DNA of 64,000 nt from the NCBI GenBank assembly GCA_963799995.1, contig CAWCZI010000012.1, positions 1,964,492 through 2,028,491 on the forward strand, read 5' to 3'. Of this stretch, positions 1-64,000 are shown in pieces. The position numbers and the translations under genes are program-made. The DNA comes from an uncultured Solirubrobacterales bacterium (GTDB taxonomy: Bacteria; Actinomycetota; Thermoleophilia; Solirubrobacterales; Solirubrobacteraceae). Position 1 is the first letter of the stretch; each line of letters starts with the position of its first letter. A model generated the notes under the pieces. It made no database searches, was not told the DNA's origin, and saw nothing but the letters and a program-made list of their open reading frames with translations.

Positions 1-52
1 GCAGATCCTCCACGGCGAGGCAGACGTGATGGATGCGGCGCAACGAGATCAT
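1..52 (-). CDS. VOC/glyoxalase-family protein, N-terminus only (runs off the window edge)
   Basis: Minus-strand ATG at 52 reads MISLRRIHHVCLAVEDL, the typical VOC first beta-strand with a metal-binding His (HHVxLxVxDL). It lies 4 nt after the GntR stop. Confidence 0.7.
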   Translation of the reverse strand, partial: MISLRRIHHVCLAVEDL

Positions 53-56
53 TGGG

Positions 57-752
57 TCAAGAACCGGCGTCTCGCAGGAGGTCGGTGGACCGCTGCATCG
101 CGTCGGCCAGGTGCCTGCGAGTCAGTGACTCAGCGCGGCGGCCGTTGCCGGCCTCGATGGCGGTCACGATCTGCTCGTGCTCGTCGGCATCGAGGCTCAT
201 GCGTTGCGGCGTCTCGCTCTGGCGTTCGTAGATCACCTCGCCGATCCGGGCCACCCAGAGGCGCTGCACGAACTGGAGCAGGAACCCGTTGCCCGACGCC
301 TGCACCAGCGCGATGTGGAATTCCCGGTTGGCGTCGAAGCTTCGCCGCACGTTTCCGATCGCCCGTCGCTGAGCGGACAGCGCGGCGTGCATCTGCGCCA
401 GCGGCGCCGGCGGTCGCTCGGCGGCGGCCAGCCTGGCGGCCCCGGGCTCGATCACGAGCCGGGCCTCATACGCCGAGCGCATGTCGGCCTGACCGACGTC
501 GGCGACACGGGCGCCGCGGTTGGTGCGCATCTCCACCAGCCCCTCGGCTGCCAGTCGGCGCAGCGCCTCGCGCACCGGGGTTCGTGACACACCAAGGTCT
601 TCGGCCAGGTCCTCCTGATGGATGCGCGCGCCGCGCTCAAGCTTGCCCTCGACGATCCGGTCGCGGATCACCGAGTACACCTGGTCGACCACGCTCGCGA
701 TCGCCAGCGGCACGGCGTCCGCGCGCGCCGGAGCTGTGGCGCTGCCCTCCAT
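57..752 (-). CDS. GntR/FadR-family transcriptional regulator (FCD domain)
   Basis: wHTH LGVSRTPVREALRRL; C-terminal FCD domain with NREFH and EHEQI. Confidence 0.93.
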   Translation of the reverse strand: MEGSATAPARADAVPLAIASVVDQVYSVIRDRIVEGKLERGARIHQEDLAEDLGVSRTPVREALRRLAAEGLVEMRTNRGARVADVGQADMRSAYEARLVIEPGAARLAAAERPPAPLAQMHAALSAQRRAIGNVRRSFDANREFHIALVQASGNGFLLQFVQRLWVARIGEVIYERQSETPQRMSLDADEHEQIVTAIEAGNGRRAESLTRRHLADAMQRSTDLLRDAGS

Positions 753-754
753 CG

Positions 755-1998
755 TTACACGGCGCCGGCCACGTCGCCGAGCGCCCCTTCCAGCGCATCG
801 ACCAGCTCGTCGATGTCGGCGTCGGAGATGATCAGCGGCGGCGAGAAGGCCACGGCGTTGGCATATGGCAGCGCGCGCGCGATCACACCCCGGGCCAGGA
901 GCGCCTCGACCACCCCCGCGGCGACCACCGGTGCCGCCGGCACGACTGCCTGCATCAGCCCCTCGCCGCGCACGCCGGCAACCTCATCGCGGCCACGCAG
1001 CTTGTCGAGGCCGTCACGCAGCCGCCGCCCGGCTGCCCGGGCGCGCTCGGGCAGCTGCTCGCGCCGCAGAATCTCCAGATTGGCCAGGCCGGCCGCGCAG
1101 CAGGTCGGGTGGCCGGCGTACGTGCCGCCGTGCGTCAGCAGGTAGGCCTCGTCGGCTTCGAGCCACTGCCTCGGGCGCGGACCGACGACGACACCGCCGA
1201 GCGGCAGGTACCCGCTGGTCACCGCCTTGGCGAACGTCATCATGTCCGGCGCGACGCCGTAGTGGTGGCTGGCAAACCACGAGCCCAGGCGCCCGAACGC
1301 GGTGATCACCTCATCGAAGATGAGCAGCGCGCCGCACTCGTCGCACAGGTTCCTGAGCCCCTGCAGATAGCCGTCTGCGGGGGGAACACGCCGCCGGCCC
1401 CGATCACCGGCTCGGCGAGGATCGCCGCGATCCGCTCCGGCCCGTGGTAGGCGACGGCGTCGCGCATCGCCTGCAGGCTGTCGTGGGGCACCTGGTAGGT
1501 GTCAGGCAGCAGGGGCCCGAACGGCGTCCGGTTGGAGGGCAGGCCACCGACCGAGGTGCCTCCGACCATCACGCCGTGGTAGGCGTTGTGGCGGCTGAGG
1601 AAGATCGTGCGCCCGGCTTCACCGTTGGCACGGTGACTGGCGCGAGCCAGCTTGAGCGCGCTGTCGATCGCCTCTGACCCGCTGTTGGTGAACAGCACCC
1701 GCGCGCCGGCGATCGGCTCGAGCTCCATGAGCACGTCCGCCAGGCGCTGTGCCGCCGGGTTGGTGAAGCGCCCGAACGTGTGGTACGCCTCCAGCTCGAG
1801 CATCTGCGCGTGCACCGCGTCGATGATCTCCGTACGGCCGTGGCCGGCCGCGCAGTACCACAGCGAGGCGGTGCCGTCGAGGTAGGTTCGCCCCTCGGAG
1901 TCCCACAGACGGCAGCCCTCGGCCCGGACGACGTCCAGGAAGTCGGCGGCGGCCCGCGCCGGCGCCGCGAACGGGTGAAGCGCTCGCGGGACGCTCAT
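755..1998 (-). CDS. Class III PLP aminotransferase (omega-amine/putrescine transaminase-like); one gene split by a frameshift at the G6 run 1379-1384
   Basis: ORF 1306..1998 gives the N-half (DGTASLWYC, NSGSEA, YHG, AEPVIGAGG). ORF 755..1309 gives the C-half (DEVITAFGR, TFAKAVTSGY with the PLP Lys, GGTYAGHP). One added base restores GGVFPPADGYLQGLR. Confidence 0.88.
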
Positions 1999-2852
1999 CG
2001 GGCTGCCTGCCCCACTTCGCGCTCCGCCTCTTCCTCGGAGATCGCGAGCGCCACATGGAGCGTCTGTGCCGTCACCGCCGGCTGCTCGCCGACCGGCTCG
2101 AGCTCCTCGTCGGACTGCACGACGTGATTCTCCAGGCGTCCGATCCCCTCCACCTCCACCGTCACCGTGTCGCCCGGGTCGACGGGACGCGAGTTGGCGG
2201 GCGTTCCGGTCAGCAGGACGTCGCCCGGCTCGAGCGTGATCAGCCGCGCGAGGTCGGCGATCTGATACGCGAACGAGAACATGAGGTCGGTGCCGGTATG
2301 GCCCTCCTGGACCTGCTCGCCGTTGACGAAGGTCCGCAGTGTCAGGTCCTCGGGGTCGACGTCGGCCGCGTCGACCATCACCGGGCCCAGAGGGCAGAAG
2401 CCGTCCTGGCCCTTGACGCGCAGCATCGACCCGCGGTCGGCATGGCGGAAGTCGTGCACGCCCCAGTCGTTGGCGACGGTGTAGCCGCCCACGTAGTCAA
2501 GCGCGTCGGCGAGGCTCACGCCACGGCAGCGACGGCCGATCACGACCGCCACCTCGCCCTCGTAGTTGAGGAAGCGGCAGCCGGGCGGCCGGGTCACCGG
2601 TGCCAGGTGCGCCGACAGCGACGATGGTGGCTTCATGAAGTACGAAGGGGTCTGCGGGAGCCGCGACATCATGTACTCCTGCGCGCGCGAGCGGTAGGTC
2701 AGGTGCGTGGCGATGATCTTCCCCGGCGTCACCGGCGACAGCCACTCGCTGACTTCGGCGACGGGAATCTCAGCCGCGCCGGCGCGGATGCTGTCCCCGT
2801 CCAGGGTGCCCTCGACCGGCTGCCCGTGGTGCACGATGCGGACGTGTCTCAT
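1995..2852 (-). CDS. Fumarylacetoacetate hydrolase-family protein (HpaG-like), 285 aa
   Basis: True start MRHVRIVHHG at 2852 overlaps the upstream stop (ATGA). Motifs FMKPPSSL, YEGEV, GYTVAND, KGQDGFCPLGP, PGDVLLTGTP. Confidence 0.9.
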   Translation of the reverse strand: MRHVRIVHHGQPVEGTLDGDSIRAGAAEIPVAEVSEWLSPVTPGKIIATHLTYRSRAQEYMMSRLPQTPSYFMKPPSSLSAHLAPVTRPPGCRFLNYEGEVAVVIGRRCRGVSLADALDYVGGYTVANDWGVHDFRHADRGSMLRVKGQDGFCPLGPVMVDAADVDPEDLTLRTFVNGEQVQEGHTGTDLMFSFAYQIADLARLITLEPGDVLLTGTPANSRPVDPGDTVTVEVEGIGRLENHVVQSDEELEPVGEQPAVTAQTLHVALAISEEEAEREVGQAAR

Positions 2853-3655
2853 ATCTCGACCTCCTGGCGGTGCTGGGCGACGACGTCGACGCCGTCGACG
2901 GTGTAGCCGAATGTGAAGCGGTAGCCGCGGAGCATCTCGCGCGGGGCGATGGCCTGCAGGTCCTCGAGGGTGTCGTCGTAGAAGCGCAGCTCCGCGCTGC
3001 CCTCCCAGATCGGTGTGGCGTCGCGGTCGCGCCCGCCGGCTCGGACGAGCTCGAACACGGCGGGCCGCGGCCCATTGGCCGCCGGGAAGTGGCGGGTGTT
3101 GTGCATCGGCGGGTCGTTGACCGTCGGTCCCGTCTGCGACACGTGTTCGAGCGTGACGACCAGACGGGCGATCTGGCGGTCGTTGGCGGCGCAGGTGGCG
3201 CCGAACCGGGCGCCCTCGTGCAGCTTGGGGGTCGCCTTGCCGGCGGCGAACAGGCGGGTCATGTGGATCGACCCGAGCTTCTTGGGAAAGCCCTGGATCC
3301 ACCCGCGGTACATGGCGAAGTCCTTGTCGACCCAGATGTAGACGCACCGGCTCACCGGCTCTCCCCGGTACCGAGCGCCGACGACGATGAAGAACTCGCG
3401 GTACTGGGACTGGACCGGATCGATCAGCTCGTGCCCGTCGGCCGAACACGACTGCCAGTCGGCGAAGATGGCGGCGACCGCACCGGGATCCTCGGCGGGC
3501 TCGAGCTCGTCGGGCAGCAGCGCGGCGACAGCGGCCGGGTCCGTCCGGTACTCGGCGATCAGGAAGTCGCCCGAATAGTGCCACGGCGGCGGCGGGACGA
3601 GGCCGGCCCGACCGTCCGGTGACAGCGGCGCGGTGTAGCCGCGCAGCGGGGTCAT
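2849..3655 (-). CDS. Acetoacetate decarboxylase-family protein
   Basis: PPPWHY motif, YREF, and G(W)IQGFPKKLG carrying the Schiff-base Lys motif. Confidence 0.85.
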   Translation of the reverse strand: MTPLRGYTAPLSPDGRAGLVPPPPWHYSGDFLIAEYRTDPAAVAALLPDELEPAEDPGAVAAIFADWQSCSADGHELIDPVQSQYREFFIVVGARYRGEPVSRCVYIWVDKDFAMYRGWIQGFPKKLGSIHMTRLFAAGKATPKLHEGARFGATCAANDRQIARLVVTLEHVSQTGPTVNDPPMHNTRHFPAANGPRPAVFELVRAGGRDRDATPIWEGSAELRFYDDTLEDLQAIAPREMLRGYRFTFGYTVDGVDVVAQHRQEVEI

Positions 3656-3721
3656 GCGCCAGCCCTCCGCAGCCGGCTCAAGCGCCAGCCCTCCGCAGCG
3701 GGGTCAAGCGGCAGCCCTCCG
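3642..3721. repeat. About 3 copies of a 26-nt tandem repeat duplicating the stop/RBS/start junction
   Basis: cagccctccgcagc(c/g)gg(c/g)tcaagcg(c/g) at 3660-3685 and 3686-3711, with partial copies on both sides. Confidence 0.85.
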
Positions 3722-4453
3722 GAGGGCGGCGCGGGCGTCGTGAAGCAGCTGCTCGAACAGGCCGCGCTGCTCGGGCTCATCCATCTTCTCCGGGTGCCAC
3801 TGGACTCCGACGCACGCCCAACCGGTCCGCGGCTCGACCGCCTCGATCACGCCGCCGGGCGCGGTGGCGGTTACCTCCAGCTCGCCGGGGTCCGCGATCT
3901 GGTGATGGTGGATGGTGTTGACACCGACCGTGTCCCGGCGCAGCGCCCGGGCGATGCGCGAGCCGGGGGCGAGCGTCACCGGGTGGCGCGAGGCCAGGAT
4001 CTCGTCCGGACGCAGCCCGGTCAGCTCGGGGTGCCCGCCCACCGCCGGCGGGCGCTGGGACAGCCGGCCGCCATGGGCGACCGCCAGCAGCTGGGCGCCG
4101 CGGCACACCGCCAGCATCGGCAGCCCGATCGCACGAGCCGCGCGGATGACGGCCAGCTCGAAGGCGTCAGCCTCCAAGTCGTCGTCGGCCACGTTCTCAC
4201 GCCCGGCGCCGTACGCGGCGGGATCGACGTCGCCGCCGCCGGTCATCAGCACGCCATCGGCGATCGCCACGAGCTCGCGTGCGGACTCCTCGCCGGACTG
4301 CGGCGGGCGGGAGACCAGCAGCGGTTGCCCGCCGGCCTCGCTGACCCGCTCCGCGTAGGCGGGGTCGAGCGTTTCGAGCCTGGTGTGCTCTCCCAGGAAG
4401 GTGGGCAGGTCCCGGCGCCAGCAGTTGACGAGGATCAGGGGACGGCGTTGCAT
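3704..4453 (-). CDS. Gamma-glutamyl-gamma-aminobutyrate hydrolase (peptidase C26/PuuD family), 249 aa
   Basis: LMTGGGDVDP, catalytic AVCRGAQ, VNTIHHHQI, QWHPE. Start placed at MQRRPLI (4453); the longer ORF-track N-terminus is translated repeat DNA. Confidence 0.9.
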   Translation of the reverse strand: MQRRPLILVNCWRRDLPTFLGEHTRLETLDPAYAERVSEAGGQPLLVSRPPQSGEESARELVAIADGVLMTGGGDVDPAAYGAGRENVADDDLEADAFELAVIRAARAIGLPMLAVCRGAQLLAVAHGGRLSQRPPAVGGHPELTGLRPDEILASRHPVTLAPGSRIARALRRDTVGVNTIHHHQIADPGELEVTATAPGGVIEAVEPRTGWACVGVQWHPEKMDEPEQRGLFEQLLHDARAALRRAAA

Positions 4454-4460
4454 GCCGGAT

Positions 4461-4473
4461 GCATACATTATGC
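4461..4473. promoter_or_regulatory. Candidate GntR operator (GCATA-cat-TATGC) upstream of the PuuD-like operon
   Basis: AT-rich 5-bp inverted repeat 8-20 nt upstream of the ATG, overlapping a CATAAT -10-like hexamer on the minus strand. A GntR gene lies in the same operon. Confidence 0.45.
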
Positions 4474-4520
4474 GACTTGCCCTGAGCGCGCCAGTTGTGC
4501 GCTCGACTGGCGGCGGCGCG

Positions 4521-5110
4521 GCCGTATGAAAAACGGCGGCATCGAGCATGGGGTTCCCAGCGCTCCGGACGCCAAATCCAAAAACCGGCCGCCCGGACCA
4601 GCCCGAACCGGCCCGAACCGGCCCGAACCGGCCCGAACCGGCCCGAATCGGCCCGAACCCGCCCAAAAACCGGGGGGTGTGCGTCCTCATACACACGGGG
4701 GCTGCATGAGGACGCAAGGTCCCTCCGCTTGACCGCTACAGCGGCGAGGTGCTCAGCCCACACGAAACCGGGCGTTCAGCCCACGCGCGGCGGGGCGTTC
4801 AGCCCACGGGCGATGGGGCGTTCCGGGCTGGACCGCCGCGCGACGCCGTAGGAAAAACGGCGGCATTGAGGGTGGGGCTCCCATGGGTCCCTGGGCCCCG
4901 TGGCGAGCCGCCGCGGCTCATCTCTCCCCTCCCGTCCCGGCCGCCCGAACCGGCCCGAACCGGCCCAAAACCTTGGGGTGTGCGTCCTCATGCACACGGG
5001 GGCTGCATGAGGACGCAAGGTCCCTCCGGCCGGCCGAACCGGGGGCTGCGCAACCTCATGCCCACGGGCGATGCATGAGGTTGCACGGCCCCCCCGGCCG
5101 GGCCCGAACC
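4521..5110. repeat. Mosaic intergenic repeat (REP/BIME-like) of hairpins, direct repeats and 10-nt tandem arrays
   Basis: 39-nt block at 4521-4559 and 4845-4883 (34/39 identical). 54-nt hairpin block at 4674-4727 and 4975-5028 (1 mismatch). gcccgaaccg x6 at 4601-4660 and x2 from 4943. Degenerate third hairpin at about 5050-5085. gttcagcccac-like units x3 at about 4751-4807. Confidence 0.9.
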
Positions 5111-5214
5111 GGGGGCACTGGGATCGCAGCGAGCGGGTGAACCCCCGGCCAGTCTCCCTGTCCCAAGCCCGCCTTTTTGCCGAGGCCGACTACTCGGCCG
5201 GGCCCCCGGAGCGA

Positions 5215-5243
5215 CCCGTCAGCCGCACTTCGCAGCTGACGGG
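5215..5243 (-). terminator. Possible terminator hairpin downstream of gabD
   Basis: 9-bp perfect stem cccgtcagc/gctgacggg 10 nt past the stop codon; no U-tract. Confidence 0.35.
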
Positions 5244-5252
5244 GGCCCGAGG

Positions 5253-6638
5253 TCAGCCGCCAACCCTAATCAGTTTCTTGTTGACGAACTCGTCGGCGCC
5301 GTAGCGACCGAGCTCGCGACCGAACCCGGAGCGCTTGACCCCGCCGAAGGGCAGCTCGGCTCCATCGGCTCCGACGACGTTGATGTAGACCATGCCGGCA
5401 TCGATCTTGTCCGCGACGCGCAGCGCCTGGTCGGGATCGTTGGTCATCACGTAGGAGCCAAGCCCGTACGGGGTGTCGTTGGCCAACTCGACGGCTTCGT
5501 CCTCCGAGCTCACCCGGTAGACCTGCGCGACCGGGCCGAAGAACTCCTCTCGGTAGGCGTCCATCTCGGGCTTGATGTCGGCCAGCACAGTGGTTGAGAA
5601 GAAGTTGCCCTCGTGGTCGCCGCCGGCCACCAGCCTGGCCCCCTGATCGACGGCGCGCTTGAGCTGGTCCGCGAGTCGGTCTGTCGCCGCCGAGGAGGAG
5701 AGGGGGCCGATCGCCGTGTCGGGCGAGGTGGGGTCGCCCGGCTTGACTGCGGTTATGGCAGCGGTGAATTTGTCCATGAACGGCTCGTACAGCTCGTCGG
5801 CGACGATGAATCGCTTGGCGGCGTTGCAGGACTGGCCGGTGTTGTCCAGCCGGGCGCCCACGGCAGCCTCGACGGCCCCGTCCAGATCGTCGGTGCCCAG
5901 CAGGATGAACGGGTCAGAGCCGCCGAGCTCGAGGACCACCTTTTTGAGATTGCGCCCGGCGATCTCCGCGACGGCGGTGCCGGCGCGCTCTGAGCCGGTC
6001 AGCGACACGCCCCGCACGCGCGGGTCGGCGATCACCCACTCGATCTGCTCGTTGGTGGCATAGATGTTGATGTAGGCGTCCGAAGGGAACCCGGCCTCGT
6101 GGTAGATCCGCTCGATCGCCTCCGCCGACTCGGGGCATTGAGGCGCGTGCTTGAGCAGGATCGTGTTGCCGATCACCAGATTCGGTCCCGCGAACCGTGC
6201 CACCTGGTAGTAGGGGAAGTTCCACGGCATGATGCCGAGCAACACGCCCAGGGAGCTGCGGCGGATGAACGCCGACCCGTCGCCCGCCAGCAGCTCGATC
6301 GGCTCGTCGGCCAGGAGCTTGGGGCCATTGTCAGCGTAGAAGCTGTAGATATCGACGCAGAAGTCCACCTCGCCGAGGGCCTGCTCGATCGGCTTGCCCA
6401 TTTCCCGCACGATGATCTCGGCCAGCCGCTCGCGCTGCTCGCCGTGCAACTCCCCCACGCGGCGAAGCAGAGCCGCACGCTCCTCCACGGTGGTCGACGC
6501 CGACCACTCGCGATGAGCCTTGTCGGCCCTGGCGATCGCGTCCTTGAGCTCCTCGTCGCTGATCGTCGGGTACTCCTTCACGACCTCGCCCGTCGCCGGG
6601 TTGACGACCGCGTAGTCAGCCGCCTGAACTTGAGCCAT
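5253..6638 (-). CDS. gabD: NAD(P)-dependent succinate-semialdehyde dehydrogenase
   Basis: IMPWNFPYYQ, KHAPQCP, TGSERAG, ELGGSDP, catalytic GQSCNA, EEFFGP; RBS GGGAGG upstream. Confidence 0.88.
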   Translation of the reverse strand: MAQVQAADYAVVNPATGEVVKEYPTISDEELKDAIARADKAHREWSASTTVEERAALLRRVGELHGEQRERLAEIIVREMGKPIEQALGEVDFCVDIYSFYADNGPKLLADEPIELLAGDGSAFIRRSSLGVLLGIMPWNFPYYQVARFAGPNLVIGNTILLKHAPQCPESAEAIERIYHEAGFPSDAYINIYATNEQIEWVIADPRVRGVSLTGSERAGTAVAEIAGRNLKKVVLELGGSDPFILLGTDDLDGAVEAAVGARLDNTGQSCNAAKRFIVADELYEPFMDKFTAAITAVKPGDPTSPDTAIGPLSSSAATDRLADQLKRAVDQGARLVAGGDHEGNFFSTTVLADIKPEMDAYREEFFGPVAQVYRVSSEDEAVELANDTPYGLGSYVMTNDPDQALRVADKIDAGMVYINVVGADGAELPFGGVKRSGFGRELGRYGADEFVNKKLIRVGG

Positions 6639-6806
6639 GTGACCCTCCCTTTTCTGGTCCCCGATCGTGCTCGCGGGGGCCGTCTTTGCTCTCCGAAACC
6701 GAACTCAGTCAGTCCTCGCGACGATACCTCAAGCACTGGGCTCCGAATATTCCAAGACCTCGGGCGAGTTCTGGCCGTTGCTGCGAACTGCGCACCTCGG
6801 GGCCCG

Positions 6807-7811
6807 TCAGCACGGGTTCCGACGAGCCCAGGCCAGGAAGTCGCGGGTTGCCTGCGGGGTACTGGCAAGCCGGCGTTCGCGCTGCTTGAGGGCGTGAGCG
6901 GTCTCCGAGCGGCTGAACACCCAGCCCAGCGTCTGAATCCGCCGCGCCATCAGGAACGTGGGCAGCTCGGCCGGCAACAGGTCGGGGAGCTCTCGAATCT
7001 GTCGGTAGCCGTCGACCAGGGCGTCCCGACGATCCCCCAGACTGCCAGTTCGGTCGTAGGGGTACAGGGCGACGGCGAACTCGTGCCCGTACCAGCTGTG
7101 TCCGCTGTCGTCGAAGTCGATGACGACGACCGCGCCGTCGTCGCAGACAAGGACGTTCTCGAACCCCAGGTCGCCGTGGATCAGCCCGAACCGATCCGGC
7201 CGTTCGCCGATCACATCCAGCCGCGCCCGGACCTCGGTCCGGCACGCCTCCAGCGCGGCCCGGTCATCCGCGGCGAACACGGAATGGGGGTCGGGCGGTC
7301 CCCACCGTGGATCGTCTCCCACCAGCGCCTCGGCGTCCCACGCGGGCCGCAAAAACCACGGGGGCGCCGCCCACGCGCGCGCGTGCGCGTGAATACGCGC
7401 CATTAATTCCCCCAGCCTCTCCCATGGCTTCACCTCGCTGACCGAACTCAGCGGTACGCCGTCGATCCACTCGAACAGCACCGCGGTGCGAGAGCAGCCC
7501 GGGCCGGCGGTCGCGGTCTGGAGCGGATCGCCATCGCATCCGGGCACCGCCGCGGCGGTCCGTACGCCGCTGCCCCGCAGGCTCTCCATCCACGCCAGCT
7601 CGGATCGAATCGCCGCGGCGGACTGGTATCCGGGCCGGTGAACGCGCAGGGCAAAGCGCCGTCCGTCCGGGGCGTGGATCCTGTACGTCGTGTTCTCGCC
7701 GTGGCGCACGAACGTGGCGCGGGCCTGTCCGCTGAACCCGAAGCGAGCCATCGCGTCGGCGACCAGAGCGGCCGGCAGCGGATCGCCGGCCACCTGGCCC
7801 GCCGACCTCAC
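6807..7811 (-). CDS. APH/choline-kinase-like phosphotransferase (amino-alcohol kinase type)
   Basis: ENTTYR, LRVHRPGY..AIRSELAWM, Brenner motif IHGDLGFENVL, IDFDDSG. GTGA overlap with the aminotransferase stop. Confidence 0.88.
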   Translation of the reverse strand: MRSAGQVAGDPLPAALVADAMARFGFSGQARATFVRHGENTTYRIHAPDGRRFALRVHRPGYQSAAAIRSELAWMESLRGSGVRTAAAVPGCDGDPLQTATAGPGCSRTAVLFEWIDGVPLSSVSEVKPWERLGELMARIHAHARAWAAPPWFLRPAWDAEALVGDDPRWGPPDPHSVFAADDRAALEACRTEVRARLDVIGERPDRFGLIHGDLGFENVLVCDDGAVVVIDFDDSGHSWYGHEFAVALYPYDRTGSLGDRRDALVDGYRQIRELPDLLPAELPTFLMARRIQTLGWVFSRSETAHALKQRERRLASTPQATRDFLAWARRNPC

Positions 7812-9115
7812 CGCGGGCTCTTGGCCCGCACGTGCCGGCTGGGGACGGGCCGGTCGACGTCCTTGGCGCGCTGCAGCGCGGCGTCGAGGCGCTCGAGCAC
7901 CGTGTCAGCGAGCGCATCCTCGAGCAGCAGGCCGGGCTTGAACTGCAGGACCGATTGGTCAAAGCCCGATGCGATCGCCCACACGCCGAGCTCGAACAGC
8001 TCCTGCTGCAGGTAGACGGCTCCGTCGGGGTGATCGACGCGCAGGCCGATCACGAGCCCGCTCTGGCGCACCTCGGTCAGGTACGGGTGGCGGTCGCGCA
8101 GCTCCGACAGGCCGCGGCCGACGTGCTCGATCAGGTGCGTGATCTGCGTCTGCACCGCGGGACGGGTCGTGATCTCCAGCACGCGCTCAGCAACCCGGCA
8201 GCCGATCTCGGCACCGCCGAAGGTCGAGACATGTCCCCAGCCGTTCTCGTGCAGCCACCCAGCGGCCCGCGCCGCGATCACCGTCGCCGCGATCGGATAC
8301 ATGCCGCCGGAGAGCCCCTTTGCGGTGACCAGGATGTCCGGCTGCACGCCGAAGGTCTCGACCCCCCACAAGCGCCCGGTGCGCCCCAGTCCCGTCTGCA
8401 CCTCATCGGCGATGTAGAGCGCCTCGTTCTCCTCGCACAGCGCCTTGACCGCGGGCAGATAACCGTCCGGCGGCACCGGGAAGCCATAGGTCGCCGGCAC
8501 CGTCTCTAGGAGCACCGCGGCCACGTCTCCCCTGGACATCTCGGCCGCGATCGCGTCGAGGTCGCCGAACGGCACCTTCGCGAACTGATCGGGCAGATCG
8601 GACAGGAAGTAGGCTGCCCCCGCGTCCTCGCCCGCGGCGCCCGAGAGTCCCGTGCGACCGTGGTATCCGGCGGCCAGCGTCACGATCCGCCGGCGCCCGG
8701 TCGCCCGCCGGGCGGTCTTGATGGCGACGTCGATCGCCTCGCTGCCCCCGGAGGCGAACACCGTGTACGCCAGGTCACCGGGGGTGAGCTCGGCCAGCCG
8801 GGCGGCCAGCTCGGCGCGAGCGGTGCTGGCGAAGTGGTGGTTTCCGATGTCCATCGTGGATGCGGCCGTGACCATCGCCTCCACAACCTCGGGGTTGCGA
8901 TGCCCGAGGTTGAAGGTGCCTCCGTTCAGGTGCAGGTCGATCAGCTCCCGGCCGTCGAGATCCCACAGCCGGTAGCCCTCGCGGCGGCCGATCACGAGCT
9001 GGGTGCCGAACGCCTCCCAGACGTCGACGCGGTGCGGGGCGACGTGCCGGCGGGTCAGCTCGAGCACGCGTTCCTTCTCGGATCCCCGGGCGCTCCCCGG
9101 GCCAGTGGAACTCAC
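7808..9115 (-). CDS. Class III PLP aminotransferase / putative phospho-lyase (AAU/RMM-like)
   Basis: HLNGGTFNLGHRNP, GGSEAID, YHGRTG, ETVPATYG, DEVQTGLGRTG, TAKGLSGG (PLP Lys), HVSTFGG. Confidence 0.9.
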   Translation of the reverse strand: MSSTGPGSARGSEKERVLELTRRHVAPHRVDVWEAFGTQLVIGRREGYRLWDLDGRELIDLHLNGGTFNLGHRNPEVVEAMVTAASTMDIGNHHFASTARAELAARLAELTPGDLAYTVFASGGSEAIDVAIKTARRATGRRRIVTLAAGYHGRTGLSGAAGEDAGAAYFLSDLPDQFAKVPFGDLDAIAAEMSRGDVAAVLLETVPATYGFPVPPDGYLPAVKALCEENEALYIADEVQTGLGRTGRLWGVETFGVQPDILVTAKGLSGGMYPIAATVIAARAAGWLHENGWGHVSTFGGAEIGCRVAERVLEITTRPAVQTQITHLIEHVGRGLSELRDRHPYLTEVRQSGLVIGLRVDHPDGAVYLQQELFELGVWAIASGFDQSVLQFKPGLLLEDALADTVLERLDAALQRAKDVDRPVPSRHVRAKSPR

Positions 9116-9885
9116 TCGTAGAACCCGTCCGGGGCCAACTTGAGCCGCTCGCGGTAGTCGAGATCGTGGGTGGCTATGAGCAGCGCGTCGTGCTCACGCT
9201 CGAGCGCCTCGATCCGCTCCCAGCTGGACACCATCGCATCCGGGCTCCACAGGACCGCCGGCAGCGCACGCTCGCGCATCTTGGCCAGCAGGTAGGTCGC
9301 GTCGGCGAGCAGGATGACCGTCTGTCCGCTGTCGAGCCTCACCATCAGCGACTGGTGCCCCCGGGAGTGACCGGGGGTGCTCAGCGCGACCAGGCGCCCG
9401 TCGCCGAAGATGTCGTGATCGCCGTCGAGCTGATGCCAGTCGAGCTCGTGCTCGAAGTCGGCGGCCACGTAGAGCAGGCGTTGGTACACCGGTGGCTGCC
9501 GCGCGAAGCTCAGCTCCTCGCGCTGCACCAGGACGGGTGCGTGGGTGAGCCACCCGAGGCCCCCGGCGTGGTCGAAGTGCAGGTGTGACTGGACCACGAT
9601 GTCGATGTCGGTGGGCTTCAGGCCGATGGTCGCCAGGCGCGCCTCGAGGTGGTCCTCGGAGCTCATCTGGACCTCGAACGACGCTGCCGCCGGCCCCAGC
9701 CGGGCCTCGGGATCGGTGCCCATCTGCGGGTGCACCCCGGTGTCGAACAGGACGTTGCCGCGCGGATGCGTGATGACGTACATGAAGTACGGGTTGTAGA
9801 CCTTCGTTCCCACGCGCTCGTCGAACGGGTCAAAGGCCGCCCAGTCCATCAGATCGCCGCCGCAGTGCAGCGCGTACAGCCTCAT
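9112..9885 (-). CDS. N-acyl-homoserine-lactonase-family metallo-beta-lactamase-fold hydrolase
   Basis: VLFDTG, SHLHFDHAGG (HxHxDH), TPGHSRGH, LADA; AiiA/AttM-like layout. Confidence 0.88.
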   Translation of the reverse strand: MRLYALHCGGDLMDWAAFDPFDERVGTKVYNPYFMYVITHPRGNVLFDTGVHPQMGTDPEARLGPAAASFEVQMSSEDHLEARLATIGLKPTDIDIVVQSHLHFDHAGGLGWLTHAPVLVQREELSFARQPPVYQRLLYVAADFEHELDWHQLDGDHDIFGDGRLVALSTPGHSRGHQSLMVRLDSGQTVILLADATYLLAKMRERALPAVLWSPDAMVSSWERIEALEREHDALLIATHDLDYRERLKLAPDGFYE

Positions 9886-11057
9886 CGTCGCACTCGCCCG
9901 CGGACCGCTTCGGCGGCGGCCTTCAGCGCCGAGCGCTCCGCGTCACTGAGGTTGAGCTCGACGATCTCGAGCACGCCGCCGCGACCCAGCACCGCGGGCA
10001 CCCCGAGGAACAGGTCCTCGATCCCGTATTCGCCCTGCAGATAGGCGGACACCGGGATCGCTCCGGCCTGGGCGCCGCGGATTGCCTGCAGCAGCTCGAT
10101 CGTCGCGTGGGCCGGCGCGACCGTGGCCGATCCAGTCCGGCGCAGGCTGACCACCGCGCCACCACCGGCGACGGTCTCACGGATGCACGCCTGGATTCGG
10201 TCAACGGGCAGCACGTCGACCAGCGGCCGGCCGCGGACGGTCGCGCCGGAGACGATCGGGACCATCTCGTCGCCGTGGCTGCCCAGCGTGATCGCCTCCA
10301 CGTCGAGCGGCTGGACCCCGGCGGCGGTGGCGATGGCGTTGCGAAAGCGGCTGGAGTCGAGCGTGGCGGCCATCCCGAGGACTCGCTCGGTGCCCAGCCC
10401 GCTCGCGCGCCACAGCTCATGGGTCATTTCGTCGAGAGGGTTGGTGACGACGATCACGACGGCGCTCGGGGCGAACTGCGCGATCGCCTCGCCGGCCCCT
10501 CTGATAACCGGGCCGTTGACCTGCATCATGGCGGCGCGATCCATGCCCGGGGTGCGGGGCCTGCCGGCGGTGACGACGACGACGTCGCAGCCTGCAATCA
10601 GGTCCAGCGTGGTTCCGCCGCGGGCCCGGGTCGGTGACCCGGTGATGCCCGACGCGTGCTCGATGTCGAGCGCGACCGACTCCGCGAGGCCGGGCACGAT
10701 GTCGATCAGGCAGATCTCATCCGCAAACCCGTCGATCGCGGCCAGATGAGCGGTGGTGGCCCCGACACCACCGGCGCCGATGAACCCCAGGCGCGTAAAG
10801 CGTGTGGGGGTCAGCCCGCGCGGCCTGTCGGATGCCACCCAGCGCGCGCCTCGGCGATACAGGCTGCGCCGGATCGCCCGGCCTGGATCCGCGCCGATCG
10901 GCGCCGGCTTCTCGAGCGGGCCGCGGACGATCTCCACGCCGAGGCGCTCGAGCGCATCGAGTGCCTGCGGCGTGACGATGTCGTCGTTGGCAACCACGAG
11001 CCGGCGCTGGCCGCGGCGAAATGCCTCGCGAACGTGCTCCTCGCCGACGACGTTCAT
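9882..11057 (-). CDS. mdh: LDH-like malate dehydrogenase with an N-terminal EutQ-N-like domain (about 85 extra aa)
   Basis: GAGGVG, LIDIV, TAGRPRTPGMDR (Arg at the malate-specificity position), VTNPLD, LDSSRF, GSHGD. N-terminus VREAFRRGQRRLVVANDDIVTPQALDALERLGVEI. Confidence 0.85.
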   Translation of the reverse strand: MNVVGEEHVREAFRRGQRRLVVANDDIVTPQALDALERLGVEIVRGPLEKPAPIGADPGRAIRRSLYRRGARWVASDRPRGLTPTRFTRLGFIGAGGVGATTAHLAAIDGFADEICLIDIVPGLAESVALDIEHASGITGSPTRARGGTTLDLIAGCDVVVVTAGRPRTPGMDRAAMMQVNGPVIRGAGEAIAQFAPSAVVIVVTNPLDEMTHELWRASGLGTERVLGMAATLDSSRFRNAIATAAGVQPLDVEAITLGSHGDEMVPIVSGATVRGRPLVDVLPVDRIQACIRETVAGGGAVVSLRRTGSATVAPAHATIELLQAIRGAQAGAIPVSAYLQGEYGIEDLFLGVPAVLGRGGVLEIVELNLSDAERSALKAAAEAVRGRVRR

Positions 11058-11665
11058 CAACGGCCTTCGAGGGCCTCCAGCGAGGACGCGGCGGTGTCGA
11101 TCGCCAGCCGTACGTCAGCTTCCGAGCCGGAGATGAACATCCGACCAAAGCGCCCCACGGTGCGCACCTCGACGATCTTGATCGTGGCCACCTTCTCGGC
11201 CTCGTTGGCCGCCGCGGCGATGTAGGCCGCGGGCCCGCACTCGAGAATCCCCAGGGTCTCGCCCGGCACGAGCAGCGATCCGCTGCGCCACTTGTTGAGC
11301 AGCTGCGCCTGGTAGGGCTCCACCGAGGTGATGATCTGGCTGGACTCGACGTTCGGGCGCCGGCGCTCGGTGAGGCTCATCCCGAGATGCGACAGGATCG
11401 CCTCGCGAGCGGCGCTCACCTCGGCGTTGGCGGGCGACCGCAGGATGAAGAAGCCAAATTCCCGCTCGACGATCTGCGAGGTCGCCTGGACGTCAGCCGC
11501 CTTCAGGGCGACGTCCACGACACGGAAGACCTCGTTGCCCGGACCGATCTCACCGACCAGGATGGTGTCGCCGGAGAGCGGAATCGAGCCCTGCACCGTG
11601 GCGCCGTTGTAGGCGGCGAACTGGGGCTGAAGCCGATCTATCTGCACCAGCGCGCGGAGGTCCAT
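11057..11665 (-). CDS. BMC shell protein, tandem-domain BMC-T (CcmP/CsoS1D-like double-stacking type)
   Basis: MDLRALVQIDRLQPQFAAY, EIGPG..VVDVALK, VEREFG, LECGPAAY...ANEAEK, GRFGRMFISGSEADV. Confidence 0.9.
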   Translation of the reverse strand: MDLRALVQIDRLQPQFAAYNGATVQGSIPLSGDTILVGEIGPGNEVFRVVDVALKAADVQATSQIVEREFGFFILRSPANAEVSAAREAILSHLGMSLTERRRPNVESSQIITSVEPYQAQLLNKWRSGSLLVPGETLGILECGPAAYIAAAANEAEKVATIKIVEVRTVGRFGRMFISGSEADVRLAIDTAASSLEALEGR

Positions 11666-11710
11666 CAGCTGTGCTCCGGGTAAAGGAGGTCCATCAGCTG
11701 GGCTCCGGGT
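11656..11710. repeat. 26-nt direct repeat (29-nt period) duplicating the AldDH stop / BMC-T start junction
   Basis: ggaggtccatcagctg(t/g)gctccgggt at 11656-11681 and 11685-11710. It creates the minus-strand mini-ORF MDLLYPEHS* (11694-11665). Confidence 0.85.
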
Positions 11711-13091
11711 CGAGGAGGTCGTTCAGCGACCGCCAGGGACGGGACTCGTAGGCGATCCGCTTGATGTTGATGAGATGAAGTGCGGTCACGTTGTCGGACA
11801 CGATCGATCCCGACCAGGTGCCGGTGCCGAGCATGAAGCTCGGGTCGATGTCACAGGAGAAGCCCATGCCGCCGTGCAGCGCCGGCGTGTTGACGAGCAC
11901 GCGGCCGGCAGGCAGGCGCGAGAATCGCGCCACGACGCTCGGATCGTCGGCGTGGACCACGGCGGTGTGGCCTTCGCCGCCGAAGCGCAGGACCTCGAGC
12001 GCCCGCTGCGCCCCCGCCTCGGCGTCGCCGACGTCGTAGAAGGCGAGGACCGGATCCAGCTTCTCGGCCGACAGGGGATCGCTGCGTCCCACGGTCTCGA
12101 GCTCCGCCAGCAGGACCCGCGTGCGGGGCGCCACATCGAAACCGGCCAGCTTGGCCAGGCGGGTCGCCGATTGCCCGACGTTCTCGACCTTCAAGCGAAG
12201 ATTGCGGTCGAACAGGACCTCCGCCAGGGACTCCGCCTGTCGCCTGGTGCACAGGTGGCCGCCCTGCTCGCGGATCGCGTGCCGCAGCCGCTCCGCGATC
12301 GGATGATCGGCGATCACGGCCTGCTCCGCGGCGCACGCCGTGCCGTAATCGAACGACTTGCTCGAGAGGATCATGTCCGCGACCTCGTCGAGGTCTCCCG
12401 CCTTGGAGCGATCGACGTAGACGGGAACGTTGCCGGGTCCGACCGCCAGCGTCGGCTTGCCCGAGGAGTAGGCCGCCCGCACCATCGCCGCGCCGCCGGT
12501 GGCCATCACCACGGCGATCCGGCGGTGGCTCATCAGCTCGCGCGTGCCGTCCAGGGTCGAGCCGTCCAGGCACTGGATCAGGCCCGGCGGCGCCCCCTCG
12601 TCCTCGGCGGCGTCGGCGAGGACGCGAGTTGTCTCGGCGCCGCAGTGGCGTCCCCGGGGATGCGGCGCGTGCACGATCGCGTTGCCGGCCTTCACCGCCG
12701 AGAGCGTCTTGAAGATGACGGTCGAGGTCGGATTGGTCACCGGGATCAGCGCGGCCACGACACCCATCGGCTCGCCGACCGCGATCACCTTGGTCGCCTC
12801 GTCGCGCCACAGCACGCCGAGGGTGCGGACGTTGCGCAACCAGTCCGACACCGCGATCGTGTTGAACAGGTTCTTGAGCGCTTTGTCGCCGGCGTTGCCG
12901 TACCCCGTCTCCTCAGCGGCGAGCTCGCCCAGGCGTGCCGCCTCGGGGGCGATCGCCCGCGCCATCGCCTCGACGACGCGATCGACGTCCGCCGGATCCC
13001 AGGTGCGGAACGTCAGCCAGGCCTCGTAGGCGCGGTCGGCCGCCCGCCGCGCCTGGGCGATCGAGTCCAGGTCGGGGTAGGCGAGCGTCAT
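11694..13091 (-). CDS. CoA-acylating aldehyde dehydrogenase (EutE/PduP/AdhE-N type), 465 aa
   Basis: Start MTLAYPDLD at 13091 (ATGA overlap). PVTNPTST, HAPHPRG, ATGGAAMVRAAYSSGKP, VGPGNVP, SKSFDYGTACAAEQ (catalytic Cys), EKLDPVL, GHTA. Confidence 0.92.
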   Translation of the reverse strand: MTLAYPDLDSIAQARRAADRAYEAWLTFRTWDPADVDRVVEAMARAIAPEAARLGELAAEETGYGNAGDKALKNLFNTIAVSDWLRNVRTLGVLWRDEATKVIAVGEPMGVVAALIPVTNPTSTVIFKTLSAVKAGNAIVHAPHPRGRHCGAETTRVLADAAEDEGAPPGLIQCLDGSTLDGTRELMSHRRIAVVMATGGAAMVRAAYSSGKPTLAVGPGNVPVYVDRSKAGDLDEVADMILSSKSFDYGTACAAEQAVIADHPIAERLRHAIREQGGHLCTRRQAESLAEVLFDRNLRLKVENVGQSATRLAKLAGFDVAPRTRVLLAELETVGRSDPLSAEKLDPVLAFYDVGDAEAGAQRALEVLRFGGEGHTAVVHADDPSVVARFSRLPAGRVLVNTPALHGGMGFSCDIDPSFMLGTGTWSGSIVSDNVTALHLINIKRIAYESRPWRSLNDLLDPEPS

Positions 13092-14190
13092 GCCAGCGCC
13101 TGCTCGAGCAGGGAGGCGTCGCCGCCGTCCAGGGCACGGCGGACGTCGTCGGGCCGGAAGCGGTCCAAACCAAGGCTCGGCAGGGTTCGCCCGTGCCGCG
13201 TGTAGTCGAGGCCTGCGAGGACCGAGCCGATATCGACGAGCGCAGCCGCGGTGCGAGTCGGGATGCCGGCCAGCGCGCCGGCGCTGATCGAGCGGCACCA
13301 GCGAGCAGCACAGCGCGTCGTGGACGCGGGGGTCGTCGCTCGCGAGCGCGGGACCGAGGTCCTCCTGCACCGGGGCCGGCGGGAGGTCGCGCACCCCGAA
13401 GGCAAACGCCACCCGGCGGCGCTCGTCGTCGATCCGCCGCGCGACCGACGCGAACTCGCGCAGCAGCGCCGGCGCGACGTCTCTGATTCCGGAGAGGTCC
13501 GAGAAGCTGGTCTCGAGCACACCGCGAGCGGGGATGAGCATCGGCAGCAGGGCCCGCAGCCGCTGCACCGCGTCCTCGGTGGCGCGGTTGGGCAGCGCCG
13601 CCGCGGGCACCTCCGCGCTCACGGCCGCGAGCGTGAGCGCACCCGGTTCAGAGGACTCGACCCGGTAGGGCGAAGCCGCCAGCTCGACGATCGTCGGAAG
13701 GTCCGGCGCAGGCGAAACGGCGCAGCGAGCGGGCGACCTCGACGGCCCCGAACGAGCGTCCTGGGACCAGCACCAGGAGCTGCTCGGGCCGCAGCCGGCC
13801 CGCCAGCAGGCCGCCGCAGGTGGCGTGGGCGATGCCGGGAGTCGCGACCAGGATCGCGTCGGCTTCGGTCACGGCGTCGTCGATCCCGGTTCTCAGGCCG
13901 ATCGCCGGCTGGGCGGATGGGCCGTCGGCCAGCCGGTAGGTGCCGACCAGATGCTCGCCCCGCACGGTCACCGCCCGCGGCGCGGCCAGCGCCGCGCGCT
14001 CGGGCTCGAATGCCGTGTGAAGCGTCACTTCGCACTCGGCCGCCAGACACTCGCAGGCCAGGGCCTGGCCCACCGGTCCGGCTCCCAGCACGGCGACGCG
14101 GCGCAGCGGGCGGCGCTCGGGCACCCCGGCCGCCGGCTTGACCTCGTTGAGGTCGGCCAGCAGCGCTTCGAATTCGCCGGCAGAGGTCAT
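13088..14190 (-). CDS. Opine (octopine/nopaline) dehydrogenase-like protein, frameshifted at about 13710 and 13291, apparently catalytically divergent
   Basis: Three frame segments: Rossmann VAVLGAGPVG...ADAILVATP...LVPGRSFGA; then PTIVELAASPY...LETSF...IDDERRRVA; then LVP..ISAGALAGIPT...GRTLPSLGL. This is the opine-DH domain order. Alternative start at 14211. Confidence 0.72.
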
Positions 14191-14215
14191 CCTCGCCGCC
14201 GACCGGGCCATGCGG

Positions 14216-14512
14216 CTACTCGCTGGCGGAGCCGGAGATCATCGAAGCGAGGTCGCCATGTGGCCGGGCGATGACATGGATCGACAGGACCTCGCCGACC
14301 TTGTTGGCGGCCACACCACCGGCGTCCGTCGCCGCCTTGACGGCGCCGACGTCGCCGCGGACGATCACCGTCACCAGGCCGCCGCCGACCCGCTCGTTCG
14401 TGACCAGCTCGACGTTCGCGGCCTTGACCATCGCGTCGGCGGCCTCCAGCGCTGGAACCAGGCCTCGAGTCTCGATCATCCCTAGCGCTACCTGCGGGGT
14501 TTCCGCCATCAC
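14216..14512 (-). CDS. BMC shell hexamer protein (BMC-H, EutM/PduA-like)
   Basis: [28 protein letters not shown]...[23 protein letters not shown]...HVIARPH. Confidence 0.96.
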
Positions 14513-14820
14513 TTGCTCCTTGTCTTGGTGGGCTGTTTGCGGCTCGACGTGCCGGCGTGCAGGTTGACGGCATCGACGATCGCGACGATCGTCAGGTCGG
14601 TGGCGGCCGCGCGCGACTGCGGCGGCTGCCGGGCCGCCGACCCGCGCGTGATCAGCACCTGATCACCGGGCCCGGCACCGACCGTGTCAACGGCGACCTC
14701 GGCCGGTCTGGCATCAGAACCGGCCGGGTCCAGCGGCTGGACGATCAACAGCTTGTGCGAGAGCAGGCTCTCGGTCTTCGCGGTCGCGGTCACCGAGCCG
14801 AGCACTTGCGCGAGCTCCAT
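14509..14820 (-). CDS. BMC vertex pentamer protein (BMC-P, EutN/CcmL family) with a basic C-terminal tail
   Basis: [48 protein letters not shown]. Confidence 0.95.
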
Positions 14821-14872
14821 CAGTGGCGCCCCGGGTGGCGGTTATGCTCGGCTATTTCCGCAATCATGGACG

Positions 14873-14889
14873 TTCGTGTACCGTATACA
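14873..14889. promoter_or_regulatory. Candidate GntR operator in the divergent BMC/oxidase promoter region
   Basis: Its reverse complement TGTATACGGTACACGAA is 15/17 identical to 19986-20002. Confidence 0.6.
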
Positions 14890-14918
14890 GTGACCCGAGG
14901 GAATGCAAGGGCCGGGCA

Positions 14919-14970
14919 CCGGGAGGACAGCTGATGGCCGGGACCCGGGAGGAGAGCTGATGGCCGGGAC
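14919..14970 (+). repeat. 26-nt tandem duplication of RBS plus start codon
   Basis: ccgggagga(c/g)agctgatggccgggac x2. The first copy encodes MAGTREES*, whose TGA overlaps the real ATG (TGATG). Confidence 0.85.
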
Positions 14971-16105
14971 GAGCGATGCGGTCGTGATCGGAGCCGGCAT
15001 CGCCGGAGCCTCGGCGGCGCTCGCGCTGCGCAGGCGTGGGCTCGACGTCACGCTGATCGATGCACGGGAGCCCGGACACGCGCGCGCAGCCTCCGCCGGA
15101 GATCACCGCATCCTGCGCGCCAGCCACGGGTCGGATCAGCTGTACACCCGCTGGAGCCGGGAGGCGCGTCTGCGCTGGATGGAGCTCGGAGCCGAGGTCG
15201 GCCAGGAGCTGTTCGTCCAGAGCGGAGCGGTCATGCTCGCCAAGGCCGGACACACGCAATGGGAGGACGCCTCCCGCGACACCCTCGCCCGGCTGGGGGT
15301 TCCGAGCTTCGTGGTCGACGTGGACGAGCTGCGCCTGCGCCTGCCGCTGATCGACCCGCGCGGCCTGGCGTACGGCCTGTGGGAGCCCGAATCCGGATTC
15401 GTGTACGCGCGGCGAGCCGTCCAGGCGACGGTCCGGCTGTTCGTCGAGATGGGCGGGGTTCTGCGGCGCGGCGTGGGCGGCACCGACGAGCGTGAGCGTC
15501 CCCTGGTCGACGGCCGGCCGATCGAAGCGGGCGTCATCGTCTTCGCCTGCGGCGCCTGGATGGGCCGGCTCTTTCGCCGCACCCTGGGGCAGCTGCTCGA
15601 CATCGTCCGCCAGGATGTGATGATGGTCGAGCCACCACCCGGGGCGACCGGCTATGACGCCGACAGCTTCCCGGCCTGGATCGATCATGGGTATCCCGCC
15701 TACGGGATACCGGCGTCCGGCGGCTACGGCTTCAAGGCGGTGCTCAACTGGCGCGGCATCACGCTCGACATAGACCGCGATGACCGCTTGATCTCCCCCA
15801 CGTCGGTGGCCCGCACGCGGCGCTATCTGGCTCATCGCTTTCCCGCGCTGGCCAACGCGCCGATCGTCGGCCAGGAGGTGGGCCAGATCGCCAACACCAC
15901 CGACACCCACTTCCTGATCGACCACCACCCCGCGCACGACCGCCTCGTGCTCGTGGCCGGCGACTCGGGACACCTGTTCAAGCATGGTCCCGTGGTCGGT
16001 GACCACATCGCCGCGCTCGCGCTTAACGAGATCGACCCCGAGCCGCGTTTCAGCCTCGGCAAGCGCCCCGCCGTGGCGGTCACGTCGGCCGACCGCCCGC
16101 AGTAG
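14960..16105 (+). CDS. FAD-dependent amine oxidoreductase (monomeric sarcosine oxidase/DAAO family), 381 aa
   Basis: AVVIGAGIAG, ASAGDHRILR, FACGAW, TTDTHFLIDHHP, AGDSGHLFKHGPVVG. Confidence 0.88.
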   Translation: MAGTSDAVVIGAGIAGASAALALRRRGLDVTLIDAREPGHARAASAGDHRILRASHGSDQLYTRWSREARLRWMELGAEVGQELFVQSGAVMLAKAGHTQWEDASRDTLARLGVPSFVVDVDELRLRLPLIDPRGLAYGLWEPESGFVYARRAVQATVRLFVEMGGVLRRGVGGTDERERPLVDGRPIEAGVIVFACGAWMGRLFRRTLGQLLDIVRQDVMMVEPPPGATGYDADSFPAWIDHGYPAYGIPASGGYGFKAVLNWRGITLDIDRDDRLISPTSVARTRRYLAHRFPALANAPIVGQEVGQIANTTDTHFLIDHHPAHDRLVLVAGDSGHLFKHGPVVGDHIAALALNEIDPEPRFSLGKRPAVAVTSADRPQ

Positions 16106-16121
16106 AGGACGATCGGTCCGC

Positions 16122-16931
16122 TCAGAGGGACGCAAGAAACGCGTCCACGACCTGGTTGAAGCCGTCGGCCTCCTCGAGGAACGGACAGTGGCCGCTGTCT
16201 TCGAACAGCTCTACTGCGGCCTGCGGGATGTTCTCTTTCAGGTGGGCTGCGCCTGAGACGGGGAGTAGCGCGTCGTGGCGGCCCCAGCAGACCAGAGTCG
16301 GAACGTCGACGGCGGGCAGAACCTCGCGGTAGTCCTGCACCGACTGATCGAACAGAATCGCGCTGAGCGGGCCGATCGGGAGGCGGGCGCACTCATGGAC
16401 CATCCACTCGGCGTCCTCGGGGGCCGGTTCATGGTTGAACATCAGGGCGACCAGATGGCGCAGAAATGCGTCCCTGTCGGCTTGGACATCGCTCATCAGC
16501 GAGGTGAGCGTTTCCAGATCGATGAAGCCGTGGGGAAAGCCATCCCATTTGAAATCCGAGGCGGCCTCGTCGACGACGATCAGTCCCCGCAGGTCACCGG
16601 TGCCGAACTGGCGTATGTAGTCCCAGGCGACGAATGCCCCCATCGACCAGCCCAGGAGGACCGGCCGGGCGAGGCCAAGCGCGTCCACGAACAGCTTCAG
16701 ATCGCGCGCGTACTGAGAAACCGTATGGCCGGACTGCACCTTCTCAGAACCGCCGTGGGCTCGTAGGTCCACGGCCAGGACCCGATGATCGGCGCTGAGT
16801 GGCTCGAGCTGGCGATGGAAGTAGCGCCTGCTCATCGACACGCCGTGGATCAGCACCACGGGCGGGGCGGTCGGATCCCCGGCGTCGTCGTAGGCCAGCG
16901 TTATCCCGTTCGAAAGGCGGATCTCGGGCAA
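16122..16931 (-). CDS. Alpha/beta hydrolase (non-heme chloroperoxidase/arylesterase-like)
   Basis: LIHGVS, DLRAHG, nucleophile GWSMGA, GRHDALL, GHCPFLEE. Confidence 0.88.
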   Translation of the reverse strand: MPEIRLSNGITLAYDDAGDPTAPPVVLIHGVSMSRRYFHRQLEPLSADHRVLAVDLRAHGGSEKVQSGHTVSQYARDLKLFVDALGLARPVLLGWSMGAFVAWDYIRQFGTGDLRGLIVVDEAASDFKWDGFPHGFIDLETLTSLMSDVQADRDAFLRHLVALMFNHEPAPEDAEWMVHECARLPIGPLSAILFDQSVQDYREVLPAVDVPTLVCWGRHDALLPVSGAAHLKENIPQAAVELFEDSGHCPFLEEADGFNQVVDAFLASL

Positions 16932-16941
16932 GGCAGGCTCC

Positions 16942-18351
16942 TCAGAACTGAAACGGGCGGTCGATGCCGGCCAGCGAGACGCCGGTGAATGCCGACGCTT
17001 CGAGCGTCAGCGCGCGGAGGTCCTCGGGCTCGAGGTTGTGCACCGATGACTTGCCGCACGCCTTGGCCAGCAGCGTGGCCTCCATCGTCATCGCGGTCAG
17101 CAGACGCAAGGTTCGCTCCGCGCCGGCCTCGACATCCATCCGCTCCTCGAGCTCGGGGTCCTGGGTGGTGATCCCGACCGGGCAGCGACCGGTATGGCAG
17201 TGATGACAGGAGCCGGGAGCGGTCCCGAGGGCGGCGTAGTCGTCGACGTAGCGCGGCGAATTACAACCGAGCCCGATCAGCGCCGCGGTCGCGATCATCG
17301 CGCAGTCGGCGCCGAGGGCGAGCGCCTTGGCGACGTCGACCCCGGAGCGGATGCCGCCGGAGACGACGAGCTTCACCTTGTCGGCCATCCCGCAGTCCTC
17401 GAGCGCGCGGCGCGCGGCGGGGATTGCGGAGATCAACGGCACCCCGGTGTGGTCCAGCAGCATCTCGGGCGAGGCGCCGGTCGAGCCCTCCATCCCGTCG
17501 AGCACGATCACGTCGGCACCGGTCTTGGCCGCCACCGCCACGTCGTAGTAGGGACGCGTCGCCCCGAGCTTGATGAAGATCGGGACGCGGTAGCCGGTGG
17601 CGTCGCGCAGCTCCTCGATCTTGATCTGCAGATCGTCGGCGCCGAGGAAGTCTGGATGGCGGACGGTCGCTCGCTGGTCCACTCCGAGCGGAAGCGAGCG
17701 CATGCGGGCGACTCGCTCGGAGACCTTCATGCCCAGCAGCAGCCCGCCGGTACCGGGCTTGGCGCCCTGCCCCACCACGACCTCGATCCCGTCGGCGCGG
17801 CGCAGATGGTCGAGGTCGAGCATGTAGCGCGACGGGGTCAGCTGGTACACGAGCGTCTGCGACTCCGCGCGCTCGTCCTCGAGCATGCCGCCCTCGCCCG
17901 TGCAGGTCATCGTGCCGGCCCGCGAGGCACCCCGGCCGAGCGCGGCCTTGGCGCTCGCCGACAGCGCGCCGAAGCTCATCGACGCGATGTAGATCGGGAT
18001 CTCGAGCTCGATCGGCTCCTCCACCAGTCCCAGCCCATCTCCCAGAACCGTTTTCGTGTCGCATTTCTCGCGGTAGCCCTCCAGCGGCAGCCGCGTCATC
18101 GTCGCCGGCTGGAAGACGAGATCGTCGAAGCTGGGCAGCTGGCGCTGGAAGGTGGAGAAGCCGCGGATCTGATAGCGCCCGAGCTGTGCCTTGGCGTGAA
18201 TGTCGGCGATCGCCGCCGGCGTCCACCGCGACGAGCCGCCGCGGGTGTAGGACCGGGCCACCCCCGCCGGCCGGCCGGCCTGCGCTCCGTCGGAGAACGC
18301 CGCCGGGTCCTCTTCGGGGTGGCCGTTGGCGCCGTTCAGATCATCAGCCAT
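16942..18351 (-). CDS. glxD: FMN-binding glutamate synthase-family subunit (GlxD / N-methylglutamate synthase MgsC-like)
   Basis: MSFGALS, TGEGG, GQGAKPGTGG, DGMEGSTGA, SGGIRSGVDVAKALALGAD, CHHCHTGRCPVGITTQDP. Start at MADDLNG. Confidence 0.85.
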   Translation of the reverse strand: MADDLNGANGHPEEDPAAFSDGAQAGRPAGVARSYTRGGSSRWTPAAIADIHAKAQLGRYQIRGFSTFQRQLPSFDDLVFQPATMTRLPLEGYREKCDTKTVLGDGLGLVEEPIELEIPIYIASMSFGALSASAKAALGRGASRAGTMTCTGEGGMLEDERAESQTLVYQLTPSRYMLDLDHLRRADGIEVVVGQGAKPGTGGLLLGMKVSERVARMRSLPLGVDQRATVRHPDFLGADDLQIKIEELRDATGYRVPIFIKLGATRPYYDVAVAAKTGADVIVLDGMEGSTGASPEMLLDHTGVPLISAIPAARRALEDCGMADKVKLVVSGGIRSGVDVAKALALGADCAMIATAALIGLGCNSPRYVDDYAALGTAPGSCHHCHTGRCPVGITTQDPELEERMDVEAGAERTLRLLTAMTMEATLLAKACGKSSVHNLEPEDLRALTLEASAFTGVSLAGIDRPFQF

Positions 18352-19016
18352 TGCTGCGCATCCCTTGACTCGAAGTGCCACAGCGCCTGCGCGGAGACGA
18401 TGCGCTGCCACGTCTGCCCCTCATCGCCGATGCCGAGGCCGGCGAGCAGCGCCCACACCTCCGCGACCTCGTCGGCCGGCGGCTCCTCGATCCGTGCGTC
18501 GACACCGAGACCGCCGATCGTGCCGGCGACCCAGATCTCCCCCTCCCACAGCGAGTCACCCGCGGCATCGGCGGTGTCACCGAGGCAGATCACCCGCCCC
18601 CCGTGGGCCATGAAGCCGCAGGCATGGCCGAGCGAGCCCTCGACCACGATCACCCCGCCCTTCATCGCCACGCCGCAGCGCGGACCGGCGTTGCCGCGCA
18701 CGTGGATCGTGCCTCCGCGGATCGACGCGCCGACGCTCATCGCGGCGTTGCCCTGCACGGTGATGTGCCCGCTGGCCATCGCCTCCCCGACGCCCCAGCC
18801 GGCATTGCGGGTGATCGTGATGCCGGCACCGTTGTTGAGGCCGCCGCAGTAATAGCCCACCGAGCCTTCGAACGTCACCTCGCCCCCTGGCGGCAACGCA
18901 ACGCCGAGATTGTGACGTGAGAGCGGCTCGGTCACGCGCACGTGCTCGCCGGCGGCGACGGCCGCCCGGATCTCCTCGTTGACCTCCCGCAGGGGACGAT
19001 CCCCGGCTCGGATCAC
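18336..19016 (-). CDS. glxC: GXGXG-domain subunit (GlxC / MgsB-like)
   Basis: Repeated GxxxG beta-helix (GSVGYYCGG, GNAGPRCG, GFMAHGG); flanked by glxB and glxD homologues. Confidence 0.85.
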   Translation of the reverse strand: MIRAGDRPLREVNEEIRAAVAAGEHVRVTEPLSRHNLGVALPPGGEVTFEGSVGYYCGGLNNGAGITITRNAGWGVGEAMASGHITVQGNAAMSVGASIRGGTIHVRGNAGPRCGVAMKGGVIVVEGSLGHACGFMAHGGRVICLGDTADAAGDSLWEGEIWVAGTIGGLGVDARIEEPPADEVAEVWALLAGLGIGDEGQTWQRIVSAQALWHFESRDAQQWLMI

Positions 19017-19963
19017 GCGGCCGCCCCCACCGCCACCGGCGAGCGGACGGACCAGATGCGAACGATCGACGGACCGTCGTGGACCTCTACGTCGACCTCG
19101 TCGACGTAGAGCGTGCGCAGCGCCTGCTCCTCGGTGGCGACGGCGACGCCATCGGGTCCGATCACCGCGACGACCGGCTTGATCGCCCAGCGATCCTTGG
19201 CCAGTGCGATCCCGTCGGGGGTGGCCAGCAGATATGTGAAGACGCCGTCGAGCTCGCTCAGGCTGCGCTCGAGCGACTCCTGAAGCGAATCGCCGGCCGC
19301 CATCCGCACCGAGTTCCAGACCGCGATCAGCTCGCTGTCGTTCTCGGTCGTGAAGCGGTATCCCTGCCGCTGCAGGCGCCGCCGCCAGGTGTAGTAATTG
19401 GTCAGCTGCCCGTTGTGGACGATCGCCACGTCGGGAAACGGCCGCGCCCAGAACGGATGGCCCGCGACCGGTGACACATTCGACTCCGTGGCCAGACGAA
19501 CGTGACCGAGGCCATGCGTCCCGATGAACTCCTCCACCCCGTGCTTGGATGCCACCTCGCCGGCGTCGCCGACGTCCTTGACGATCTCCAACGCGCGCCC
19601 GGCCGACTGAAGCTCGACCCGGTCAAGCGCGTCGCAGGCGTCGACCCAGGCTGAGAACGGCTTGGGATCGGAGACCACGAGCCTCGCCAGCACATGCCGT
19701 TGGCCGCTCTGGTCCCAGGTCGGCTCCTGCACGAAGTCCGCGCCGTGCTCGCGAGTGACGCCGCGCAGAGCCTCGAGATCCTGATCCAGGTGACCGCGGT
19801 CGGCAAGGAGCGCGCGCACGACGAACGCATCCTCGCGCGGCGTTCCATACAGCGCGAACCCAGTGCTGTCCCACCCCCGGTGACGCTGCGCGGCCATCAT
19901 CGCCGTCAGGTCGGCGCCGAGACGGCCCGGCTCATTCAGCGTCCGGCCTGCGATCCCGCACAT
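19013..19963 (-). CDS. glxB: Class II glutamine amidotransferase subunit (GlxB / MgsA-like)
   Basis: N-terminal MCGIAG, HRGWDSTG, GHVRLATES, HPF, VHNGQLTNY, NDSELI. Confidence 0.87.
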   Translation of the reverse strand: MCGIAGRTLNEPGRLGADLTAMMAAQRHRGWDSTGFALYGTPREDAFVVRALLADRGHLDQDLEALRGVTREHGADFVQEPTWDQSGQRHVLARLVVSDPKPFSAWVDACDALDRVELQSAGRALEIVKDVGDAGEVASKHGVEEFIGTHGLGHVRLATESNVSPVAGHPFWARPFPDVAIVHNGQLTNYYTWRRRLQRQGYRFTTENDSELIAVWNSVRMAAGDSLQESLERSLSELDGVFTYLLATPDGIALAKDRWAIKPVVAVIGPDGVAVATEEQALRTLYVDEVDVEVHDGPSIVRIWSVRSPVAVGAAA

Positions 19964-19985
19964 ACAGGGCTCTCCCTTTCGTTAT

Positions 19986-20002
19986 TGCATACCGTACACG
20001 AA
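19986..20002. promoter_or_regulatory. Candidate GntR operator overlapping the putative glxB -10 box
   Basis: TGCATACCGTACACGAA. The minus strand reads TTGTGA-17 nt-TACGGT, followed by RBS GGGAG. Confidence 0.6.
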
Positions 20003-20049
20003 ACACGAGACCCTCACAAGACCACCCGGGCGCCGAGATGCAACAAGTC

Positions 20050-20763
20050 CTAGGCGGCTCTTGATGCCCGGCGGCGCCGGGCCGTGCCGGCGCTGGGCGA
20101 CTTGGCCGCCGCGCCCTTCACGGTGCGCTCGAGGCCCCACGCGATGTGCTCGATCATCGCGCGGCGAGCGCGCACCGGATCACCGGCGGCGATCTCCTTG
20201 ATCAGCGCCTCGTGCTCGGCCACGAACGCGTCGTGCGGCGAGTGAACGTAGAAATCGTGGTACGCGAGAGCGCTGATGGCCCGGCCCCAGATCGCGTCGA
20301 AGAAGTTGAGCAGGTACGAGTTGCCGGTTGCCTGCACGATTGACCGGTGAACCGAGCGGTTGGCTTCGAACGACTCCCGGGTGGACCGCAGCTTTCTCGC
20401 GGTGGCCGCCGCGAGCGCGTCCCTCACCTGCGCCAGCGCGTTCGGACCGAGCTCAGCGACGATCGCGGCGGCGTGGCCCTCGACCGCGTCTCGCGCCCCG
20501 TAGAGATCGCGCACGTCTGAGTCCGACAGGCTGCGCACGACGTATCCGCGGCGTCCTGAAGGCTCCACCACGCCCTCTTCCTTGAGCCGCAGAAGAGCGT
20601 CGCGCACCGGCGTCCGGCTGACGTCGAGCTCTTCGGCCAGGCGGTCCTGGATCAGCCGATCGCCGGGATTGACCGTCCCCTGCACCAGCGCCTCGACGAG
20701 CCGGTCATAGACCTCGCTCGCGAGCCGGGAGTGCGAGCGGTCGATGCGCTGGATTGCTGCCAT
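20050..20763 (-). CDS. GntR/FadR-family transcriptional regulator
   Basis: LDVSRTPVRDALLRL wHTH; FCD domain NRSVH...EHEAL. Confidence 0.93.
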   Translation of the reverse strand: MAAIQRIDRSHSRLASEVYDRLVEALVQGTVNPGDRLIQDRLAEELDVSRTPVRDALLRLKEEGVVEPSGRRGYVVRSLSDSDVRDLYGARDAVEGHAAAIVAELGPNALAQVRDALAAATARKLRSTRESFEANRSVHRSIVQATGNSYLLNFFDAIWGRAISALAYHDFYVHSPHDAFVAEHEALIKEIAAGDPVRARRAMIEHIAWGLERTVKGAAAKSPSAGTARRRRASRAA

Positions 20764-20772
20764 GGTCGCAGT

Positions 20773-21225
20773 CTAAAGACCTTCACCATCAATGGACGGA
20801 GTTCGATATCCGGTAATCGCGTCCACCTCCACCTCCACCATCAGCCCCGGAGTCGCCAGCTGCGCCCCGACGACGGTCAGCACCGGAGCCGCGTCTCCGA
20901 GCGCCTCGCGGTGAGCCCGCGCGAACGCGGCGGCGTCGGCCATGTCAACCAGGTAGGCGCGGGTGCGGACCACGTCGCTCAGGCTCGCGCCCACGGCTCG
21001 CAACGCCGCATCGATGCGCTGCAGGGTGAAGCGGGACTGGGCGGCCGTGTCGCCCGGCTGATGGACGCGCCCTGACCGCTCGACGGCGGTCGTGCCGGCC
21101 ACATAGACGAACGGGCCGACCCGCTTGGCGCGGACATATCCGGCGAGCTCCTCGAAGCGGCCGCCGTCACGGTGCTCGGCGCTCTCCCAGCCCTCCGCGG
21201 CTCCCATCCCCTCGACAGCCTCCAT
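20773..21225 (-). CDS. RidA/YjgF-family protein
   Basis: GYVRAKRVGPFVYVAGTT, DVVRTRAY, VEVEVDA. Start at MEAVEG. Confidence 0.85.
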   Translation of the reverse strand: MEAVEGMGAAEGWESAEHRDGGRFEELAGYVRAKRVGPFVYVAGTTAVERSGRVHQPGDTAAQSRFTLQRIDAALRAVGASLSDVVRTRAYLVDMADAAAFARAHREALGDAAPVLTVVGAQLATPGLMVEVEVDAITGYRTPSIDGEGL

Positions 21226-21249
21226 CGTCTCACCTCGTATGCGGTGTTT

Positions 21250-21266
21250 CGCGTTCCGTACACGAT
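21250..21266. promoter_or_regulatory. Weaker copy of the candidate operator upstream of ridA-gntR
   Basis: CGCGTTCCGTACACGAT, 13/17 identical to 19986-20002. Confidence 0.4.
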
Positions 21267-21292
21267 AGCTCCGGGCGCGGGCGCCCGGGGGG

Positions 21293-22389
21293 TTAGTAGA
21301 CGATGACGCTGCGGGCTGTCTCCCCCGCCTGCATGCGCGCGAACGCATCGTTGACTTCGTCCAGCCCGCAGGTGGTGATAAGGGGTGCGAGGCGCAGCCG
21401 GCCGTCGCGGTAGAGGTCGACGAGGAGGGGGATGTCGCGCAGCGGCACGCAGGAGCCATACCAGGAGCCGCGCACGCACCTTTCCTCCAGGGTGGTCGTC
21501 AGCGCGTCCAGTGCCACCCGGGTCTCGGGTGAGGCCATACCGATCAGAACCGCCTGGCCGCCGCGGCTGGTCAGCGCCACCGCGGTGTCGATCGTGTCCG
21601 GACGTCCCAGCGCCTCGAAGGCGTGGTCGACGCCACCTCCGAGCAGCTCGGTGACGGCCTCGACGGGGTCGCACTCGGCGGCGTTCACGACCGCGGTCGC
21701 GCCCAGCTCGCGAGCCAGCTCGAGCTTGGCGGCGACGACGTCGACCGCCACGATCGTGCTCGCGCCCGCGATCCGTGCCCCCTGCACGACGTTGAGGCCG
21801 ACACCCCCGCACCCGACCACCGCCACGGAGTCGCCGGGGCGCACGTGCGCGGTGTTGATGGCCGCTCCCACCCCGGTCATGACGGCGCAGCCCATCAACG
21901 CGAGCTCGGTCAGCGGAAGGCCGGGATCGACCTTCACCGCCGTCCGCGCCGGCACCACCGAGCACTCGGCGAACGAGGACGTGTTGTAGTGATGAACCGG
22001 CTCCCCGTCACGGCTGAAAGCGGCACGTCCCGTCCTCCATCGTCGCGTCGTACCAGGCCGTGTTCTCGCAGATGTTCGGCCGCCCGCGCGCGCATTGGCG
22101 GCAGTGCCCGCAGTAGGGAAGCCAGGTCAGCAGGACATGGTCGCCCGGACGCAGGCCGACCACGCCCGGACCGACCTGCTCCACCACGCCCGCTCCCTCG
22201 TGGCCGAGGACGACCGGGAGCGAGGTCGGATGGATCGCCCTGGGCGACGTGAAGGTCGGAGTGGCAGACGCCGCTGGCCGCCATGCGAATCAGCACCTCG
22301 CCCGTCTTGGGCGGATCGAGCTCGAGGTCCTCGATCACGAGCGGCTGCCCGAATTCGTGCAGGACGGCGGCCCGTATCGGCGTCGACAT
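21293..22389 (-). CDS. Zn-dependent alcohol dehydrogenase (class III/aryl-alcohol type), two +1 frameshifts (about 22238 and 22019)
   Basis: ASGVCHSDLH, then (shifted) GHEGAG...CGHCRQC...C, then GCAVMTGVG, GCGGVG, GSWYG. The net frame change matches two single-base insertions. Confidence 0.85.
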
Positions 22390-22401
22390 GAGTTCTCCCC
22401 T

Positions 22402-23656
22402 TCAGCCGGACTTTTGCCCGGGCGACCGGACACGCACGGGCAGCGACTTGAACCCGTTTACGAAGTTCGAGCTCAGGCGAACCGGAGCCCCCGCGAGCTC
22501 GAAGCGGACATCCCGGGCCAGGATCTCCTCGAGCAGGACCCTGAGCTCGAGGCGGGCGAGGAACGAGCCGAGGCAGAAGTGCGGACCCCCGCGTCCGAAC
22601 GTCGTGTGCGGGTTGCGCCGGCGCCCGACGTCAAAGCGCTGCGGGTCCTCGAACACGTCCTCGTCGAAGTTGGCCGACAGGTACCACAACGCCACCCGAT
22701 CGCCGGCCTGGATCGGCACCTCGCGGATCTCCGTGTCCCGGGTCGCGGTCCGCCTGAAGTAGATCAGCGGCGTGCCGTAGCGCAGGATCTCATCGACCGC
22801 GGTTGGCACCAGCGACGGATCCGCCACCAGTCGCTCGAACTGATCTGGATGCTGCATCAGGGCAAGGATCCCCTGCGAGATTCCGGTGCGGGTGGTCTCG
22901 TTGCCGGCGAAGATGAACAGCTGGAAGAAGTTGGTGTACTCGGTGTCGTCCAGGTGCTCACCCTCGACCTCGGCGTGCACGAGCCGGGAGACCAGGTCAT
23001 CGCGGGGCTGCCCGCCGCCGCTCCGCCCCGATCCTGCGCCCGTACTCGAACACCGTGTGCGCGGCCGGCGTGCCGAACGGGAGCAACCGCGGATCGATCT
23101 CGCTCGGGTACTTGACGGGATCGGGCCGGTAGTCCGCGTCCGTGGCCGCCGCCATCTCGCTCGTCAGCTCGATCAGCATCGGAACGTCCTCGGCGGGCAG
23201 CCCGAGAATCGCGATCAGCACCGTGACCGGCACCGGCTCGGAGATCTCGGTCACCCAGTCGAATTCCCGCTTGGCGATCGCGGTATCCAGGAGGTCTCCG
23301 ACGACGGTGCGCGTGTACTGCTCGTACTCCCGGACCCGAGTCGGGGTGAACGCGTAGCTGACGAGCTTGCGCAGCCGGGTGTGCGCGGGCGGGTCGGTCT
23401 CGATCATCGACTGGCGCGCGGCCAGCGCGTCGGGCTCGCGGTCCTCCAGCGCGATGTGGCCGAGCTGTGAGGAGAAGCGCTGCGTGTCGCGGCTGACGGC
23501 GACGACATCGGCGTGCTTGGCCAGCAGCCAGAAGCCACCGCGTGTGCCCGGCCACGGATGCCAGTGCACGGGGTCGTCTCGTCGCAGCGCCGCCAGTGTC
23601 TCGTGCGGCACCCCTTCGGCGTAGACCTTCGGGCTCGCGACGTCGATGTGGCTCAC
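22402..23656 (-). CDS. Cytochrome P450, +1 frameshift at about 23012
   Basis: DPPAHTRLRK, FAGNETT, EILRY, heme motif FGRGGPHFCLG. GTG start overlaps the upstream stop. Confidence 0.9.
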
Positions 23657-24209
23657 GCGTCCGCCGGCGCGGCGGTGAAATCGCTCACCTCGACGAGGGT
23701 CGCGATCTCGTCGGCGAGCGCGCCGCAGAAGGCCGCGTGCACAGCGTCCGCTCGGAACGCTGCCGGCCGCGATGCTCCAGATCCGGCGCCGCGCACGCGT
23801 CATCGATCAGCACCGGCGCCATCCCCAGATCAGCGGCGGCGCGGACGGTCGCGTCGACGCACATCGACGTCATCATCCCGCAGAAGGCGACGCGGCTTGC
23901 GCCCAGGGTCGCGAGGTGCTCGGCAAGGTCGGTCTGCAAGAACGAGTTGGGGTGGTGCTTGACGATCACGAGCTCCCCCTCGGCCGGCGCCACCGCGCTG
24001 TGGGTCTCCGCGCCGCGGCTTCCGGGCACGAAGAACTCGTCGCTGCCCGGCTCTTCGTGGCGGATGTGGACGACGTGAACGCCGGCCTGGCGGGCCGCCT
24101 CGATCGCCTCGGCCGCGCGGCCGGCGGCGCGCTCGGCGTGCGGGAGCGCCAGCGCCCCGCCGGGGAAGTACTCGTTCTGGATGTCGATCACGACCAGAGC
24201 GTCGGACAT
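23653..24209 (-). CDS. Cysteine hydrolase/isochorismatase-family protein, frameshifted near 23760
   Basis: LVVIDIQNEY, KHHPNSF, GMMTSMCVDAT (catalytic Cys). The C-terminus continues in another frame (VHAAFCGAL...DA*). Confidence 0.85.
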
Positions 24210-24231
24210 CGGGCGAAGCCTACCCCCGACC

Positions 24232-25788
24232 TCAAGCCGTGACGGATGCGCCGCGCTTGCGCTGGTATGCCCGCCAGGTGGGCGCCCACCGCTCCGGGTC
24301 GTCGTGTGGTGCCTGGTCGAGCTGGTGAACCGTGCTGCGCTGCGGGGACGTCATCACAATCTCGGGAGTCTCGTACGCCTCGCGGGCGACCTCGGCGATG
24401 ATCTCCGCGTACTCGTCGAGGTCCGCCCGCGAGTAGGACTCCGAGGGCTCGAGCGTCATCGGCTCGGCGACCAGCCATGGTTCGTGGCTCGGGAAATAGC
24501 TGGCGACGCCGAAGTCGGCGGTTCGCCGGGCGACGTCAACCGTACTCACGCCGGTGTCCTCATGGAGCCGCGCGAGGCTGTAGCGGATCTGCTCCAGCCG
24601 GCGCGCGGGATTCGTGTCCGCGAACGAGACGTCGAGGCCGGGCACGCCGGCCAGCCGCGAGGCCAGATAGTTGTTGTTCAGGACGGCGGTCTGCGCGACT
24701 TCCCTGAGCCCCTCGGCGCCGAGGCTGAGGATCCACGCGAACGAGCGCACGACCGTCGCCGGGACGCCATGGAAGGCGCGGATCTTGCCGACCGATTGCG
24801 GCCGGTCGTACTCGAGCCGGTACCGCGAGCCGTCGAATTCGACCGTCGGCACGGGCAGGAAGGGCTCGAGCTCGGCGGTGACGCCGCAGGCGCCGACCGG
24901 CATGCCCATCGAGCAGTGCGGCGAGGAGAACGTCTTGTGCAGGTTGAACTGGCACAGGTCGAAGCCCGCGTCGCCCGCACGGGTGATGCCGAGGATCCCG
25001 TTCGCGTTGGCCTGGTCGTAGTGGCACAGGCCGCCCGCCTCGTGGACGATCTCCACGATCTCCTCGATGTGCGGGTTGAAGAGCCCGGTGTCCTCGGGGT
25101 TGGTGATCATCAGACCCGCCGTGCGCTCCGAGACCGCCTTCCGGATCGCGTCGGGCTCCGGGTATCCCTTCTCGCCCGCATAGACCGTGATCACCTTGCA
25201 GCCCGCGGTGGCCGGCCCCGCGCCGTCGCAGGGGTGCGAGAAGATCGTGGTGATGATCTCGTCGCGGTCGGAATCGCCTCGGGCGGCGTGGTAGGCGCGG
25301 ATCATCCTCGCGTTGGCGTACACGCCCTGCGACCCACCCGCCGGCTGAAGCGTGAAGCGCGACAGACCGGAGATCGAGCACAACATGCGCTCGAATCGGT
25401 AAAAGACCTCGAGCATCCCCTGCACCGTCTCGTCGTCCTGCAACGGGTGCAGATCGGCGACCTTCGGCGAACGGATCAGCTCCTCGTTGACCTTCGGGCT
25501 GTACTTCATCGTGCAGGTGCCCAGGCCGAGATGGATGTTCACGTCGTTGCCCAGCGTCTCCTGCGACAGGCGGAGGTAGTGGCGCAGAACGCGCTGCTGG
25601 CTGCACTCGGGCAGCTGCGGCGGGCGCGAGCGGCGAAGCTCCTGAGGAATACCGGTCAGCGGTTCCTGCTCGGCGCCGGCGAGCTCGGGCTCGACCTGCG
25701 GCGGGATGATGCCGCGCTCGCCCGGACTCGAGAGCTCGAGCAGGATCGGCTCATTCCAGCTGGCCTGATGAAAGGGACGAAGGGTCAT
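24232..25788 (-). CDS. gcvPB: Glycine decarboxylase P-protein subunit 2-like (divergent)
   Basis: GLGTCTMKYSP, LQPAGGSQG, YDQANANG, FNLHKTFSSPH (PLP Lys), EPSESY. Start MTLRPFHQ overlaps the gcvPA stop. Confidence 0.85.
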   Translation of the reverse strand: MTLRPFHQASWNEPILLELSSPGERGIIPPQVEPELAGAEQEPLTGIPQELRRSRPPQLPECSQQRVLRHYLRLSQETLGNDVNIHLGLGTCTMKYSPKVNEELIRSPKVADLHPLQDDETVQGMLEVFYRFERMLCSISGLSRFTLQPAGGSQGVYANARMIRAYHAARGDSDRDEIITTIFSHPCDGAGPATAGCKVITVYAGEKGYPEPDAIRKAVSERTAGLMITNPEDTGLFNPHIEEIVEIVHEAGGLCHYDQANANGILGITRAGDAGFDLCQFNLHKTFSSPHCSMGMPVGACGVTAELEPFLPVPTVEFDGSRYRLEYDRPQSVGKIRAFHGVPATVVRSFAWILSLGAEGLREVAQTAVLNNNYLASRLAGVPGLDVSFADTNPARRLEQIRYSLARLHEDTGVSTVDVARRTADFGVASYFPSHEPWLVAEPMTLEPSESYSRADLDEYAEIIAEVAREAYETPEIVMTSPQRSTVHQLDQAPHDDPERWAPTWRAYQRKRGASVTA

Positions 25789-27179
25789 CGCAGCACCTCC
25801 GCGAGCTCGTCGGCGAGACGGTCGATGTCGGCTTTGGTATGCACCTCGGTGACGCACACGAGCGCGCTCTGCCCGAGCTCCGGATACTCCTTGTGAAGGT
25901 CGAGGCCTCCGAAGATCCCGCGCTCGCGCAGCGCCCCGTTGACCTCAGCGACAGTGCGGCCACTTTCTGAGAAGTCGACTACGAACTCCTTGAAGAACGG
26001 AGCCGAGAGCGCTGGAGCGCGGACACCCGGCAGCGCGTCCAGACGCCGGGCGGCGTAGCGCGCGCGCTGGACGATGCCCCGCCCCAGTTCGGCGAGCCCC
26101 TGTGGGCCCACCATCGCCAGGTAGGCGCCTGCCGCGATCGCCCACAGGTTCTGGGTCGTGCCGGTGTACTCCTTGGAGTCGCCACGCTGGACGTAGGAGG
26201 TTCGCTCCCACACGATCTCGCCGAAGCCGTACTCGCCCTCGACGACGGTGGGGCCCACGCCGATCAGGAACATGGGGTACTCGGAGACGAATTGCTCGGA
26301 GTCCTGCGAGGCGACGAAGCCCGCGGCCCCGCCGCCGTAATGCATGTGGATCCCGAGCGGCTGGAGCTCGCCGCAGACGATGTCCGCGCCGTAGCGCGGC
26401 GGAGCCTCGAGCACGCCGAGCGAAATGGGGTCGACCCCAACAACGGTCAGCGCACCGGCTTCCCGGGCCAGCGCGGCGATCTCTTGCGCCTGGGTCTCGA
26501 CGACGCCCAGAAAGCCGGGCATCTCGAAGTAGACGCACGCCGTGTCGGCGCTCAGCAGCTCGCGGATCCGGCCGAGGTTGAGCAGGCCGGTGGCCGAGTC
26601 AAACGCGATCGTCTCGATCTCGACCCACGGCTCGCAGTAGCCCTCGATCAGCGAGCGGCGCTCGGCTCCGATGGATGCCGGAACGAGCGCCACCTGGCGA
26701 CCGGTGATCCGGGCGGCCATGCAGATCGAGGTCGCAGCGGCCGCGCCCCAGTCGTAGGTCGGCTGGCTGACCACGTCGCACTCGACCAGCTCTCCCATCA
26801 TGCTCGCGTACTCGAACAGCGCCTGCAGCTTGCCGTGGTCGCCGTACGTGTCGCCGTAGTAGGCGGTCAGGAACTCGCCCCGGTTGACGATCTCGTCGCA
26901 CACGGCGGGGACGTAATGAGGCCAGCATCCGCCCCCGAGAAAGCTCAGCCGTTCGGCGCAGCTCTGGTTGCGGTCCAGCACGCCGGTGACGTGGCGGCGC
27001 AGCTCATATTCCGAGCGCAGCGGCTCGGGGAGGTCGAGCAGCCCGGTGACCCGCAGCCGCTCGGGAATCGAGCTGTACAGCTCCTCGGCACTGCCGGCGC
27101 CGATCGCGTCGAGCATCGCGCGCCTGACGCCGGGGGCGGAGTTCGGGATGTAGGGATGGGCGGGCGGGGCATCGCTCAC
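25785..27179 (-). CDS. gcvPA: Glycine decarboxylase P-protein subunit 1-like (divergent)
   Basis: HPYIPN, FLGGGCWPHYVP, GELQPLG..MHYGGG, YTGTTQ, VCVTE. GTG at 27179 has RBS GAGGAGG; alternative start at 27206. Confidence 0.85.
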   Translation of the reverse strand: MSDAPPAHPYIPNSAPGVRRAMLDAIGAGSAEELYSSIPERLRVTGLLDLPEPLRSEYELRRHVTGVLDRNQSCAERLSFLGGGCWPHYVPAVCDEIVNRGEFLTAYYGDTYGDHGKLQALFEYASMMGELVECDVVSQPTYDWGAAAATSICMAARITGRQVALVPASIGAERRSLIEGYCEPWVEIETIAFDSATGLLNLGRIRELLSADTACVYFEMPGFLGVVETQAQEIAALAREAGALTVVGVDPISLGVLEAPPRYGADIVCGELQPLGIHMHYGGGAAGFVASQDSEQFVSEYPMFLIGVGPTVVEGEYGFGEIVWERTSYVQRGDSKEYTGTTQNLWAIAAGAYLAMVGPQGLAELGRGIVQRARYAARRLDALPGVRAPALSAPFFKEFVVDFSESGRTVAEVNGALRERGIFGGLDLHKEYPELGQSALVCVTEVHTKADIDRLADELAEVLR

Positions 27180-27205
27180 GTGGGTGACCTCCTCAGGGCC
27201 GTTCA

Positions 27206-28312
27206 TCAGGCGACCGGATATACGATTTCGCGGTTGTAGCCGACGGTGATGCGGGTGTAGCCGGCCAGGCTCGCGTCCACGGCCGGATCGCCGGTGTCGA
27301 CACGAAGCGGAGCTCCAGCGAGGCGCGCGATCTTCGCCTCGGTGGCCACGACGACGATGCGCTCGGTGCCGACCTGTTCGATCACCGCGGCGGACAGCTG
27401 CTGGTTACCGCGGCCGAACAAGAACCCCTGTCCGCCGACCGGCGCCACGACGATGCCGGCGTCCTGCGCCGCGAGCAGCTCGATCAGGACGTCCTCGTCA
27501 GCGTCGGCGATCAGGCAGCTGCCGGCCCGGACAACGTCGACGCCGAGCAGTGTCTTCTCAAGTCCGAGCAGCGCCATGATCAGGCCCGTTGTCGTACCCG
27601 GGCCGATCAGCCATGTGCCGTCGCCCAGCACGTTGTCGATCAGGTGGTGTGCGATCTCCTCCTGTGCCAGCGCCTCGCTCCCCAGCGAGCGCGCCTTGGC
27701 GTTCTGGAGGTGACGGCGGGCGTCCGGGACGTTCATGAAGCCGTGCAGACGTGCCGACACCGCGCCGGCGCGGAGCAGCGCCTCGTCGACGTCCATCACC
27801 TCGGCCCGTCGCAAGCTCCGCATGCCGTCGCGGGCGAGACGGGCGGCCAACTCGCCGGCGCTTCTCGGGTTGACCGCGAACACCGCCGAGTGCATCTTCA
27901 CACCTGCCGGGATGCCGAGTACGGGAATCCGGTCACCGATCGCCTCAAGGACATCCACCGCGGTCCCGTCGCCACCGGCGAAGAGGAGCAGGTCGACGTT
28001 GCGATCTGCCATCGCCACGGCGGCCGCGCGCGTGTCCTGCGCCGAGGTGGACGACCCGGTACGGCCGAGCACGGTCGTCGCCACCCGGGCATCGGCGGCC
28101 GCCCGCTCGCCCATCTCGCCTGCGTAGGCCAGCACCTCCAGACCGCCACCGAGCGCGGCGAGCGGTCGCAGCGCCTCCGTCGCCCGCGCGGGAGCGCTCG
28201 GGCTCGCGCCCCGCTCGCGGGCCGCCGCCACGAGAGCGGCGTCGTCGCTGCCCTTGAACGCGAGCCGACCGCCCATGCCGGCGATCGGATTAACGATGAG
28301 ACCGAGGCGCAT
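27206..28312 (-). CDS. ATP-NAD kinase / AcoX-like protein
   Basis: MRLGLIVNPIAGMGG, FKGSD, GGDGT, GIPAGVKMHS, GGQGFLFGRGNQQ. Confidence 0.85.
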   Translation of the reverse strand: MRLGLIVNPIAGMGGRLAFKGSDDAALVAAARERGASPSAPARATEALRPLAALGGGLEVLAYAGEMGERAAADARVATTVLGRTGSSTSAQDTRAAAVAMADRNVDLLLFAGGDGTAVDVLEAIGDRIPVLGIPAGVKMHSAVFAVNPRSAGELAARLARDGMRSLRRAEVMDVDEALLRAGAVSARLHGFMNVPDARRHLQNAKARSLGSEALAQEEIAHHLIDNVLGDGTWLIGPGTTTGLIMALLGLEKTLLGVDVVRAGSCLIADADEDVLIELLAAQDAGIVVAPVGGQGFLFGRGNQQLSAAVIEQVGTERIVVVATEAKIARLAGAPLRVDTGDPAVDASLAGYTRITVGYNREIVYPVA

Positions 28313-28626
28313 CTCACGCCGGTCAGAATGCCTCGTCCAGGCCGCACGGCGCCGCCACAAAGCTGTCGCTCTCCACTGCGCTCCCTCCTTGAGTTGCGGA
28401 AGCATACGCTGCCGGTGCAGGCACGTCAGGTGCACCTCGGGTGCCCGGGTAGTGACGCTGATACGCTCGTTGAGGGTGAGCCGCATGGGTTCAATGATCG
28501 GCTTCGTCGACCGCTGGGTGGTGCTCGCGGGACGGACATGCTGCGCCGGGCGCTCGTGGGAAGGTCTGGACCGCAGCCTGGATCGGCGGGCAGGTGAGAC
28601 GCCGCCCGGCTCCTGCCAGCCCTTGG

Positions 28627-28662
28627 GGTCGGTTGCCTCGGAGCGGTCGGTTGCCTCGGAGC
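28627..28662. repeat. 18-nt perfect tandem repeat upstream of the dehydratase
   Basis: ggtcggttgcctcggagc x2. Confidence 0.8.
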
Positions 28663-28733
28663 GCTCGAACGGCTCGGGCCGCGCGGACGAGCCGGTGCTC
28701 GCCGCCGAAGACGTCAGGACCTAGTCCCGGCAC

Positions 28734-30983
28734 ATGTACGTGCAGGACACGGCGTCGCGCCGATCGGAGTTCCTCGCCACCCGGCCGATCAGTCAGGACA
28801 ACCTCGTCCCGGAAGACCCTGCGCTGGGCCTGGTGGCCTTCTCGAGCCCGTTCGACCCCGAGCCTTCACTGCGCATCGAGCACGGCCGCGTCGTCGAGCT
28901 CGACGGCAAACCCGAAGCCGAGTTCGACATGCTCGACGAGTTCATCGCCCGCCGTGCCATCGACCTCGGCGTCGCCGATGAGGCGATGGCGGTGGCGACG
29001 CTCGATTTCGCCCGGATGATCGTCGACCCGGGCGTCCCGCGAGCCGACGTCACGCGGCTCGCCGCCGGCATGACCCCGGCCAAGATCGCGGCCACGCTCG
29101 CTCTCCTCACACCCGTCGAGATCCTTCAGGCGATGCAGAAGATGCGCGCCCGCAAGACGCCGTCGATCCAGGCGCACGTGACCAACCGCATCGACCATCC
29201 GCTGTTGATCGCCGCGGACGCGGCGGCCGCCGTGGCCCTGGGGTTCCGGGAGCTCGAGACGACCGTGCCGGTGCTGCGTGATGCCCCATCCAACGCACTG
29301 GCCCTTCTGATCGGCAGTCAGGTCGGGCAGCCGGGCGCGCTGACCCAGTGCTCCGTCGAGGAGCGAACGGAGCTCGAGCTGGGCATGCGTGGGCTGACGA
29401 CCTACGCCGAGACGGTGTCGGTGTACGGCACCGAGCAGGTCTTCGTGGACGGCGATGACACCCCCTGGTCGAAGGCGTTTCTGGCCTCGTGCTACGCATC
29501 GCGGGGACTGAAGATGCGCTTCACCTCCGGCTCGGGGGCCGAGGTGCTGATGGGCGCGAGCGAGGGTAAGTCGATGCTCTACCTCGAGGCGCGATGCATC
29601 GCGCTCACACGGGCTGCCGGCGCCCAGGGCGTCCAGAACGGCGGGATCGACGGCGTCAATGTGACCGCGTCGGTGCCCGACGGCATGCGCGAGGTGATCG
29701 CCGAGAACCTCTGCGTGATGCTCCACGACCTCGAGTCCTGCACCGGCAACGACACGCTGATGTCGGCCTCGGACATCCGGCGCACCGCGCACACGCTGCC
29801 GCTGCTGCTCGCCGGCACCGACTTCCTGTTCTCGGGCTTCGGCTCGATTCCGGCCTACGACAATGCGTTCGGACCCTCGAACATGAACGCCGAGGATCTC
29901 GATGACTACCTGGTCGTCCAGCGCGACTGGGGGTTCGAGGGCGGGCTGCGCTGGCGCGAGGACGCTGACCTGCTTGCCGTCCGCCGCCGCGCCGCGGAGG
30001 CCTGCCGGGCCGTGTTCGAGGAGCTCGAGCTGGCCGAGTTCGACGACGCCGATGTCGATGCATGCGTGCGCGCCCACGGAAGTCTCGACGTTCCGGCGCC
30101 ACCGTCCGATCTCCCAGGAGTCGCCTCCGAGCGGATCATGGACAGCGGGCTCACGGCGCTCGACGCCGTGCGGGCCCTCGCCGGGCGCGGCTACGAGCTC
30201 GAGGCCGAGCGCGTGCTCGAGATGATCCGCCAGCGGCTCCTCGGCGACGTGCTGCAGACGTCGGCGATCCTGGATCAGGACCTCAACGTCCTTTCCTCGC
30301 TGACCGACCCCAACGACTACGCCGGGCCGGGCACCGGATACCGCATGTCGGCCGAGCGCCGCGGCGAGGTGGCCAGCGTCCGGCAGGTGTGGCGTCCGGC
30401 GGACCTAGCGCTCGAACAAGCGCGCTCGCAAGGTTGCATCGATCTGCGCGAGATTGGTCCGGCCGGCGCCGGCGAGCGCGCGGACGAGGTCGTGGTCGGA
30501 CTTTCGCCCGCGTTTGCCACCGAGATCTGGGAGGCGCTGAACGGGATGCCGGTCGCCGAGGTCCTGCGCCAGCTGCTCGCTGGGATCGAGGAGGAGGGGC
30601 TCGTGTCGCGCCTTGTTCGCGTGCGCCGGTCGATCGATCTCGGCAGGATCGGCTGGGGAGCTGCTCACCTCTCGGGGTCGGGCATCTCGGTGGGGCTACA
30701 GGCGAAGGGAAGTGCGCTGATCCACCGCGCCGACCTGCCCCCGCTCGCCAACCTCGAGCTGTTCTCGATCGCTCCGCGCATCACGCCGGAGCTCTATCGC
30801 GCCCTGGGTCGCAACGCAGCTCGCTACGCCAAGGGCCTGGCACCCTTGCCGCTGCTGCTCCCGGAGTCAAGCGAGCCGATCGGACCCCGCTATCACGCCC
30901 GCGTCGTCCAGCTCGTCGCGATCGAGCGCCGGATGGTGCAGGACTCACAGCCGGTCGAGCTCGAGGCGACGTGGCCGAGCTGA
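28734..30983 (+). CDS. pduC: B12-dependent diol/glycerol dehydratase, large (alpha) subunit fused to medium (beta) subunit, 749 aa
   Basis: QAHVTN, TQCSVEE, YAETVSVYGTE, GDDTPWSK, GNDT. The C-terminal part carries beta-subunit motifs (EVVVGLSPAF, GIEEEG, SGSGISVGLQAKG, LELFS). Confidence 0.92.
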   Translation: MYVQDTASRRSEFLATRPISQDNLVPEDPALGLVAFSSPFDPEPSLRIEHGRVVELDGKPEAEFDMLDEFIARRAIDLGVADEAMAVATLDFARMIVDPGVPRADVTRLAAGMTPAKIAATLALLTPVEILQAMQKMRARKTPSIQAHVTNRIDHPLLIAADAAAAVALGFRELETTVPVLRDAPSNALALLIGSQVGQPGALTQCSVEERTELELGMRGLTTYAETVSVYGTEQVFVDGDDTPWSKAFLASCYASRGLKMRFTSGSGAEVLMGASEGKSMLYLEARCIALTRAAGAQGVQNGGIDGVNVTASVPDGMREVIAENLCVMLHDLESCTGNDTLMSASDIRRTAHTLPLLLAGTDFLFSGFGSIPAYDNAFGPSNMNAEDLDDYLVVQRDWGFEGGLRWREDADLLAVRRRAAEACRAVFEELELAEFDDADVDACVRAHGSLDVPAPPSDLPGVASERIMDSGLTALDAVRALAGRGYELEAERVLEMIRQRLLGDVLQTSAILDQDLNVLSSLTDPNDYAGPGTGYRMSAERRGEVASVRQVWRPADLALEQARSQGCIDLREIGPAGAGERADEVVVGLSPAFATEIWEALNGMPVAEVLRQLLAGIEEEGLVSRLVRVRRSIDLGRIGWGAAHLSGSGISVGLQAKGSALIHRADLPPLANLELFSIAPRITPELYRALGRNAARYAKGLAPLPLLLPESSEPIGPRYHARVVQLVAIERRMVQDSQPVELEATWPS

Positions 30984-31369
30984 GGTACCCCCTGGGGGCC
31001 GGGCCCCGCACCGACGTGAGCTCCGCCGCCGGAAAGCCGGTCGCCGAGATCACGCTCGACGCGGCCGTCGCCGGCAATCTGGACGCCCGCGACGTCACCA
31101 TCTCTGCCGACACCCTCCGCCTCCAGGCCGGGTTCGCCGAACGCGGGGGCAACCCGCAGCTGGGCGAGAACCTCCGTCGCGCCGCCGAGCTCGTCGCCTT
31201 CGAGGACGACGAGCTGCTGCGCTTCTACGAGATGCTTCGCCCCGGGCGTTCGTCAGCCCAGGAGCTCGAGTCTCTTGCCACCGCGCTGTCAGAGCGCGGG
31301 GCGCAGCGCTGCGCCGAGCTCGTGCTCGAGGCCCGTGCCGTCTATGTCCGGCGCGGGCTGATCGGCTAG
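30971..31369 (+). CDS. pduE: Diol dehydratase small (gamma) subunit
   Basis: GTG at 30971. YPL, EITLDAA, ISADTLRLQA, NLRRAAEL, YEMLRPGRS, EARAVYVRRG. Confidence 0.88.
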   Translation: MAELRYPLGAGPRTDVSSAAGKPVAEITLDAAVAGNLDARDVTISADTLRLQAGFAERGGNPQLGENLRRAAELVAFEDDELLRFYEMLRPGRSSAQELESLATALSERGAQRCAELVLEARAVYVRRGLIG

Positions 31370-31423
31370 AGGCACCGGCGGGGTCCATTAGCATCTGCAC
31401 GAGCCGCCAAAGGAGAGACCGAG

Positions 31424-31879
31424 ATGACACGTCAGGAGACGACCGCCCGCCGCCAACTCGCACAGCTCGCAGCCGAGCCGCGTGGTCGCCAGCTTCTGCA
31501 ACTCGCGCTCCGGGGGATCCAGACCTCCGGCCACGGCCTCACCATCGGCTGCTGGATCAAGCCCGGCGGCGGGGTCTCCGGCTGCGTGTTCCAGCACGCG
31601 TACTGGCAGGGGATCGCCGAGGGCGCGTTCGGCCCCGGCGAGGGCGCGAGCAAAGAGATCAAGGACCTCGTCGACGAGCGCGACTTCCACCTCGTGATGG
31701 AGGCCATCCGGGCCCTCGACAGCCTCGGCAAACATCGTTTCGTGCAGCGGCGAGGGCTGAGCCGCACGCTCGACGAGACCGCCTGGCGAAGCACAGTGGA
31801 GCAGCTGCTCGTCGACGCCCTCGCCACCCCCGCGCCCGCTCCCGCGGCGGACCCAGCGGCTGTATCCGGCTCCGTGTGA
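31424..31879 (+). CDS. Hypothetical protein (151 aa) between the dehydratase and reactivase genes
   Basis: RBS GGAGAG, GC3-rich codon use, co-oriented within the cluster; no family recognised. Confidence 0.7.
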   Translation: MTRQETTARRQLAQLAAEPRGRQLLQLALRGIQTSGHGLTIGCWIKPGGGVSGCVFQHAYWQGIAEGAFGPGEGASKEIKDLVDERDFHLVMEAIRALDSLGKHRFVQRRGLSRTLDETAWRSTVEQLLVDALATPAPAPAADPAAVSGSV

Positions 31880-31882
31880 CGG

Positions 31883-33571
31883 GTGCTGGTCGCCGGCATT
31901 GATGTCGGCAACTCGACGACCGAGGTCGCGGTAGCCCGCGTCGAACCCGGGCGCGAGCCGAGCTGGCTGTTCGTCGGGCGGTGTCCGACGACCGGCACCA
32001 AGGGATCCGTGGCCTGCGTCGGAGCGATCGCGGAGCTGCTGTCGCGGGCCGAGCGCAGGCTCGGCGCTCGCGCTGAGCTCGCGCTCCTCGCCGAGCTGCA
32101 TCCGGTCAAGACCGACCTGCTCGAGCTCGGAACGATTGAGGAGCTCGCGCTGGGGCGCGCGGCGATCGCGCGACCCGCGAGCCAGACGCCCTCCGGCGCC
32201 GGGGTGGGCGCCGGACGGCTGACGAGACTCGACGACCTCGCCGGCCCACCGGCCGCCGGGGAGGTGATCGCGGTCGTACCCAGGATCGACTTCGACGCGG
32301 CGGCGAGTCGGCTTCGCGAGGCCCGCGAGCGGGGCTGGCGCATCACCGCGGCCATCGTCCACGGGGATGACGGCGTTCTGATCGGCAACCGCTTCGACCG
32401 GTCGATGCCGATCGTCGACGAGGTCACCGATGCCGCCCAGCTGCCGTTCGGAGCGCTGGCCGCCGTCGAGGTCGCCGAGCCCGGAGGGTCGACGACGGTG
32501 CTCTCGGATCCGCTGCGTCTCGGGCTCCTGCTCGGACTGCACCCCGACGAGGCCCGCGCCGCCCGCGCCGCCGCCCGCGCCGTCGCCGGCTGCCGAGCGG
32601 CGGTCGTCGTTCGCACCGAACGCTCGGCGCAGAGCCGGCGGCCCGCCGATGCCGCGGTCCACCTCATCGACGATCAGGGTGGCGAGCAGCGGCTGGACGA
32701 GCGCGCCGATCCGCCGCCGCCCGGCGTCATCAAGGCGATCCGCGGCGCCGCCGGTGACCGCGATGATCTCCTCGACGTGGTCTGGCGCCCGCTGCCGTCC
32801 CCGCCCGAGGATCCGGGCTTCGCTCGCAGGCTCGCGCGCGAGCGGGCGATCGCGATCGCGCTCCTGTCCCGCGGTGAGAGTGGCGACCTGGTCACGGCGC
32901 TGTCGGAGCTCTGCCCCAAGGGGGCGCGGGTCGTTGCCCGCGAGTCCGAGGCCGCGATGCTCGGGGCCGCGAGCACTCCGGGCGCCGGCCGCGCCCCCTT
33001 CATCCTCGACCTCGGCGGTGGCACTGTCGACCTGCATCACGCCGAGGGAGCGGTCGCGACCGCCGGCGGGGGCGACCTCGTGACCCGCATCTGCGCTGCC
33101 CTGCTCGGCTCGCCCGCCGCCCTCGCCGAACGGGCCAAGCGTCATCGCTCGGTTCGGGTCGAGACGCCGTTCACGCTTCACCATGAGGACGGGAGCCGCA
33201 GCTTCCTCAACGAGCCGGCCCCGCCCGACGCGCTGGCTCGCTTGTGCGCGCTCGACGGCAAGCACCTGGTCGCTCTGCCCGCCCAGCTTGCACCGGAGGT
33301 CTGGTCAAGGCTTCGGCTCGCGGCTAAGCGACAGGTGCTGGCCTTCAACGTCCGGCGGGCGATGGACGCGGTCGGGGGCGCCCCGCGCGGTGAGCTCGTC
33401 CTGCTCGTCGGCGGCTGTGCCGTCGACCACGAGGTCCTCGACGTCGTCGCCGGCGAGCTTGAGGGACACGATCTGACCATCGCCCGCGGGAACGTGCTCG
33501 GCCGGCACGGCCCCCGCGCGGCCGTCGCCGTCGGCCTCGTGCTCACCTTCGCACGCGGAGGCGGGCGGTGA
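31883..33571 (+). CDS. pduG: Diol dehydratase reactivase alpha subunit
   Basis: AGIDVGNSTTE, TGTKGS, PIVDEV, LSDPL, ESEAAMLGAASTPG, DLGGGTVD, GNVLGRHGPRAAVAVGL. Confidence 0.88.
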   Translation: MLVAGIDVGNSTTEVAVARVEPGREPSWLFVGRCPTTGTKGSVACVGAIAELLSRAERRLGARAELALLAELHPVKTDLLELGTIEELALGRAAIARPASQTPSGAGVGAGRLTRLDDLAGPPAAGEVIAVVPRIDFDAAASRLREARERGWRITAAIVHGDDGVLIGNRFDRSMPIVDEVTDAAQLPFGALAAVEVAEPGGSTTVLSDPLRLGLLLGLHPDEARAARAAARAVAGCRAAVVVRTERSAQSRRPADAAVHLIDDQGGEQRLDERADPPPPGVIKAIRGAAGDRDDLLDVVWRPLPSPPEDPGFARRLARERAIAIALLSRGESGDLVTALSELCPKGARVVARESEAAMLGAASTPGAGRAPFILDLGGGTVDLHHAEGAVATAGGGDLVTRICAALLGSPAALAERAKRHRSVRVETPFTLHHEDGSRSFLNEPAPPDALARLCALDGKHLVALPAQLAPEVWSRLRLAAKRQVLAFNVRRAMDAVGGAPRGELVLLVGGCAVDHEVLDVVAGELEGHDLTIARGNVLGRHGPRAAVAVGLVLTFARGGGR

Positions 33572-33874
33572 GCGAGCCGCTGGTGCTGGCGCTCATCGGC
33601 GACCCCACGACCGGCTCGGCGCTCGCGGCGGGGTTCGAGGAGGAGGGCGTTCCGGTGACCGTGTTGGAGGCGGAGGGGGCTCCCGAAACCCTGGCGCGCG
33701 AGGCGGCAAAACGCGCGGTGCTCGGGATCGGCATCGGGGGCGATCGCGACCGGCTGGCGCTGGTTCTCGCCGGCGGCCCGCCGCGGCCGTATCTGGAGGC
33801 CCCGGCCGCCGCCGCGCGCTTGCTCGGGCAACACGCCGCCCGCATCGCCTCCCGCCGGCCGCTGTTGAGGCTGA
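33568..33874 (+). CDS. pduH: Diol dehydratase reactivase beta subunit (PduH-like); its stop is probably lost to a 1-nt indel
   Basis: AGFEEEGVP, LAREAA, LGIGIG, GQHAARI. An out-of-frame TGA sits at 33872-33874; as sequenced it reads through into the next gene. Confidence 0.7.
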
Positions 33875-33894
33875 CTCCGGTTAGGATCCGCCGC

Positions 33895-34692
33895 ATGGCG
33901 ACGACCACCGCAAACGGCGTCGAGCTCTGGGTCGAGCAGGCGGGTGACGGCGACGACGTCCTGTTCATCTCCGGCCTCGCCGATGAGGGCGCGTGCTGGG
34001 TCGACCAGGTCGCCGGCCTCGAGGATCGCTACCGGCTGACGACCTTCGACAACCGCGGCGTGGGACGCTCATCCACGCCCGACGGGCCCTTCCGGATCGC
34101 TGACTTCGCCGCCGATACCGCAGCCCTGATGGACAGCCTCGGGCTCGAGCGGCCCCACGTGGTGGGATCCTCGATGGGCGGCGCAATCGCCCAGGAGCTC
34201 GCGCTCGCCCATCCCGACCGCGTCCGCAGCCTCGTTCTCAACGGGACCTGGTGTCGCGGCGATCGCTTTCTCCATGAGGTCTTCCGCAACTGGATGTGGT
34301 CGGCCGAGAGGGCTGACTCGATCCGCGACTTTCTGGTCACCGTGAACCTGTGGTGCTTCTCGCCTCGAATTTGGAACGAGGGCACCATGGACGGCTGGAT
34401 CGACGCCGCCGAGGCGAGTCCCCATCCGCAATCGGTCGACGCCTTCTGCCGCTCGGCGCAGGCGCTGATCGACCACGACTCGGCCGACCGAATCGCCGCC
34501 ATCACGGCGCCGACGCTGGTGACGGTCGGCGAGCTCGATCTGTGCCTTCCCGTGCGCTTCTCCGAGGGATTGGTGCAGCGCATCCCGAACGCTCGACTTA
34601 CCGTGGTTCCGGCCGTCGGGCACCAGCCGTTTCAGGAACTCCCGGACGCCTACAACCGGCTTCTGGACGAGTTCTGGCAGTCGGTCGACTGA
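33895..34692 (+). CDS. Alpha/beta hydrolase, 265 aa
   Basis: MATTTANGVELW, FDNRGVGRS, GSSMGG, GELDL, GHQPFQE. TAGGAT lies exactly 7 nt before the ATG (leaderless promoter). Confidence 0.85.
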   Translation: MATTTANGVELWVEQAGDGDDVLFISGLADEGACWVDQVAGLEDRYRLTTFDNRGVGRSSTPDGPFRIADFAADTAALMDSLGLERPHVVGSSMGGAIAQELALAHPDRVRSLVLNGTWCRGDRFLHEVFRNWMWSAERADSIRDFLVTVNLWCFSPRIWNEGTMDGWIDAAEASPHPQSVDAFCRSAQALIDHDSADRIAAITAPTLVTVGELDLCLPVRFSEGLVQRIPNARLTVVPAVGHQPFQELPDAYNRLLDEFWQSVD

Positions 34693-34734
34693 GGGGCTAC
34701 GGCGCAGGCGAGCTCCCGAGCTGCTGAACCGAGC

Positions 34735-35148
34735 TCAGTGCACCACGAGCACGTCGCACGGCGCGTGGTGCACGATGTTCGTGCTCACCGACCCGAGGAC
34801 CACTCGCTGCACCGCGTTGAGCCCCCGCGTCCCGATCACGATCAGGTCGGCCCCGGACTCCTCGGCCTCCTGCACGATCACGTCCGCGGGGTTGCCGTGC
34901 CCCTCGACATAGACCCCCTCGATCCCGCGGCCCTCGAGATACTCGCGCGCCTCGGCGAGCGCCTGCGTGCGCGCCTCGGCGTCGGCAGGGTCGACGGGCC
35001 CGACGCCACCCGCCGGGTCGCGCAGGAGCCTCGCGACGTTTGCGGCGGAGACGACGGCGATGGTCGCGCCGTTCGCAATCTCGACGGCTCGCGCCAGCGC
35101 CTTTCGCGAGTGCTCGGATCCATCGAAGCCGACGACGATTCGTTCCAT
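34735..35148 (-). CDS. Universal stress protein (UspA family)
   Basis: IVVGFDGSEHS, GNPADVI, DLIVIGTRG, LGSVSTNIVHHAPCDVLVV. Confidence 0.93.
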   Translation of the reverse strand: MERIVVGFDGSEHSRKALARAVEIANGATIAVVSAANVARLLRDPAGGVGPVDPADAEARTQALAEAREYLEGRGIEGVYVEGHGNPADVIVQEAEESGADLIVIGTRGLNAVQRVVLGSVSTNIVHHAPCDVLVVH

Positions 35149-35155
35149 GTCCCGC

Positions 35156-35185
35156 ATCCTGATGTGTCAAGAGGGCCTGTGTCAA
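35156..35185 (-). promoter_or_regulatory. Sigma70-type leaderless promoter of the USP gene
   Basis: TTGACA (35185-35180), 18 nt, CAGGAT (35161-35156), 7 nt, ATG at 35148. tgtgtcaag is directly repeated with a 15-nt period. Confidence 0.6.
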
Positions 35186-35218
35186 GTGTTCCCTCCAGGC
35201 CTGGGCCTGCTCGCGCGG

Positions 35219-35899
35219 TCAGGTCCGCGTATCGACGACCATCGCCGCGCCCGCGCCGTCGTCGACTCTGAGCGTCGCTCCGCTCACATGCGCCGACAGA
35301 TCGCAGGCGAGCCAGGCGGCGAGTGAGCTGACATCCGTATCCGCGCGGGGGCAGAGCGCGTTCGAGCGGATACCGTGCGGCGCGCCCTCCGCGGCGAACA
35401 GCTCGGCGACGGCGATCACGCCCGCGCTCGTGACCGAGTACGCAGCGGTTTCATGGTCGGCGCGAATACCCGTGTCGGAGGCGATGTGGATCATCGAACC
35501 TCGGCCGTGCGTCCGCATCGCACCGAAGCACGCCCGAGCCACCCTGAACGGCGACGTCAGGTTCACTTCGAGGAGCTCACGGAAGCGCGCTTCTGAGGTT
35601 GCCTCGATCGAACCCGCGAACACCACGTCGGCGTTCGTGACCAGAACGTCCAGCCGGCCGCTGCCAAGCTCGAGAGCACGCTGCACCGCCAGGTTGGAGC
35701 TGGTGCGGTCACGGTGGTCGCAGGCGAGGAACGCTGCGCCGGTGTCCTGGGCGATCGACTCGCCGCGCTCGCGGCTGTGCCCCGTGAAGACAACCGCCAT
35801 GCCCTCTTCGCACAAGCGCTGTACGCACGCTCTCCCGAGCTCCGACGTCCCGCCGGTGACGAGCGCACTCCGGCCCTCGAGGCCGAGCCCGACGCTCAA
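35219..35899 (-). CDS. Degenerate SDR-family oxidoreductase paralogue
   Basis: TGGTSELG (Gly lost), NADV, YSVTS (catalytic Lys absent), shortened substrate loop. Confidence 0.8.
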   Translation of the reverse strand: MSVGLGLEGRSALVTGGTSELGRACVQRLCEEGMAVVFTGHSRERGESIAQDTGAAFLACDHRDRTSSNLAVQRALELGSGRLDVLVTNADVVFAGSIEATSEARFRELLEVNLTSPFRVARACFGAMRTHGRGSMIHIASDTGIRADHETAAYSVTSAGVIAVAELFAAEGAPHGIRSNALCPRADTDVSSLAAWLACDLSAHVSGATLRVDDGAGAAMVVDTRT

Positions 35900-36675
35900 C
35901 GTCGCGCCGCCTCGCGCGCGACCGAGCTCGCCCGCACCGCGGCGCGCATGCCTCCGTCGACGAGCAGGATCGTGCCGTTGCAGAACGCGCCGTCGGCCGA
36001 GGCGAAGAAGCCGACGGCGCTCGCGACATCGGCTCCGGTTCCGACCCGAGCCAGCGGCGGCAGCGTCCAGCTGGACGGATCGGTCGCCTCGCTGCGACCG
36101 GCGGTGTACGTCGCCATGCCCGGCGCGGTGTCGCCCGGGCAGACGGCGTTCACGCTGATCCCGTGTGGCCCTCCCTCGACGGCCAGCGTTTGCACGAGCA
36201 TGTTCACCGCGCGCTTGGAGACCGAATAGGCGCCGATCGCCGTCTCACCCCAGACGCCGGCGTCCGAGGAGATCATCGTGATCGAGCCGCCCCCGGCGGC
36301 TCGAAGGTGCGGCAGACAGGCGACGGCGTAGCGGTAGTAGCCAACGAGGTTGGTCTCGAGGATCGCGTCCCACGCCTCGTCCGTGGTCTCTGACAGGTGT
36401 GCCTCGTGGAGAATTCCGGCGTTGGTCACGAGCGCGTCGAGGCCCCCGAGCCGCGCCACCGCGGCGTCGACCGAGGACCGTACCGCGGCGCCGTCGCGCG
36501 CGTCCGCACAGACGAAGTCCGCGCCCGTCCGGGCCGCGACCTCGCTCCCGCGCGCCTGGTCGCGACCCGTCATCACGACCGCGGCCCCCTCGGATCTGAA
36601 GCGCTCGACGATCGACGCCCCGATCCCGGACGTGCCGCCGGTGACCACTGCTCGGATCCCCGCCAGACGCGCCAT
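35896..36675 (-). CDS. SDR-family oxidoreductase, 259 aa
   Basis: TGGTSGIG, NAG, SS, YSVSK, VNAVCPG. Start at MARLAG with GAGGAT 7 nt upstream. Confidence 0.9.
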   Translation of the reverse strand: MARLAGIRAVVTGGTSGIGASIVERFRSEGAAVVMTGRDQARGSEVAARTGADFVCADARDGAAVRSSVDAAVARLGGLDALVTNAGILHEAHLSETTDEAWDAILETNLVGYYRYAVACLPHLRAAGGGSITMISSDAGVWGETAIGAYSVSKRAVNMLVQTLAVEGGPHGISVNAVCPGDTAPGMATYTAGRSEATDPSSWTLPPLARVGTGADVASAVGFFASADGAFCNGTILLVDGGMRAAVRASSVAREAARR

Positions 36676-36865
36676 CGGTGCGATCCTCCCACAACCCGTC
36701 CCCGACCACATCCCCCTGGCCGCGATTCGAGCCCGGCTTGGATAAATAATCCAGTTGCCAACTTGCACGCCAGGTTGGCGGGCCGTAATCTGTGCCAACT
36801 CTCCCAGGCTGCGTCTCGGATCGAAGCGAGCACGGGGGCCGGAAAACCGAAGGAGGAGAAGGCTC

Positions 36866-38506
36866 ATGGCGGAAGTCACCAGCGCTCCCAGTACCCAGCC
36901 GGAGGGGGGGCGTGGACGTCTGACCGGTTCGACCGAGCTTGCCCGTAACGCGCTCGGGCTACCTCAGCTTCTGTTCTGCATCGTGACCGGGTCGGCGCCG
37001 CTCGCGGCGATGATGTTCAACGACCCGCTGTCAGGATCCGGGATCGGCATCGCGGTACCGGCGGCGTTCTGGTTGGCGGGATTCTCGTTCATGGCCTTCT
37101 CGATCGGCTACGTCCAGATGGCGCGGCGCAACACGACCGCGGGAGGCTTCTACTCCTACACCTCCTACGGCTTCGGGCGGATCATCGGCCTGGGCACGGC
37201 GCTTGCGATCGTCGGCGCGTACCTCCTGTTCGCGGTCGGCGTCAACGGCGTGACGACGTACTTCGCCAACACCAGCATCAAGGACCTCACCGGCTTCAGC
37301 ATGGACTGGCGCATCTACGCGCTCATCCTCATCCTGCTGCTGCTCACGGTCACCTACTTCCACGTGGAGGTGGTCGCCCGGCTCCTCGGGCTCGCCCTGC
37401 TCGGCGAGTTGGTGCTCCTCTTCCTGTTCTCGTTCCTGGTCCTCTTCAAGGGGGGCGGCCCGGACGGGATCGTCTGGAGCGCACTGAACCCAGCGGGCCT
37501 GTTCGGGCATGGCGCCGGGGTGGCCGGTGCGGCGCGAGTGTTCGGCGCCTCCGCGGCCGGCGTGGGCTTCTTCGGCGCGTACTGGTCCTGGGTCGGTTTT
37601 GAGATGGCGCCCAACTACGCCGAGGAGGCGCGCAACCCGAAGAAGATGATGGCCTACGCCACCTACGGCTCGGTGATCGGACTGGCCGTCGTGTTCACCT
37701 TCTGGGCATGGATGCTCGTGACCTCCTACGGAGGGGCCAAGGACCAGTGGCCATGGGCCGTCGCGGTCCAGTACGGCATCCACGCGCACGCGCCTGCGAG
37801 CGTCGGGCTGCCGGCCGGCAACTACGCCAGCGTCTACTACCCGGTCGCGCAGAAGTTCGGCGGCGTCTGGCTGAAGGACCTGTTCGAGATCTTCATCATC
37901 ACGGGCTCGTTCGCCTGCTCGCTGGCGTTCTGGAACACATCGAACCGCTACCTGTTCTCGATGGGCCGAGAGGGCATCCTGCCGCGGGCCTTCGGGCGGA
38001 CGCACTCCTCGCACAAGAGCCCATTCGTCGCGACGATGTTCACGTTCTGCTTCGTGATCGTGTTCACGCTGCTGTTCGCGGTGGGCATCATGGGCGGTGC
38101 TCAGCGCTCGGCGCTCAAGGTCGGTGTGTCGGACCCGATCGTCGCGCTCTCACAGGTCGGGACGTGGTGGCCGTTCCAGGGGAATCTGCTCTTGTTCTCG
38201 ATCATGTCGCTGTGCAGCCTCGCGATCGTGGTCTACTTCCTCAGACCCGAGAACCGAGACGGCTTCCACTGGTTCAAGACCTTCCTGGCTCCGATCCTGG
38301 GGGCCGGGTCGATCATGTTCGCGATCTACCTGATGATCAGCAACCGGGGGACGCTCCTGGGCACTCCGAACACCGGCTTCGCATTCCTGACGCCGTTCAT
38401 CGCGCTCGCTGTCTTCCTAGCCGGCTGCGTCCTCGCTGTCATCTACAGGCGGTGGTCGGTCGCGCGCTACGAGGCGGTGGGTAAGTTCGTCCACGAAGAG
38501 GCCTGA
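36866..38506 (+). CDS. APC-family amino acid/amine permease
   Basis: GSAPL in TM1, AGGFYSY, GFEMAPNYAEE, about 12 hydrophobic segments; RBS AGGAGG. Confidence 0.92.
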   Translation: MAEVTSAPSTQPEGGRGRLTGSTELARNALGLPQLLFCIVTGSAPLAAMMFNDPLSGSGIGIAVPAAFWLAGFSFMAFSIGYVQMARRNTTAGGFYSYTSYGFGRIIGLGTALAIVGAYLLFAVGVNGVTTYFANTSIKDLTGFSMDWRIYALILILLLLTVTYFHVEVVARLLGLALLGELVLLFLFSFLVLFKGGGPDGIVWSALNPAGLFGHGAGVAGAARVFGASAAGVGFFGAYWSWVGFEMAPNYAEEARNPKKMMAYATYGSVIGLAVVFTFWAWMLVTSYGGAKDQWPWAVAVQYGIHAHAPASVGLPAGNYASVYYPVAQKFGGVWLKDLFEIFIITGSFACSLAFWNTSNRYLFSMGREGILPRAFGRTHSSHKSPFVATMFTFCFVIVFTLLFAVGIMGGAQRSALKVGVSDPIVALSQVGTWWPFQGNLLLFSIMSLCSLAIVVYFLRPENRDGFHWFKTFLAPILGAGSIMFAIYLMISNRGTLLGTPNTGFAFLTPFIALAVFLAGCVLAVIYRRWSVARYEAVGKFVHEEA

Positions 38507-38531
38507 CGCCGGGGCCTTGAAGGTCGAGGTC

Positions 38532-38558
38532 GGGGCGAGGTCACAAGCACCTCGCCCC
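38532..38558 (+). terminator. Hairpin after the permease (possible terminator)
   Basis: 10-bp perfect stem ggggcgaggt/acctcgcccc with a 7-nt loop; no U-tract. Confidence 0.4.
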
Positions 38559-38571
38559 CGGGGGTGGACGA

Positions 38572-39279
38572 GTGCCGCTCGTCACCGAAGTCCCTGACCC
38601 GCTGAGATTCCACGGAATCGAGCCTGAGCGGGAGGCCCGCGGCTTCGCGATCACGCTCGATCAGGCGCAGCTGCAGGCCGGGGGACGGATCGAGGGCCGC
38701 GTGGAGCGGCGCGGCCAGCGGCGCGATCCCCGGCCGCTGCGCGTCGAGGTTCGCTGCGACGCCTGCTGGGTGGATATCGCGCCCCAGTTCGTCGGGCGTG
38801 AGTCTGTCTTCTCCTGGTCGGCCCCGGGCGACATGCGCAACCGGTTCGTGCCCGTCTGGCTCGAGGAGGAGACCTTCCGCGACCACCTCGAGGTGGGACC
38901 CCTCGACGAAGCCAACTGGAGAAGGTTCGCGCTCACCATCCCGGACGAGCTCCCGCGAGCGCTTGAGGGAACATTCGTCGCGTTCCGCTGGCGGCTGCAG
39001 GCGCGTCGCGCCCGACGCGTGGGGCACGAGCTGGCGTCGCTTCCGCTGCTCCTGGTCGAGCGCCAGGACCAGCCCGTGGTCCGGGTGGAGACGAGCCCGA
39101 TCGGCACTTGGCGCCTGCTGGAGTGGCGATCGGAGAACGACGTCGGCGGTTCCGCGGGCCCCTGCTCGATCACCTACGAAGCTCGCCGACCGGAGGACAT
39201 GCCCCGTCCGGGCGAGACGCCGCGAAGCGGAGCGCAAGCGCCTGGCCGGCCGGTGATCATCCGCGTACGCCATCATTGA
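38572..39279 (+). CDS. Hypothetical protein (possibly arrestin/Spo0M-like beta-sandwich)
   Basis: Coding-like composition; GGRIEG...FALTIPDELP.ALEG...WRLQAR resembles arrestin-N-like folds (weak). Confidence 0.65.
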   Translation: MPLVTEVPDPLRFHGIEPEREARGFAITLDQAQLQAGGRIEGRVERRGQRRDPRPLRVEVRCDACWVDIAPQFVGRESVFSWSAPGDMRNRFVPVWLEEETFRDHLEVGPLDEANWRRFALTIPDELPRALEGTFVAFRWRLQARRARRVGHELASLPLLLVERQDQPVVRVETSPIGTWRLLEWRSENDVGGSAGPCSITYEARRPEDMPRPGETPRSGAQAPGRPVIIRVRHH

Positions 39280-40583
39280 CCGCCGTGCGCGCCGTCCTCG
39301 CGGTCTGCGCCCTGGCGATCGCCGGGGCTCTCGCCTTAGCCCCCACCGCCTCGGCCGCTGGCTGCCCTACCGCGACCTACCTGGATTACAACCATCTCGC
39401 GTACGCCGACGTCAGCGTTCCCGCGACGGTCACACTTCCCACCGGCACCACGGCTGGAGCCGGCACGATCGACAAGCCCACCAGCTCGAACGGCTGCAAG
39501 CGAGGCCTGCAATCGGTCCACGTGCTGTCGGTGGGCCAGCTCGCCCCCGGCGTCGCAGTGCTCGTCAGCGGGGTGCCGCGAAAGATCTTCGTGATCGGGT
39601 CCAGGTGCGCAGGGTTTGGGGGCTCGTCCTACTGGGACTGCCTGCTGCGGCCGCTCGTGTTCGACGGACGCCAGTTCACGGCCACGAGCTACCCGACCGG
39701 ACCGCCGCCACGCAGAACGGTGGTGCTCGGGGCTGCCCTCGGGACGGCCCAGTACCAAGGAAAGCGGGTCACGGTCCGCCGCATCGACGGTGTCGATCCC
39801 TCGCTCGCCGTCGGTGTCACCGGCGAGCGCAGCGACGCCTTCCTCAGCTCGAGCACGTGCCCTTACGGTGCGTTCTCGAACGATCCCCGGTACGACAACC
39901 TCCTCCGTTGCCTGCACAGCCCCGTGTGGTTCACGTTCGATCCCCCGGGCATCGAGGCCGGCGGCACGGTCGTCGCCCGCAGCGACCGGCCCGTGACGGC
40001 CGCCGTCGCCAGCGCTTCGATCAGCCTGGCCCGGCTTCCGATCGCGGCCGACTTCGTCCCCCCCAATCCCCGGCTCGTGCGCGTCGGCCGCGTGGCCGGC
40101 CACGTCAGCCTGAAGGTGCCGGGGGTGGCCCCCGGCATCTACGAGGCGGTCGTCTCGTGCCCTCTCTGCGCCGCGCCCACACACGGCGCCGGGCCCCTGT
40201 ATCCGGCCGGGTCGTTCCTCGTCTCCCCGACGCCGAAGACCTCGCTCGGCATCCAGATCGTCTCCTACGTCCTCGCGGCCGCGGTGCTGGCCGCGTTGGC
40301 CCTGGGCTACCGAGCCCGTCGCCGGCGCCGCGCCCAGGGCCTCGGTCGCCCCAGCAGCGAGATGGGCCGGACACTGGGCGCAATGCTCCTCGGACCCGGA
40401 CCGGCGGGCTCCTCACGCCGTGCCAGGAGCTGGAGCGAAGACGCGGCCGCTCGCCCACCGGCTCGAGGCGCCGCGGCGCCCGAAGCACCTCCCCGGGCCA
40501 AGCCCGCAGCTGAGCCGGCGCGAGATGGACGCGGACGCGCGAGTGCGTCCCGCCGGCGGCGAAAGCGGCGCGGCGGGAGCTAG
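39276..40583 (+). CDS. Secreted/membrane-anchored hypothetical protein
   Basis: Signal peptide (AVLAVCALAIAGALALAPTASA), paired Cys, internally repeated domain, C-terminal TM helix plus basic tail. Confidence 0.7.
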   Translation: MTAVRAVLAVCALAIAGALALAPTASAAGCPTATYLDYNHLAYADVSVPATVTLPTGTTAGAGTIDKPTSSNGCKRGLQSVHVLSVGQLAPGVAVLVSGVPRKIFVIGSRCAGFGGSSYWDCLLRPLVFDGRQFTATSYPTGPPPRRTVVLGAALGTAQYQGKRVTVRRIDGVDPSLAVGVTGERSDAFLSSSTCPYGAFSNDPRYDNLLRCLHSPVWFTFDPPGIEAGGTVVARSDRPVTAAVASASISLARLPIAADFVPPNPRLVRVGRVAGHVSLKVPGVAPGIYEAVVSCPLCAAPTHGAGPLYPAGSFLVSPTPKTSLGIQIVSYVLAAAVLAALALGYRARRRRRAQGLGRPSSEMGRTLGAMLLGPGPAGSSRRARSWSEDAAARPPARGAAAPEAPPRAKPAAEPARDGRGRASASRRRRKRRGGS

Positions 40584-40605
40584 CGCACCGGCGGGCGGGC
40601 GGGCG

Positions 40606-41862
40606 CTAGCGCACCCGGAGCGGGAGGCTCTTGACCCCGTTGAAGAAGTTCGAGCGCAGACGCTTGGGCTCGGCGGCGAGCTCGAGGCGGCGAAGCAGCG
40701 GCAGCATCTCCTCGAGCCAGATGCGCAGCTCCAGCCGTGCCAGGTGGGCGCCGAGACAGAAGTGCGGGCTGCCGAGACCGAAGGCGAGATGCCGGTTGGG
40801 TTGGCGCCCCACGTCGAAGCGATCCGCGGCGGCGAACTGATCCTTATCGCGATTGCCCGAGACGTACCACAGCGCGACCTTGTCACCGGCCCGGATCGTC
40901 GCTCCGTGCAGCTCGATATCTCGCGTCGCGGTGCGGCGGAAGTGCAGCAGCGACGGCGCCCAGCGCAGGATCTCCTCCACCGCGGTCGGGATCAGGGCCG
41001 GATCGTCGACGAGCCGGTCGCGCTGCGCCGGATGCTCGAGCAGCGCGATCAGCCCGTTTGACATCGCGTGGCGGGTGGTCTCGTTTCCGGCCGTCACCAG
41101 CAGCAGGAAGAACAGTTCGAACTCGTGCTCGGAGAGACGGTCCCCGTCGACGTCGGCCTCGATCAGCCTTGTGGTGACGTCGTCGCGGCGCTCGCGGCGC
41201 CGCTGCGCCGCGAGCGCGTTGGCGTAAGCGAACATCTCCGGCGCCGCCGGACTGGAGAACGGCAGGTGCGCGTATTTCGAGAGGTCGGCCGCGCCCGCCA
41301 CGAACTCGCCGGCGTGGTCGGGATCGGTGTTCCCGAGCATCCGGTTGCCGAGGTCGACCAGGTGCCGCCGGTCGTCGAGCGGCACGCCCATGAGCTCACA
41401 CAGGATCCGCATCGGCAGCTCGGTCGCGACAGCGTCGACGAAGTCGAGCTCCGGCTCGGCGAAAGCGGAGGCGAGGACTTCGCCGAACATCGCGCGGATG
41501 CGCCCCTCGTAGGCGTTGACCACGCGGAGCATGAACGCCTTGTTGACGATGCTCCGCAGGCGCTTGTGCTTGGGCGGATCGGTGTCGAGCATCGACATCC
41601 GCGACTGCACCTGCTCCGGGGAGAGATCCATCAGCGAGGTGCCGCCGGCCTCGGACGAGAACGTCCGGTAGTCCTTGGAGGCGGCCAGGATGTCGTCGTA
41701 GCGGGTCAGCGACCAGAACCCGCGTCCCTGGCGCTCCTCCTGCCAGAACACCGGCGCCTCGCGCCGGAGCTGCGCGAACCACTCGTGCGGTGCTCCACCC
41801 GCCCAGCGGTCGAGATCGGTGAGGTCCACGTCGGCCAGCGAGCCGCCGGCGACGGCTGTCAT
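40606..41862 (-). CDS. Cytochrome P450
   Basis: DPPKHKRLR, TAGNETT, EEILRW, FGLGSPHFCLG. Confidence 0.93.
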   Translation of the reverse strand: MTAVAGGSLADVDLTDLDRWAGGAPHEWFAQLRREAPVFWQEERQGRGFWSLTRYDDILAASKDYRTFSSEAGGTSLMDLSPEQVQSRMSMLDTDPPKHKRLRSIVNKAFMLRVVNAYEGRIRAMFGEVLASAFAEPELDFVDAVATELPMRILCELMGVPLDDRRHLVDLGNRMLGNTDPDHAGEFVAGAADLSKYAHLPFSSPAAPEMFAYANALAAQRRRERRDDVTTRLIEADVDGDRLSEHEFELFFLLLVTAGNETTRHAMSNGLIALLEHPAQRDRLVDDPALIPTAVEEILRWAPSLLHFRRTATRDIELHGATIRAGDKVALWYVSGNRDKDQFAAADRFDVGRQPNRHLAFGLGSPHFCLGAHLARLELRIWLEEMLPLLRRLELAAEPKRLRSNFFNGVKSLPLRVR

Positions 41863-41912
41863 GCTCGCCGTTCTCCAGGACGTGACACGTGCGAAGTGTA
41901 GAGTCGGCCGCG

Positions 41913-43259
41913 ATGGCTGTTACGCCCCGAATCGCGCGTCCCGCCGTCCGTCCCGAAGCGCTCGCTGCGGCATTCTCATTCTCCGCGCTCGACGCGATCT
42001 TCACCCGGCGAGCTCGCCGTTTCGCGCTCGGGGCGACGCTGACCGGACCGCTCGCCTTCCGCTCGGAGAAGGAGCCGGTGCCGCTGGCCGTCGAGGAGGA
42101 GGCGATCCTGGTCGCCGCTGCGACCGGCATCACCGGCGTCGTGCGCGAGGAATGGCCTTTCCGCGACAGCGAGGACGGCACGACCAGCGCGGACAAGCTC
42201 GCCTCGTTCACGGGACGGAGCTTCCCGAGCCCGCTCGCGATCCACGGCACCGAGCTGTTCTGGACCAACGACGAAGGGGTGTTCGTCCTCCCCCAGCGCG
42301 ATCACACGCCCGAGCGCTACCTCCAGCTCCAGACCCATGAGGAGCGCGATGAGCTCTACCGGCAGGCGATCAAGCTCCAGGACGGGCGCCTCGACGTTCC
42401 GCGCCGGCGGCCCAACCTGTTCAAGTTCAATGAGTGGCTGGTCAACACAGAGGGCGCGACGCTCTTCATCCCGGTGTCGGACGTGACGCGCCAGTGCATC
42501 GCCGCCATGCTGCTCTACTTCGATCGGCCGCACGGCTACTACATCGTCGACAAGCAGCTCGGGAACGACCCGCTGCGCCCCTACGTCGACTCGGGGCTGC
42601 TCGATCCCGCCCACCCCGTCGACCTGTGGGACTTCGAACGCTGGCAGATGGTGGACATGAACGGCGTCGAGGAGGGGCTCATGATCGAGAACCTCATGAT
42701 CGCCACCCAGGCGCTCGGGATCGGCGGGCATCCGTTCTCGGGGGGAAAGGGCCGCGTGACCCTGGGCGGCGAGCAGCAGTGGCGCGAGATCGGCGGCGAG
42801 GGCCCGTGCGGCTCTCTCGGCTTCACCTTTCACCGCGTGCCCGACGACGCTCCCGTAGGTGCCGGGGAGGAGATTCCCGTCGGGCTCGAGGGGATCTTCG
42901 AAGGCGCGTGCCCGCCGTTTCACACCGACATGGACGCGGCGGTGGACTTCATCCTCGATCAGCGCTGGGGCGAGGACGGCATCTTCTCGGCTCCGGAGCG
43001 CCGGCAGACCCCGTGGCGCTCGCCCGAGGTCGCGCGTGGCGTACCGCGCCCCTCGGACGAGGCGATCGAGGCGACCAAGACCCTCTGCCGCTACATCTGG
43101 AACACCTACGGGCGCTTCCCGGCGACGATCGACCCCTTCCTGATGACGGTCTGGTACCAGGCCGCGCACCTCGACGTCGACTTCTACGACCGTTACTACC
43201 CGCCGGAGGCGCTGCCCGCGCACGTGCGCTCGCACATGCACGATTGGCACGAGCTCTGA
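41913..43259 (+). CDS. Conserved hypothetical protein with nitroreductase/SagB-like motifs, 448 aa
   Basis: RRARRF, GRSFPSPLAIHGTELF, GLMIENLMIATQALGIGG. TAGAGT lies 8 nt before the ATG. Confidence 0.7.
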   Translation: MAVTPRIARPAVRPEALAAAFSFSALDAIFTRRARRFALGATLTGPLAFRSEKEPVPLAVEEEAILVAAATGITGVVREEWPFRDSEDGTTSADKLASFTGRSFPSPLAIHGTELFWTNDEGVFVLPQRDHTPERYLQLQTHEERDELYRQAIKLQDGRLDVPRRRPNLFKFNEWLVNTEGATLFIPVSDVTRQCIAAMLLYFDRPHGYYIVDKQLGNDPLRPYVDSGLLDPAHPVDLWDFERWQMVDMNGVEEGLMIENLMIATQALGIGGHPFSGGKGRVTLGGEQQWREIGGEGPCGSLGFTFHRVPDDAPVGAGEEIPVGLEGIFEGACPPFHTDMDAAVDFILDQRWGEDGIFSAPERRQTPWRSPEVARGVPRPSDEAIEATKTLCRYIWNTYGRFPATIDPFLMTVWYQAAHLDVDFYDRYYPPEALPAHVRSHMHDWHEL

Positions 43260-44197
43260 TGGGTGACGCCACACTCGAGCTCGGCGATCTCGAGCTCGAG
43301 CTGGGCGGGGTGATCCCCGCGGCGCGGCTTGCCTACCGGACCCACGGGACGCTCGCGCCGGACCGCAGCAACGCGATCCTGTTCGCCCACCAGTATTCGG
43401 CGACGCCGGCCTCGCTGGATCCATGGATCGGGAGCGGCCGGGCGCTCGACCCCGAGCGTTGGTTCGTGATCTGTCCCGGGCAGCTCGGGAACGGGATCTC
43501 CTCCTCCCCCAGCACGACCGCGGGCCCGTTCCCCGAGCTCACGATCGGCGACGACGTTGCCGCGCAGCACCGGCTCGTCTCGGATCTGTTCGGGATCGAG
43601 CGGCTCGAGCTCGTGCTCGGATTCTCGATGGGCGGGCAACAGGCCTACGAATGGGCCGTCCGCTTCCCCCCGATGGTCTCGAAGCTCGCGGTGTTCGCCG
43701 CGCTCGCGCGGACCACGCCCGCCAACGACCTGCTCGTCGCGGCGGCGGCCGAGGCGCTCGCGGCCGGGAGCATTCAGCACGCCCACTTCTGGGCGGCGAC
43801 AGCGCTGTCAGCCGAGCTCTTCCGGACGCAGGCCTGGCGCGAGGCGGGCTTCGCTTCGGTCGCCGACCTCATCACCCGCCTGTTCGAGGAGGACTTCGAG
43901 CACCTGCCGGCGGCCGATCTGCACTCCCAGCTCGCGAAGTGGCGCCGGGCCGACGTCGCCCGGCATGCGGATGGCCACCTCGAGGGGGCCCTCGGCCGCA
44001 TCACGGCTCGCGCCGTGGTCGCCGCGTTCTCGCATGACAGCCTGTTCCCGGCCCCCGACTGCCGGACCGAGCAGGAGCTGATTGCCGGCAGCTCACTGCG
44101 GGTGGTCGAGAGCTTCTGGGGCCACTACGCCTGGGGTATCAGCGCTGCCGAAACCGCCCAGATCGAGCAGATTCTCAGCGACCTGCTGGTTACATGA
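43259..44197 (+). CDS. Homoserine-acetyltransferase-like (MetX-fold) alpha/beta hydrolase, 312 aa
   Basis: LAYRTHG, GQLGNG.SSSP, GFSMGGQQ, DSLF, WGHY. TGATG coupling to the upstream gene. Confidence 0.82.
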   Translation: MGDATLELGDLELELGGVIPAARLAYRTHGTLAPDRSNAILFAHQYSATPASLDPWIGSGRALDPERWFVICPGQLGNGISSSPSTTAGPFPELTIGDDVAAQHRLVSDLFGIERLELVLGFSMGGQQAYEWAVRFPPMVSKLAVFAALARTTPANDLLVAAAAEALAAGSIQHAHFWAATALSAELFRTQAWREAGFASVADLITRLFEEDFEHLPAADLHSQLAKWRRADVARHADGHLEGALGRITARAVVAAFSHDSLFPAPDCRTEQELIAGSSLRVVESFWGHYAWGISAAETAQIEQILSDLLVT

Positions 44198-45537
44198 CCT
44201 CGCGGTAGCGGTCGCGTTCGAAGTCGGTGACGTGTCGCGCGAACAGCTCGAGTTCGTGCCGAAGCATGACGACGTAGACGTCCACGAACAGGTCGCCGTA
44301 CGCGTCGCGGATGAAGCGGCTGTGCTCGAGTGCGGGCAGCGCCTCCTCGAGGTTGGTGGGCAGACGCGTGAGCGACGCATCGACGTGAGGGTCACCGGTC
44401 ACGATCGGCGGCACCTCGAGATCGCGCTCGAGCCCGTCGGCCCCGGCAGCGAGACAGCCGGCGACGACGAGGTACGGGTTGGCATCGGCCGATGCCCAGC
44501 GGCACTCGAGCCTCGTCGCGGCACCGCGGCCGACGGCTGAGCGCACGCCGACGAGCCGGTGGTCGAGCCCCCAGCTCACCTGCGTCGGGGAGAACGAATA
44601 GTCCTCGACGCGCTTGTACGAGTTGATCGTGGGGCAGTTGACCGCCTGCAGCTCGACCTGATGCTCAAGGAGCCCGGAGAGGTAGCGGCGCATCAGCTTC
44701 GAGCGCAGCGGGGGATCGTCGTCCTCCTCGCGCAAAGGCGTTGCGGCCGTCGGCACCGAGGAGGCTCTGGTGGATGTGCAGCCCGTTCCCCGCCTCGGTG
44801 ATGTAGGGCTTCGGCATGAACGTGGCCCGGAGGCCGTGCGCCGACGCGACCTGTTTGACGACGTACTTGAGCAGGATCGTCGCGTCCACGATCTCGATCG
44901 GCGACCCGTGACCGAGGTTGACCTCGACCTGCGCGGGCCCGTACTCGACGTTCCAGGCTTCGACCTCGATGCCGGAGCCCTCGAGGATCCGCTTGATCTC
45001 GGTGACCACGGGCTCGACCTCGGCGCCCTTCTGCATCGAGTAGCAGTGCGTCCCGGTGTACAGCGGCTCCCAGTTGGGATGACACAGGTGGAACTCGAGC
45101 TCGGTCGCGGCGACCGGCTCATAGCCGTGGCCCCGGACCCTCTCCACAGCTCGGCGCAGGATCGCGCGGCCGTCCATCGGGATGGGCTCGTCCGTGATCG
45201 GGTCGATCGTGTCGCAGATGCAGAAGGCGGTCCCGTCTCGCCAGGCGGCCCGGCGCAGGGTGGAGACGTCCGGGACCACGTGCATGTCCGGGTATCCGGT
45301 CACGTCGTTGACGAAGGCGGTCGGGAAGATCACGCCGTGCATGTCCCAGGTAAAGGCGACGTTCGCGATCGCGAAGCCGTCGCCGCCGGCACAGGAGCAG
45401 AAGTGCTTGGTGGCGAGCCGCTTTCCCCGGGGAATGCCCCACGTGTCGGCGAACATGCATTCGACCGTGTGGATCTGCTCCCGGTCGAGGAACTCCCGGA
45501 CAGACTCGATATCGGCTGCGGCTTCGGTCACGTTCAT
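44190..45537 (-). CDS. Glutamine synthetase-like gamma-glutamylamide ligase, frameshifted at about 44732
   Basis: RGKRL, ELEFHL, EYGPAQVEVN, MPKP, GNGLHIHQSL; then in a second frame NSYKR, WGLDHR, RLECR..ADANPY. Confidence 0.88.
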
Positions 45538-45632
45538 GCGACCCTCTCTCTTCCTCCCTCGCGAAGCGGGCGGTTATCGTAACGATCTCGCACGCGGCGA
45601 GGATGCAATCGAAGCGTTGAGGAGGTGGGCCC

Positions 45633-46586
45633 ATGCGCGCGGTAGTTCTTCGCGCTTTCAATGCGCCGCTCAAGCTCGAGGAGCGCGACATCCCGTCGGT
45701 CAGAAACGAGGGTGAGAGCGTCCTGCGCGTGCTTGCCTGCGGCGTCTGCCACTCGGACCTCCACGTCGTCGAGGGCTTTTTCGGCTCCGACCTCCCCCTG
45801 GTGCTCGGGCACGAGATCGTGGCCGAGGACGATCGGCTCGGGAACGTGCTCGTCTACGCCCCGTGGGGTTGCGGCGAGTGCCGCTTCTGCCTCGCCACCG
45901 AGGAGATGATCTGCCCCGACGGGCGCGAGGCCGGTCTCTTCCAGGACGGCGGCTATGCCGAGTACATGCGCGTGCCGGCGCGCCGGTACCTGTACCCGAT
46001 CGGAGACCTCGACCCGGTGCAGACGGCGCCCCTGGCCTGCGGCGGCCTGACGCCGTATCGCGCTGTCAAGCACGCGCGCGGCTGGCTCGGCTCCGGCTCA
46101 CGTGCGCTGGTTCTCGGTGCGGGCGGCCTGGGCCAGTTCGGGATCCAGTTCCTGCGGCTTCTGACCGACGCGGCGGTCGACGTCGGCGATCCGTCAGCGC
46201 AGAAGCGAGCGCGGGCGCTCGCGCTCGGCGCGCTCCAGGCGGCGGAACCGTCAGAGCTCGAGGGTCCCTACACCGCCGTGCTGGACTTCGTCGGCTCGGC
46301 TGAGTCGCTCCGTGAGGCGGCCCGGCTCGTCGACCGTCAGGGGGTTGTGATCGTGATCGGGCTGTTCGGGGGGACCGTCCCGTTCGGTCTCGGCGCCGTG
46401 CCGCACGAGGCGCACTTCCTCTCCAGCATCTGGGGCTCCCGGGACGAGCTCGCGGAGCTGATCGAGCTCGCCGGGCGAGAGCAGCTCGAGCACACGATCG
46501 ACACGATGCCGCTCGAGCGAGCCCAGGAGGCGCACGATCTGATCCGCTCCGGACAGGCCCGTGGCCGGATCGTCCTGATCCCGTAG
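45633..46586 (+). CDS. Zn-dependent alcohol dehydrogenase
   Basis: CGVCHSDLH, GHE, CGECRFC, APLACGGLTPY, GAGGLG; RBS GAGGAGG. Confidence 0.92.
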   Translation: MRAVVLRAFNAPLKLEERDIPSVRNEGESVLRVLACGVCHSDLHVVEGFFGSDLPLVLGHEIVAEDDRLGNVLVYAPWGCGECRFCLATEEMICPDGREAGLFQDGGYAEYMRVPARRYLYPIGDLDPVQTAPLACGGLTPYRAVKHARGWLGSGSRALVLGAGGLGQFGIQFLRLLTDAAVDVGDPSAQKRARALALGALQAAEPSELEGPYTAVLDFVGSAESLREAARLVDRQGVVIVIGLFGGTVPFGLGAVPHEAHFLSSIWGSRDELAELIELAGREQLEHTIDTMPLERAQEAHDLIRSGQARGRIVLIP

Positions 46587-46677
46587 CGGCTCCGAGACGC
46601 TCGGCTCACGCCACCGTGTCCGGGGACAGTGCGGCTTACGCCACGCTGAGGCCCGAACCGAATACGCTGCGCGCGAG

Positions 46678-47382
46678 GTGGACGGCGCGCACGACATGGG
46701 CGGGATGCACGGGTTTGGCCCGGTCGTCGAGCCGGGCGGCGAGCTGCCCTACCACGAGCGCTGGGAGCCGCGGGTGTTCGCGATCCAGATGCTGGTGGGC
46801 CTCGAGGGCCTGGGCGCCGGGCCGGGAGGACGGGCGACCCGCGAGGAGATGGACCCGGCTGACTATCTGGCGGCTTCCTACTACGAGCGGTGGCTCTTCA
46901 GCGCCGAGCGGCGCCTGGTGCGAAAGGGCACGATCGCGCCCGGAGATGTGGAGGAGATGATGGGGAGACTCGAGACCGGCGAGCCCATGCCGACCCATCA
47001 CGACGCCGCGATGGCGCAGCGGATCCTGGCCGACCTGCGGGCGGTGTACCCGATGGAGCCGCCGCCTGATGCGGCGCGTTTCAGCGTGAGTCAGCGGGTG
47101 CGCGTCAAACGGATGCACCCGAGCGGTCACACCCGCTGCCCCCGCTACGTCCGCGGCGCGGTCGGCGTGGTCGAGGCCGTGCGCGGAGCCGACCGCCTGC
47201 CCGACCGGGCCGTGTACGGCGAACAGGTGTGCCCGGAACCGGTCTACGCGATCGCCTTCCGTTCCGATGATCTGTGGGGGCCCGGCGACGCGGGGCGGCC
47301 GGACGACGCGGGAAGGTCGGGCGACGCGGGTCCCTGGACCGTCGCCCTCGACCTGTGGGAGAGCTACCTCGAGCCGGCATGA
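46678..47382 (+). CDS. nthB: Nitrile hydratase beta subunit
   Basis: [38 protein letters not shown]. Confidence 0.93.
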
Positions 47383-47996
47383 GCCACGACCATCACCATC
47401 CACGCCCGGAATCGGCGGTCGAGCTTCGCGCCCGGGCGCTCGAGGCGCTGCTCGCCCAACGGGGGCTCGTCTCGACGGACGCGATCGACGCGGTTGTCGA
47501 GCTCTACGAGCACGATGTGGGACCGCAGAACGGCGCCAGGGTCGTGGCGCGGGCATGGACTGACGACGAGTACCGGGGGCGTCTGCTGCAAGACGCGGGC
47601 GCCGCGATCGCCGAGCTGGGATTCGGTGGCGCCGAGGGCGACAACATGGTCGTGGTCGCCAACACCCCGGCTGTCCACAACATGGTCGTCTGCACGCTGT
47701 GCTCCTGCTATCCGTGGCCGGTGCTGGGCCTGCCCCCGACCTGGTACAAGAGCTCGCCGTACCGGGCCCGGGCCGTATCTGAGCCGCGCGCCGTGTTGAG
47801 CGAGTTCGGCGTCGAGCTCTCCGATGAGGTCGAGATCCGGGTGTGGGACTCGAGCGCCGAGGTCCGCTACCTGGTGCTGCCGATGCGCCCGAGCGCCAGC
47901 GAGGACTGGAGCGAGGCCGAGCTGGCGACGATCGTCACCCGCGACTGCATGATCGGCACCGGGCTTCCGGCTGTGCCTGAGCGTGTGACCACATGA
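47379..47996 (+). CDS. nthA: Nitrile hydratase alpha subunit, cobalt type
   Basis: Metal motif [10 protein letters not shown] (Thr indicates Co-type), [22 protein letters not shown] at 47379. Confidence 0.95.
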
Positions 47997-48340
47997 GCGG
48001 GAGCGCGCCCGAGGGGTTGGTGGACCGCGCGCTGGGCGACGCGCCCGAGCTGGGGTTGGTGGACCGCGCGCTGGGCGACGAGACGCCGCTCCCGCGCGAC
48101 AACGGTGAGCTCGTGTTCGAGGAGCCCTGGCAGGGACGTGCGCTCGGAATGGGCGTCGTCGCGCTCGAGCGCACCGGAGCCTCCTGGCCCGAGTTCCGCC
48201 GGCACCTCGCGTCAGCGATCGCGGCCCGTCCCGCTGTTGAGGGAGAGTCCGCGGCGGCGGCGTACTACACCTGCTGGCTTGATGCACTCGAGGCGCTGCT
48301 CGCCGAGCGCGGCGCGCTCGAGGGTCAGGCGTCGGAGTAG
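47993..48340 (+). CDS. Nitrile hydratase accessory/activator protein with an in-frame N-terminal duplication
   Basis: [32 protein letters not shown] is duplicated (48013-48041 and 48052-48080). Confidence 0.85.
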
Positions 48341-48365
48341 ATCCGCGGTGTCTGCAAGCGAGCTG

Positions 48366-49766
48366 ATGCGAAAGGACGTGACCGAGCAGGCCGCTCTGGT
48401 CCGCAGCGGGGAGGTGTCGGCCCTCGAGCTCGTGGACGCGGCGATCGCCCGCCTCGAGGGCGCGCGCGAGCTGAACGTCCTTGTCCTCGAGGAGTTCGAT
48501 GCGGCCCGCGAGAGGGCTGCCGGTCCGCTGCCGGATGGTCCGCTGGCGGGTGTGCCGTTCCTGCTCAAGGATCTCGCCGAGCCCCAGGCGGGGCTGCCCG
48601 AGCGCATGGGTTCGCGCGCGCTGCGCAACCACGTCGCCTCCGAGACCGCGTGGACCGTCGATCGCTATCTCGCCGCCGGCCTGATCATCTGCGGGCGCAC
48701 CAACACCCCGGAGTTCGGCAATCACTGCGCGACCGAGCCGTCGCTGTTCGGACCAACGCTGAACCCGTGGGACCCGAGCGTCTCGCCGGGCGGCTCGAGC
48801 GGCGGATCGGCCGCCGCCGTCGCGGCGGGACTTGTCGGCGCCGCGTCCGGCGGCGACGGCACCGGCTCGATCCGGATGCCGTCCTCGTGCTGCGGCCTGG
48901 TGGGCCTCAAGCCGCGCCGGGGCCGCAGCTCCTTCGCACCATCTGCCGGACAGATGCTCGACGGCCTGGTGAACAAGCACGCGCTGACCCGGACCGTGCG
49001 CGACACCGCGCTGCTCCTGGACGTCACGGCGGGGTCTGCTCCGGGTGATCCGTATTCAGCTCCAGCGCCGCAGCGCCCGTTTGTCAACGAGGTCGGCGCC
49101 GATCCGGGAAGGCTGCGGGTCATGCTCGCTCCGGGTCCCCCATTCCCCGGCCACGTCGACCCACGCGTCCAGGCGAGCGCCGACGCAGCCGCGCGGGCGC
49201 TCGAGTCATTGGGCCACGACGTGGAGCCGGGAGCCCCGCAGCTCGACCCCGAGGTAGTGCGCCATGCCATCTCCGTCATCCACGCCGTCGACAACGCCGC
49301 GACCTTCGACGGGGTGACCCGCGAGCTCGGACGTCCTCCGGAGCCCGACGAGCTCGATCCGGTCACCTGGGACATGCTGCGCGAAGGCCTCGCGCTGACC
49401 GCGGTCGACCACTTGTCAGCGATCGCGGATCTCCACGCCCAGACGCGTCGGGCAGCAGCGGCGTTCGAGTCAAACGACCTGCTCCTCTGCCCCACCCTCA
49501 ATCTCCTGCCACCCAAGCCGGGGTCGCTGTCCACCTCGCGCGGCACCGTCGACGCGTTCTTCGATGTCGAGTTCGCCGCGACGGGCTGGACCGCGGTGGC
49601 CAATGCCACCGGCTGGGCCGCGATCACCCTCCCGCTCGGAGAGGTCGAGGGGTTGCCGGTGGGCGTCCAGCTCCTCGCACCGGACGAAGTCGTTCTCCTC
49701 CGGGTCGCCGCGCAGCTCGAGCAGGCGCTTCCCTGGGCCAGCCGCCGGCCGGCGGCCTACGCCTGA
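48366..49766 (+). CDS. Amidase (amidase-signature family)
   Basis: PFLLKDL, GRTNTPEFG, GGSSGGSAAAV, GDGTGSIRMP. Confidence 0.93.
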   Translation: MRKDVTEQAALVRSGEVSALELVDAAIARLEGARELNVLVLEEFDAARERAAGPLPDGPLAGVPFLLKDLAEPQAGLPERMGSRALRNHVASETAWTVDRYLAAGLIICGRTNTPEFGNHCATEPSLFGPTLNPWDPSVSPGGSSGGSAAAVAAGLVGAASGGDGTGSIRMPSSCCGLVGLKPRRGRSSFAPSAGQMLDGLVNKHALTRTVRDTALLLDVTAGSAPGDPYSAPAPQRPFVNEVGADPGRLRVMLAPGPPFPGHVDPRVQASADAAARALESLGHDVEPGAPQLDPEVVRHAISVIHAVDNAATFDGVTRELGRPPEPDELDPVTWDMLREGLALTAVDHLSAIADLHAQTRRAAAAFESNDLLLCPTLNLLPPKPGSLSTSRGTVDAFFDVEFAATGWTAVANATGWAAITLPLGEVEGLPVGVQLLAPDEVVLLRVAAQLEQALPWASRRPAAYA

Positions 49767-49840
49767 GGCCCGACGGCTCCGACCTCCTGACGCGCGAGGC
49801 TCGACGCTCGACGCTCCTACCGCTCCCGAGCCCGGAGGCA

Positions 49841-50128
49841 TCACCTCAGCGCCCCGCCCGGCGGCACCAGGAAGATGTTGTCGGAGATCGCGTCCGCGAT
49901 CTCCTCGATGATCGTGGTGGCCGTGATCACCTCCTCCTCGGAGTGCAGCGGCGTCACATCCGCGATGACGCCGCGGATCAGGGAATGGGCAGCGTCGGGG
50001 ATCGGGGCAGCGTCGGGAGCGGAGCGGCCCGAAGCCTGAGCCTCCACCATGTGGCTGATGATCTGGCTGAGGACACCGCCGCAGGCGAGCATCTGGGTGG
50101 TGAGCTCGTCGATCGTGTCGGGATGCAT
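49841..50128 (-). CDS. Hypothetical protein (about 95 aa)
   Basis: Helical, coding-like ORF MHPDTIDELT...; start uncertain. Confidence 0.6.
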   Translation of the reverse strand: MHPDTIDELTTQMLACGGVLSQIISHMVEAQASGRSAPDAAPIPDAAHSLIRGVIADVTPLHSEEEVITATTIIEEIADAISDNIFLVPPGGALR

Positions 50129-50208
50129 GTTGGAACCGCGGTGATCGTTCATGCATACAAGAGGCTGGACGGAGCCGCTTTCCACCCCCAGACGCAAAAA
50201 AGATTCGC

Positions 50209-50586
50209 ATGAACAGAGAAGAACTCAGAGATCTCTGCCTCACCTTCCGCGGCTCGGAGGAGACATTCCCGTTCGGATTCGAAACCTCGGTGTTCAAGGT
50301 CGCCGGCAAGATGTTCGCCCTCTCGCGCCTGCAGGCCGATCCGCTCAGCGTCAGCCTCAAGTGCGAGCCGCTCCTGGCCCAGCAGCTGCGCGCCGCACAC
50401 ACGGCCATCACCGGCGGCTACCACCTCAACAAGCGCCACTGGAACACTGTCGCGCTCGACGGCTCGCTGCCCGCCACGATGATCGCCGACATGGTCGAGG
50501 ACTCCTACGACCTCGTCGTCAGCCGGCTCCCCCGCGCACGCCGGCAGGCGCTCGGGTGGCGCGGCGACGCTTCCGCCGCCGGATAG
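50209..50586 (+). CDS. MmcQ/YjbR-family DNA-binding protein
   Basis: FPFG..VFKVAGKMFA, SLKCEP, GYHLNKRHWNTV. Confidence 0.92.
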   Translation: MNREELRDLCLTFRGSEETFPFGFETSVFKVAGKMFALSRLQADPLSVSLKCEPLLAQQLRAAHTAITGGYHLNKRHWNTVALDGSLPATMIADMVEDSYDLVVSRLPRARRQALGWRGDASAAG

Positions 50587-50599
50587 CTCGACCGTCAGC

Positions 50600-51814
50600 G
50601 TGGCCGCGCCGCACCACGGCCTGCCTTCTCACCGGCAGCCTGATCGAGCCGCTCAGCGACTGAAACAATGGCGGCTTGTCGCTCACGATCGAAGACCTCG
50701 TAATGACGGGCCGGCGGTGTTGATCGTCCGCAGGACCGGGCTGTGGGGACTGACGGGCGGGCTGGTCGCACTCGGGGCCCACAGCTTCCGGCGCCGGCTA
50801 CGAACGGCGATTGAAGAGCGTGACGATGCGCGGCGCGAGGCTGAGGTGCTGGGCGTCGCGGCACGGGAGTTGAACGCGACGCTTGATCCCGAGTGGGTCG
50901 TCGCGACGGCGGTTCGGCTCGCCGCGGAGATAGCCTCGCCGGCGGGTATGCAAGCGCGGCGCGCGAACTACTGCCGGATCGCTGACGGCGTGGTCAGAGT
51001 CGATGCCGAGTTTGACGCGGCAGGCGAGTACCTGGGGGCGACGTGGCCGTTGGCGGAGCATCCTCTCCTGGCCAGGGCGGTGCGCGAGCGAGTCACGACC
51101 TCCGGGCCGCTCGATCCAGCGCAGCTCGGGCCGACCGTGCGCGACTTGGCGCGCCGACAAGGAGTCGCCCACGGCGCCTGGGTTCCCGTGGTCGTCGATG
51201 GCGATTTGCACGGGGTGCTTGCCGTCGCGGGGCGCAACAGGCCCCTCTCGGAGCGGGAGGTGTCACATTGCGTCGCAATCGTCGCGATCATGGAGCTGGC
51301 GCTGGGGAACGCGATCGCGCATGAATACTCGCGACGCGCCGCGCACACGGACCCGCTCACCTCTCTGGCCAACCGTCGGGGAATGGAGCACCTGGTTCGC
51401 CAGCGCCGCGGACGGCGACCCTTCGCAGTGCTCGCCATCGACATCGACCATTTGAAGGACGTCAACGACCGATACGGCCACGCGGCCGGCGACAAGCTGC
51501 TCCTGTTGACGTCCGACGCGATCGCGTCGGTCGTTCGCACCGGCAACGTGGTGGCCCGGGTGGGCGGGGATGAGTTCGCCTGCGTGGTCTTTGACTCCGA
51601 CGAGAACGGCGGCGCGCAGGTCGCCGCACGGATGCTGGACGCACTACTCCGGATATCTCACCTTGGTCAGACGCCACACATCAGCATCGGCGTCGCTTGC
51701 GTCGACCCCGGGGAACCGCTTGACGGTGGCCTGCGCGACGCAGACGACGCGATGTACGCGGCCAAACGGGCAGGCGGGATGCGCTACGCCCTGGCCGGCT
51801 CCGACGGAGGCTGA
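50600..51814 (+). CDS. GAF-GGDEF diguanylate cyclase (start uncertain)
   Basis: DPLTSLANRR, DIDHLKDVNDRYGHAAGD, ARVGGDEF. The I-site RxxD is altered to RTGN. Confidence 0.85.
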   Translation: MAAPHHGLPSHRQPDRAAQRLKQWRLVAHDRRPRNDGPAVLIVRRTGLWGLTGGLVALGAHSFRRRLRTAIEERDDARREAEVLGVAARELNATLDPEWVVATAVRLAAEIASPAGMQARRANYCRIADGVVRVDAEFDAAGEYLGATWPLAEHPLLARAVRERVTTSGPLDPAQLGPTVRDLARRQGVAHGAWVPVVVDGDLHGVLAVAGRNRPLSEREVSHCVAIVAIMELALGNAIAHEYSRRAAHTDPLTSLANRRGMEHLVRQRRGRRPFAVLAIDIDHLKDVNDRYGHAAGDKLLLLTSDAIASVVRTGNVVARVGGDEFACVVFDSDENGGAQVAARMLDALLRISHLGQTPHISIGVACVDPGEPLDGGLRDADDAMYAAKRAGGMRYALAGSDGG

Positions 51815-52001
51815 GGTCCGCCCGCGCGCGGAGGTGGCGGCGATCGGCGACCTCTGAGAATCTCGCCCCGGTTTCCGGCGAGATGTCGGCTATGCTGAGG
51901 TGTCTAGGGCTCGCGAACGCTGGCAGAGGCCGGTTTCGCAGGTAATGGGGCAAGCCAACGAACAGGTACGCGCGAGGCGCGTCCTGGATAGGAGCATGGA
52001 G

Positions 52002-54833
52002 ATGAGCCGCAGTGCAGCCGGGCGCCGGCAATGGCGCCATGTAGGGCTGATCATCATCGGGGCGTGGCTCATGGCGGCGGTCATCGCCTCCACCGCGGCC
52101 GCGGCGACGACCAGCGTGGCGCAGATCTCCACCTACGCGGGCAGTTCACAGTCCGGCCCGATCCCCGCGACGAGCATCGGTATCGGGGCGTGGGGCGTGG
52201 CCACGTCCGGCGGGAACCTGTTCATCACCGACGTCAACGGCGACGTCATTCGCAAGGTCGCGGCGAACGGAACCCAGACGGTCACGGCAGGTGATGGCAG
52301 CTATGCCACCGCAACGAGCGACGGGCGGCCCGCCACGACCACCGGAATCTCGAACCCTGGCGGAGTCGCCACAGACTCGCGCGGCGACCAGCTCATCGCG
52401 GACACCGCGAACCAACGCGTACGGCTGGTGGCGGCGTCCGCGTGCTCGTCCTCCTGCCCCTTCGGTCTGGCCTCGATGACCGCCAGGGACATCTACACAG
52501 TGGCGGGCACCGGCGCCGCCGGCTACTCGGGCGACGGCGGACCGGGCGCGGCGGCCACGCTCCACGCTCCCACCGGGGTGGCGACCGATGCAAGAGGAGA
52601 TGTGCTGATCGGCGACGCCGTCAACAACCGCGTCCGGATCGTCGCGGCGTCCGCGTGCGCATCATCGTGCCCGTTCGGTCTGACCTCGATGACCGCCGGA
52701 CACATCTACCTCGTCGCCGGAAACGGCAACACCGGCTACACGGGCGATGGCGGACCTGGCACCGCGGCAGCCGTCTACTACCCGGTGGGCGTCGCGACCG
52801 ATCCTCGCGGAGACGTGCTCATCGCCGAGAACATCGGCAACCTGGTGCGGATCGTGGCGGCCTCGTCGTGCTCGTCGGCCTGCCCTTTGGGCCTCCCCTC
52901 GATGACCGCAGGACATATCTACCTGGCGGCCGGCAACGGCACCGCCGGCCTCTCCGGTGACGGCGGACCCGCCACCTCGGCCGAGCTCAGCGACCCCTAC
53001 GGGGTGGGCGCTGACGCGAAGGGCAATCTGCTCATCGCTGACAGCAACAACGCCCGGGTACGGATGGTGGCCACCTCAGCCTGTTCGTCGGCGTGCCCGT
53101 TCGGCCTCGCCTCCACGGTCGCAGGGGACATCTACACCGTCGCCCACACCGCAGCGGGGTATCCGGCCTTCCCGACCGGCGTGACCGCGGATTCCAAGGG
53201 GAACCTGCTGATCGGCGACAACGGCTCCTCCAGCGTACGGATGGTGGCCGCGGCCTCCTGCTCGTCGGCATGTCCATTCGGTCTGCCGTCGACCACGGCC
53301 GGCCAGATGTATGTCGTCGCCGGCAACGGCAGCACGGGCTACTCGGGCGATTCCGGGGCTGCCACCACCGCCGGGATCAGCGATCCTCGCGGCGTCGCCA
53401 CCGACTCCAAATACGACGTACTGATCGCCGACAGCGTCGACAATCGCGTGCGCATGGTGGCCGGGACCTCATGCTCGTCCTCGTGTCCGTTCGGCCTCGC
53501 ATCCACCGTCAAGGGCCAGATCTATACGGTCGCCGGCACCGGCAACTTCTCCGGGCCCGAGGGGGACGGTGGCCCCGCCACCTCCGCCGCGCTCTGGAAC
53601 CCGGACGGTGTCGCCGTCGATGCCAAGGGCAACCTGTTCATCGCCGACACCGACAACAGTCGTATCCGCATGGTCGCCGCCGCCTCTTGCTCCTCGGCAT
53701 GCCCGCTCGGCCTCCCCTCCACCACCAGAGGAGACATCTACACCGTGGCCGGCAACGGCACCACCGGCGATTCGGGCGACGGTGGCCCGGCAACCTCCTC
53801 CGTCGTCTACTTCCCCGAGAGCGTTGCGGTCGACGCCACGGGCGACCTGATCATCAGCGACACCTACAACAGTCGTGTCCGCATCGTGGCCGCGACGTCG
53901 TGCTCCTCCGCATGCCCGCTCGGCCTCCCCGCGACCACCGCCGGTGACATCTACACGGTGGCCGGCGGCGGAACCGGCGGGCTGGGCGACGGCGGCCCGG
54001 CCATAGCGGCCAAGCTCGCCTATCCGGCGGGTGTGGCGGTCGACTCCAAGGGCGACCTGCTGATCGCCGACGCCAACGACCAGCGCGTGCGGCTGGTGGC
54101 TCGCGCCGCCTGCTCCTCCTCGTGCCCGCTGGGCCTGGCCTCGACCTTGCGTGGCGACATCTACACCGTGGCCGGCAGCGGCGGCTTCGGCGGCTCGGGC
54201 GACGGCGGCCCCGCCACCTCCGCAGCGCTCGGACTGTCCGGCAACTTCACCTCGGGCGTCGCCCTCGACCCCAGAGGCGATCTGCTGATCGGCGACGCCC
54301 TCAACGGCCGGGTGCGGCTGGTGGCCAACGCGTCGTGCGCGTCCGCATGCCCTCTCGGGCTGAGTGCGACCACACGCGGAGACATCTACACAGTGGCCGG
54401 CGGGGGCACGTCCGGACTGGGCGACCATGGCCTGTCAACCGCCGCGCAGCTCGCCTACCCATCGGGTGTGGCGGTCAATGCCCGAGGTGACCTGTTCATT
54501 GCCGACGCCAAGAACAACCGCGTGCGGTTCGTCACGGTGCCCCCTCGCAACACGGTTCGGCCCGTGATCTCCGGCACCCCGAAGTCAGGGCAGACCCTGA
54601 CGACGACGACGGGAACGTGGGCCAGTCCGAGCGACGTGACCTACGGCTATCGGTGGCTGCGATGCACGAGCACCGGCACCAGCTGCGTGATCATCACGGG
54701 CGCAACCGGCTCCTCCTATACGCTGGCCAGCCCCGACGTGGGGCACAAACTCTCGGTCTCGGTCACCGCCACAGACGTGGAGGGTCAGGCTGCGAGCATC
54801 GCAGCCACACCGGTCGGGCCTGTGACGAGCTGA
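52002..54833 (+). CDS. Secreted NHL/teneurin-like beta-propeller repeat protein with C-terminal Ig-like domain, 943 aa
   Basis: Signal peptide; repeated GDGGPAT..L..P.GVA.D..G.LLIAD..N.RVR, each with a CxxxCP(F/L)GL insert (10 copies); C-terminal PVISG...TGTW...YRWLRC domain. Confidence 0.85.
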
Positions 54834-54926
54834 GGAGCAACAGGCGATCCGGCGGCCGGCGCCGGTCCCGGCCGCCTACATGCCTCCTCGAGCGTTCGGC
54901 GTGGGCGACCCGGGCGGTGCTCAGTT

Positions 54927-54976
54927 GTCACAGAGTGGTCACATTCCTTGACCTAAAAAGGGCGCGGCGCCAAGCT
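54927..54976 (+). promoter_or_regulatory. Leaderless promoter with an upstream OmpR/PhoB-type direct repeat
   Basis: GTCACA-N5-GTCACA (54927-54943, 11-nt period), TTGACC (54948-54953), 17 nt, CAAGCT (54971-54976), 7 nt, ATG. Confidence 0.55.
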
Positions 54977-54983
54977 GCCGGTC

Positions 54984-55190
54984 ATGCCCTGGACGCTCGA
55001 GGCAAAGATCGAAGCGGAGCACCGGCTCCGGGAGTTGCTGCGCTCGGAGGGGCTGCCTCAGCCTGACGAGGTGGAGTACAGCTACACCTGCGTGCGCTTC
55101 ATCTTCCACGAAGCAAAGGCGTGCATCGTGATCGATCTCGATGAGGGCGACCGCGATGGCGGCTCCGGCCCCCGCACGTGCGTTGAGTAG
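54984..55190 (+). CDS. Small hypothetical protein (68 aa)
   Basis: Complete promoter directly upstream; protein-like sequence EAEHRLRELLRSEGLPQPDEVEY..CVRF. Confidence 0.7.
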   Translation: MPWTLEAKIEAEHRLRELLRSEGLPQPDEVEYSYTCVRFIFHEAKACIVIDLDEGDRDGGSGPRTCVE

Positions 55191-55254
55191 GGTGGACTCG
55201 CTCGATCGGCGCTCCGCGGTGCTCGCCGCCGACCGTGATGGCAGACTCTGCGGG

Positions 55255-56088
55255 GTGTCTGGGGACCCACGCGCGGGCGCCGAGTTTGTGGTGGCCCTGA
55301 ACCCGCAGGCGGACAGCAAGCTCCCGTACCTCGTGCGCCTGCCGCTCGATGACGGGCTGGTGCTCAAGGCGCGGGAGAAATGGCCCGTGAGCGCGCGCGT
55401 CTATTGCCATCGCTTCGAAGAGCCGTGGCCGGCCGACGCCGAGGTGGTCGAACGCGAGCCCGTGCGTCTGTGCCGCCGACGGGGCGCAGCGGTCGACCTC
55501 GTGCTGGAACGTGGTTCGCAGGCGCGGTCGCAGTTCATCTTCACGCAGGTGCGCGGCCGCAACGCGATCTTCTGGCAGACCCAGCGGACGGCTAAATCTG
55601 CCAATCCGGGCGCTCGCGTGCCGCGCGGCCGAACACTCAGCGAGCCGCTCGCGGTCCTGGTGGACACGCGCGAGCGCTATCCCTACCGCTTCTCCACCCT
55701 GCCCGTCGAGCGCCACCGCGAGGCGCTGCCCGCAGGCGACTACGGGGTCCGCGACGCCAATGGCGACCTGCTGGCCGCCGTCGAGCGCAAGACGCTCGAG
55801 AACCTTGCGAGCTCTCTCTCCGATGGCAGCCTCGTCTTTCAGATGGGACGGCTGGCGGAGTTGCCGCTCGCCGCGGTGGCCGTGGAGGGCCGGTACGCGG
55901 CGCTGCTTGTTCACCCGCATGCGCCGGCCGGGTGGCTGGCCGATCAGCTCGTTCGGGTCCAGACCCGCTACCCACAGGTACCCGTGGTGTTTCTCGATTC
56001 TCGCCGCCACGCAGAGGACTGGACCCACCGTTTCCTCGCCACCGCCCTCACCGACCGCCAAGCAATCGCCGACACCCCGCCGACCTGA
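55255..56088 (+). CDS. ERCC4-domain (XPF-like) nuclease
   Basis: LVDTRERYPY, LPAGDYG, AVERKT, QTRYP. GTG start with CAGACT 7 nt upstream. Confidence 0.85.
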   Translation: MSGDPRAGAEFVVALNPQADSKLPYLVRLPLDDGLVLKAREKWPVSARVYCHRFEEPWPADAEVVEREPVRLCRRRGAAVDLVLERGSQARSQFIFTQVRGRNAIFWQTQRTAKSANPGARVPRGRTLSEPLAVLVDTRERYPYRFSTLPVERHREALPAGDYGVRDANGDLLAAVERKTLENLASSLSDGSLVFQMGRLAELPLAAVAVEGRYAALLVHPHAPAGWLADQLVRVQTRYPQVPVVFLDSRRHAEDWTHRFLATALTDRQAIADTPPT

Positions 56089-56092
56089 GAGC

Positions 56093-56596
56093 TCACCTGG
56101 TCAGGATCTTCTGGAGCAGGACAAGGTCTCGCCACGAACCTCTCGTCTGGCCGACCTCGGGCATGCGGCCTGTCTCGCGGAACCCTGCGCGAGTGTGGAA
56201 GCGCAACGAGCCGTCGTTCTCGGCGTCGATGCCAGCGACCATGACATGAGCGCCGCGAGTCCGCAGCGTCGCTTCCATCGCATCAAGCATGCAACCCCCG
56301 ACACCGCGAGAGCGAACGTCCCGGCGAACGTGAACCGAGTGCTCCCAGGACGCCGCATAGCCCGGCCACGGACGAAACTGCTCGGCGGCGATAAAGCCGA
56401 GCACGCCTGAGGCACCTGTCGCAACGAGGATCGGGTACCCCATCGTCGAGCTGTCCGCGAGCCATTGCCGACGCTCGGCAACCGAGGTGGGCTCATCCCG
56501 CCAGATCGTGAACGTCGTCTGCATCACATCGTTGTAGATGGCGACGATCGCCGCAAGATCGCCTTCCTCCGCGGGCCGTATCAGCCGATCGCTCAT
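56093..56596 (-). CDS. GNAT acetyltransferase (phosphinothricin acetyltransferase/MddA-like)
   Basis: AIYN, EHSVHV, RSRGVG, NDGSLRFH, EVGQTRGSWRD. Confidence 0.9.
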   Translation of the reverse strand: MSDRLIRPAEEGDLAAIVAIYNDVMQTTFTIWRDEPTSVAERRQWLADSSTMGYPILVATGASGVLGFIAAEQFRPWPGYAASWEHSVHVRRDVRSRGVGGCMLDAMEATLRTRGAHVMVAGIDAENDGSLRFHTRAGFRETGRMPEVGQTRGSWRDLVLLQKILTR

Positions 56597-57204
56597 CGGG
56601 CCTCGCCAGCGTGGCCGAGAAGTCCTCTGAGCAACAGCTCCAGACCGAAATCGAAGTGCTCGTCCAGACGGGCGACCTCATACTCGCCGCGCAGCGAGTT
56701 GAGCAACGGATGGAGCGCGCCACCGTCGTTCCACGGCAGGGCTCGGCGCACCCCGGAAGCCCGTACCGCCTCCTCGAGTTCCCCGCGGGCCAGCACGTAG
56801 GAGAACAACGAGTTCGCGGCGGCCACAAGCTCGAATGCTTCAAGGCCCACCCGGTGAAACACGTCCAGAAGAGCCTCGACCACGTCGAGGACCGAGGGCA
56901 ACTCATACCAGCGAAGCAACACGAGGCGCGACAGGCCAGGAACATCGATCAACCAGGCTCTGAAGTCACGCGCCCAACGCGGTAGGTCATCGATGGAATC
57001 CGGTCGAGCGGGAAGCGACTCGCACAGCCGTGCCAGCACCGCATCCCGCAGATCGCTCGCGTCTGACACATAACGGTAAAGCGCCATCGGCGTTGCCCCA
57101 GCGACCCTCGCCACCGATCGGACGCCGAGGGCCTCCACTCCGTCCGTGCGCGCCAGCTGACAGCCGGCACACACGATCCTCGAACGGTCGAGAGTCGCTC
57201 GCAC
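56593..57204 (-). CDS. TetR-family regulator (TetR_C type)
   Basis: GVEALGVRSVARVAGATPMALYRYV HTH; C-terminal FDFGLELLL. Confidence 0.9.
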   Translation of the reverse strand: MRATLDRSRIVCAGCQLARTDGVEALGVRSVARVAGATPMALYRYVSDASDLRDAVLARLCESLPARPDSIDDLPRWARDFRAWLIDVPGLSRLVLLRWYELPSVLDVVEALLDVFHRVGLEAFELVAAANSLFSYVLARGELEEAVRASGVRRALPWNDGGALHPLLNSLRGEYEVARLDEHFDFGLELLLRGLLGHAGEAR

Positions 57205-57211
57205 GTCTCAA

Positions 57212-57227
57212 GTATACGCCCGTATAC
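57212..57227. promoter_or_regulatory. Candidate TetR operator overlapping the -10 box
   Basis: Perfect 7-bp inverted repeat GTATACG-CC-CGTATAC; TATACT on the minus strand lies 6 nt before the GTG. Confidence 0.65.
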
Positions 57228-57436
57228 CCAGCGTGACTTCCGCAGCGCCCTCTCACGGGGGGTGAGGGAGATTCAGTACCGCCACGGTTCCGAATTTCCA
57301 TCACGTCGGCGGTACAACGTTGCGCTCGTCCACAGCACCGATGGGCGGGAGCGCAACCGGTTCACCCGCCCGCTACTGCCGGATGATCGGTTGCAGTCCT
57401 TCCGGCTACTCGGCCCCAGGGTCTACCCTGCCGACG

Positions 57437-57658
57437 ATGCTCAGAGCATTAGCCGGCAGGATCGACCGTCGCGTGGCGAAGATCATCCTGGCCCGCGCCC
57501 GGCGCCGCTGGCCGCTATTGACGCTGATCCCAGCCGGCTGGCTCGGGCCGCTGGCCATACCGTTGGCCACGCGCCTGCGTCATTCGCTGGCCCGGGGCGC
57601 AATCACGACATCAGCCACGATCGGCGTCGTCATCGTGCTTGTCGCCCTTCTGCCCTGA
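57437..57658 (+). CDS. Small membrane protein (73 aa)
   Basis: TACCCT 7 nt before the ATG; basic N-terminus and hydrophobic C-terminus (GVVIVLVALLP). Confidence 0.5.
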   Translation: MLRALAGRIDRRVAKIILARARRRWPLLTLIPAGWLGPLAIPLATRLRHSLARGAITTSATIGVVIVLVALLP

Positions 57659-57868
57659 GCCCGTCTCGATGTCGCCGGCGAGTACTCCTCGCCGCGGTCA
57701 TACACGATCGCGGACAGAATGCGTGTTGACGGGTGTGCATCCGGTACCCTCCTGGAGTCGATGCCCGCGCGTTTCTCGCCAAGATCTGGCGCGGGCATTG
57801 GTTTGTGCGGCCGTCCCAGTCACTCGGGGCGGCCGTTTCTTGTTGGCTGCTCGCGTGACCGAATGTCC

Positions 57869-58879
57869 ATGAACGCCGTCCCGCTCACGGCAGTGCGCAA
57901 CTGTCGCCGCTGCACCGTGGCGGCCGCGGTGCTGGCCGCGACAGTCGCCGTATCGGGATGCGCGGCCGACGCCGCCCCGACGGGCTCGACCGCGGCGCAG
58001 TCCACCTCGGCGCCGGCGACGGTGGGCGCCACCGCCCTGACCCGCCCGGCGAAACGACCACCTCACCGTCGTCGTCGCCCGCGCCGTCGTCACCCAGCGC
58101 CGCCGATCAAGCATCGCTCGGGCTCCCTCGCGTACTCGACGGCGAGCAACGACATCGTTCAGTCGCAGCCCGCCCCCGCGTCCTGCCACGCGATCGGCAC
58201 AGGCCTCTACTCCCGCCCGGACCCGACCTGCACGCCGGGCGCGCTCAACCCCGCGGTGACCCAGGCGACGATCGACCAGACGATCTGCATCGAGGGCTGG
58301 ACGGCCACTGTCCGCCCCCCGGAGAGCATCACCGAGGCAGAGAAGGCGGCGAGCATGGCGGCCTACGGCGACACCGGCTCACTCGGCGACTACGAGTACG
58401 ACCACTTCGTGCCACTCGAGCTCGGCGGCGCCACGAACGATCCCCGCAACCTGTGGCCCGAACCCGGCGCGTCGCCGAACCCCAAGGACACGGTCGAGAA
58501 TGAGCTGCGCCAGAAGGTGTGCGACGGGCAGATGACCCTGGCCGCGGCGCGGGGCGAGATCGTCACGAACTGGGTGCGGCTCGGCCAATCCTCATCACCC
58601 CCGACGAGCGGTTCACCGGCACCGTCGGCGCCAGCCAAGGGTGCTGAGTGCACGGTCTCAGCCTCCTACAGCTCGGCTTATCACGACTACGACGTCTACG
58701 TTCACTCCAATCAGCCCGACCAGACCGTGACCGTGACCGACGCCTACGGCCATTCGGACACCTGGCATACCGACGCGTCCGGCTACGCCGACATCTACTT
58801 CAAGTCAGGTGGTGGATACGCCTCTGGGCGCCAGGTCACTGCGCGAGTCGGCAGCGCCAGCTGCTCGACGACGCTCTGA
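57869..58879 (+). CDS. Lipoprotein with an HNH/His-Me finger nuclease-like domain
   Basis: Lipobox VSGC; TPGALNP, YEYDHFVPLELGG..N..NLWPEP, K...EN.L...VC.G. The Ser/Pro linker appears to carry a compensated double frameshift (about 58030-58120). Confidence 0.72.
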   Translation: MNAVPLTAVRNCRRCTVAAAVLAATVAVSGCAADAAPTGSTAAQSTSAPATVGATALTRPAKRPPHRRRRPRRRHPAPPIKHRSGSLAYSTASNDIVQSQPAPASCHAIGTGLYSRPDPTCTPGALNPAVTQATIDQTICIEGWTATVRPPESITEAEKAASMAAYGDTGSLGDYEYDHFVPLELGGATNDPRNLWPEPGASPNPKDTVENELRQKVCDGQMTLAAARGEIVTNWVRLGQSSSPPTSGSPAPSAPAKGAECTVSASYSSAYHDYDVYVHSNQPDQTVTVTDAYGHSDTWHTDASGYADIYFKSGGGYASGRQVTARVGSASCSTTL

Positions 58880-58904
58880 AAACGGGCCGAAATCACAGCC
58901 TGCG

Positions 58905-61280
58905 CTAGCGCGGCCAGGTCGGCCAGCCCGGGGGCATGCTCTGATTGGGAATCGGCTGAAACAGCCCGGACGGCGCCCCGAGGCGCACGAGCAGTGCGTT
59001 CATGTTCCGCCCTTCGATCGTCGACCAATCTCCCACATCGGGGCACGTGTGGCACCAGTGCCCGTCCGCCCTCGCCAGCGCCTCGGGTCCGGGTCCGGCC
59101 GCCCAGCCCGACTCCGACCACGGGTACCCCGCGTAGAGCGTGGCGATCTGCTGCCCGGCGCTGACCGTCTGCCCGGCGCGAACGCTGACCACGATGTGCT
59201 CGGCCACATACACGTACTTGCCGGCGAACGGACCGTCCAGAAGCCGCATGACGACGATCCCGCCCCCGGGCCAGCAACTGATCGCCCAGCAGCTCGACGG
59301 ACCCGAGTCCGTGTCGCTGGCCATCGTCACGCGGGCCCGGCCGATCGCCAGCAGCGGCCCGGTGCCCGCATAGTCCACGCCGAGGTCGATCCGCCGCGGC
59401 GTCAGGCCGCTCACCTCCCGGACCGGGTTGACGTAGATCCAGACGTCGTAGTGGACGGTCGTTCGGGCCCGGCTGCCGTTCTTGTCGATCGCCGTGACCA
59501 CGAACGGCACGGTGCCGAGCCGCCCGGTGCCGATCGCCTGGCCACGAGCGACGCTGCCTGTGCACGTGGCGATTGTGCTTGCGACCCCTCCCTCGTCGCA
59601 CCGGAAGCGGGCGCGGATCCGCGAGCCGCGTTCGTATGACGCGCCCCGGGACGGCGTGATCATCGTGATCCGGGGGAGCGCGAACTCGTAGGCGCCGATA
59701 TCGCACGCCCGCCCCTGGGGCCGCCGTACGCCGCGCTGATCGGTTGCGGGACAGCCGCCGTTTCTGCGGGGAATCACGTCGATCGCCGCGCTGCCCGCCC
59801 CGATCGCCATCGTGGTGCTCGGGCCTCCGTTGTCCTTCGGCGGGCCCAGCCCGGGGTTACCGGCGCGACCGGGACAGGTCTGGTCGCCGTAGCTCAGGTC
59901 GTGGCCGCCGTTCGCGATTGCACGGCCGGCGCTGCCGGCGCAGTTCGCGCCGAGGCTCGAGGCGACGATCGTGTTCTGCAACTGCATATCGTCGGCGCTC
60001 AGCGCGGATCGGACGAACAGACCTCCGCCCACACCTGCGGCCCCGGGGGCGCCTGCGCCGGAGCCCGGCGCGCCGCCGGTCCCGACCCCGTTGCCGGCCA
60101 CGGTCGCGTTCCGCACCCGACTGGGTCCCACCGCAACCGCGATCGCACCGCCGCTGCCGCCGCTGCCGCCCGGACCCGTGAGCCCGCCACCGGCGCCGCC
60201 AACGCCCGCGATGTTGCCGTACAGGGTGCTGTCGAGCACCGTCAACAACCCGGCTGCACTGAAGATGCCGCCCCCCGCGGCGCCCAGGCCACCGCTGCCG
60301 TCGCCACCGGGCGGTCCCGCGCCGGTACCTCCCGGGCCCCCGGCCCCCCCGGCTCCGGCGCTGTTGCGGCCGATCGTCGAGGCCGTCACCGACAGCGTGC
60401 CTTGATTGTCGAGCCCGCCGCCGCTCCCGCCCGGCCCTCCACTGCCGCCCGTGCCAGACGCTCCGAGCGGGTTGGCGTTCCCGCTGCCTCCTCCGCCCCC
60501 CGAACCGGCGCGGTTGCCCGAAACAGTGGAGTCGACCAGCGTCAGCCTGCCCTGGTTGTACACACCACCGCCGCTGCCTCCGAGGCCGCCGTCTCCGCCG
60601 TCGCAGCCGGCGCCTCCGCCACTCCCGCCCGCTCCCCCAGCCCCCGCCGTGTTCCCGGTGACCACGACCGTATCGAGGACCAGCGTCCCACCGTTGAAGA
60701 TGCCCCCGCCGCTGCCCGGGGCCCCAGCGTCGACGCCATCGGCGCCGGCACCGCCCGCGGCGCAGCCGACGCCCGCCACGCCGCTCGCCCCCGCCGATGG
60801 GGCTGGTGCTCGCCCGCCGGTGATGGTCAGGCGGCTTAGCACGAGCCGCGCGCCGCTCGCCACCGACAACACTCGGTCGCCAAGCCCGCCCGCATCGATC
60901 ACCGTGGCCCCTACGCCGGCGCCGGTGATCGTGAGCGGCGCGGCGCCGTCCACGTTCAGGTCGCCGTTGGTGTTGTCATCCGCCCCCGCGGGGGGGATCG
61001 ACAGCACGTATCGGCCCGAGCCGAGCACGATCGTGTTCGAACCTCTGCTGACGCGCCCGCAGTCGGGCCGCCTACCCCGCGACTCGACCGCCTCGATCGC
61101 CTCCCGCAGCGAGCACCTCCCGTCGTGCGCGACCACCTCGTCCCTGGTGGTGGTGACCGTCAGGGTGGCTGCGGCGGCAGCCACGGGACTCACGAGCGGC
61201 ACGCAGGTGACGACGCCGACGGCCAACGCCACGATCCGGCAGACGCGCCCCAGATCGAGCGTTGACCGTAAGGCGATCAC
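58905..61280 (-). CDS. Secreted CSLREA / Gly-rich / choice-of-anchor-Q protein with a C-terminal M23-like domain
   Basis: Signal peptide; CSLREAIE; NGG...TDQRG..RPQG..CDIGAYE; RIDLGVDY...YVAEHI..V.AGQTVSAGQ. Confidence 0.82.
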   Translation of the reverse strand: MIALRSTLDLGRVCRIVALAVGVVTCVPLVSPVAAAAATLTVTTTRDEVVAHDGRCSLREAIEAVESRGRRPDCGRVSRGSNTIVLGSGRYVLSIPPAGADDNTNGDLNVDGAAPLTITGAGVGATVIDAGGLGDRVLSVASGARLVLSRLTITGGRAPAPSAGASGVAGVGCAAGGAGADGVDAGAPGSGGGIFNGGTLVLDTVVVTGNTAGAGGAGGSGGGAGCDGGDGGLGGSGGGVYNQGRLTLVDSTVSGNRAGSGGGGGSGNANPLGASGTGGSGGPGGSGGGLDNQGTLSVTASTIGRNSAGAGGAGGPGGTGAGPPGGDGSGGLGAAGGGIFSAAGLLTVLDSTLYGNIAGVGGAGGGLTGPGGSGGSGGAIAVAVGPSRVRNATVAGNGVGTGGAPGSGAGAPGAAGVGGGLFVRSALSADDMQLQNTIVASSLGANCAGSAGRAIANGGHDLSYGDQTCPGRAGNPGLGPPKDNGGPSTTMAIGAGSAAIDVIPRRNGGCPATDQRGVRRPQGRACDIGAYEFALPRITMITPSRGASYERGSRIRARFRCDEGGVASTIATCTGSVARGQAIGTGRLGTVPFVVTAIDKNGSRARTTVHYDVWIYVNPVREVSGLTPRRIDLGVDYAGTGPLLAIGRARVTMASDTDSGPSSCWAISCWPGGGIVVMRLLDGPFAGKYVYVAEHIVVSVRAGQTVSAGQQIATLYAGYPWSESGWAAGPGPEALARADGHWCHTCPDVGDWSTIEGRNMNALLVRLGAPSGLFQPIPNQSMPPGWPTWPR

Positions 61281-61402
61281 GCGCGAGAGGTTCGCAGATC
61301 AAAATGATCGCCAACACGGAGCTTGCCGGCGTCCTCCTCGATTTTCCACCGGCAGTCATCCTCAGAGCGATGCTCGACGGTCCCGAACTTTCGGATCAAC
61401 AC

Positions 61403-61822
61403 TCAGGCGGCGAGCACCGGTCCCAACCGCTGCTCGAGAGCAGCGCGAGGCAACGCGCCGACAACGCGATCGATCTCTTTACCGTCCCGGATCACGACCA
61501 GCAACGGGATCGACTGCGCCCCGAACCGGCCGGCTAGTCCTGGGTTCGCGTCGACGTCGACCTTCACGACCTTGAGGTGTCCCGCGTGACTCTTCGCGAG
61601 GTCTTCGAGTACCGGAGAGATCATCCGACACGGACCACACCATGCCGCCCAGAAATCGACCACAACCGGCACAGACGCGGTGCTCTCGGCAGCAAACGTG
61701 TCGCTGTCGGCGTCGACGACCCACGGCAGCGTCGACTTGCATCGTGGGCATCGCGGGACTCCCTGCGCGATCGGGCCGACGCGATTCCGGGCGTTGCAGG
61801 TCGGACAGCCGATGACAGTCAT
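61403..61822 (-). CDS. trxC: Thioredoxin with N-terminal zinc finger (TrxC/Trx2 type)
   Basis: CPTC..N..CPRC zinc site, DFWAAWCGPC, SIP. Confidence 0.9.
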   Translation of the reverse strand: MTVIGCPTCNARNRVGPIAQGVPRCPRCKSTLPWVVDADSDTFAAESTASVPVVVDFWAAWCGPCRMISPVLEDLAKSHAGHLKVVKVDVDANPGLAGRFGAQSIPLLVVIRDGKEIDRVVGALPRAALEQRLGPVLAA

Positions 61823-62071
61823 CATCACAAAGGGTAGAACCCGGCCGGGCTGCGGTTGCCTCGCCCCCCGATCGAGCCCGAACATCTCACACCTGTCGGA
61901 CCGTCACTCGGCCGCGGCGGGCCACAGGTTCATCCGTCGCGTCCCGGTCAGGGTCCGGTGGTCGGCCGTGAGAGCGGTGAGGTCGTCGGAGACCAAGGAG
62001 TGGCCTCGAGCGAGCGGCGGCGAGCCGGCCTCGATCCCGGCCTGCAGGCGCCACCCAGGAATCCCTGCCCA

Positions 62072-64000
62072 CTACTTGGACAGCATCCACTTGCGGAACA
62101 CCGCCCCCATCACGGTCGGCGTCCCGCCGTAGTCGCGGATCATCAGGGGGCCGCCTTCGCCGTCGGGACCGGTCGGGCACTGCCAGCCGCCGCCGGCGTT
62201 CCAGGTCCATCCGAGCACCCCGAAGACCGTGCCCCGGCCCGCCTCGCCGTCGATCAGCGAGAGGACATGGCTCGTGTAGGCGGCCGTGCCCGAGTCGCAG
62301 TTGCGCTCGCCGAGCTCGCCGAGGATGACCGGCAGCTGCTTGGCGATCGGCTCCAGCTGGCCGGTGAACATCGAGTCCACACCCGAGCCCTCGACGAAGT
62401 CGTACACATGCCCCGAGGCGATCAGCTGGTGCTGGGGATCGGCGGGAAGGTGGCTGAGTAGCTGGCTCAGATCGGCGTTGTAATCAAGGCCGCCGAGCAC
62501 GATCGGCTGCGTCGCGCCGGCGGAGCGAATCGCGTTGACCAGCGACTGCAGCCCGGCCGCGGCGAATCGCGGGGCTCCGGGGTAGATCGAGTCGAGCGTG
62601 CAGCCGTGCAGCCAGCAGTTCCACTCTCCCGCGGGCTGCGGGTGCGGGTTGTTCCAGCTGGCCATCGCGACCTCGGTCACCGGATCGAAGATCACCCCAT
62701 GGTCGGAGCGCAGGTCGTAGGCGAGCTGATGCCATAGCGTCGGCATGTGCCCCGCGTCGGGCATGTACTCGATGCTGGTTGCCTTGACCGTGCCGGGCGC
62801 GTCCACCTCCACGACCGGCATCGCGTACAGGCCGTTGGCCCGCAGTAGCCGGATGTAACTCACCACCGCCTGCCGGTAGCCAGCCGCGTTCCCGTCCGCG
62901 GGCAACCCGTTGATGCCGAGCCAGCAGTCCTCGTTGATCGTGACCCGTACGGCGTTGATCTTCCAGGCGAGCATCGCGTTGACCGAGGCCTGATCGGTCG
63001 GTCCGTCGGCGACGCCGGTCTTGTCATACACGCAGCGGCTCTCGAACACCGCGCGGTTGGTGCCTCGGAGCTGCACCGGGCTCCCGGCTCCGTCGACCAG
63101 GCGAGCCCCCACGACGGCGAGAGTGGGCGAGCCGCCGAGCCGGGCGTTCACGACCCGGATCCGGTGGTCGAGGTGGTCGGCGATCAGCACCGAGCCGTCG
63201 GACGCCACGCTCACTCCGTACGGGGTGTTCAGCTTCGCCTTGGTCGCGGGCCCGCCGTCTCCGCACGCGGCGGTCGGCGTCGCGCACGGAGCGTCGGCGA
63301 CGCCGGCAAGCGTCGAGATCGTCCCGGCGGTGACGACCCTCACGAGATGGCTGTCAGTGTCGGCGATCACGATCGAGCCGTTGGACGCCACGGCGACGCT
63401 GCTCGGGTCGTTCAGATTCGCGGTCGTGGCCCGCACCCCGTTGCCATAGCTCCCAGCGACACCGTCGCCGGCGATCGTCGTGATCACCCCGGTGCTGGAC
63501 ACCTCGCGAACGCGGTTGTCGCCGGAGTCACTGATCACGAACACGCCGCTCGGAAAGACCGCCACGCCGTTCGGGGCGTTGAGAGCCGCCTTCGTGGCCG
63601 GTCCTTTGTCACCGCAGGCCGAGGTCGGGTCGGCGCATCGAGCGCCCGTACCGACGACCGTCGTGATGGTCCCGGTGGCCGATACTTTGCGGACCTTCTG
63701 CGCCTGGTCGTCAGTGATCAGGAACCCGCCGTCGGGTGTCGGCACGGCCCGATCAGGCGCGTTCAACTCCGCCTTCGTCGCCGGGCCGCCGTCGCCGCAC
63801 GCGCCTTGGGGGTTCGCGCAGGCGGCACCCGTGCCGGCCACGGTGGTGATCACCCCGCTCGGGGAGACCTTCCGGATCCGGCGGTTGGCCCTGTCCGCGA
63901 TCAGGAACCCGCCGTCGGCCGTCGGATAGACGCCCGTCGGCTGGTTGAGGTGGGCGGAGGTGGCCGGTCCGCCGTCCCCGCCGAACGAGCCGGCGCCTGC
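62072..64000 (-). CDS. NHL-repeat / GH5 glycoside hydrolase fusion, 5'-truncated by the window end
   Basis: The frame is open to 64000 ([14 protein letters not shown]...). NHL repeats are followed by LRGTNR, W.INAVR..INEDCWLG, FDPVTE (acid/base) and PVILGELG (nucleophile). Confidence 0.85.
   Translation of the reverse strand, partial: AGAGSFGGDGGPATSAHLNQPTGVYPTADGGFLIADRANRRIRKVSPSGVITTVAGTGAACANPQGACGDGGPATKAELNAPDRAVPTPDGGFLITDDQAQKVRKVSATGTITTVVGTGARCADPTSACGDKGPATKAALNAPNGVAVFPSGVFVISDSGDNRVREVSSTGVITTIAGDGVAGSYGNGVRATTANLNDPSSVAVASNGSIVIADTDSHLVRVVTAGTISTLAGVADAPCATPTAACGDGGPATKAKLNTPYGVSVASDGSVLIADHLDHRIRVVNARLGGSPTLAVVGARLVDGAGSPVQLRGTNRAVFESRCVYDKTGVADGPTDQASVNAMLAWKINAVRVTINEDCWLGINGLPADGNAAGYRQAVVSYIRLLRANGLYAMPVVEVDAPGTVKATSIEYMPDAGHMPTLWHQLAYDLRSDHGVIFDPVTEVAMASWNNPHPQPAGEWNCWLHGCTLDSIYPGAPRFAAAGLQSLVNAIRSAGATQPIVLGGLDYNADLSQLLSHLPADPQHQLIASGHVYDFVEGSGVDSMFTGQLEPIAKQLPVILGELGERNCDSGTAAYTSHVLSLIDGEAGRGTVFGVLGWTWNAGGGWQCPTGPDGEGGPLMIRDYGGTPTVMGAVFRKWMLSK

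Follow-up and report, generated by a model that had tools for sequence, protein, structure and literature searches.

What holds together a microcompartment (BMC) operon and the amine genes that lie beside it, and what do they do together? The locus analysed here raises both questions. It lies in a 64-kb window (the whole stretch of DNA that we analysed) from a soil actinobacterium, whose sequence is otherwise found only in soil-metagenome DNA runs. The BMC operon diverges from a gene for a FAD oxidase, and close by stand a glxBCD-hydrolase operon and a ridA-gntR operon, in which ridA and gntR are 9 bp apart (Table 1). A 17-bp palindrome is common to three of the promoters, which would place the microcompartment under the same control as the amine-breakdown genes.

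Table 1. Coordinates of genes, operons, predicted operators and inferred promoters in the window
Feature	Position	Strand	Remarks
BMC operon	6807..14820	-	nine genes, abutting or overlapping
APH kinase	6807-7811	-	last gene of BMC operon
Class-III aminotransferase	7808-9115	-	BMC operon
MBL-fold	9112-9885	-	BMC operon
Ldh/Mdh-like	9882-11060	-	90-aa N-extension; Pfam match from residue 91
BMC-T	11057-11665	-	BMC operon
Acylating AldDH	11694-13091	-	BMC operon
Opine-DH/6PGDH-like	13091-14211	-	BMC operon; frameshifted, broken into 3 frames
BMC-H	14216-14512	-	BMC operon
BMC-P	14509-14820	-	first gene of BMC operon
Inferred BMC promoter	14880..14908	-	-35 TTGCAT (complement 14903-14908), 17-nt spacer, -10 TACGGT
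Operator O1	14874..14890		predicted; TCGTGTAC-C-GTATACAG; 23.6 bits, top in window
FAD oxidase	14960..16105	+	monomeric sarcosine oxidase / N-methyltryptophan oxidase type; Pfam DAO
glxB-glxC-glxD-hydrolase operon	16122..19963	-	Pfam
Alpha/beta hydrolase	16122-16931	-	Pfam; end of glx operon
glxD	16942-18411	-	FMN glutamate-synthase domain, PF01645
glxC	18336-19016	-	GXGXG, PF01493
glxB	19013-19963	-	GATase-2, PF13522/PF13537
Inferred glxB promoter	19991..20019	-	-35 TTGTGA (complement 20014-20019), 17-nt spacer, -10 TACGGT
Operator O2	19985..20001		predicted; plus strand TTGCATAC-C-GTACACGA; 23.0 bits
FadR-subfamily GntR regulator, 237 aa	20050..20763	-	wHTH + FCD; proposed binder of O1-O3
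ridA, RidA-family imine/enamine deaminase	20773..21231	-	PF01042; first gene of ridA-gntR operon
Operator O3	21249..21265		predicted; towards ridA-gntR TCGTGTAC-G-GAACGCGA; 19.8 bits
Weak fourth candidate site	4459..4475		ATGCATACATTATGCGA; 9.8 bits only

The palindrome at three promoters

The sites were first proposed in a sequence-only reading of this DNA, as TGTATACGGTACACGAA (site 1, the reverse complement of 14873-14889), TGCATACCGTACACGAA (site 2, 19986-20002) and CGCGTTCCGTACACGAT (site 3, 21250-21266). Its coordinates are right, all three sites are intergenic and AT-rich (about 41% GC, site 1 having 41%, against about 70% for the window and the genome), and the identities that it gave hold (15/17 between sites 1 and 2, 13/17 between sites 2 and 3). 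The TGYA-N5-TACA dyad that it saw in all of them is present in sites 1 and 2 but fails at site 3, and a better description of the element is YCGTRTAC-S-GTAYACGR, a 17-bp inverted repeat with 8-1-8 symmetry and a frame one base off the original one (O1 to O3 in Table 1). Read towards glxB, O2 becomes TCGTGTAC-G-GTATGCAA, and a direct TCGTGT repeat precedes it. The right halves of O1 and O2 are imperfect in the window (6/8 each), which counts against reading them as operators, and one half-site of O3 is degenerate throughout (GAAYTCGG type).

O1 falls between two divergent genes that stand 139 bp apart, BMC-P, which starts on the minus strand with the ATG at 14820, and the FAD oxidase, which has an in-frame ATG at 14960. 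O2 is found 23-39 nt upstream of the glxB ATG (19963), inside the 86-bp gap that follows gntR, and O3 18-34 nt upstream of the ridA ATG (21231), where it is likely the autoregulatory site of ridA-gntR. Neither an Rfam match nor a stable fold was found at the sites, and a nucleic-acid structure is thus not supported.

Short sites, the third of them just 13/17 identical, might resemble each other by chance or as relics of a recent duplication of a promoter segment. We regard this as scarcely credible. The flanks of the three sites do not align with one another, yet in many lineages each site persists at the orthologous place. The 64 kb contain the exact 10-mer CSGTACACGA three times, only at these sites, and the degenerate 17-mer with at most three mismatches was found twice in the window when 0.10 occurrences were expected. 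A forward weight matrix, trained only on distant loci whose GntR is 52-63% identical (one Mycobacterium among them), gave O1 23.6 bits, O2 23.0 bits and O3 19.8 bits, the three highest scores of the 64 kb; the next-best match in the window scored 13.4 bits, and the maximum over 200 shuffles had a mean of 11.7 (sd 2.2) and reached 19.3 at most. The reciprocal matrix, trained on the clade of the window and scanned on the other loci, scored 20-28 bits at strong sites, which lie in L012, L013 and L015-L018; those of L014 are weaker, and every one of these sites adjoins a GntR orthologue. These cross-lineage tests effectively refute a chance or duplication origin. The scan of orthologous promoters suggested together with the sequence-only reading recovered the sites in both training directions, and the frequent random occurrence that would speak against a regulon was not seen: in the 288 kb scanned no match of at least 15 bits lay inside a gene, all being intergenic. 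The weak fourth candidate of the window precedes by 6 nt the likely start codon (ATG at 4453) of a Peptidase_C26 gene (PuuD-like gamma-glutamyl hydrolase; Pfam).

The regulator and its probable sites in related loci

The GntR protein matches PF00392 at residues 14-76 (E = 1.7e-16) and PF07729 at residues 86-208 (E = 6.4e-20), and the solved structures nearest to it are FCD-type GntR regulators, McbR and PdhR included (PDB). Its closest relatives carry generic database names. Two more specific identities were rejected: PhnR (TIGR03338), the best NCBIfam equivalog, at 89.2 bits against a cut-off of 271.5, and a HutC-type regulator, as we found the FCD domain alone and no UTRA effector domain. 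The wHTH block PGDRL..D.LAE.L.VSRTPVRDAL is conserved, and its recognition helix, VSRTPVRDAL, shows no variation among the 11 aligned orthologues; it reads VSRIPVREAL and VSRPTLREAL in two less similar FCD-GntR sequences of the alignment.

All three predicted operators form conserved islands amid the diverging intergenic DNA of orthologous loci. The O1 island is conserved in four orthologous regions, where 16/17 operator columns are invariant against a mean column identity of 67%, and O2 sits inside a 25-bp block that is invariant in four loci. In L001 the O2 site stays at the glxB promoter despite a 1.7-kb insertion that places two genes between gntR and glxB. Equivalents of O1 are found at the promoters between DAO and the GS/BMC genes in L013, L020 and L021, and the site upstream of glxB recurs in L013, L017 and L021. 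In four loci the motif precedes the GS/BMC operon as well as glxB (L013, whose GntR is 60% identical, L017, at 50%, L020 and L021), and in two of them (L013 and L020) it also stands upstream of a permease. The variant half-site of O3 recurs upstream of gntR in L012, with further copies in L004, L008 and L009. The motif accompanies GntR orthologues whose identity ranges from 100% to 50%, across independent lineages and with the same gene classes downstream. The reciprocal matrix gave no site above 11 bits in L010 and L011, whose GntR relatives are 34-38% identical and likely paralogues.

Could another transcription factor, encoded elsewhere, bind the palindrome, the adjacent GntR being a passenger or having another target? 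A locus of a Hyphomicrobiales MAG (L019) has a related palindrome and no gntR on the visible part of its truncated contig, which counts against our reading, and some loci have more regulators nearby (in L013, for example, an HTH-cupin protein, and on the P0086 contig a Crp-like one). Yet the FCD-GntR orthologue is the sole regulator common to the readable loci with the motif (L012-L018, L021), most loci have a site upstream of gntR itself, the recognition helix does not vary among the orthologues aligned, and the 17-bp 8-1-8 symmetry suits a FadR-type dimer. We therefore consider a different factor quite improbable, and O1-O3 are, as judged from the sequences, very probably operators of the adjacent FCD-type GntR. 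The proposal of a single GntR regulon that would comprise the BMC operon, the oxidase, glxBCD and ridA-gntR is supported by comparative genomics, with every computational test in agreement.

FadR-subfamily repressors with palindromic operators include E. coli FadR (17-bp), B. subtilis GntR (TTGTATACAA core), PdhR, LldR and McbR. The GntR of the window resembles them in joining a wHTH to an FCD domain, and its predicted operators in their length of 17 bp, their two inverted 8-bp halves around one central base, their GTATAC-type core and their placement, both at and ahead of the operon of the regulator itself and across -10 regions. To our knowledge, YCGTRTAC-S-GTAYACGR matches the operator of no characterised member of the subfamily, and this GntR reaches the cut-off of no named NCBIfam equivalog. 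The regulator-operator system is of a familiar kind; the member itself is new.

Position of the predicted operators and sign of control

The hexamer TACGGT falls inside O1 as the -10 of the inferred BMC promoter (complement of 14880-14885) and inside O2 as that of the inferred glxB promoter (complement of 19991-19996). The TTGCAW-17-TACGGT geometry of the former recurs in L001-L004 and L013. In the latter, L001-L003 all keep TTGT at the same distance. The geometry of this promoter is different in L013, a point against our reading. The overlap of the sites with -10 hexamers, also claimed before, therefore stands in part: the conserved TACGGT is found inside O1 and O2, and the claim rests on conserved TANNNT-type hexamers because a generic sigma-70 scan called no promoter at any of the three sites.

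Such hexamers occur on both strands of the core, and GGAAC follows O3 in a way that recalls ECF -35 boxes. One might thus take the shared sequence for a promoter element, such as the -10/discriminator of an alternative sigma factor. We find this very unlikely: the element is a 17-bp palindrome that stands in either orientation relative to the downstream gene, its conservation extends far past a hexamer, only 3 of the approximately 45 gene starts in the window carry it, and in the loci examined it tracks one regulator gene from Solirubrobacterales to Mycobacterium.

If the sites are GntR operators, their position suggests the sign of the control. The dimer would bind the 17-bp inverted repeat, and since its TAC-S-GTA centre holds the -10-like TACSGT, the bound protein would block RNA polymerase. 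At O1 it would shut two back-to-back promoters, that of the BMC operon and that of the sarcosine-oxidase-like FAD oxidase, and at O2 that of glxBCD-hydrolase. At O3, a weaker site in which one half is degenerate, it would damp the expression of ridA-gntR, its own operon. Most catabolic GntRs of the FCD type are repressors that an effector releases, and release might here follow the binding of a pathway-related small molecule by the FCD domain, the candidates being the substrate amine and an intermediate of the gamma-glutamyl or N-alkyl-glutamate kind. The GntR could instead bind the sites as an activator or a dual regulator, given that the repression sign comes from position alone and that the promoter hexamers are weak (6/12 matches to the E. 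coli consensus, none called by the sigma-70 scan). This is unlikely, because the conserved -10-like TACGGT and the spacer lie under the centre of the operator, and because at ridA and at the GS gene of L013 the operator lies between promoter and Shine-Dalgarno; these positions are typical of repression. The arrangement of the sites thus suggests that the GntR is a repressor.

The microcompartment and its possible pathway

Some BMC loci have been catalogued as 'metabolosome with incomplete core', MIC1 and MIC2 (Sutter et al. 2021, PMC8217296, Supplementary Data 2). By gene content the microcompartment of the window is MIC2-like. It shares with MIC2 the AldDH, the pfam02866 Ldh/Mdh protein, extended at its N-terminus by about 70-90 aa, and the 6PGDH-like (opine-DH-like) protein, and the relatives L013, L017 and L019-L021 also have the GS (pfam00120). 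The operon of the window differs in its lack of GS and in its extra MBL, aminotransferase and kinase genes. In L013 and L019-L021 the BMC operon begins with GS, and in L017 GS immediately precedes BMC-P. The operons of the window contain no GS, and the sole GS-like gene in the window (about 44193-45624) has no operator. The CoA-acylating AldDH is closest to acetaldehyde dehydrogenases (464 bits, below cut-off), and BMC-T is 80% identical to an L013 protein with CsoS1D_N. In the catalogue (PMC8217296), MIC2 comes without a signature enzyme and without a regulator, and glxBCD, the DAO oxidase, RidA and a GntR go unmentioned.

These unmentioned genes keep company with the shell in several lineages. 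DAO, GS/BMC, glxBCD, RidA and the permease are found together in Actinobacteriota, and DAO, GS, BMC genes and RidA in the Hyphomicrobiales MAG. RidA recurs in L013, L019 and L021, and the genes of the glxB-glxC-glxD-hydrolase operon are 70-81% identical to their L013 counterparts.

The glx genes had been labelled methylamine genes (mgsABC), a label that the comparison with the N-methylglutamate pathway does not establish. GATase-2, GXGXG and FMN-GltS in three adjacent genes are as in MgsABC, a GS-like gene is adjacent in the relatives, and an N-alkyl-amino-acid oxidase step is plausible. The three-subunit architecture of the NMG synthase does not by itself give the substrate. The regulon of the window has no GS (gmaS), and in place of mgdABCD there is a single-subunit enzyme, MSOX/N-methyltryptophan-oxidase-like, which scores 182 bits with NCBIfam NF008425 and 154 bits with TIGR01377 and reaches neither curated cut-off. 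The set of the window is also coupled to a CoA-acylating AldDH and a shell, and we found no paper that describes such a coupling for the N-methylglutamate pathway.

We tentatively propose, as one possibility among others, that the GntR regulon may represent the front end so far missing from MIC2-type metabolosomes. An amine would be joined to glutamate by the GS-like enzyme, by GlxBCD or by both, and the sarcosine-oxidase-like flavoenzyme would oxidise the N-alkyl-glutamate, which would make it the 'signature enzyme' that has long been sought. Removal of the imine would fall to RidA, and the freed aldehyde would be trapped inside the shell and turned to acyl-CoA. In the extreme version the amine would be methylamine, in line with the sequence-only reading, and the shell would confine formaldehyde. 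The shared operator offers a testable lead on the function of MIC2.

GntR-family regulators of amine catabolism have precedents in actinobacteria. Two come from RMM1/AAUM loci, M. smegmatis MSMEG_0268 and the one of Rhodococcus erythropolis MAK154 (Urano et al. 2011, as cited in PMC4207490). What they share with the window is a GntR-family gene within an actinobacterial BMC locus linked to the catabolism of amines or amino alcohols, and the BMC operon of the window ends in a class-III aminotransferase and an APH kinase, as in RMM1. MSMEG_0268 is nevertheless HutC-type, unlike the FCD-domain GntR of the window, its predicted operator (ACCGTCTACATCGT) differs from ours, and our shell and enzyme set is MIC2-like. 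PipR (MSMEG_6700) of M. smegmatis is a FadR-type GntR of piperidine/pyrrolidine catabolism (Poupin et al. 1999, as cited in PMC2018728). It resembles the GntR of the window as a FadR-type regulator of amine catabolism in an actinobacterium, the amines being secondary for PipR. The source that gives the predicted operator of MSMEG_0268 lists none for PipR. Presumably a GS-like gene lies beside pipR in M. smegmatis, which would be an arrangement like that of the Mycobacterium, L016 and L018 loci, where we found the GntR together with a GS-like gene, an oxygenase and ferredoxin components.

Proposed operator sites and their conservation

The sequence-only reading had placed a shared 17-bp motif upstream of the bacterial microcompartment (BMC) operon, of glxBCD and of ridA-gntR; its coordinates for the three 17-mers are exact by sequence read-out. 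Comparison of orthologous sites defines the operator as a 17-bp inverted repeat, with two 8-bp halves around one central C/G and the consensus YCGTRTAC-S-GTAYACGR (symmetrised counts, n = 23 sites). The TGYA-N5-TACA dyad proposed earlier is the inner part of this repeat, present in O1 and O2 and missing from O3. The centre TAC-S-GTA forms a palindrome of its own, and as a consequence the operator is extended in some relatives, in a register shifted by 7 bp. The extended operator of L016, a metagenome contig, reads TCGAATAC-G-GTATAC-G-GTACTCGA, and O1 of L001, a close relative, includes the perfect 14-mer TACCGTATACGGTA. Site 1 has 41% GC in a window of about 70%, and a direct TCGTGT repeat precedes O2. 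The ridA Shine-Dalgarno (SD) sequence follows shortly after O3. The right half of O3 is consistently degenerate (GAAYTCGG type), a variant half also found upstream of gntR in L012. The ridA and gntR genes, 9 bp apart, form one operon, and the degenerate half of O3 fits a predicted autoregulatory site of lower affinity.

Coordinates of the operators and other features in the window
Feature	Position	Description
O1	14874-14890	plus strand reading TCGTGTAC-C-GTATACAG; between BMC-P gene start (14820, minus strand) and FAD oxidase (in-frame ATG 14960)
O2	19985-20001	minus strand reading TCGTGTAC-G-GTATGCAA; the earlier 17-mer here lies 23-39 nt upstream of glxB ATG (19963), within the 86-bp gap after gntR
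O3	21249-21265	minus strand reading TCGTGTAC-G-GAACGCGA; 18-34 nt upstream of ridA ATG (21231)
Weak candidate fourth site	4459-4475	AT-rich near-palindrome ATGCATACATTATGCGA; 9.8 bits
Dismissed as operator	23046-23062	12.8 bits; inside a gene
Dismissed as operator	8754-8770	12.1 bits; inside a gene
gntR	20050-20763	minus strand
BMC operon	14820 down to 6807	genes abut or overlap
Operon end	6807-9115	APH-family kinase and class-III aminotransferase
Opine-DH/6PGDH-like gene	13091-14211	in three frames
Tandem duplication	14910-14970	26 bp x2.3; oxidase SD and ATG junction GGGAGGAnAGCTGATGG
Tandem duplication	11656-11727	29 bp x2.5; AGCTGATGG stop/start junction between AldDH stop and BMC-T ATG
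Zn-ADH	21293-22389	split into ADH_N and ADH_zinc_N ORFs
P450	22402-23803	probably split
Neighbouring genes	24232-30983	include a glycine-cleavage P protein
NAD-kinase-like	27206-28486
B12 diol dehydratase	28734-30983	fused large/medium subunit
GS-like gene	about 44.2-45.6 kb	only one in the window; without operator
Repeat-packed region	4540-5120	intergenic

Close orthologous loci came from three Solirubrobacterales MAGs retrieved by GntR protein search (L001-L003, GntR 80-87% identical) and six metagenome contigs (L004-L009, 74-90%). In each intergenic alignment the operator is a conserved island: 16 of 17 operator columns are invariant in the O1 region, against a mean column identity of 67%, O2 lies within a 25-bp invariant block, and O3 is conserved although its spacer ranges from 60 to 160 bp. 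In L001 two inserted genes, an SDR and one that is class-I amidotransferase-like, separate gntR from glxB, yet the operator has kept its place directly upstream of glxB; it is therefore part of the glxB promoter rather than of the gntR 3' end.

Could three such sites arise by chance? Within 64 kb, O1-O3 account for all three occurrences of the exact 10-mer CSGTACACGA, and the degenerate 17-mer with at most three mismatches was found twice against 0.10 expected. A symmetrised (forward) weight matrix is a stronger test than these word counts, because it was built only from sites in L012-L015 (GntR 52-63% identical, one locus from Mycobacterium), which avoids circularity. It scores O1, O2 and O3 at 23.6, 23.0 and 19.8 bits, the three best values in the window; the match that follows them, at 13.4 bits, overlaps O2, and maxima over 200 shuffles averaged 11.7 (sd 2.2, largest 19.3). 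The reciprocal matrix, with the window clade as sole training set, recovers the sites of the distant loci and finds none above 11 bits in two metagenome contigs whose GntR is 34-38% identical (L010, L011). The weight-matrix check on orthologous promoters suggested earlier has thus been run, and matrices trained either way recover the sites. These cross-lineage tests exclude chance, or a recent promoter duplication, as the source of the motif. With an all-site matrix over 288 kb, all matches of at least 15 bits were intergenic.

The near-palindrome at 4459-4475 has weak operator likeness, and a Peptidase_C26 gene (PuuD-like gamma-glutamyl hydrolase) probably starts 6 nt downstream of it. The site is a weak candidate on sequence grounds; were it real, the gamma-glutamyl hydrolase would join the regulon.

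The regulator and its proposed mode of action

GntR has winged helix-turn-helix (wHTH) and FCD domains by Pfam, and its homologues span 100% to about 41% identity. Across 11 aligned orthologues the recognition helix VSRTPVRDAL never varies, and conservation of the wHTH block is high; two less similar FCD-GntR sequences in the same alignment read VSRIPVREAL and VSRPTLREAL. The protein reaches no named equivalog, database names of its relatives and clusters are generic, and we found no paper describing this GntR or its operator. The predicted system works like a FadR-subfamily GntR repressor, a likeness borne out by the sequence-level family tests.

We compared gene contexts for eight homologues of GntR and, for the BMC-associated opine-DH-like protein, for three. 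An FCD-GntR orthologue is the sole regulator common to all motif-bearing loci with readable gene content, and a site usually precedes its own gene, which makes it unlikely that a different transcription factor binds the motif.

Distant loci compared (GS, glutamine-synthetase-like; DAO, FAD oxidase family)
Locus	GntR	Genes	Motif
L012	63%	DAO, FMN dehydrogenase, hydrolases, B12 diol dehydratase	upstream of gntR and DAO gene
L013	60%	GS-BMC-P-BMC-H-OctDH-AldDH-BMC-T divergent from DAO; glxDCB divergent from ridA-gntR; permease	all three intergenic regions; upstream of permease
L014	57%	metallophosphoesterase, permease, AldDH	one weak site (about 13 bits) after gntR
L015 (Mycobacterium sp.), L016, L018	51-55%	Rieske oxygenase, GS-like, ferredoxin, reductase; no shell	upstream of oxygenase-set genes and of gntR
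L017	50%	glxBCD-GS-BMC-P-BMC-H-AldDH-BMC-T-Ldh-gntR-DAO	upstream of glxB and BMC-P
L019 (Hyphomicrobiales, alphaproteobacterial MAG)	absent from visible part of incomplete contig	MIC2-like locus	variant palindrome (see text)
L020	not seen	DAO, GS, BMC genes, permease	DAO/GS-BMC region; permease
L021	present	DAO, GS, BMC genes, glxBCD, RidA, permease	DAO/GS-BMC region; glxB; weaker match (15 bits) between permease and ridA

In L015, L016 and L018 (the last two metagenome contigs) a gene set resembling aniline dioxygenase replaces the microcompartment; these contexts suggest that several amine pathways of the gamma-glutamylation type are under this regulator family. L019 carries the variant palindrome CTGTRTAC-T-GTATACAG, with half-site TG for CG, at 699-729 and 6350-6373, in the DAO/GS-BMC region and at the RidA/ABC transporter junction.

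The sequence-only reading also had the motif overlap plausible -10 hexamers. In the BMC direction, TTGCAT/TTGCAA stands exactly 17 nt from TACGGT, the operator centre, in the window, L001-L004 and L013; in the glxB direction TTGTNN-17-TACGGT is conserved in the window clade, and on the other strand of O1, facing the oxidase, the same centre reads TACCGT. These hexamers are TANNNT-type -10 candidates, proposed from their conservation; the promoter assignment is inferred, because their fit to the E. coli consensus is poor and a generic sigma-70 and terminator scan calls nothing at the three sites. That the motif is itself a sigma-specific promoter element is unlikely, given its 17-bp dyad symmetry, its orientation independence and its presence at only 3 of about 45 gene starts. 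The sites were also rejected as a riboswitch or hairpin, since a search of 14000-22500 against Rfam found nothing at E <= 1 and single-strand folding of the three sites was no better than that of shuffles.

If the promoters are right, a GntR dimer on O1 would occlude both back-to-back promoters, of the BMC operon and of the oxidase, and a dimer on O2 would occlude that of glxB. GntR would most likely be an effector-released repressor with negative autoregulation, with a role as activator a possible alternative. The source sequence was detected solely in soil or peat metagenome DNA runs.

Gene content of the proposed regulon and microcompartment type

In the regulator/glx region, Pfam identifies GntR, RidA, GlxB (GATase-2), GlxC (GXGXG), GlxD (FMN glutamate-synthase domain) and an alpha/beta hydrolase. 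For the divergent oxidase the best matches are N-methyltryptophan oxidase (182 bits) and monomeric sarcosine oxidase (154 bits), both below curated cut-offs. The BMC operon encodes, in order, BMC-P, BMC-H, an opine-DH/6PGDH-like protein, a CoA-acylating aldehyde dehydrogenase (AldDH; 464 bits to acetaldehyde dehydrogenase, below cut-off), BMC-Tdp, an Ldh/Mdh-like protein with a 90-aa N-extension, an MBL-fold protein, a class-III aminotransferase and an APH kinase.

This gene set is consistent with a hypothetical four-step amine route. The amine would be converted to an N-alkyl-glutamate via GS and/or GlxBCD, the sarcosine-oxidase-like enzyme would oxidise this to an imine, RidA-assisted hydrolysis would yield an aldehyde, and AldDH inside the shell would turn the aldehyde into an acyl-CoA. 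The "methylamine" label given earlier to the glx genes is one possibility only; mgdABCD are absent, and the sole GS-like gene in the window has no operator.

By gene content the operon matches the "metabolosome with incomplete core" type MIC2, which comprises AldDH, an extended pfam02866 dehydrogenase, a 6PGDH-like protein, GS and a minimal H/P/Tdp shell (Sutter et al. 2021, PMC8217296). MIC1 and MIC2 were catalogued without substrate, aldehyde-generating signature enzyme or regulator (PMC8217296). Whereas MIC2-type relatives have GS, the window's operon lacks it and adds a kinase and aminotransferase pair of the kind that characterises the RMM1/AAUM amino-propanol microcompartment (Axen 2014). 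Ending in such a pair, the locus looks like a MIC2/RMM1 hybrid, and the pair possibly gives a second aldehyde route. The GntR of RMM1 loci is HutC-type, unlike that of the window.

A palindromic operator of an autoregulated GntR repressor is ordinary by itself; the interest lies in the genes it joins. Operator and synteny group the shell operon into a single predicted regulon that also has RidA, a sarcosine-oxidase-like oxidase and an N-alkylglutamate-synthase-like enzyme of the GlxBCD type, with a GS-like enzyme and an amino-acid permease added in relatives. The earlier proposal of a single regulon is supported by the shared, conserved operator and by conserved synteny across loci. We found no paper tying microcompartments to glxBCD or to N-methylglutamate-type genes or pathways, and the new element is the link between a BMC type of no assigned function and a defined enzyme set. 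The regulon offers a concrete hypothesis (amine to N-alkyl-glutamate to aldehyde) and handles toward the substrate: a regulator that can be screened for effectors, an operator usable as reporter, and a weight matrix that may find further members in Solirubrobacterales, Mycobacterium and others.

Near the regulon lie the genes for the B12 diol dehydratase, the NAD-kinase-like protein and the P protein, whose promoters carry no operator in the matrix scan. The dehydratase and NAD-kinase neighbours recur beside the GntR of L012.

Frameshifts, duplications and repeats

The opine-DH/6PGDH-like gene lies in three frames against an intact gene in L001, and a 642-aa "AldDH" ORF was dismissed as an open frame running out of it. 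In the probably split P450 gene, a 192-aa ORF holds the C-terminal P450 part only, and the adjoining 268-aa ORF has no Pfam match. The three frameshifted genes, Zn-ADH included, likely reflect long-read indel errors or genuine decay. The intergenic sites are unaffected and are corroborated by independent assemblies.

The duplicated oxidase junction, single-copy in L001 and L003, gives rise to an upstream ORF of 8 codons (MAGTREES*) with a TGA that overlaps the real ATG, and the AldDH/BMC-T duplication creates a 9-codon mini-ORF (MDLLYPEHS*). It is odd that one operon should hold two independent duplications at translational-coupling junctions; they could be real or an assembly artefact. The repeat-packed region holds arrays of the 10-mer GCCCGAACCG and, in three copies, a hairpin about 40 nt long (GTGCGTCCTCAT...ATGAGGACGCA) that resembles REP or MITE elements.

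Follow-up and report, generated by a model that had tools for sequence, protein, structure and literature searches.

The window, a stretch of 64,000 nucleotides from an uncultured Solirubrobacterales bacterium, carries two genes that resemble those of the two-subunit glycine-cleavage P-protein (GcvPA and GcvPB; EC 1.4.4.2). Unlike the canonical pair, they stand with a gene for a kinase-fold protein and with dehydrogenase genes, and no T- or H-protein gene was found as a neighbour. This raises the question whether the pair (here PA and PB) still acts on glycine and, if not, which reaction it might catalyse.

Gene organization of the locus

The features of the locus are listed in Table 1. Pfam and NCBIfam domains, together with the gene junctions, confirmed the predicted row of kinase-like gene, gcvPA and gcvPB, followed by genes for a cysteine hydrolase, a cytochrome P450 and an alcohol dehydrogenase (ADH). 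Stop and start codons overlap across the first three genes (TGATG at kinase/PA and ATGA at PA/PB), and this trio is a single operon. The Pfam searches used longer ORFs for the kinase-fold gene (27206-28486) and PB (24232-25857), both on the minus strand; the likely true starts shorten both and agree with the coordinates originally predicted. Whole-genome family searches gave no GCV_H, GCV_T or Pyr_redox_dim match in the window (C12:1964492-2028491), in line with the predicted lack of gcvT, gcvH and lpd.

Table 1. Features of the locus, with positions counted from the first letter of the window
Feature	Position	Strand	Remarks
GntR/FCD regulator	20050-20772	-	Pfam GntR + FCD
RidA/RutC-family (imine/enamine deaminase-like) gene	20794-21201	-	tblastn 84.6% identity to G016 orthologue
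GntR operator core	21254-21264	-	Between ADH and RidA genes
Zn-dependent alcohol dehydrogenase (class III / NDMA-dependent ADH-like)	21293-22391	-	ADH_N + ADH_zinc_N
Cytochrome P450	22402-23803	-	Pfam p450; NCBIfam P450 models
Isochorismatase-family (cysteine hydrolase) amidohydrolase	23685-24209	-	Weak NCBIfam matches: biuret amidohydrolase, nicotinamidase, RutB
GcvPB-like subunit (PB)	24232-25788	-	518 aa from MTLRPF; Pfam GcvP2_C + weak GDC-P
GcvPA-like subunit (PA)	25785-27206	-	473 aa; Pfam GDC-P 6.3e-53
Kinase-fold protein (NAD-kinase/DAG-kinase superfamily, COG3199/AcoX-like)	27206-28312	-	368 aa from M59 of longer ORF 27206-28486
B12 diol/glycerol dehydratase, large and medium subunits fused	28734-30983	+	Dehydratase_LU 1.6e-242, Dehydratase_MU 2e-28
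Candidate dehydratase small subunit	31370-31879		Downstream of fused dehydratase gene
Dehydratase reactivase large subunit	31880-33571		DDR domains
Reactivase-small-like domain fused to alpha/beta hydrolase	33568-34692		Dehydratase_MU + Abhydrolase

The cysteine-hydrolase gene lies 22 nt behind PB and is kept in five related genomes. The P450 and ADH genes are each split by one extra base, near 23015 for P450 (compared with both L031 and L033) and near 22236 for ADH; the intact ADH orthologue at L031:18385-19482 scored 355 bits on TIGR03989. The RidA and GntR genes behind ADH are also part of the operon, and the G016 orthologue of RidA matched the Rid family models TIGR00004 and RutC. There is an amino-acid permease gene near the trio.

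Relationship of the pair to canonical P-proteins

Homology to the Thermus thermophilus P-protein (PDB 1WYT) extended over the full length of both subunits (PA to chain A, 1.3e-61; PB to chain B, 6.9e-81), and the split into alpha and beta genes, their order and their coupling are shared with the canonical two-subunit enzyme. On the NCBIfam equivalog models for GcvPA and GcvPB, PA scored 459 (cut-off 364) and PB 534 (NF003346, cut-off 441), which reflects a high overall similarity to true P-proteins. Measured against the canonical copies of this genome and of its relatives, identity was ≈ 35% for PA and ≈ 40% for PB, PB being 40% identical to its own genome's canonical PB. The canonical genes form a separate gcvT-gcvH-gcvPA-gcvPB cluster at C12:340062-344370, 1.65 Mb from the trio. 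The window pair is therefore a paralogue and not the sole GcvP of the genome.

Four nearly invariant motifs of canonical P-proteins (TPYQPExSQG, EQHI..TSNIC, YDGAN and PHGGGGPG) are all replaced in the window pair. The PA loop is EFLTAYYGDTYGDHGKLQ, whereas TPYQPE.SQG stands there in 76 canonical representatives, each position conserved at 89-99%; aligned as YYG-DTYGDHGK, it is one residue shorter than canonical TPYQPE[IV]SQG. TSYV....KEYTG replaces EQHI....TSNIC, and S, P and M occupy positions 147, 149 and 312. The canonical PA residues replaced, 87-100% conserved in the 76 representatives, are thus T117, P118, Q119, E121, S123, Q124, N147, S149 and G312, and likewise E336, Q337, H338, I339, S346, N347 and C349. 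In PB, compared with nine canonical sequences from related Thermoleophilia, YDQAN replaces YDGAN and PHCSMGMPVG replaces PHGGGGPG. About 30 PB positions are fixed differently from canonical PB, including the gained R397, R402 and H435, and the window PB has the paralogue residue at 30 of 30 discriminating positions. The PLP-lysine motif NLHKTF is kept, FNLHKTF aligning with the same motif in 1WYT chain B and in canonical PBs. Hence the predicted combination of a rebuilt subunit-1 loop with an intact NLHKTF motif held up against both the 76 representatives and the chain B alignment.

The GcvPA phylogeny called for by the original prediction placed the window PA outside the canonical clade. In a FastTree tree of 97 representatives without an outgroup root, a branch 0.39 long (SH-like support, 100) set 19 paralogue representatives apart. 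The dN/dS ratio against orthologues was 0.11-0.20 for PA and 0.15-0.17 for the kinase-fold gene, and the operon core is under purifying selection. We conclude that this core is an alpha/beta PLP enzyme descended from the two-subunit P-protein, in a separate, widespread clade. Paralogy, rebuilt and presumably substrate-side motifs and the separate clade make a non-glycine PLP enzyme the best reading, and PA/PB very probably constitutes a distinct non-glycine enzyme family. The original claim of a paralogous non-glycine decarboxylase stands to this extent; the decarboxylation itself is something we infer.

A redundant second glycine decarboxylase, using the GcvT, GcvH and Lpd of the genome, would be consistent with the NCBIfam scores, and a back-up copy could matter since the canonical gcvT, gcvH and gcvPA genes show apparent frameshifts in the assembly. 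They are probably sequencing errors, however, because other genes across the assembly show frameshifts too. The replaced PA positions and the separate clade argue against an isozyme, as does the finding that, among 24 genomes of the genus, only four have the pair and all four keep canonical PA. In tblastn searches whose queries were fragments of actinobacterial T and H proteins, with limited sensitivity to very distant T and H genes, gcvT and gcvH were found adjacent in 8 of 8 canonical loci of relatives but in none of 84 paralogue loci. We consider an isozyme highly improbable. Both subunits exceed the NCBI cut-offs and so are misannotated as GcvPA and GcvPB. Since pipelines give them these names, the pair may be entered as an additional glycine-cleavage enzyme, which it probably is not, when metabolism is reconstructed for soil Actinobacteria, Chloroflexi, Firmicutes and Asgard or Bathyarchaeal genomes.

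Distribution of the family and its partners

The PA/PB paralogue family is present in 586 or more species genomes of bacteria and archaea, usually with a dedicated SDR and often with a kinase-fold gene, and its members are 51-60% identical across domains of life. We found no paper and no biochemical data on this GcvP-like family. The family is large and strongly conserved; its substrate, once found, would define a new PLP reaction or pathway in the catabolism of amino compounds.

Elsewhere the module has the form SDR, GcvPA-like, GcvPB-like, COG3199/AcoX-like. The window shares with it the PA loop Y-x-G-[ED]-x-Y-x-D-H-G-[KR], the PB substitutions and an orthologous kinase-fold partner (41-62% identity), but the kinase gene is first here and last there, and the PB loop is PHCSMGMPVG here and PHGCGGP there. 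In the module a dedicated SDR-A, and often SDR-B as well, adjoins PA; SDR-A orthologues are 50-83% identical across ≈ 52 loci. Neither dedicated SDR has an orthologue in the window locus, and an SDR-A orthologue is absent from the genome (best match 38%); for the window SDR at 35896-36963 the identity is 30-38%. Recruited here are the cysteine hydrolase, the P450, the class-III-type ADH and RidA, and the module faces the B12 diol dehydratase. Two features are new: a genus-level variant with the kinase gene first, no dedicated SDR, amidohydrolase, P450 and ADH behind, and the facing B12 diol dehydratase; and the optional nature of the kinase-fold partner. The latter was shown by six cultured Bacillaceae and Paenibacillus genomes that carry PA/PB and, in searches with positive controls, have no kinase-fold homologue anywhere in the genome. 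Thus, the invariant core is PA and PB only, SDR and kinase-fold protein each being dispensable in some lineages, which constrains the design of experiments.

The kinase-fold protein is 41-83% identical to its orthologues in 46 loci. Of the 57 loci flanked on each side by 3 kb or more, 37 carry its gene. Like members of the NAD kinase/diacylglycerol kinase/sphingosine kinase superfamily, it has N- and C-terminal NAD_kinase domains (NAD_kinase, 8.8e-21; NAD_kinase_C, 6.2e-14), a DAGK_cat match (8.8e-07) and GGDGT; GGDGT and GGQG..GRGNQQ show no variation among 41 orthologues. Unlike NAD kinases and lipid kinases, it fell far below every equivalog cut-off, scoring ≈ 17 bits on the curated NCBIfam NAD-kinase equivalogs (cut-offs 309-326). 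There was no sequence match in PDB, and Foldseek returned nothing at E ≤ 0.001. The N-terminal half of the model aligned with DgkB, NADK and SphK1 (Z 9-10), but unrelated periplasmic binding proteins tied with the best of these at Z ≈ 10, and the C-terminal half had no clear structural match.

Candidate reactions and the neighbouring modules

The flanking genes vary widely between taxa, so the context points to no single substrate. In G003, a polar amino-acid ABC transporter, a DAO and an SDR accompany the trio, with an omega-aminotransferase directly upstream. The Bacillus badius type consists of a sigma-54 activator, SDR, PA, PB, a polar amino-acid ABC transporter, an M20 hydrolase and an amino-acid permease. 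These contexts, and that of the window (ADH, RidA, permease), fit a route from amino acid to amine to aldehyde. PA/PB would no longer act on glycine. Without the lipoyl H-protein, it would decarboxylate an alpha-amino compound that is larger and probably carries a hydroxyl or is polar in some other way. Neighbouring enzymes could then turn the resulting amine into an aldehyde or alcohol: the class-III-type ADH and the RidA-like imine deaminase in the window, the omega-aminotransferase in a sister genome and the dedicated SDR in most other taxa. The kinase-fold partner probably phosphorylates a hydroxyl of substrate or product as an accessory, not an essential, enzyme; in the Solirubrobacterales genus, amidohydrolase and P450 may ready the substrate by deacylation and hydroxylation. 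An H-independent decarboxylase of a non-glycine amino compound, with amine-processing neighbours and an accessory kinase, is the best explanation overall, which we hold with not quite even confidence; that PA/PB is an H-protein-independent decarboxylase we propose tentatively.

The P-protein architecture is retained over the full length, C-terminal domain included, as one might also expect of an enzyme that cleaves another amino acid in a lipoyl-dependent way. Such an enzyme would pass the aminoalkyl group in trans to the lipoyl H-protein (or another lipoyl protein), and the adduct would yield ammonia and an aldehyde to be processed by SDR or ADH. Kinase-fold genes of the AcoX type are found with the lipoamide-dependent acetoin dehydrogenase system. 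GcvH is encoded in five of five complete carrier genomes tested, and the window genome has GcvH and several Lpd-type genes. The presence of GcvH is uninformative, however, because it is nearly universal, and in three complete genomes a distance of 150 kb to 2 Mb separates it from the module. Lipoyl-carrier and T-protein genes, always beside the canonical P genes of relatives, were not found in the 84 paralogue loci. Lipoyl dependence thus appears unlikely.

Coupling of the kinase gene to PA, and its adjacency in 37 of the 57 well-flanked loci, would suit a PLP lyase whose substrate is a phosphorylated hydroxy-amino compound. By analogy to the kinase and phospho-lyase pairs for ethanolamine, aminopropanol and hydroxylysine, the kinase-fold protein might make a phospho-ester from which PA/PB would remove phosphate (with or without CO2), giving first an enamine or imine and from it an aldehyde. 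The fixed basic residues gained in PB and the DHG[KR] loop of PA are consistent with this scheme, as are the ADH and the RidA-type imine deaminase downstream; the neighbouring diol dehydratase likewise yields an aldehyde. Against it, RidA occurs in only two of six related Solirubrobacterales loci, and the six cultured genomes without a kinase-fold homologue keep SDR-PA-PB, so a phosphorylated substrate is not a general requirement. We regard a phospho-lyase as rather unlikely.

The original prediction also had PA/PB supplying an amine or amino alcohol to the nearby microcompartment (BMC) or N-methylglutamate (mgs) modules. The shell genes are 10-14 kb away from the gene block, and the 17-bp GntR operator that ties the two modules together (copies at 14875, 19990 and 21254) has one of its copies, that at 21254, just behind ADH. 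No operator copy was present in the kinase/DDH promoter region (28313-28733), though; hundreds of genomes carry this enzyme set in unrelated surroundings; and no shell gene was found within ≈ 10 kb of the module in 84 other loci. The supply role was thus not borne out and is very unlikely, and we found no evidence that links PA/PB to the microcompartment.

A more elaborate form of the favoured H-independent reading can be drawn up, in which PA/PB would be a self-sufficient catabolic enzyme for a hydroxylated amino compound and the optional NADK-fold kinase would act on the same hydroxyl. In this genus, PA/PB and the B12 diol dehydratase would then be two converging routes to one aldehyde, handled by ADH and perhaps also by the MIC2 microcompartment nearby; we think this quite unlikely as a whole. 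The diol dehydratase gene is divergently transcribed from the trio, and the dehydratase block is kept in six Solirubrobacterales genomes.

Paralogous P-protein subunits and the canonical glycine-cleavage genes

Sequence comparison identifies PA and PB, the GcvPA-like and GcvPB-like members of the trio, as a paralogue of the canonical glycine-cleavage P-protein, as the original prediction had supposed. A separate gcvT-gcvH-gcvPA-gcvPB cluster was found on the same contig (340062-344370), 1.65 Mb from the window, and the window PB is 40% identical to the canonical PB of its own genome. The window itself was said to lack gcvT, gcvH and lpd, and whole-genome family searches indeed placed no GCV_H, GCV_T or Lpd-type match inside it. 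Close orthologues of the paralogue (83-84% identity) occur in two of 24 other genomes of the genus and a divergent copy (51%) in one of the 24; all four carriers, the window genome included, also have a canonical PA. Sixteen genomes from other families of the order yielded the canonical form only (32-38% identity) and no paralogue. The predicted divergence was equally evident in an unrooted GcvPA phylogeny, built with FastTree only from 97 representatives of 50%-identity clusters, where 19 sequences with an altered loop were set apart by the longest internal branch of the tree (length, 0.39; SH-like support, 100).

This altered PA loop had been noticed in the original prediction: EFLTAYYGDTYGDHGKLQ stands where 76 canonical representatives read TPYQPE.SQG (89-99% per position). 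The canonical near-invariant PA residues T117, P118, Q119, E121, S123, Q124, L127, N147, S149, E159 and G312 are all replaced, as are the canonical EQHI (336-339) and TSNIC (345-349) blocks. Compared with a small set of canonical PB sequences (n = 9), PB is fixed differently at ≈ 30 positions; YDGAN has become YDQAN, the canonical C-H-E-V positions within 397-402 are R-E-Q-R, and a canonical Tyr is His435. The glycine-rich loop, canonically PHGGGGPG, is PHGCGGP in most paralogues and PHCSMGMPVG in an actinobacterial subclade that includes the window. The PLP motif NLHKTF of PB is intact, as had been stated, and aligns with the same motif in chain B of the two-subunit P-protein of Thermus thermophilus (1WYT). 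The replaced residues may line the substrate pocket. Because invariant residues are replaced and the T and H partners are absent, glycine is an unlikely substrate, and we regard a plain glycine isozyme as very improbable. PA and PB are misannotated as glycine cleavage: they exceed the NCBI equivalog cut-offs (GcvPA, 459 versus 364; GcvPB, 534 versus 441), and public records of close homologues already carry the name GcvPA.

Two observations concern the canonical proteins. The canonical gcvT, gcvH and gcvPA (340062-342816 of the contig; 2063-4871 of locus L015) each contain at least one frame change within ≈ 3 kb, whereas gcvPB is open; with frameshifts at such a high density, the sequence should be polished before an intact pathway is assumed. 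Proteins P0239 and P0256, which fall within the clade of canonical GcvPA, form a second, independent pair with a degenerate loop (YALSYSEVHQG and YQLSQSELHQG) and may represent another neofunctionalised P-protein lineage.

The trio and its operon in the window

The window has a G+C content of ≈ 70%, and genes in high-GC loci were called with our own GC3 filter. Features are collected in the table. Since homologues start at M59 of the longer ORF, the kinase-fold gene probably extends over 27206-28312 only, and PB probably starts with MTLRPF at 25788; the original prediction had given exactly these ends. The kinase-fold stop overlaps the PA start in TGATG and the PA stop overlaps the PB start in ATGA, and a G-rich ribosome-binding site lies in the 22 nt that separate PB from the next gene. 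All three trio genes are under purifying selection (dN/dS of 0.11-0.20 versus orthologues).

Features of the window around the kinase-fold-PA-PB trio
Feature	Position	Strand	Remarks
RidA-like gene	20794-21201		
PB ORF	24232-25857	minus	GcvP2_C and weak GDC-P match
PA ORF	25785-27206	minus	GDC-P domain, full-length
Kinase-fold ORF	27206-28486	minus	NAD_kinase N- and C-terminal domains (Pfam)
Perfect 18-nt tandem duplication	28628-28665		GTCGGTTGCCTCGGAGCG x2; between kinase-fold gene and diol dehydratase; similar to short junction duplications at other places in the window
ORF in diol dehydratase small-subunit position	31370-31879		No Pfam match at E ≤ 0.001; 66-76% conserved in relatives
Reactivase-small-like (Dehydratase_MU-like) domain fused to alpha/beta hydrolase	33568-34692		RutD/PcaD-like matches; fusion kept in related genomes
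GntR operator cores	14875, 19990, 21254		Tie BMC and mgs genes

PB is followed by genes for an isochorismatase-family hydrolase, a P450, a class-III/NDMA-type Zn-ADH, a RidA-like protein and a GntR/FCD regulator. The Zn-ADH stands in place of SDR-A, one of two dedicated SDR orthogroups found beside PA/PB in other taxa; no SDR-A orthologue was found in the locus or in the 92%-complete genome (best match, 38%). Identification of the ADH as threonine dehydrogenase was rejected, as it scored 129 bits with the tdh model against a cut-off of 458, and a threonine-to-aminoacetone route is thereby weakened at this locus. By comparison with intact orthologues in two related genomes, one extra base each splits the P450 (≈ 23015) and the ADH (≈ 22236), through either sequencing error or recent decay. 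A riboswitch search upstream of the paralogue and canonical operons found none in either.

In the opposite direction from the trio operon lie a B12 diol dehydratase whose large and medium subunits are fused, its reactivase and the hydrolase fusion gene. The block that joins the diol dehydratase to kinase-PA-PB-(hydrolase)-P450-ADH is kept in six species-level genomes; in Gaiellales and other Actinomycetes only the trio remains, and the block was not found. PA/PB had been suggested as a possible source of an amine or amino alcohol for the microcompartment (BMC) or N-methylglutamate (mgs) modules of the window. This role, though still conceivable in this genus, was not supported, because the operator that ties these modules is absent from the trio promoter region and the flanks of the 84 other loci contained no shell gene.

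The kinase-fold partner

The kinase-fold protein has invariant GGDGT and GGQG..GRGNQQ motifs in 41 orthologues, and it scores far under all NAD-kinase models. Its AlphaFold model (mean pLDDT of 86.9) gave weak matches, to the N-terminal half only, with DgkB, NADK and SphK1 (Foldseek, VIA; Z ≈ 10). The gene comes first in the trio in all Solirubrobacterales, Gaiellales and Actinomycetes copies and is present in 37 of 57 well-flanked PA/PB loci. It is not an obligatory partner of PA/PB: the family profile found no match in six Bacillaceae and Paenibacillus genomes with SDR-PA-PB, while control genomes gave 480-600 bits. These Bacilli weaken the proposal that PA/PB is a phospho-substrate lyase, which we consider unlikely. 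A search for fusions between the kinase-fold protein and PA returned none, the longer matches being a GcvT-PA fusion or fragments. The complete genome of Clostridiaceae bacterium 35-E11 (CP121688) encodes three full-length members (63788, 872145 and 2551911), just one of which has PA/PB as neighbours; the kinase-fold family thus functions in other systems as well.

Distribution of the family and candidate reactions

A survey of one genome per species gave at least 586 relatives. The best 80 of these (51-88% identity) include members from Solirubrobacterales, Gaiellales, Chloroflexota, Bacillus, Neobacillus, Paenibacillus, Clostridia, Aminicenantes, Atribacteria, Bathyarchaeota and Heimdallarchaeota. 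The usual order was SDR(-SDR)-PA-PB-kinase-fold, which in Firmicutes is preceded by a sigma-54 activator; SDR-A (50-83% identity) was found at ≈ 52 loci and the second orthogroup, SDR-B, at ≈ 24. Among 148 flanking proteins tallied by Pfam family, sigma-54 activators and transporters were the only enriched partners, and the module is therefore self-contained in varied contexts. Bacillus badius-type loci have a polar amino-acid ABC transporter, an M20 hydrolase and an amino-acid permease near the module, and other Bacilli a sugar ABC transporter, a GH63-like enzyme and a GH2 enzyme. At locus L039, from one Actinomycetes MAG, DDE transposase genes lie on either side of the trio (109-1806 and 6953-7873); this suggests that the trio is mobile and fits its patchy spread in the genus (4 of 24 genomes). 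Literature searches for the PA/PB family, the kinase-fold partner (COG3199, AcoX) or the operon found nothing.

These contexts suggest that PA/PB takes part in the breakdown of a polar amino compound imported by amino-acid-type transporters. The enzymes that follow PA/PB, namely an omega-aminotransferase in genome G003, a dedicated SDR elsewhere and the ADH and RidA-like protein in the window, fit a route in which an amino acid would be converted to an amine and then to an aldehyde or alcohol. We therefore tentatively favour the view that PA/PB is a decarboxylase that works independently of H-protein, which we take to be the likeliest mechanism. A lipoyl-dependent reaction that cleaves another amino acid appears less probable, though slightly ahead of the phospho-substrate lyase; GcvH was present in all five complete carrier genomes tested, and the gcvT and gcvH fragments of the window genome matched 8 of 8 canonical loci of relatives and 0 of 84 paralogue loci. 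A hydroxylysine-glycoside substrate was not adopted, a glycosidase being absent from the window locus and literature support not having been found.

The divergent copy in G003 probably represents a distinct subfamily that acts on a substrate of its own. Ahead of its trio come genes for a polar amino-acid ABC transporter, a DHDPS-like protein, an SDR, a DAO-type oxidase and the omega-aminotransferase, and an IclR regulator is close by. In this amino-acid catabolic island (7862-13693 of locus L030, from contig C1), PB has the motifs FMLHKTF, PKGGGGP and YDHAN, and the PA loop reads VWGTPSSDHGR.
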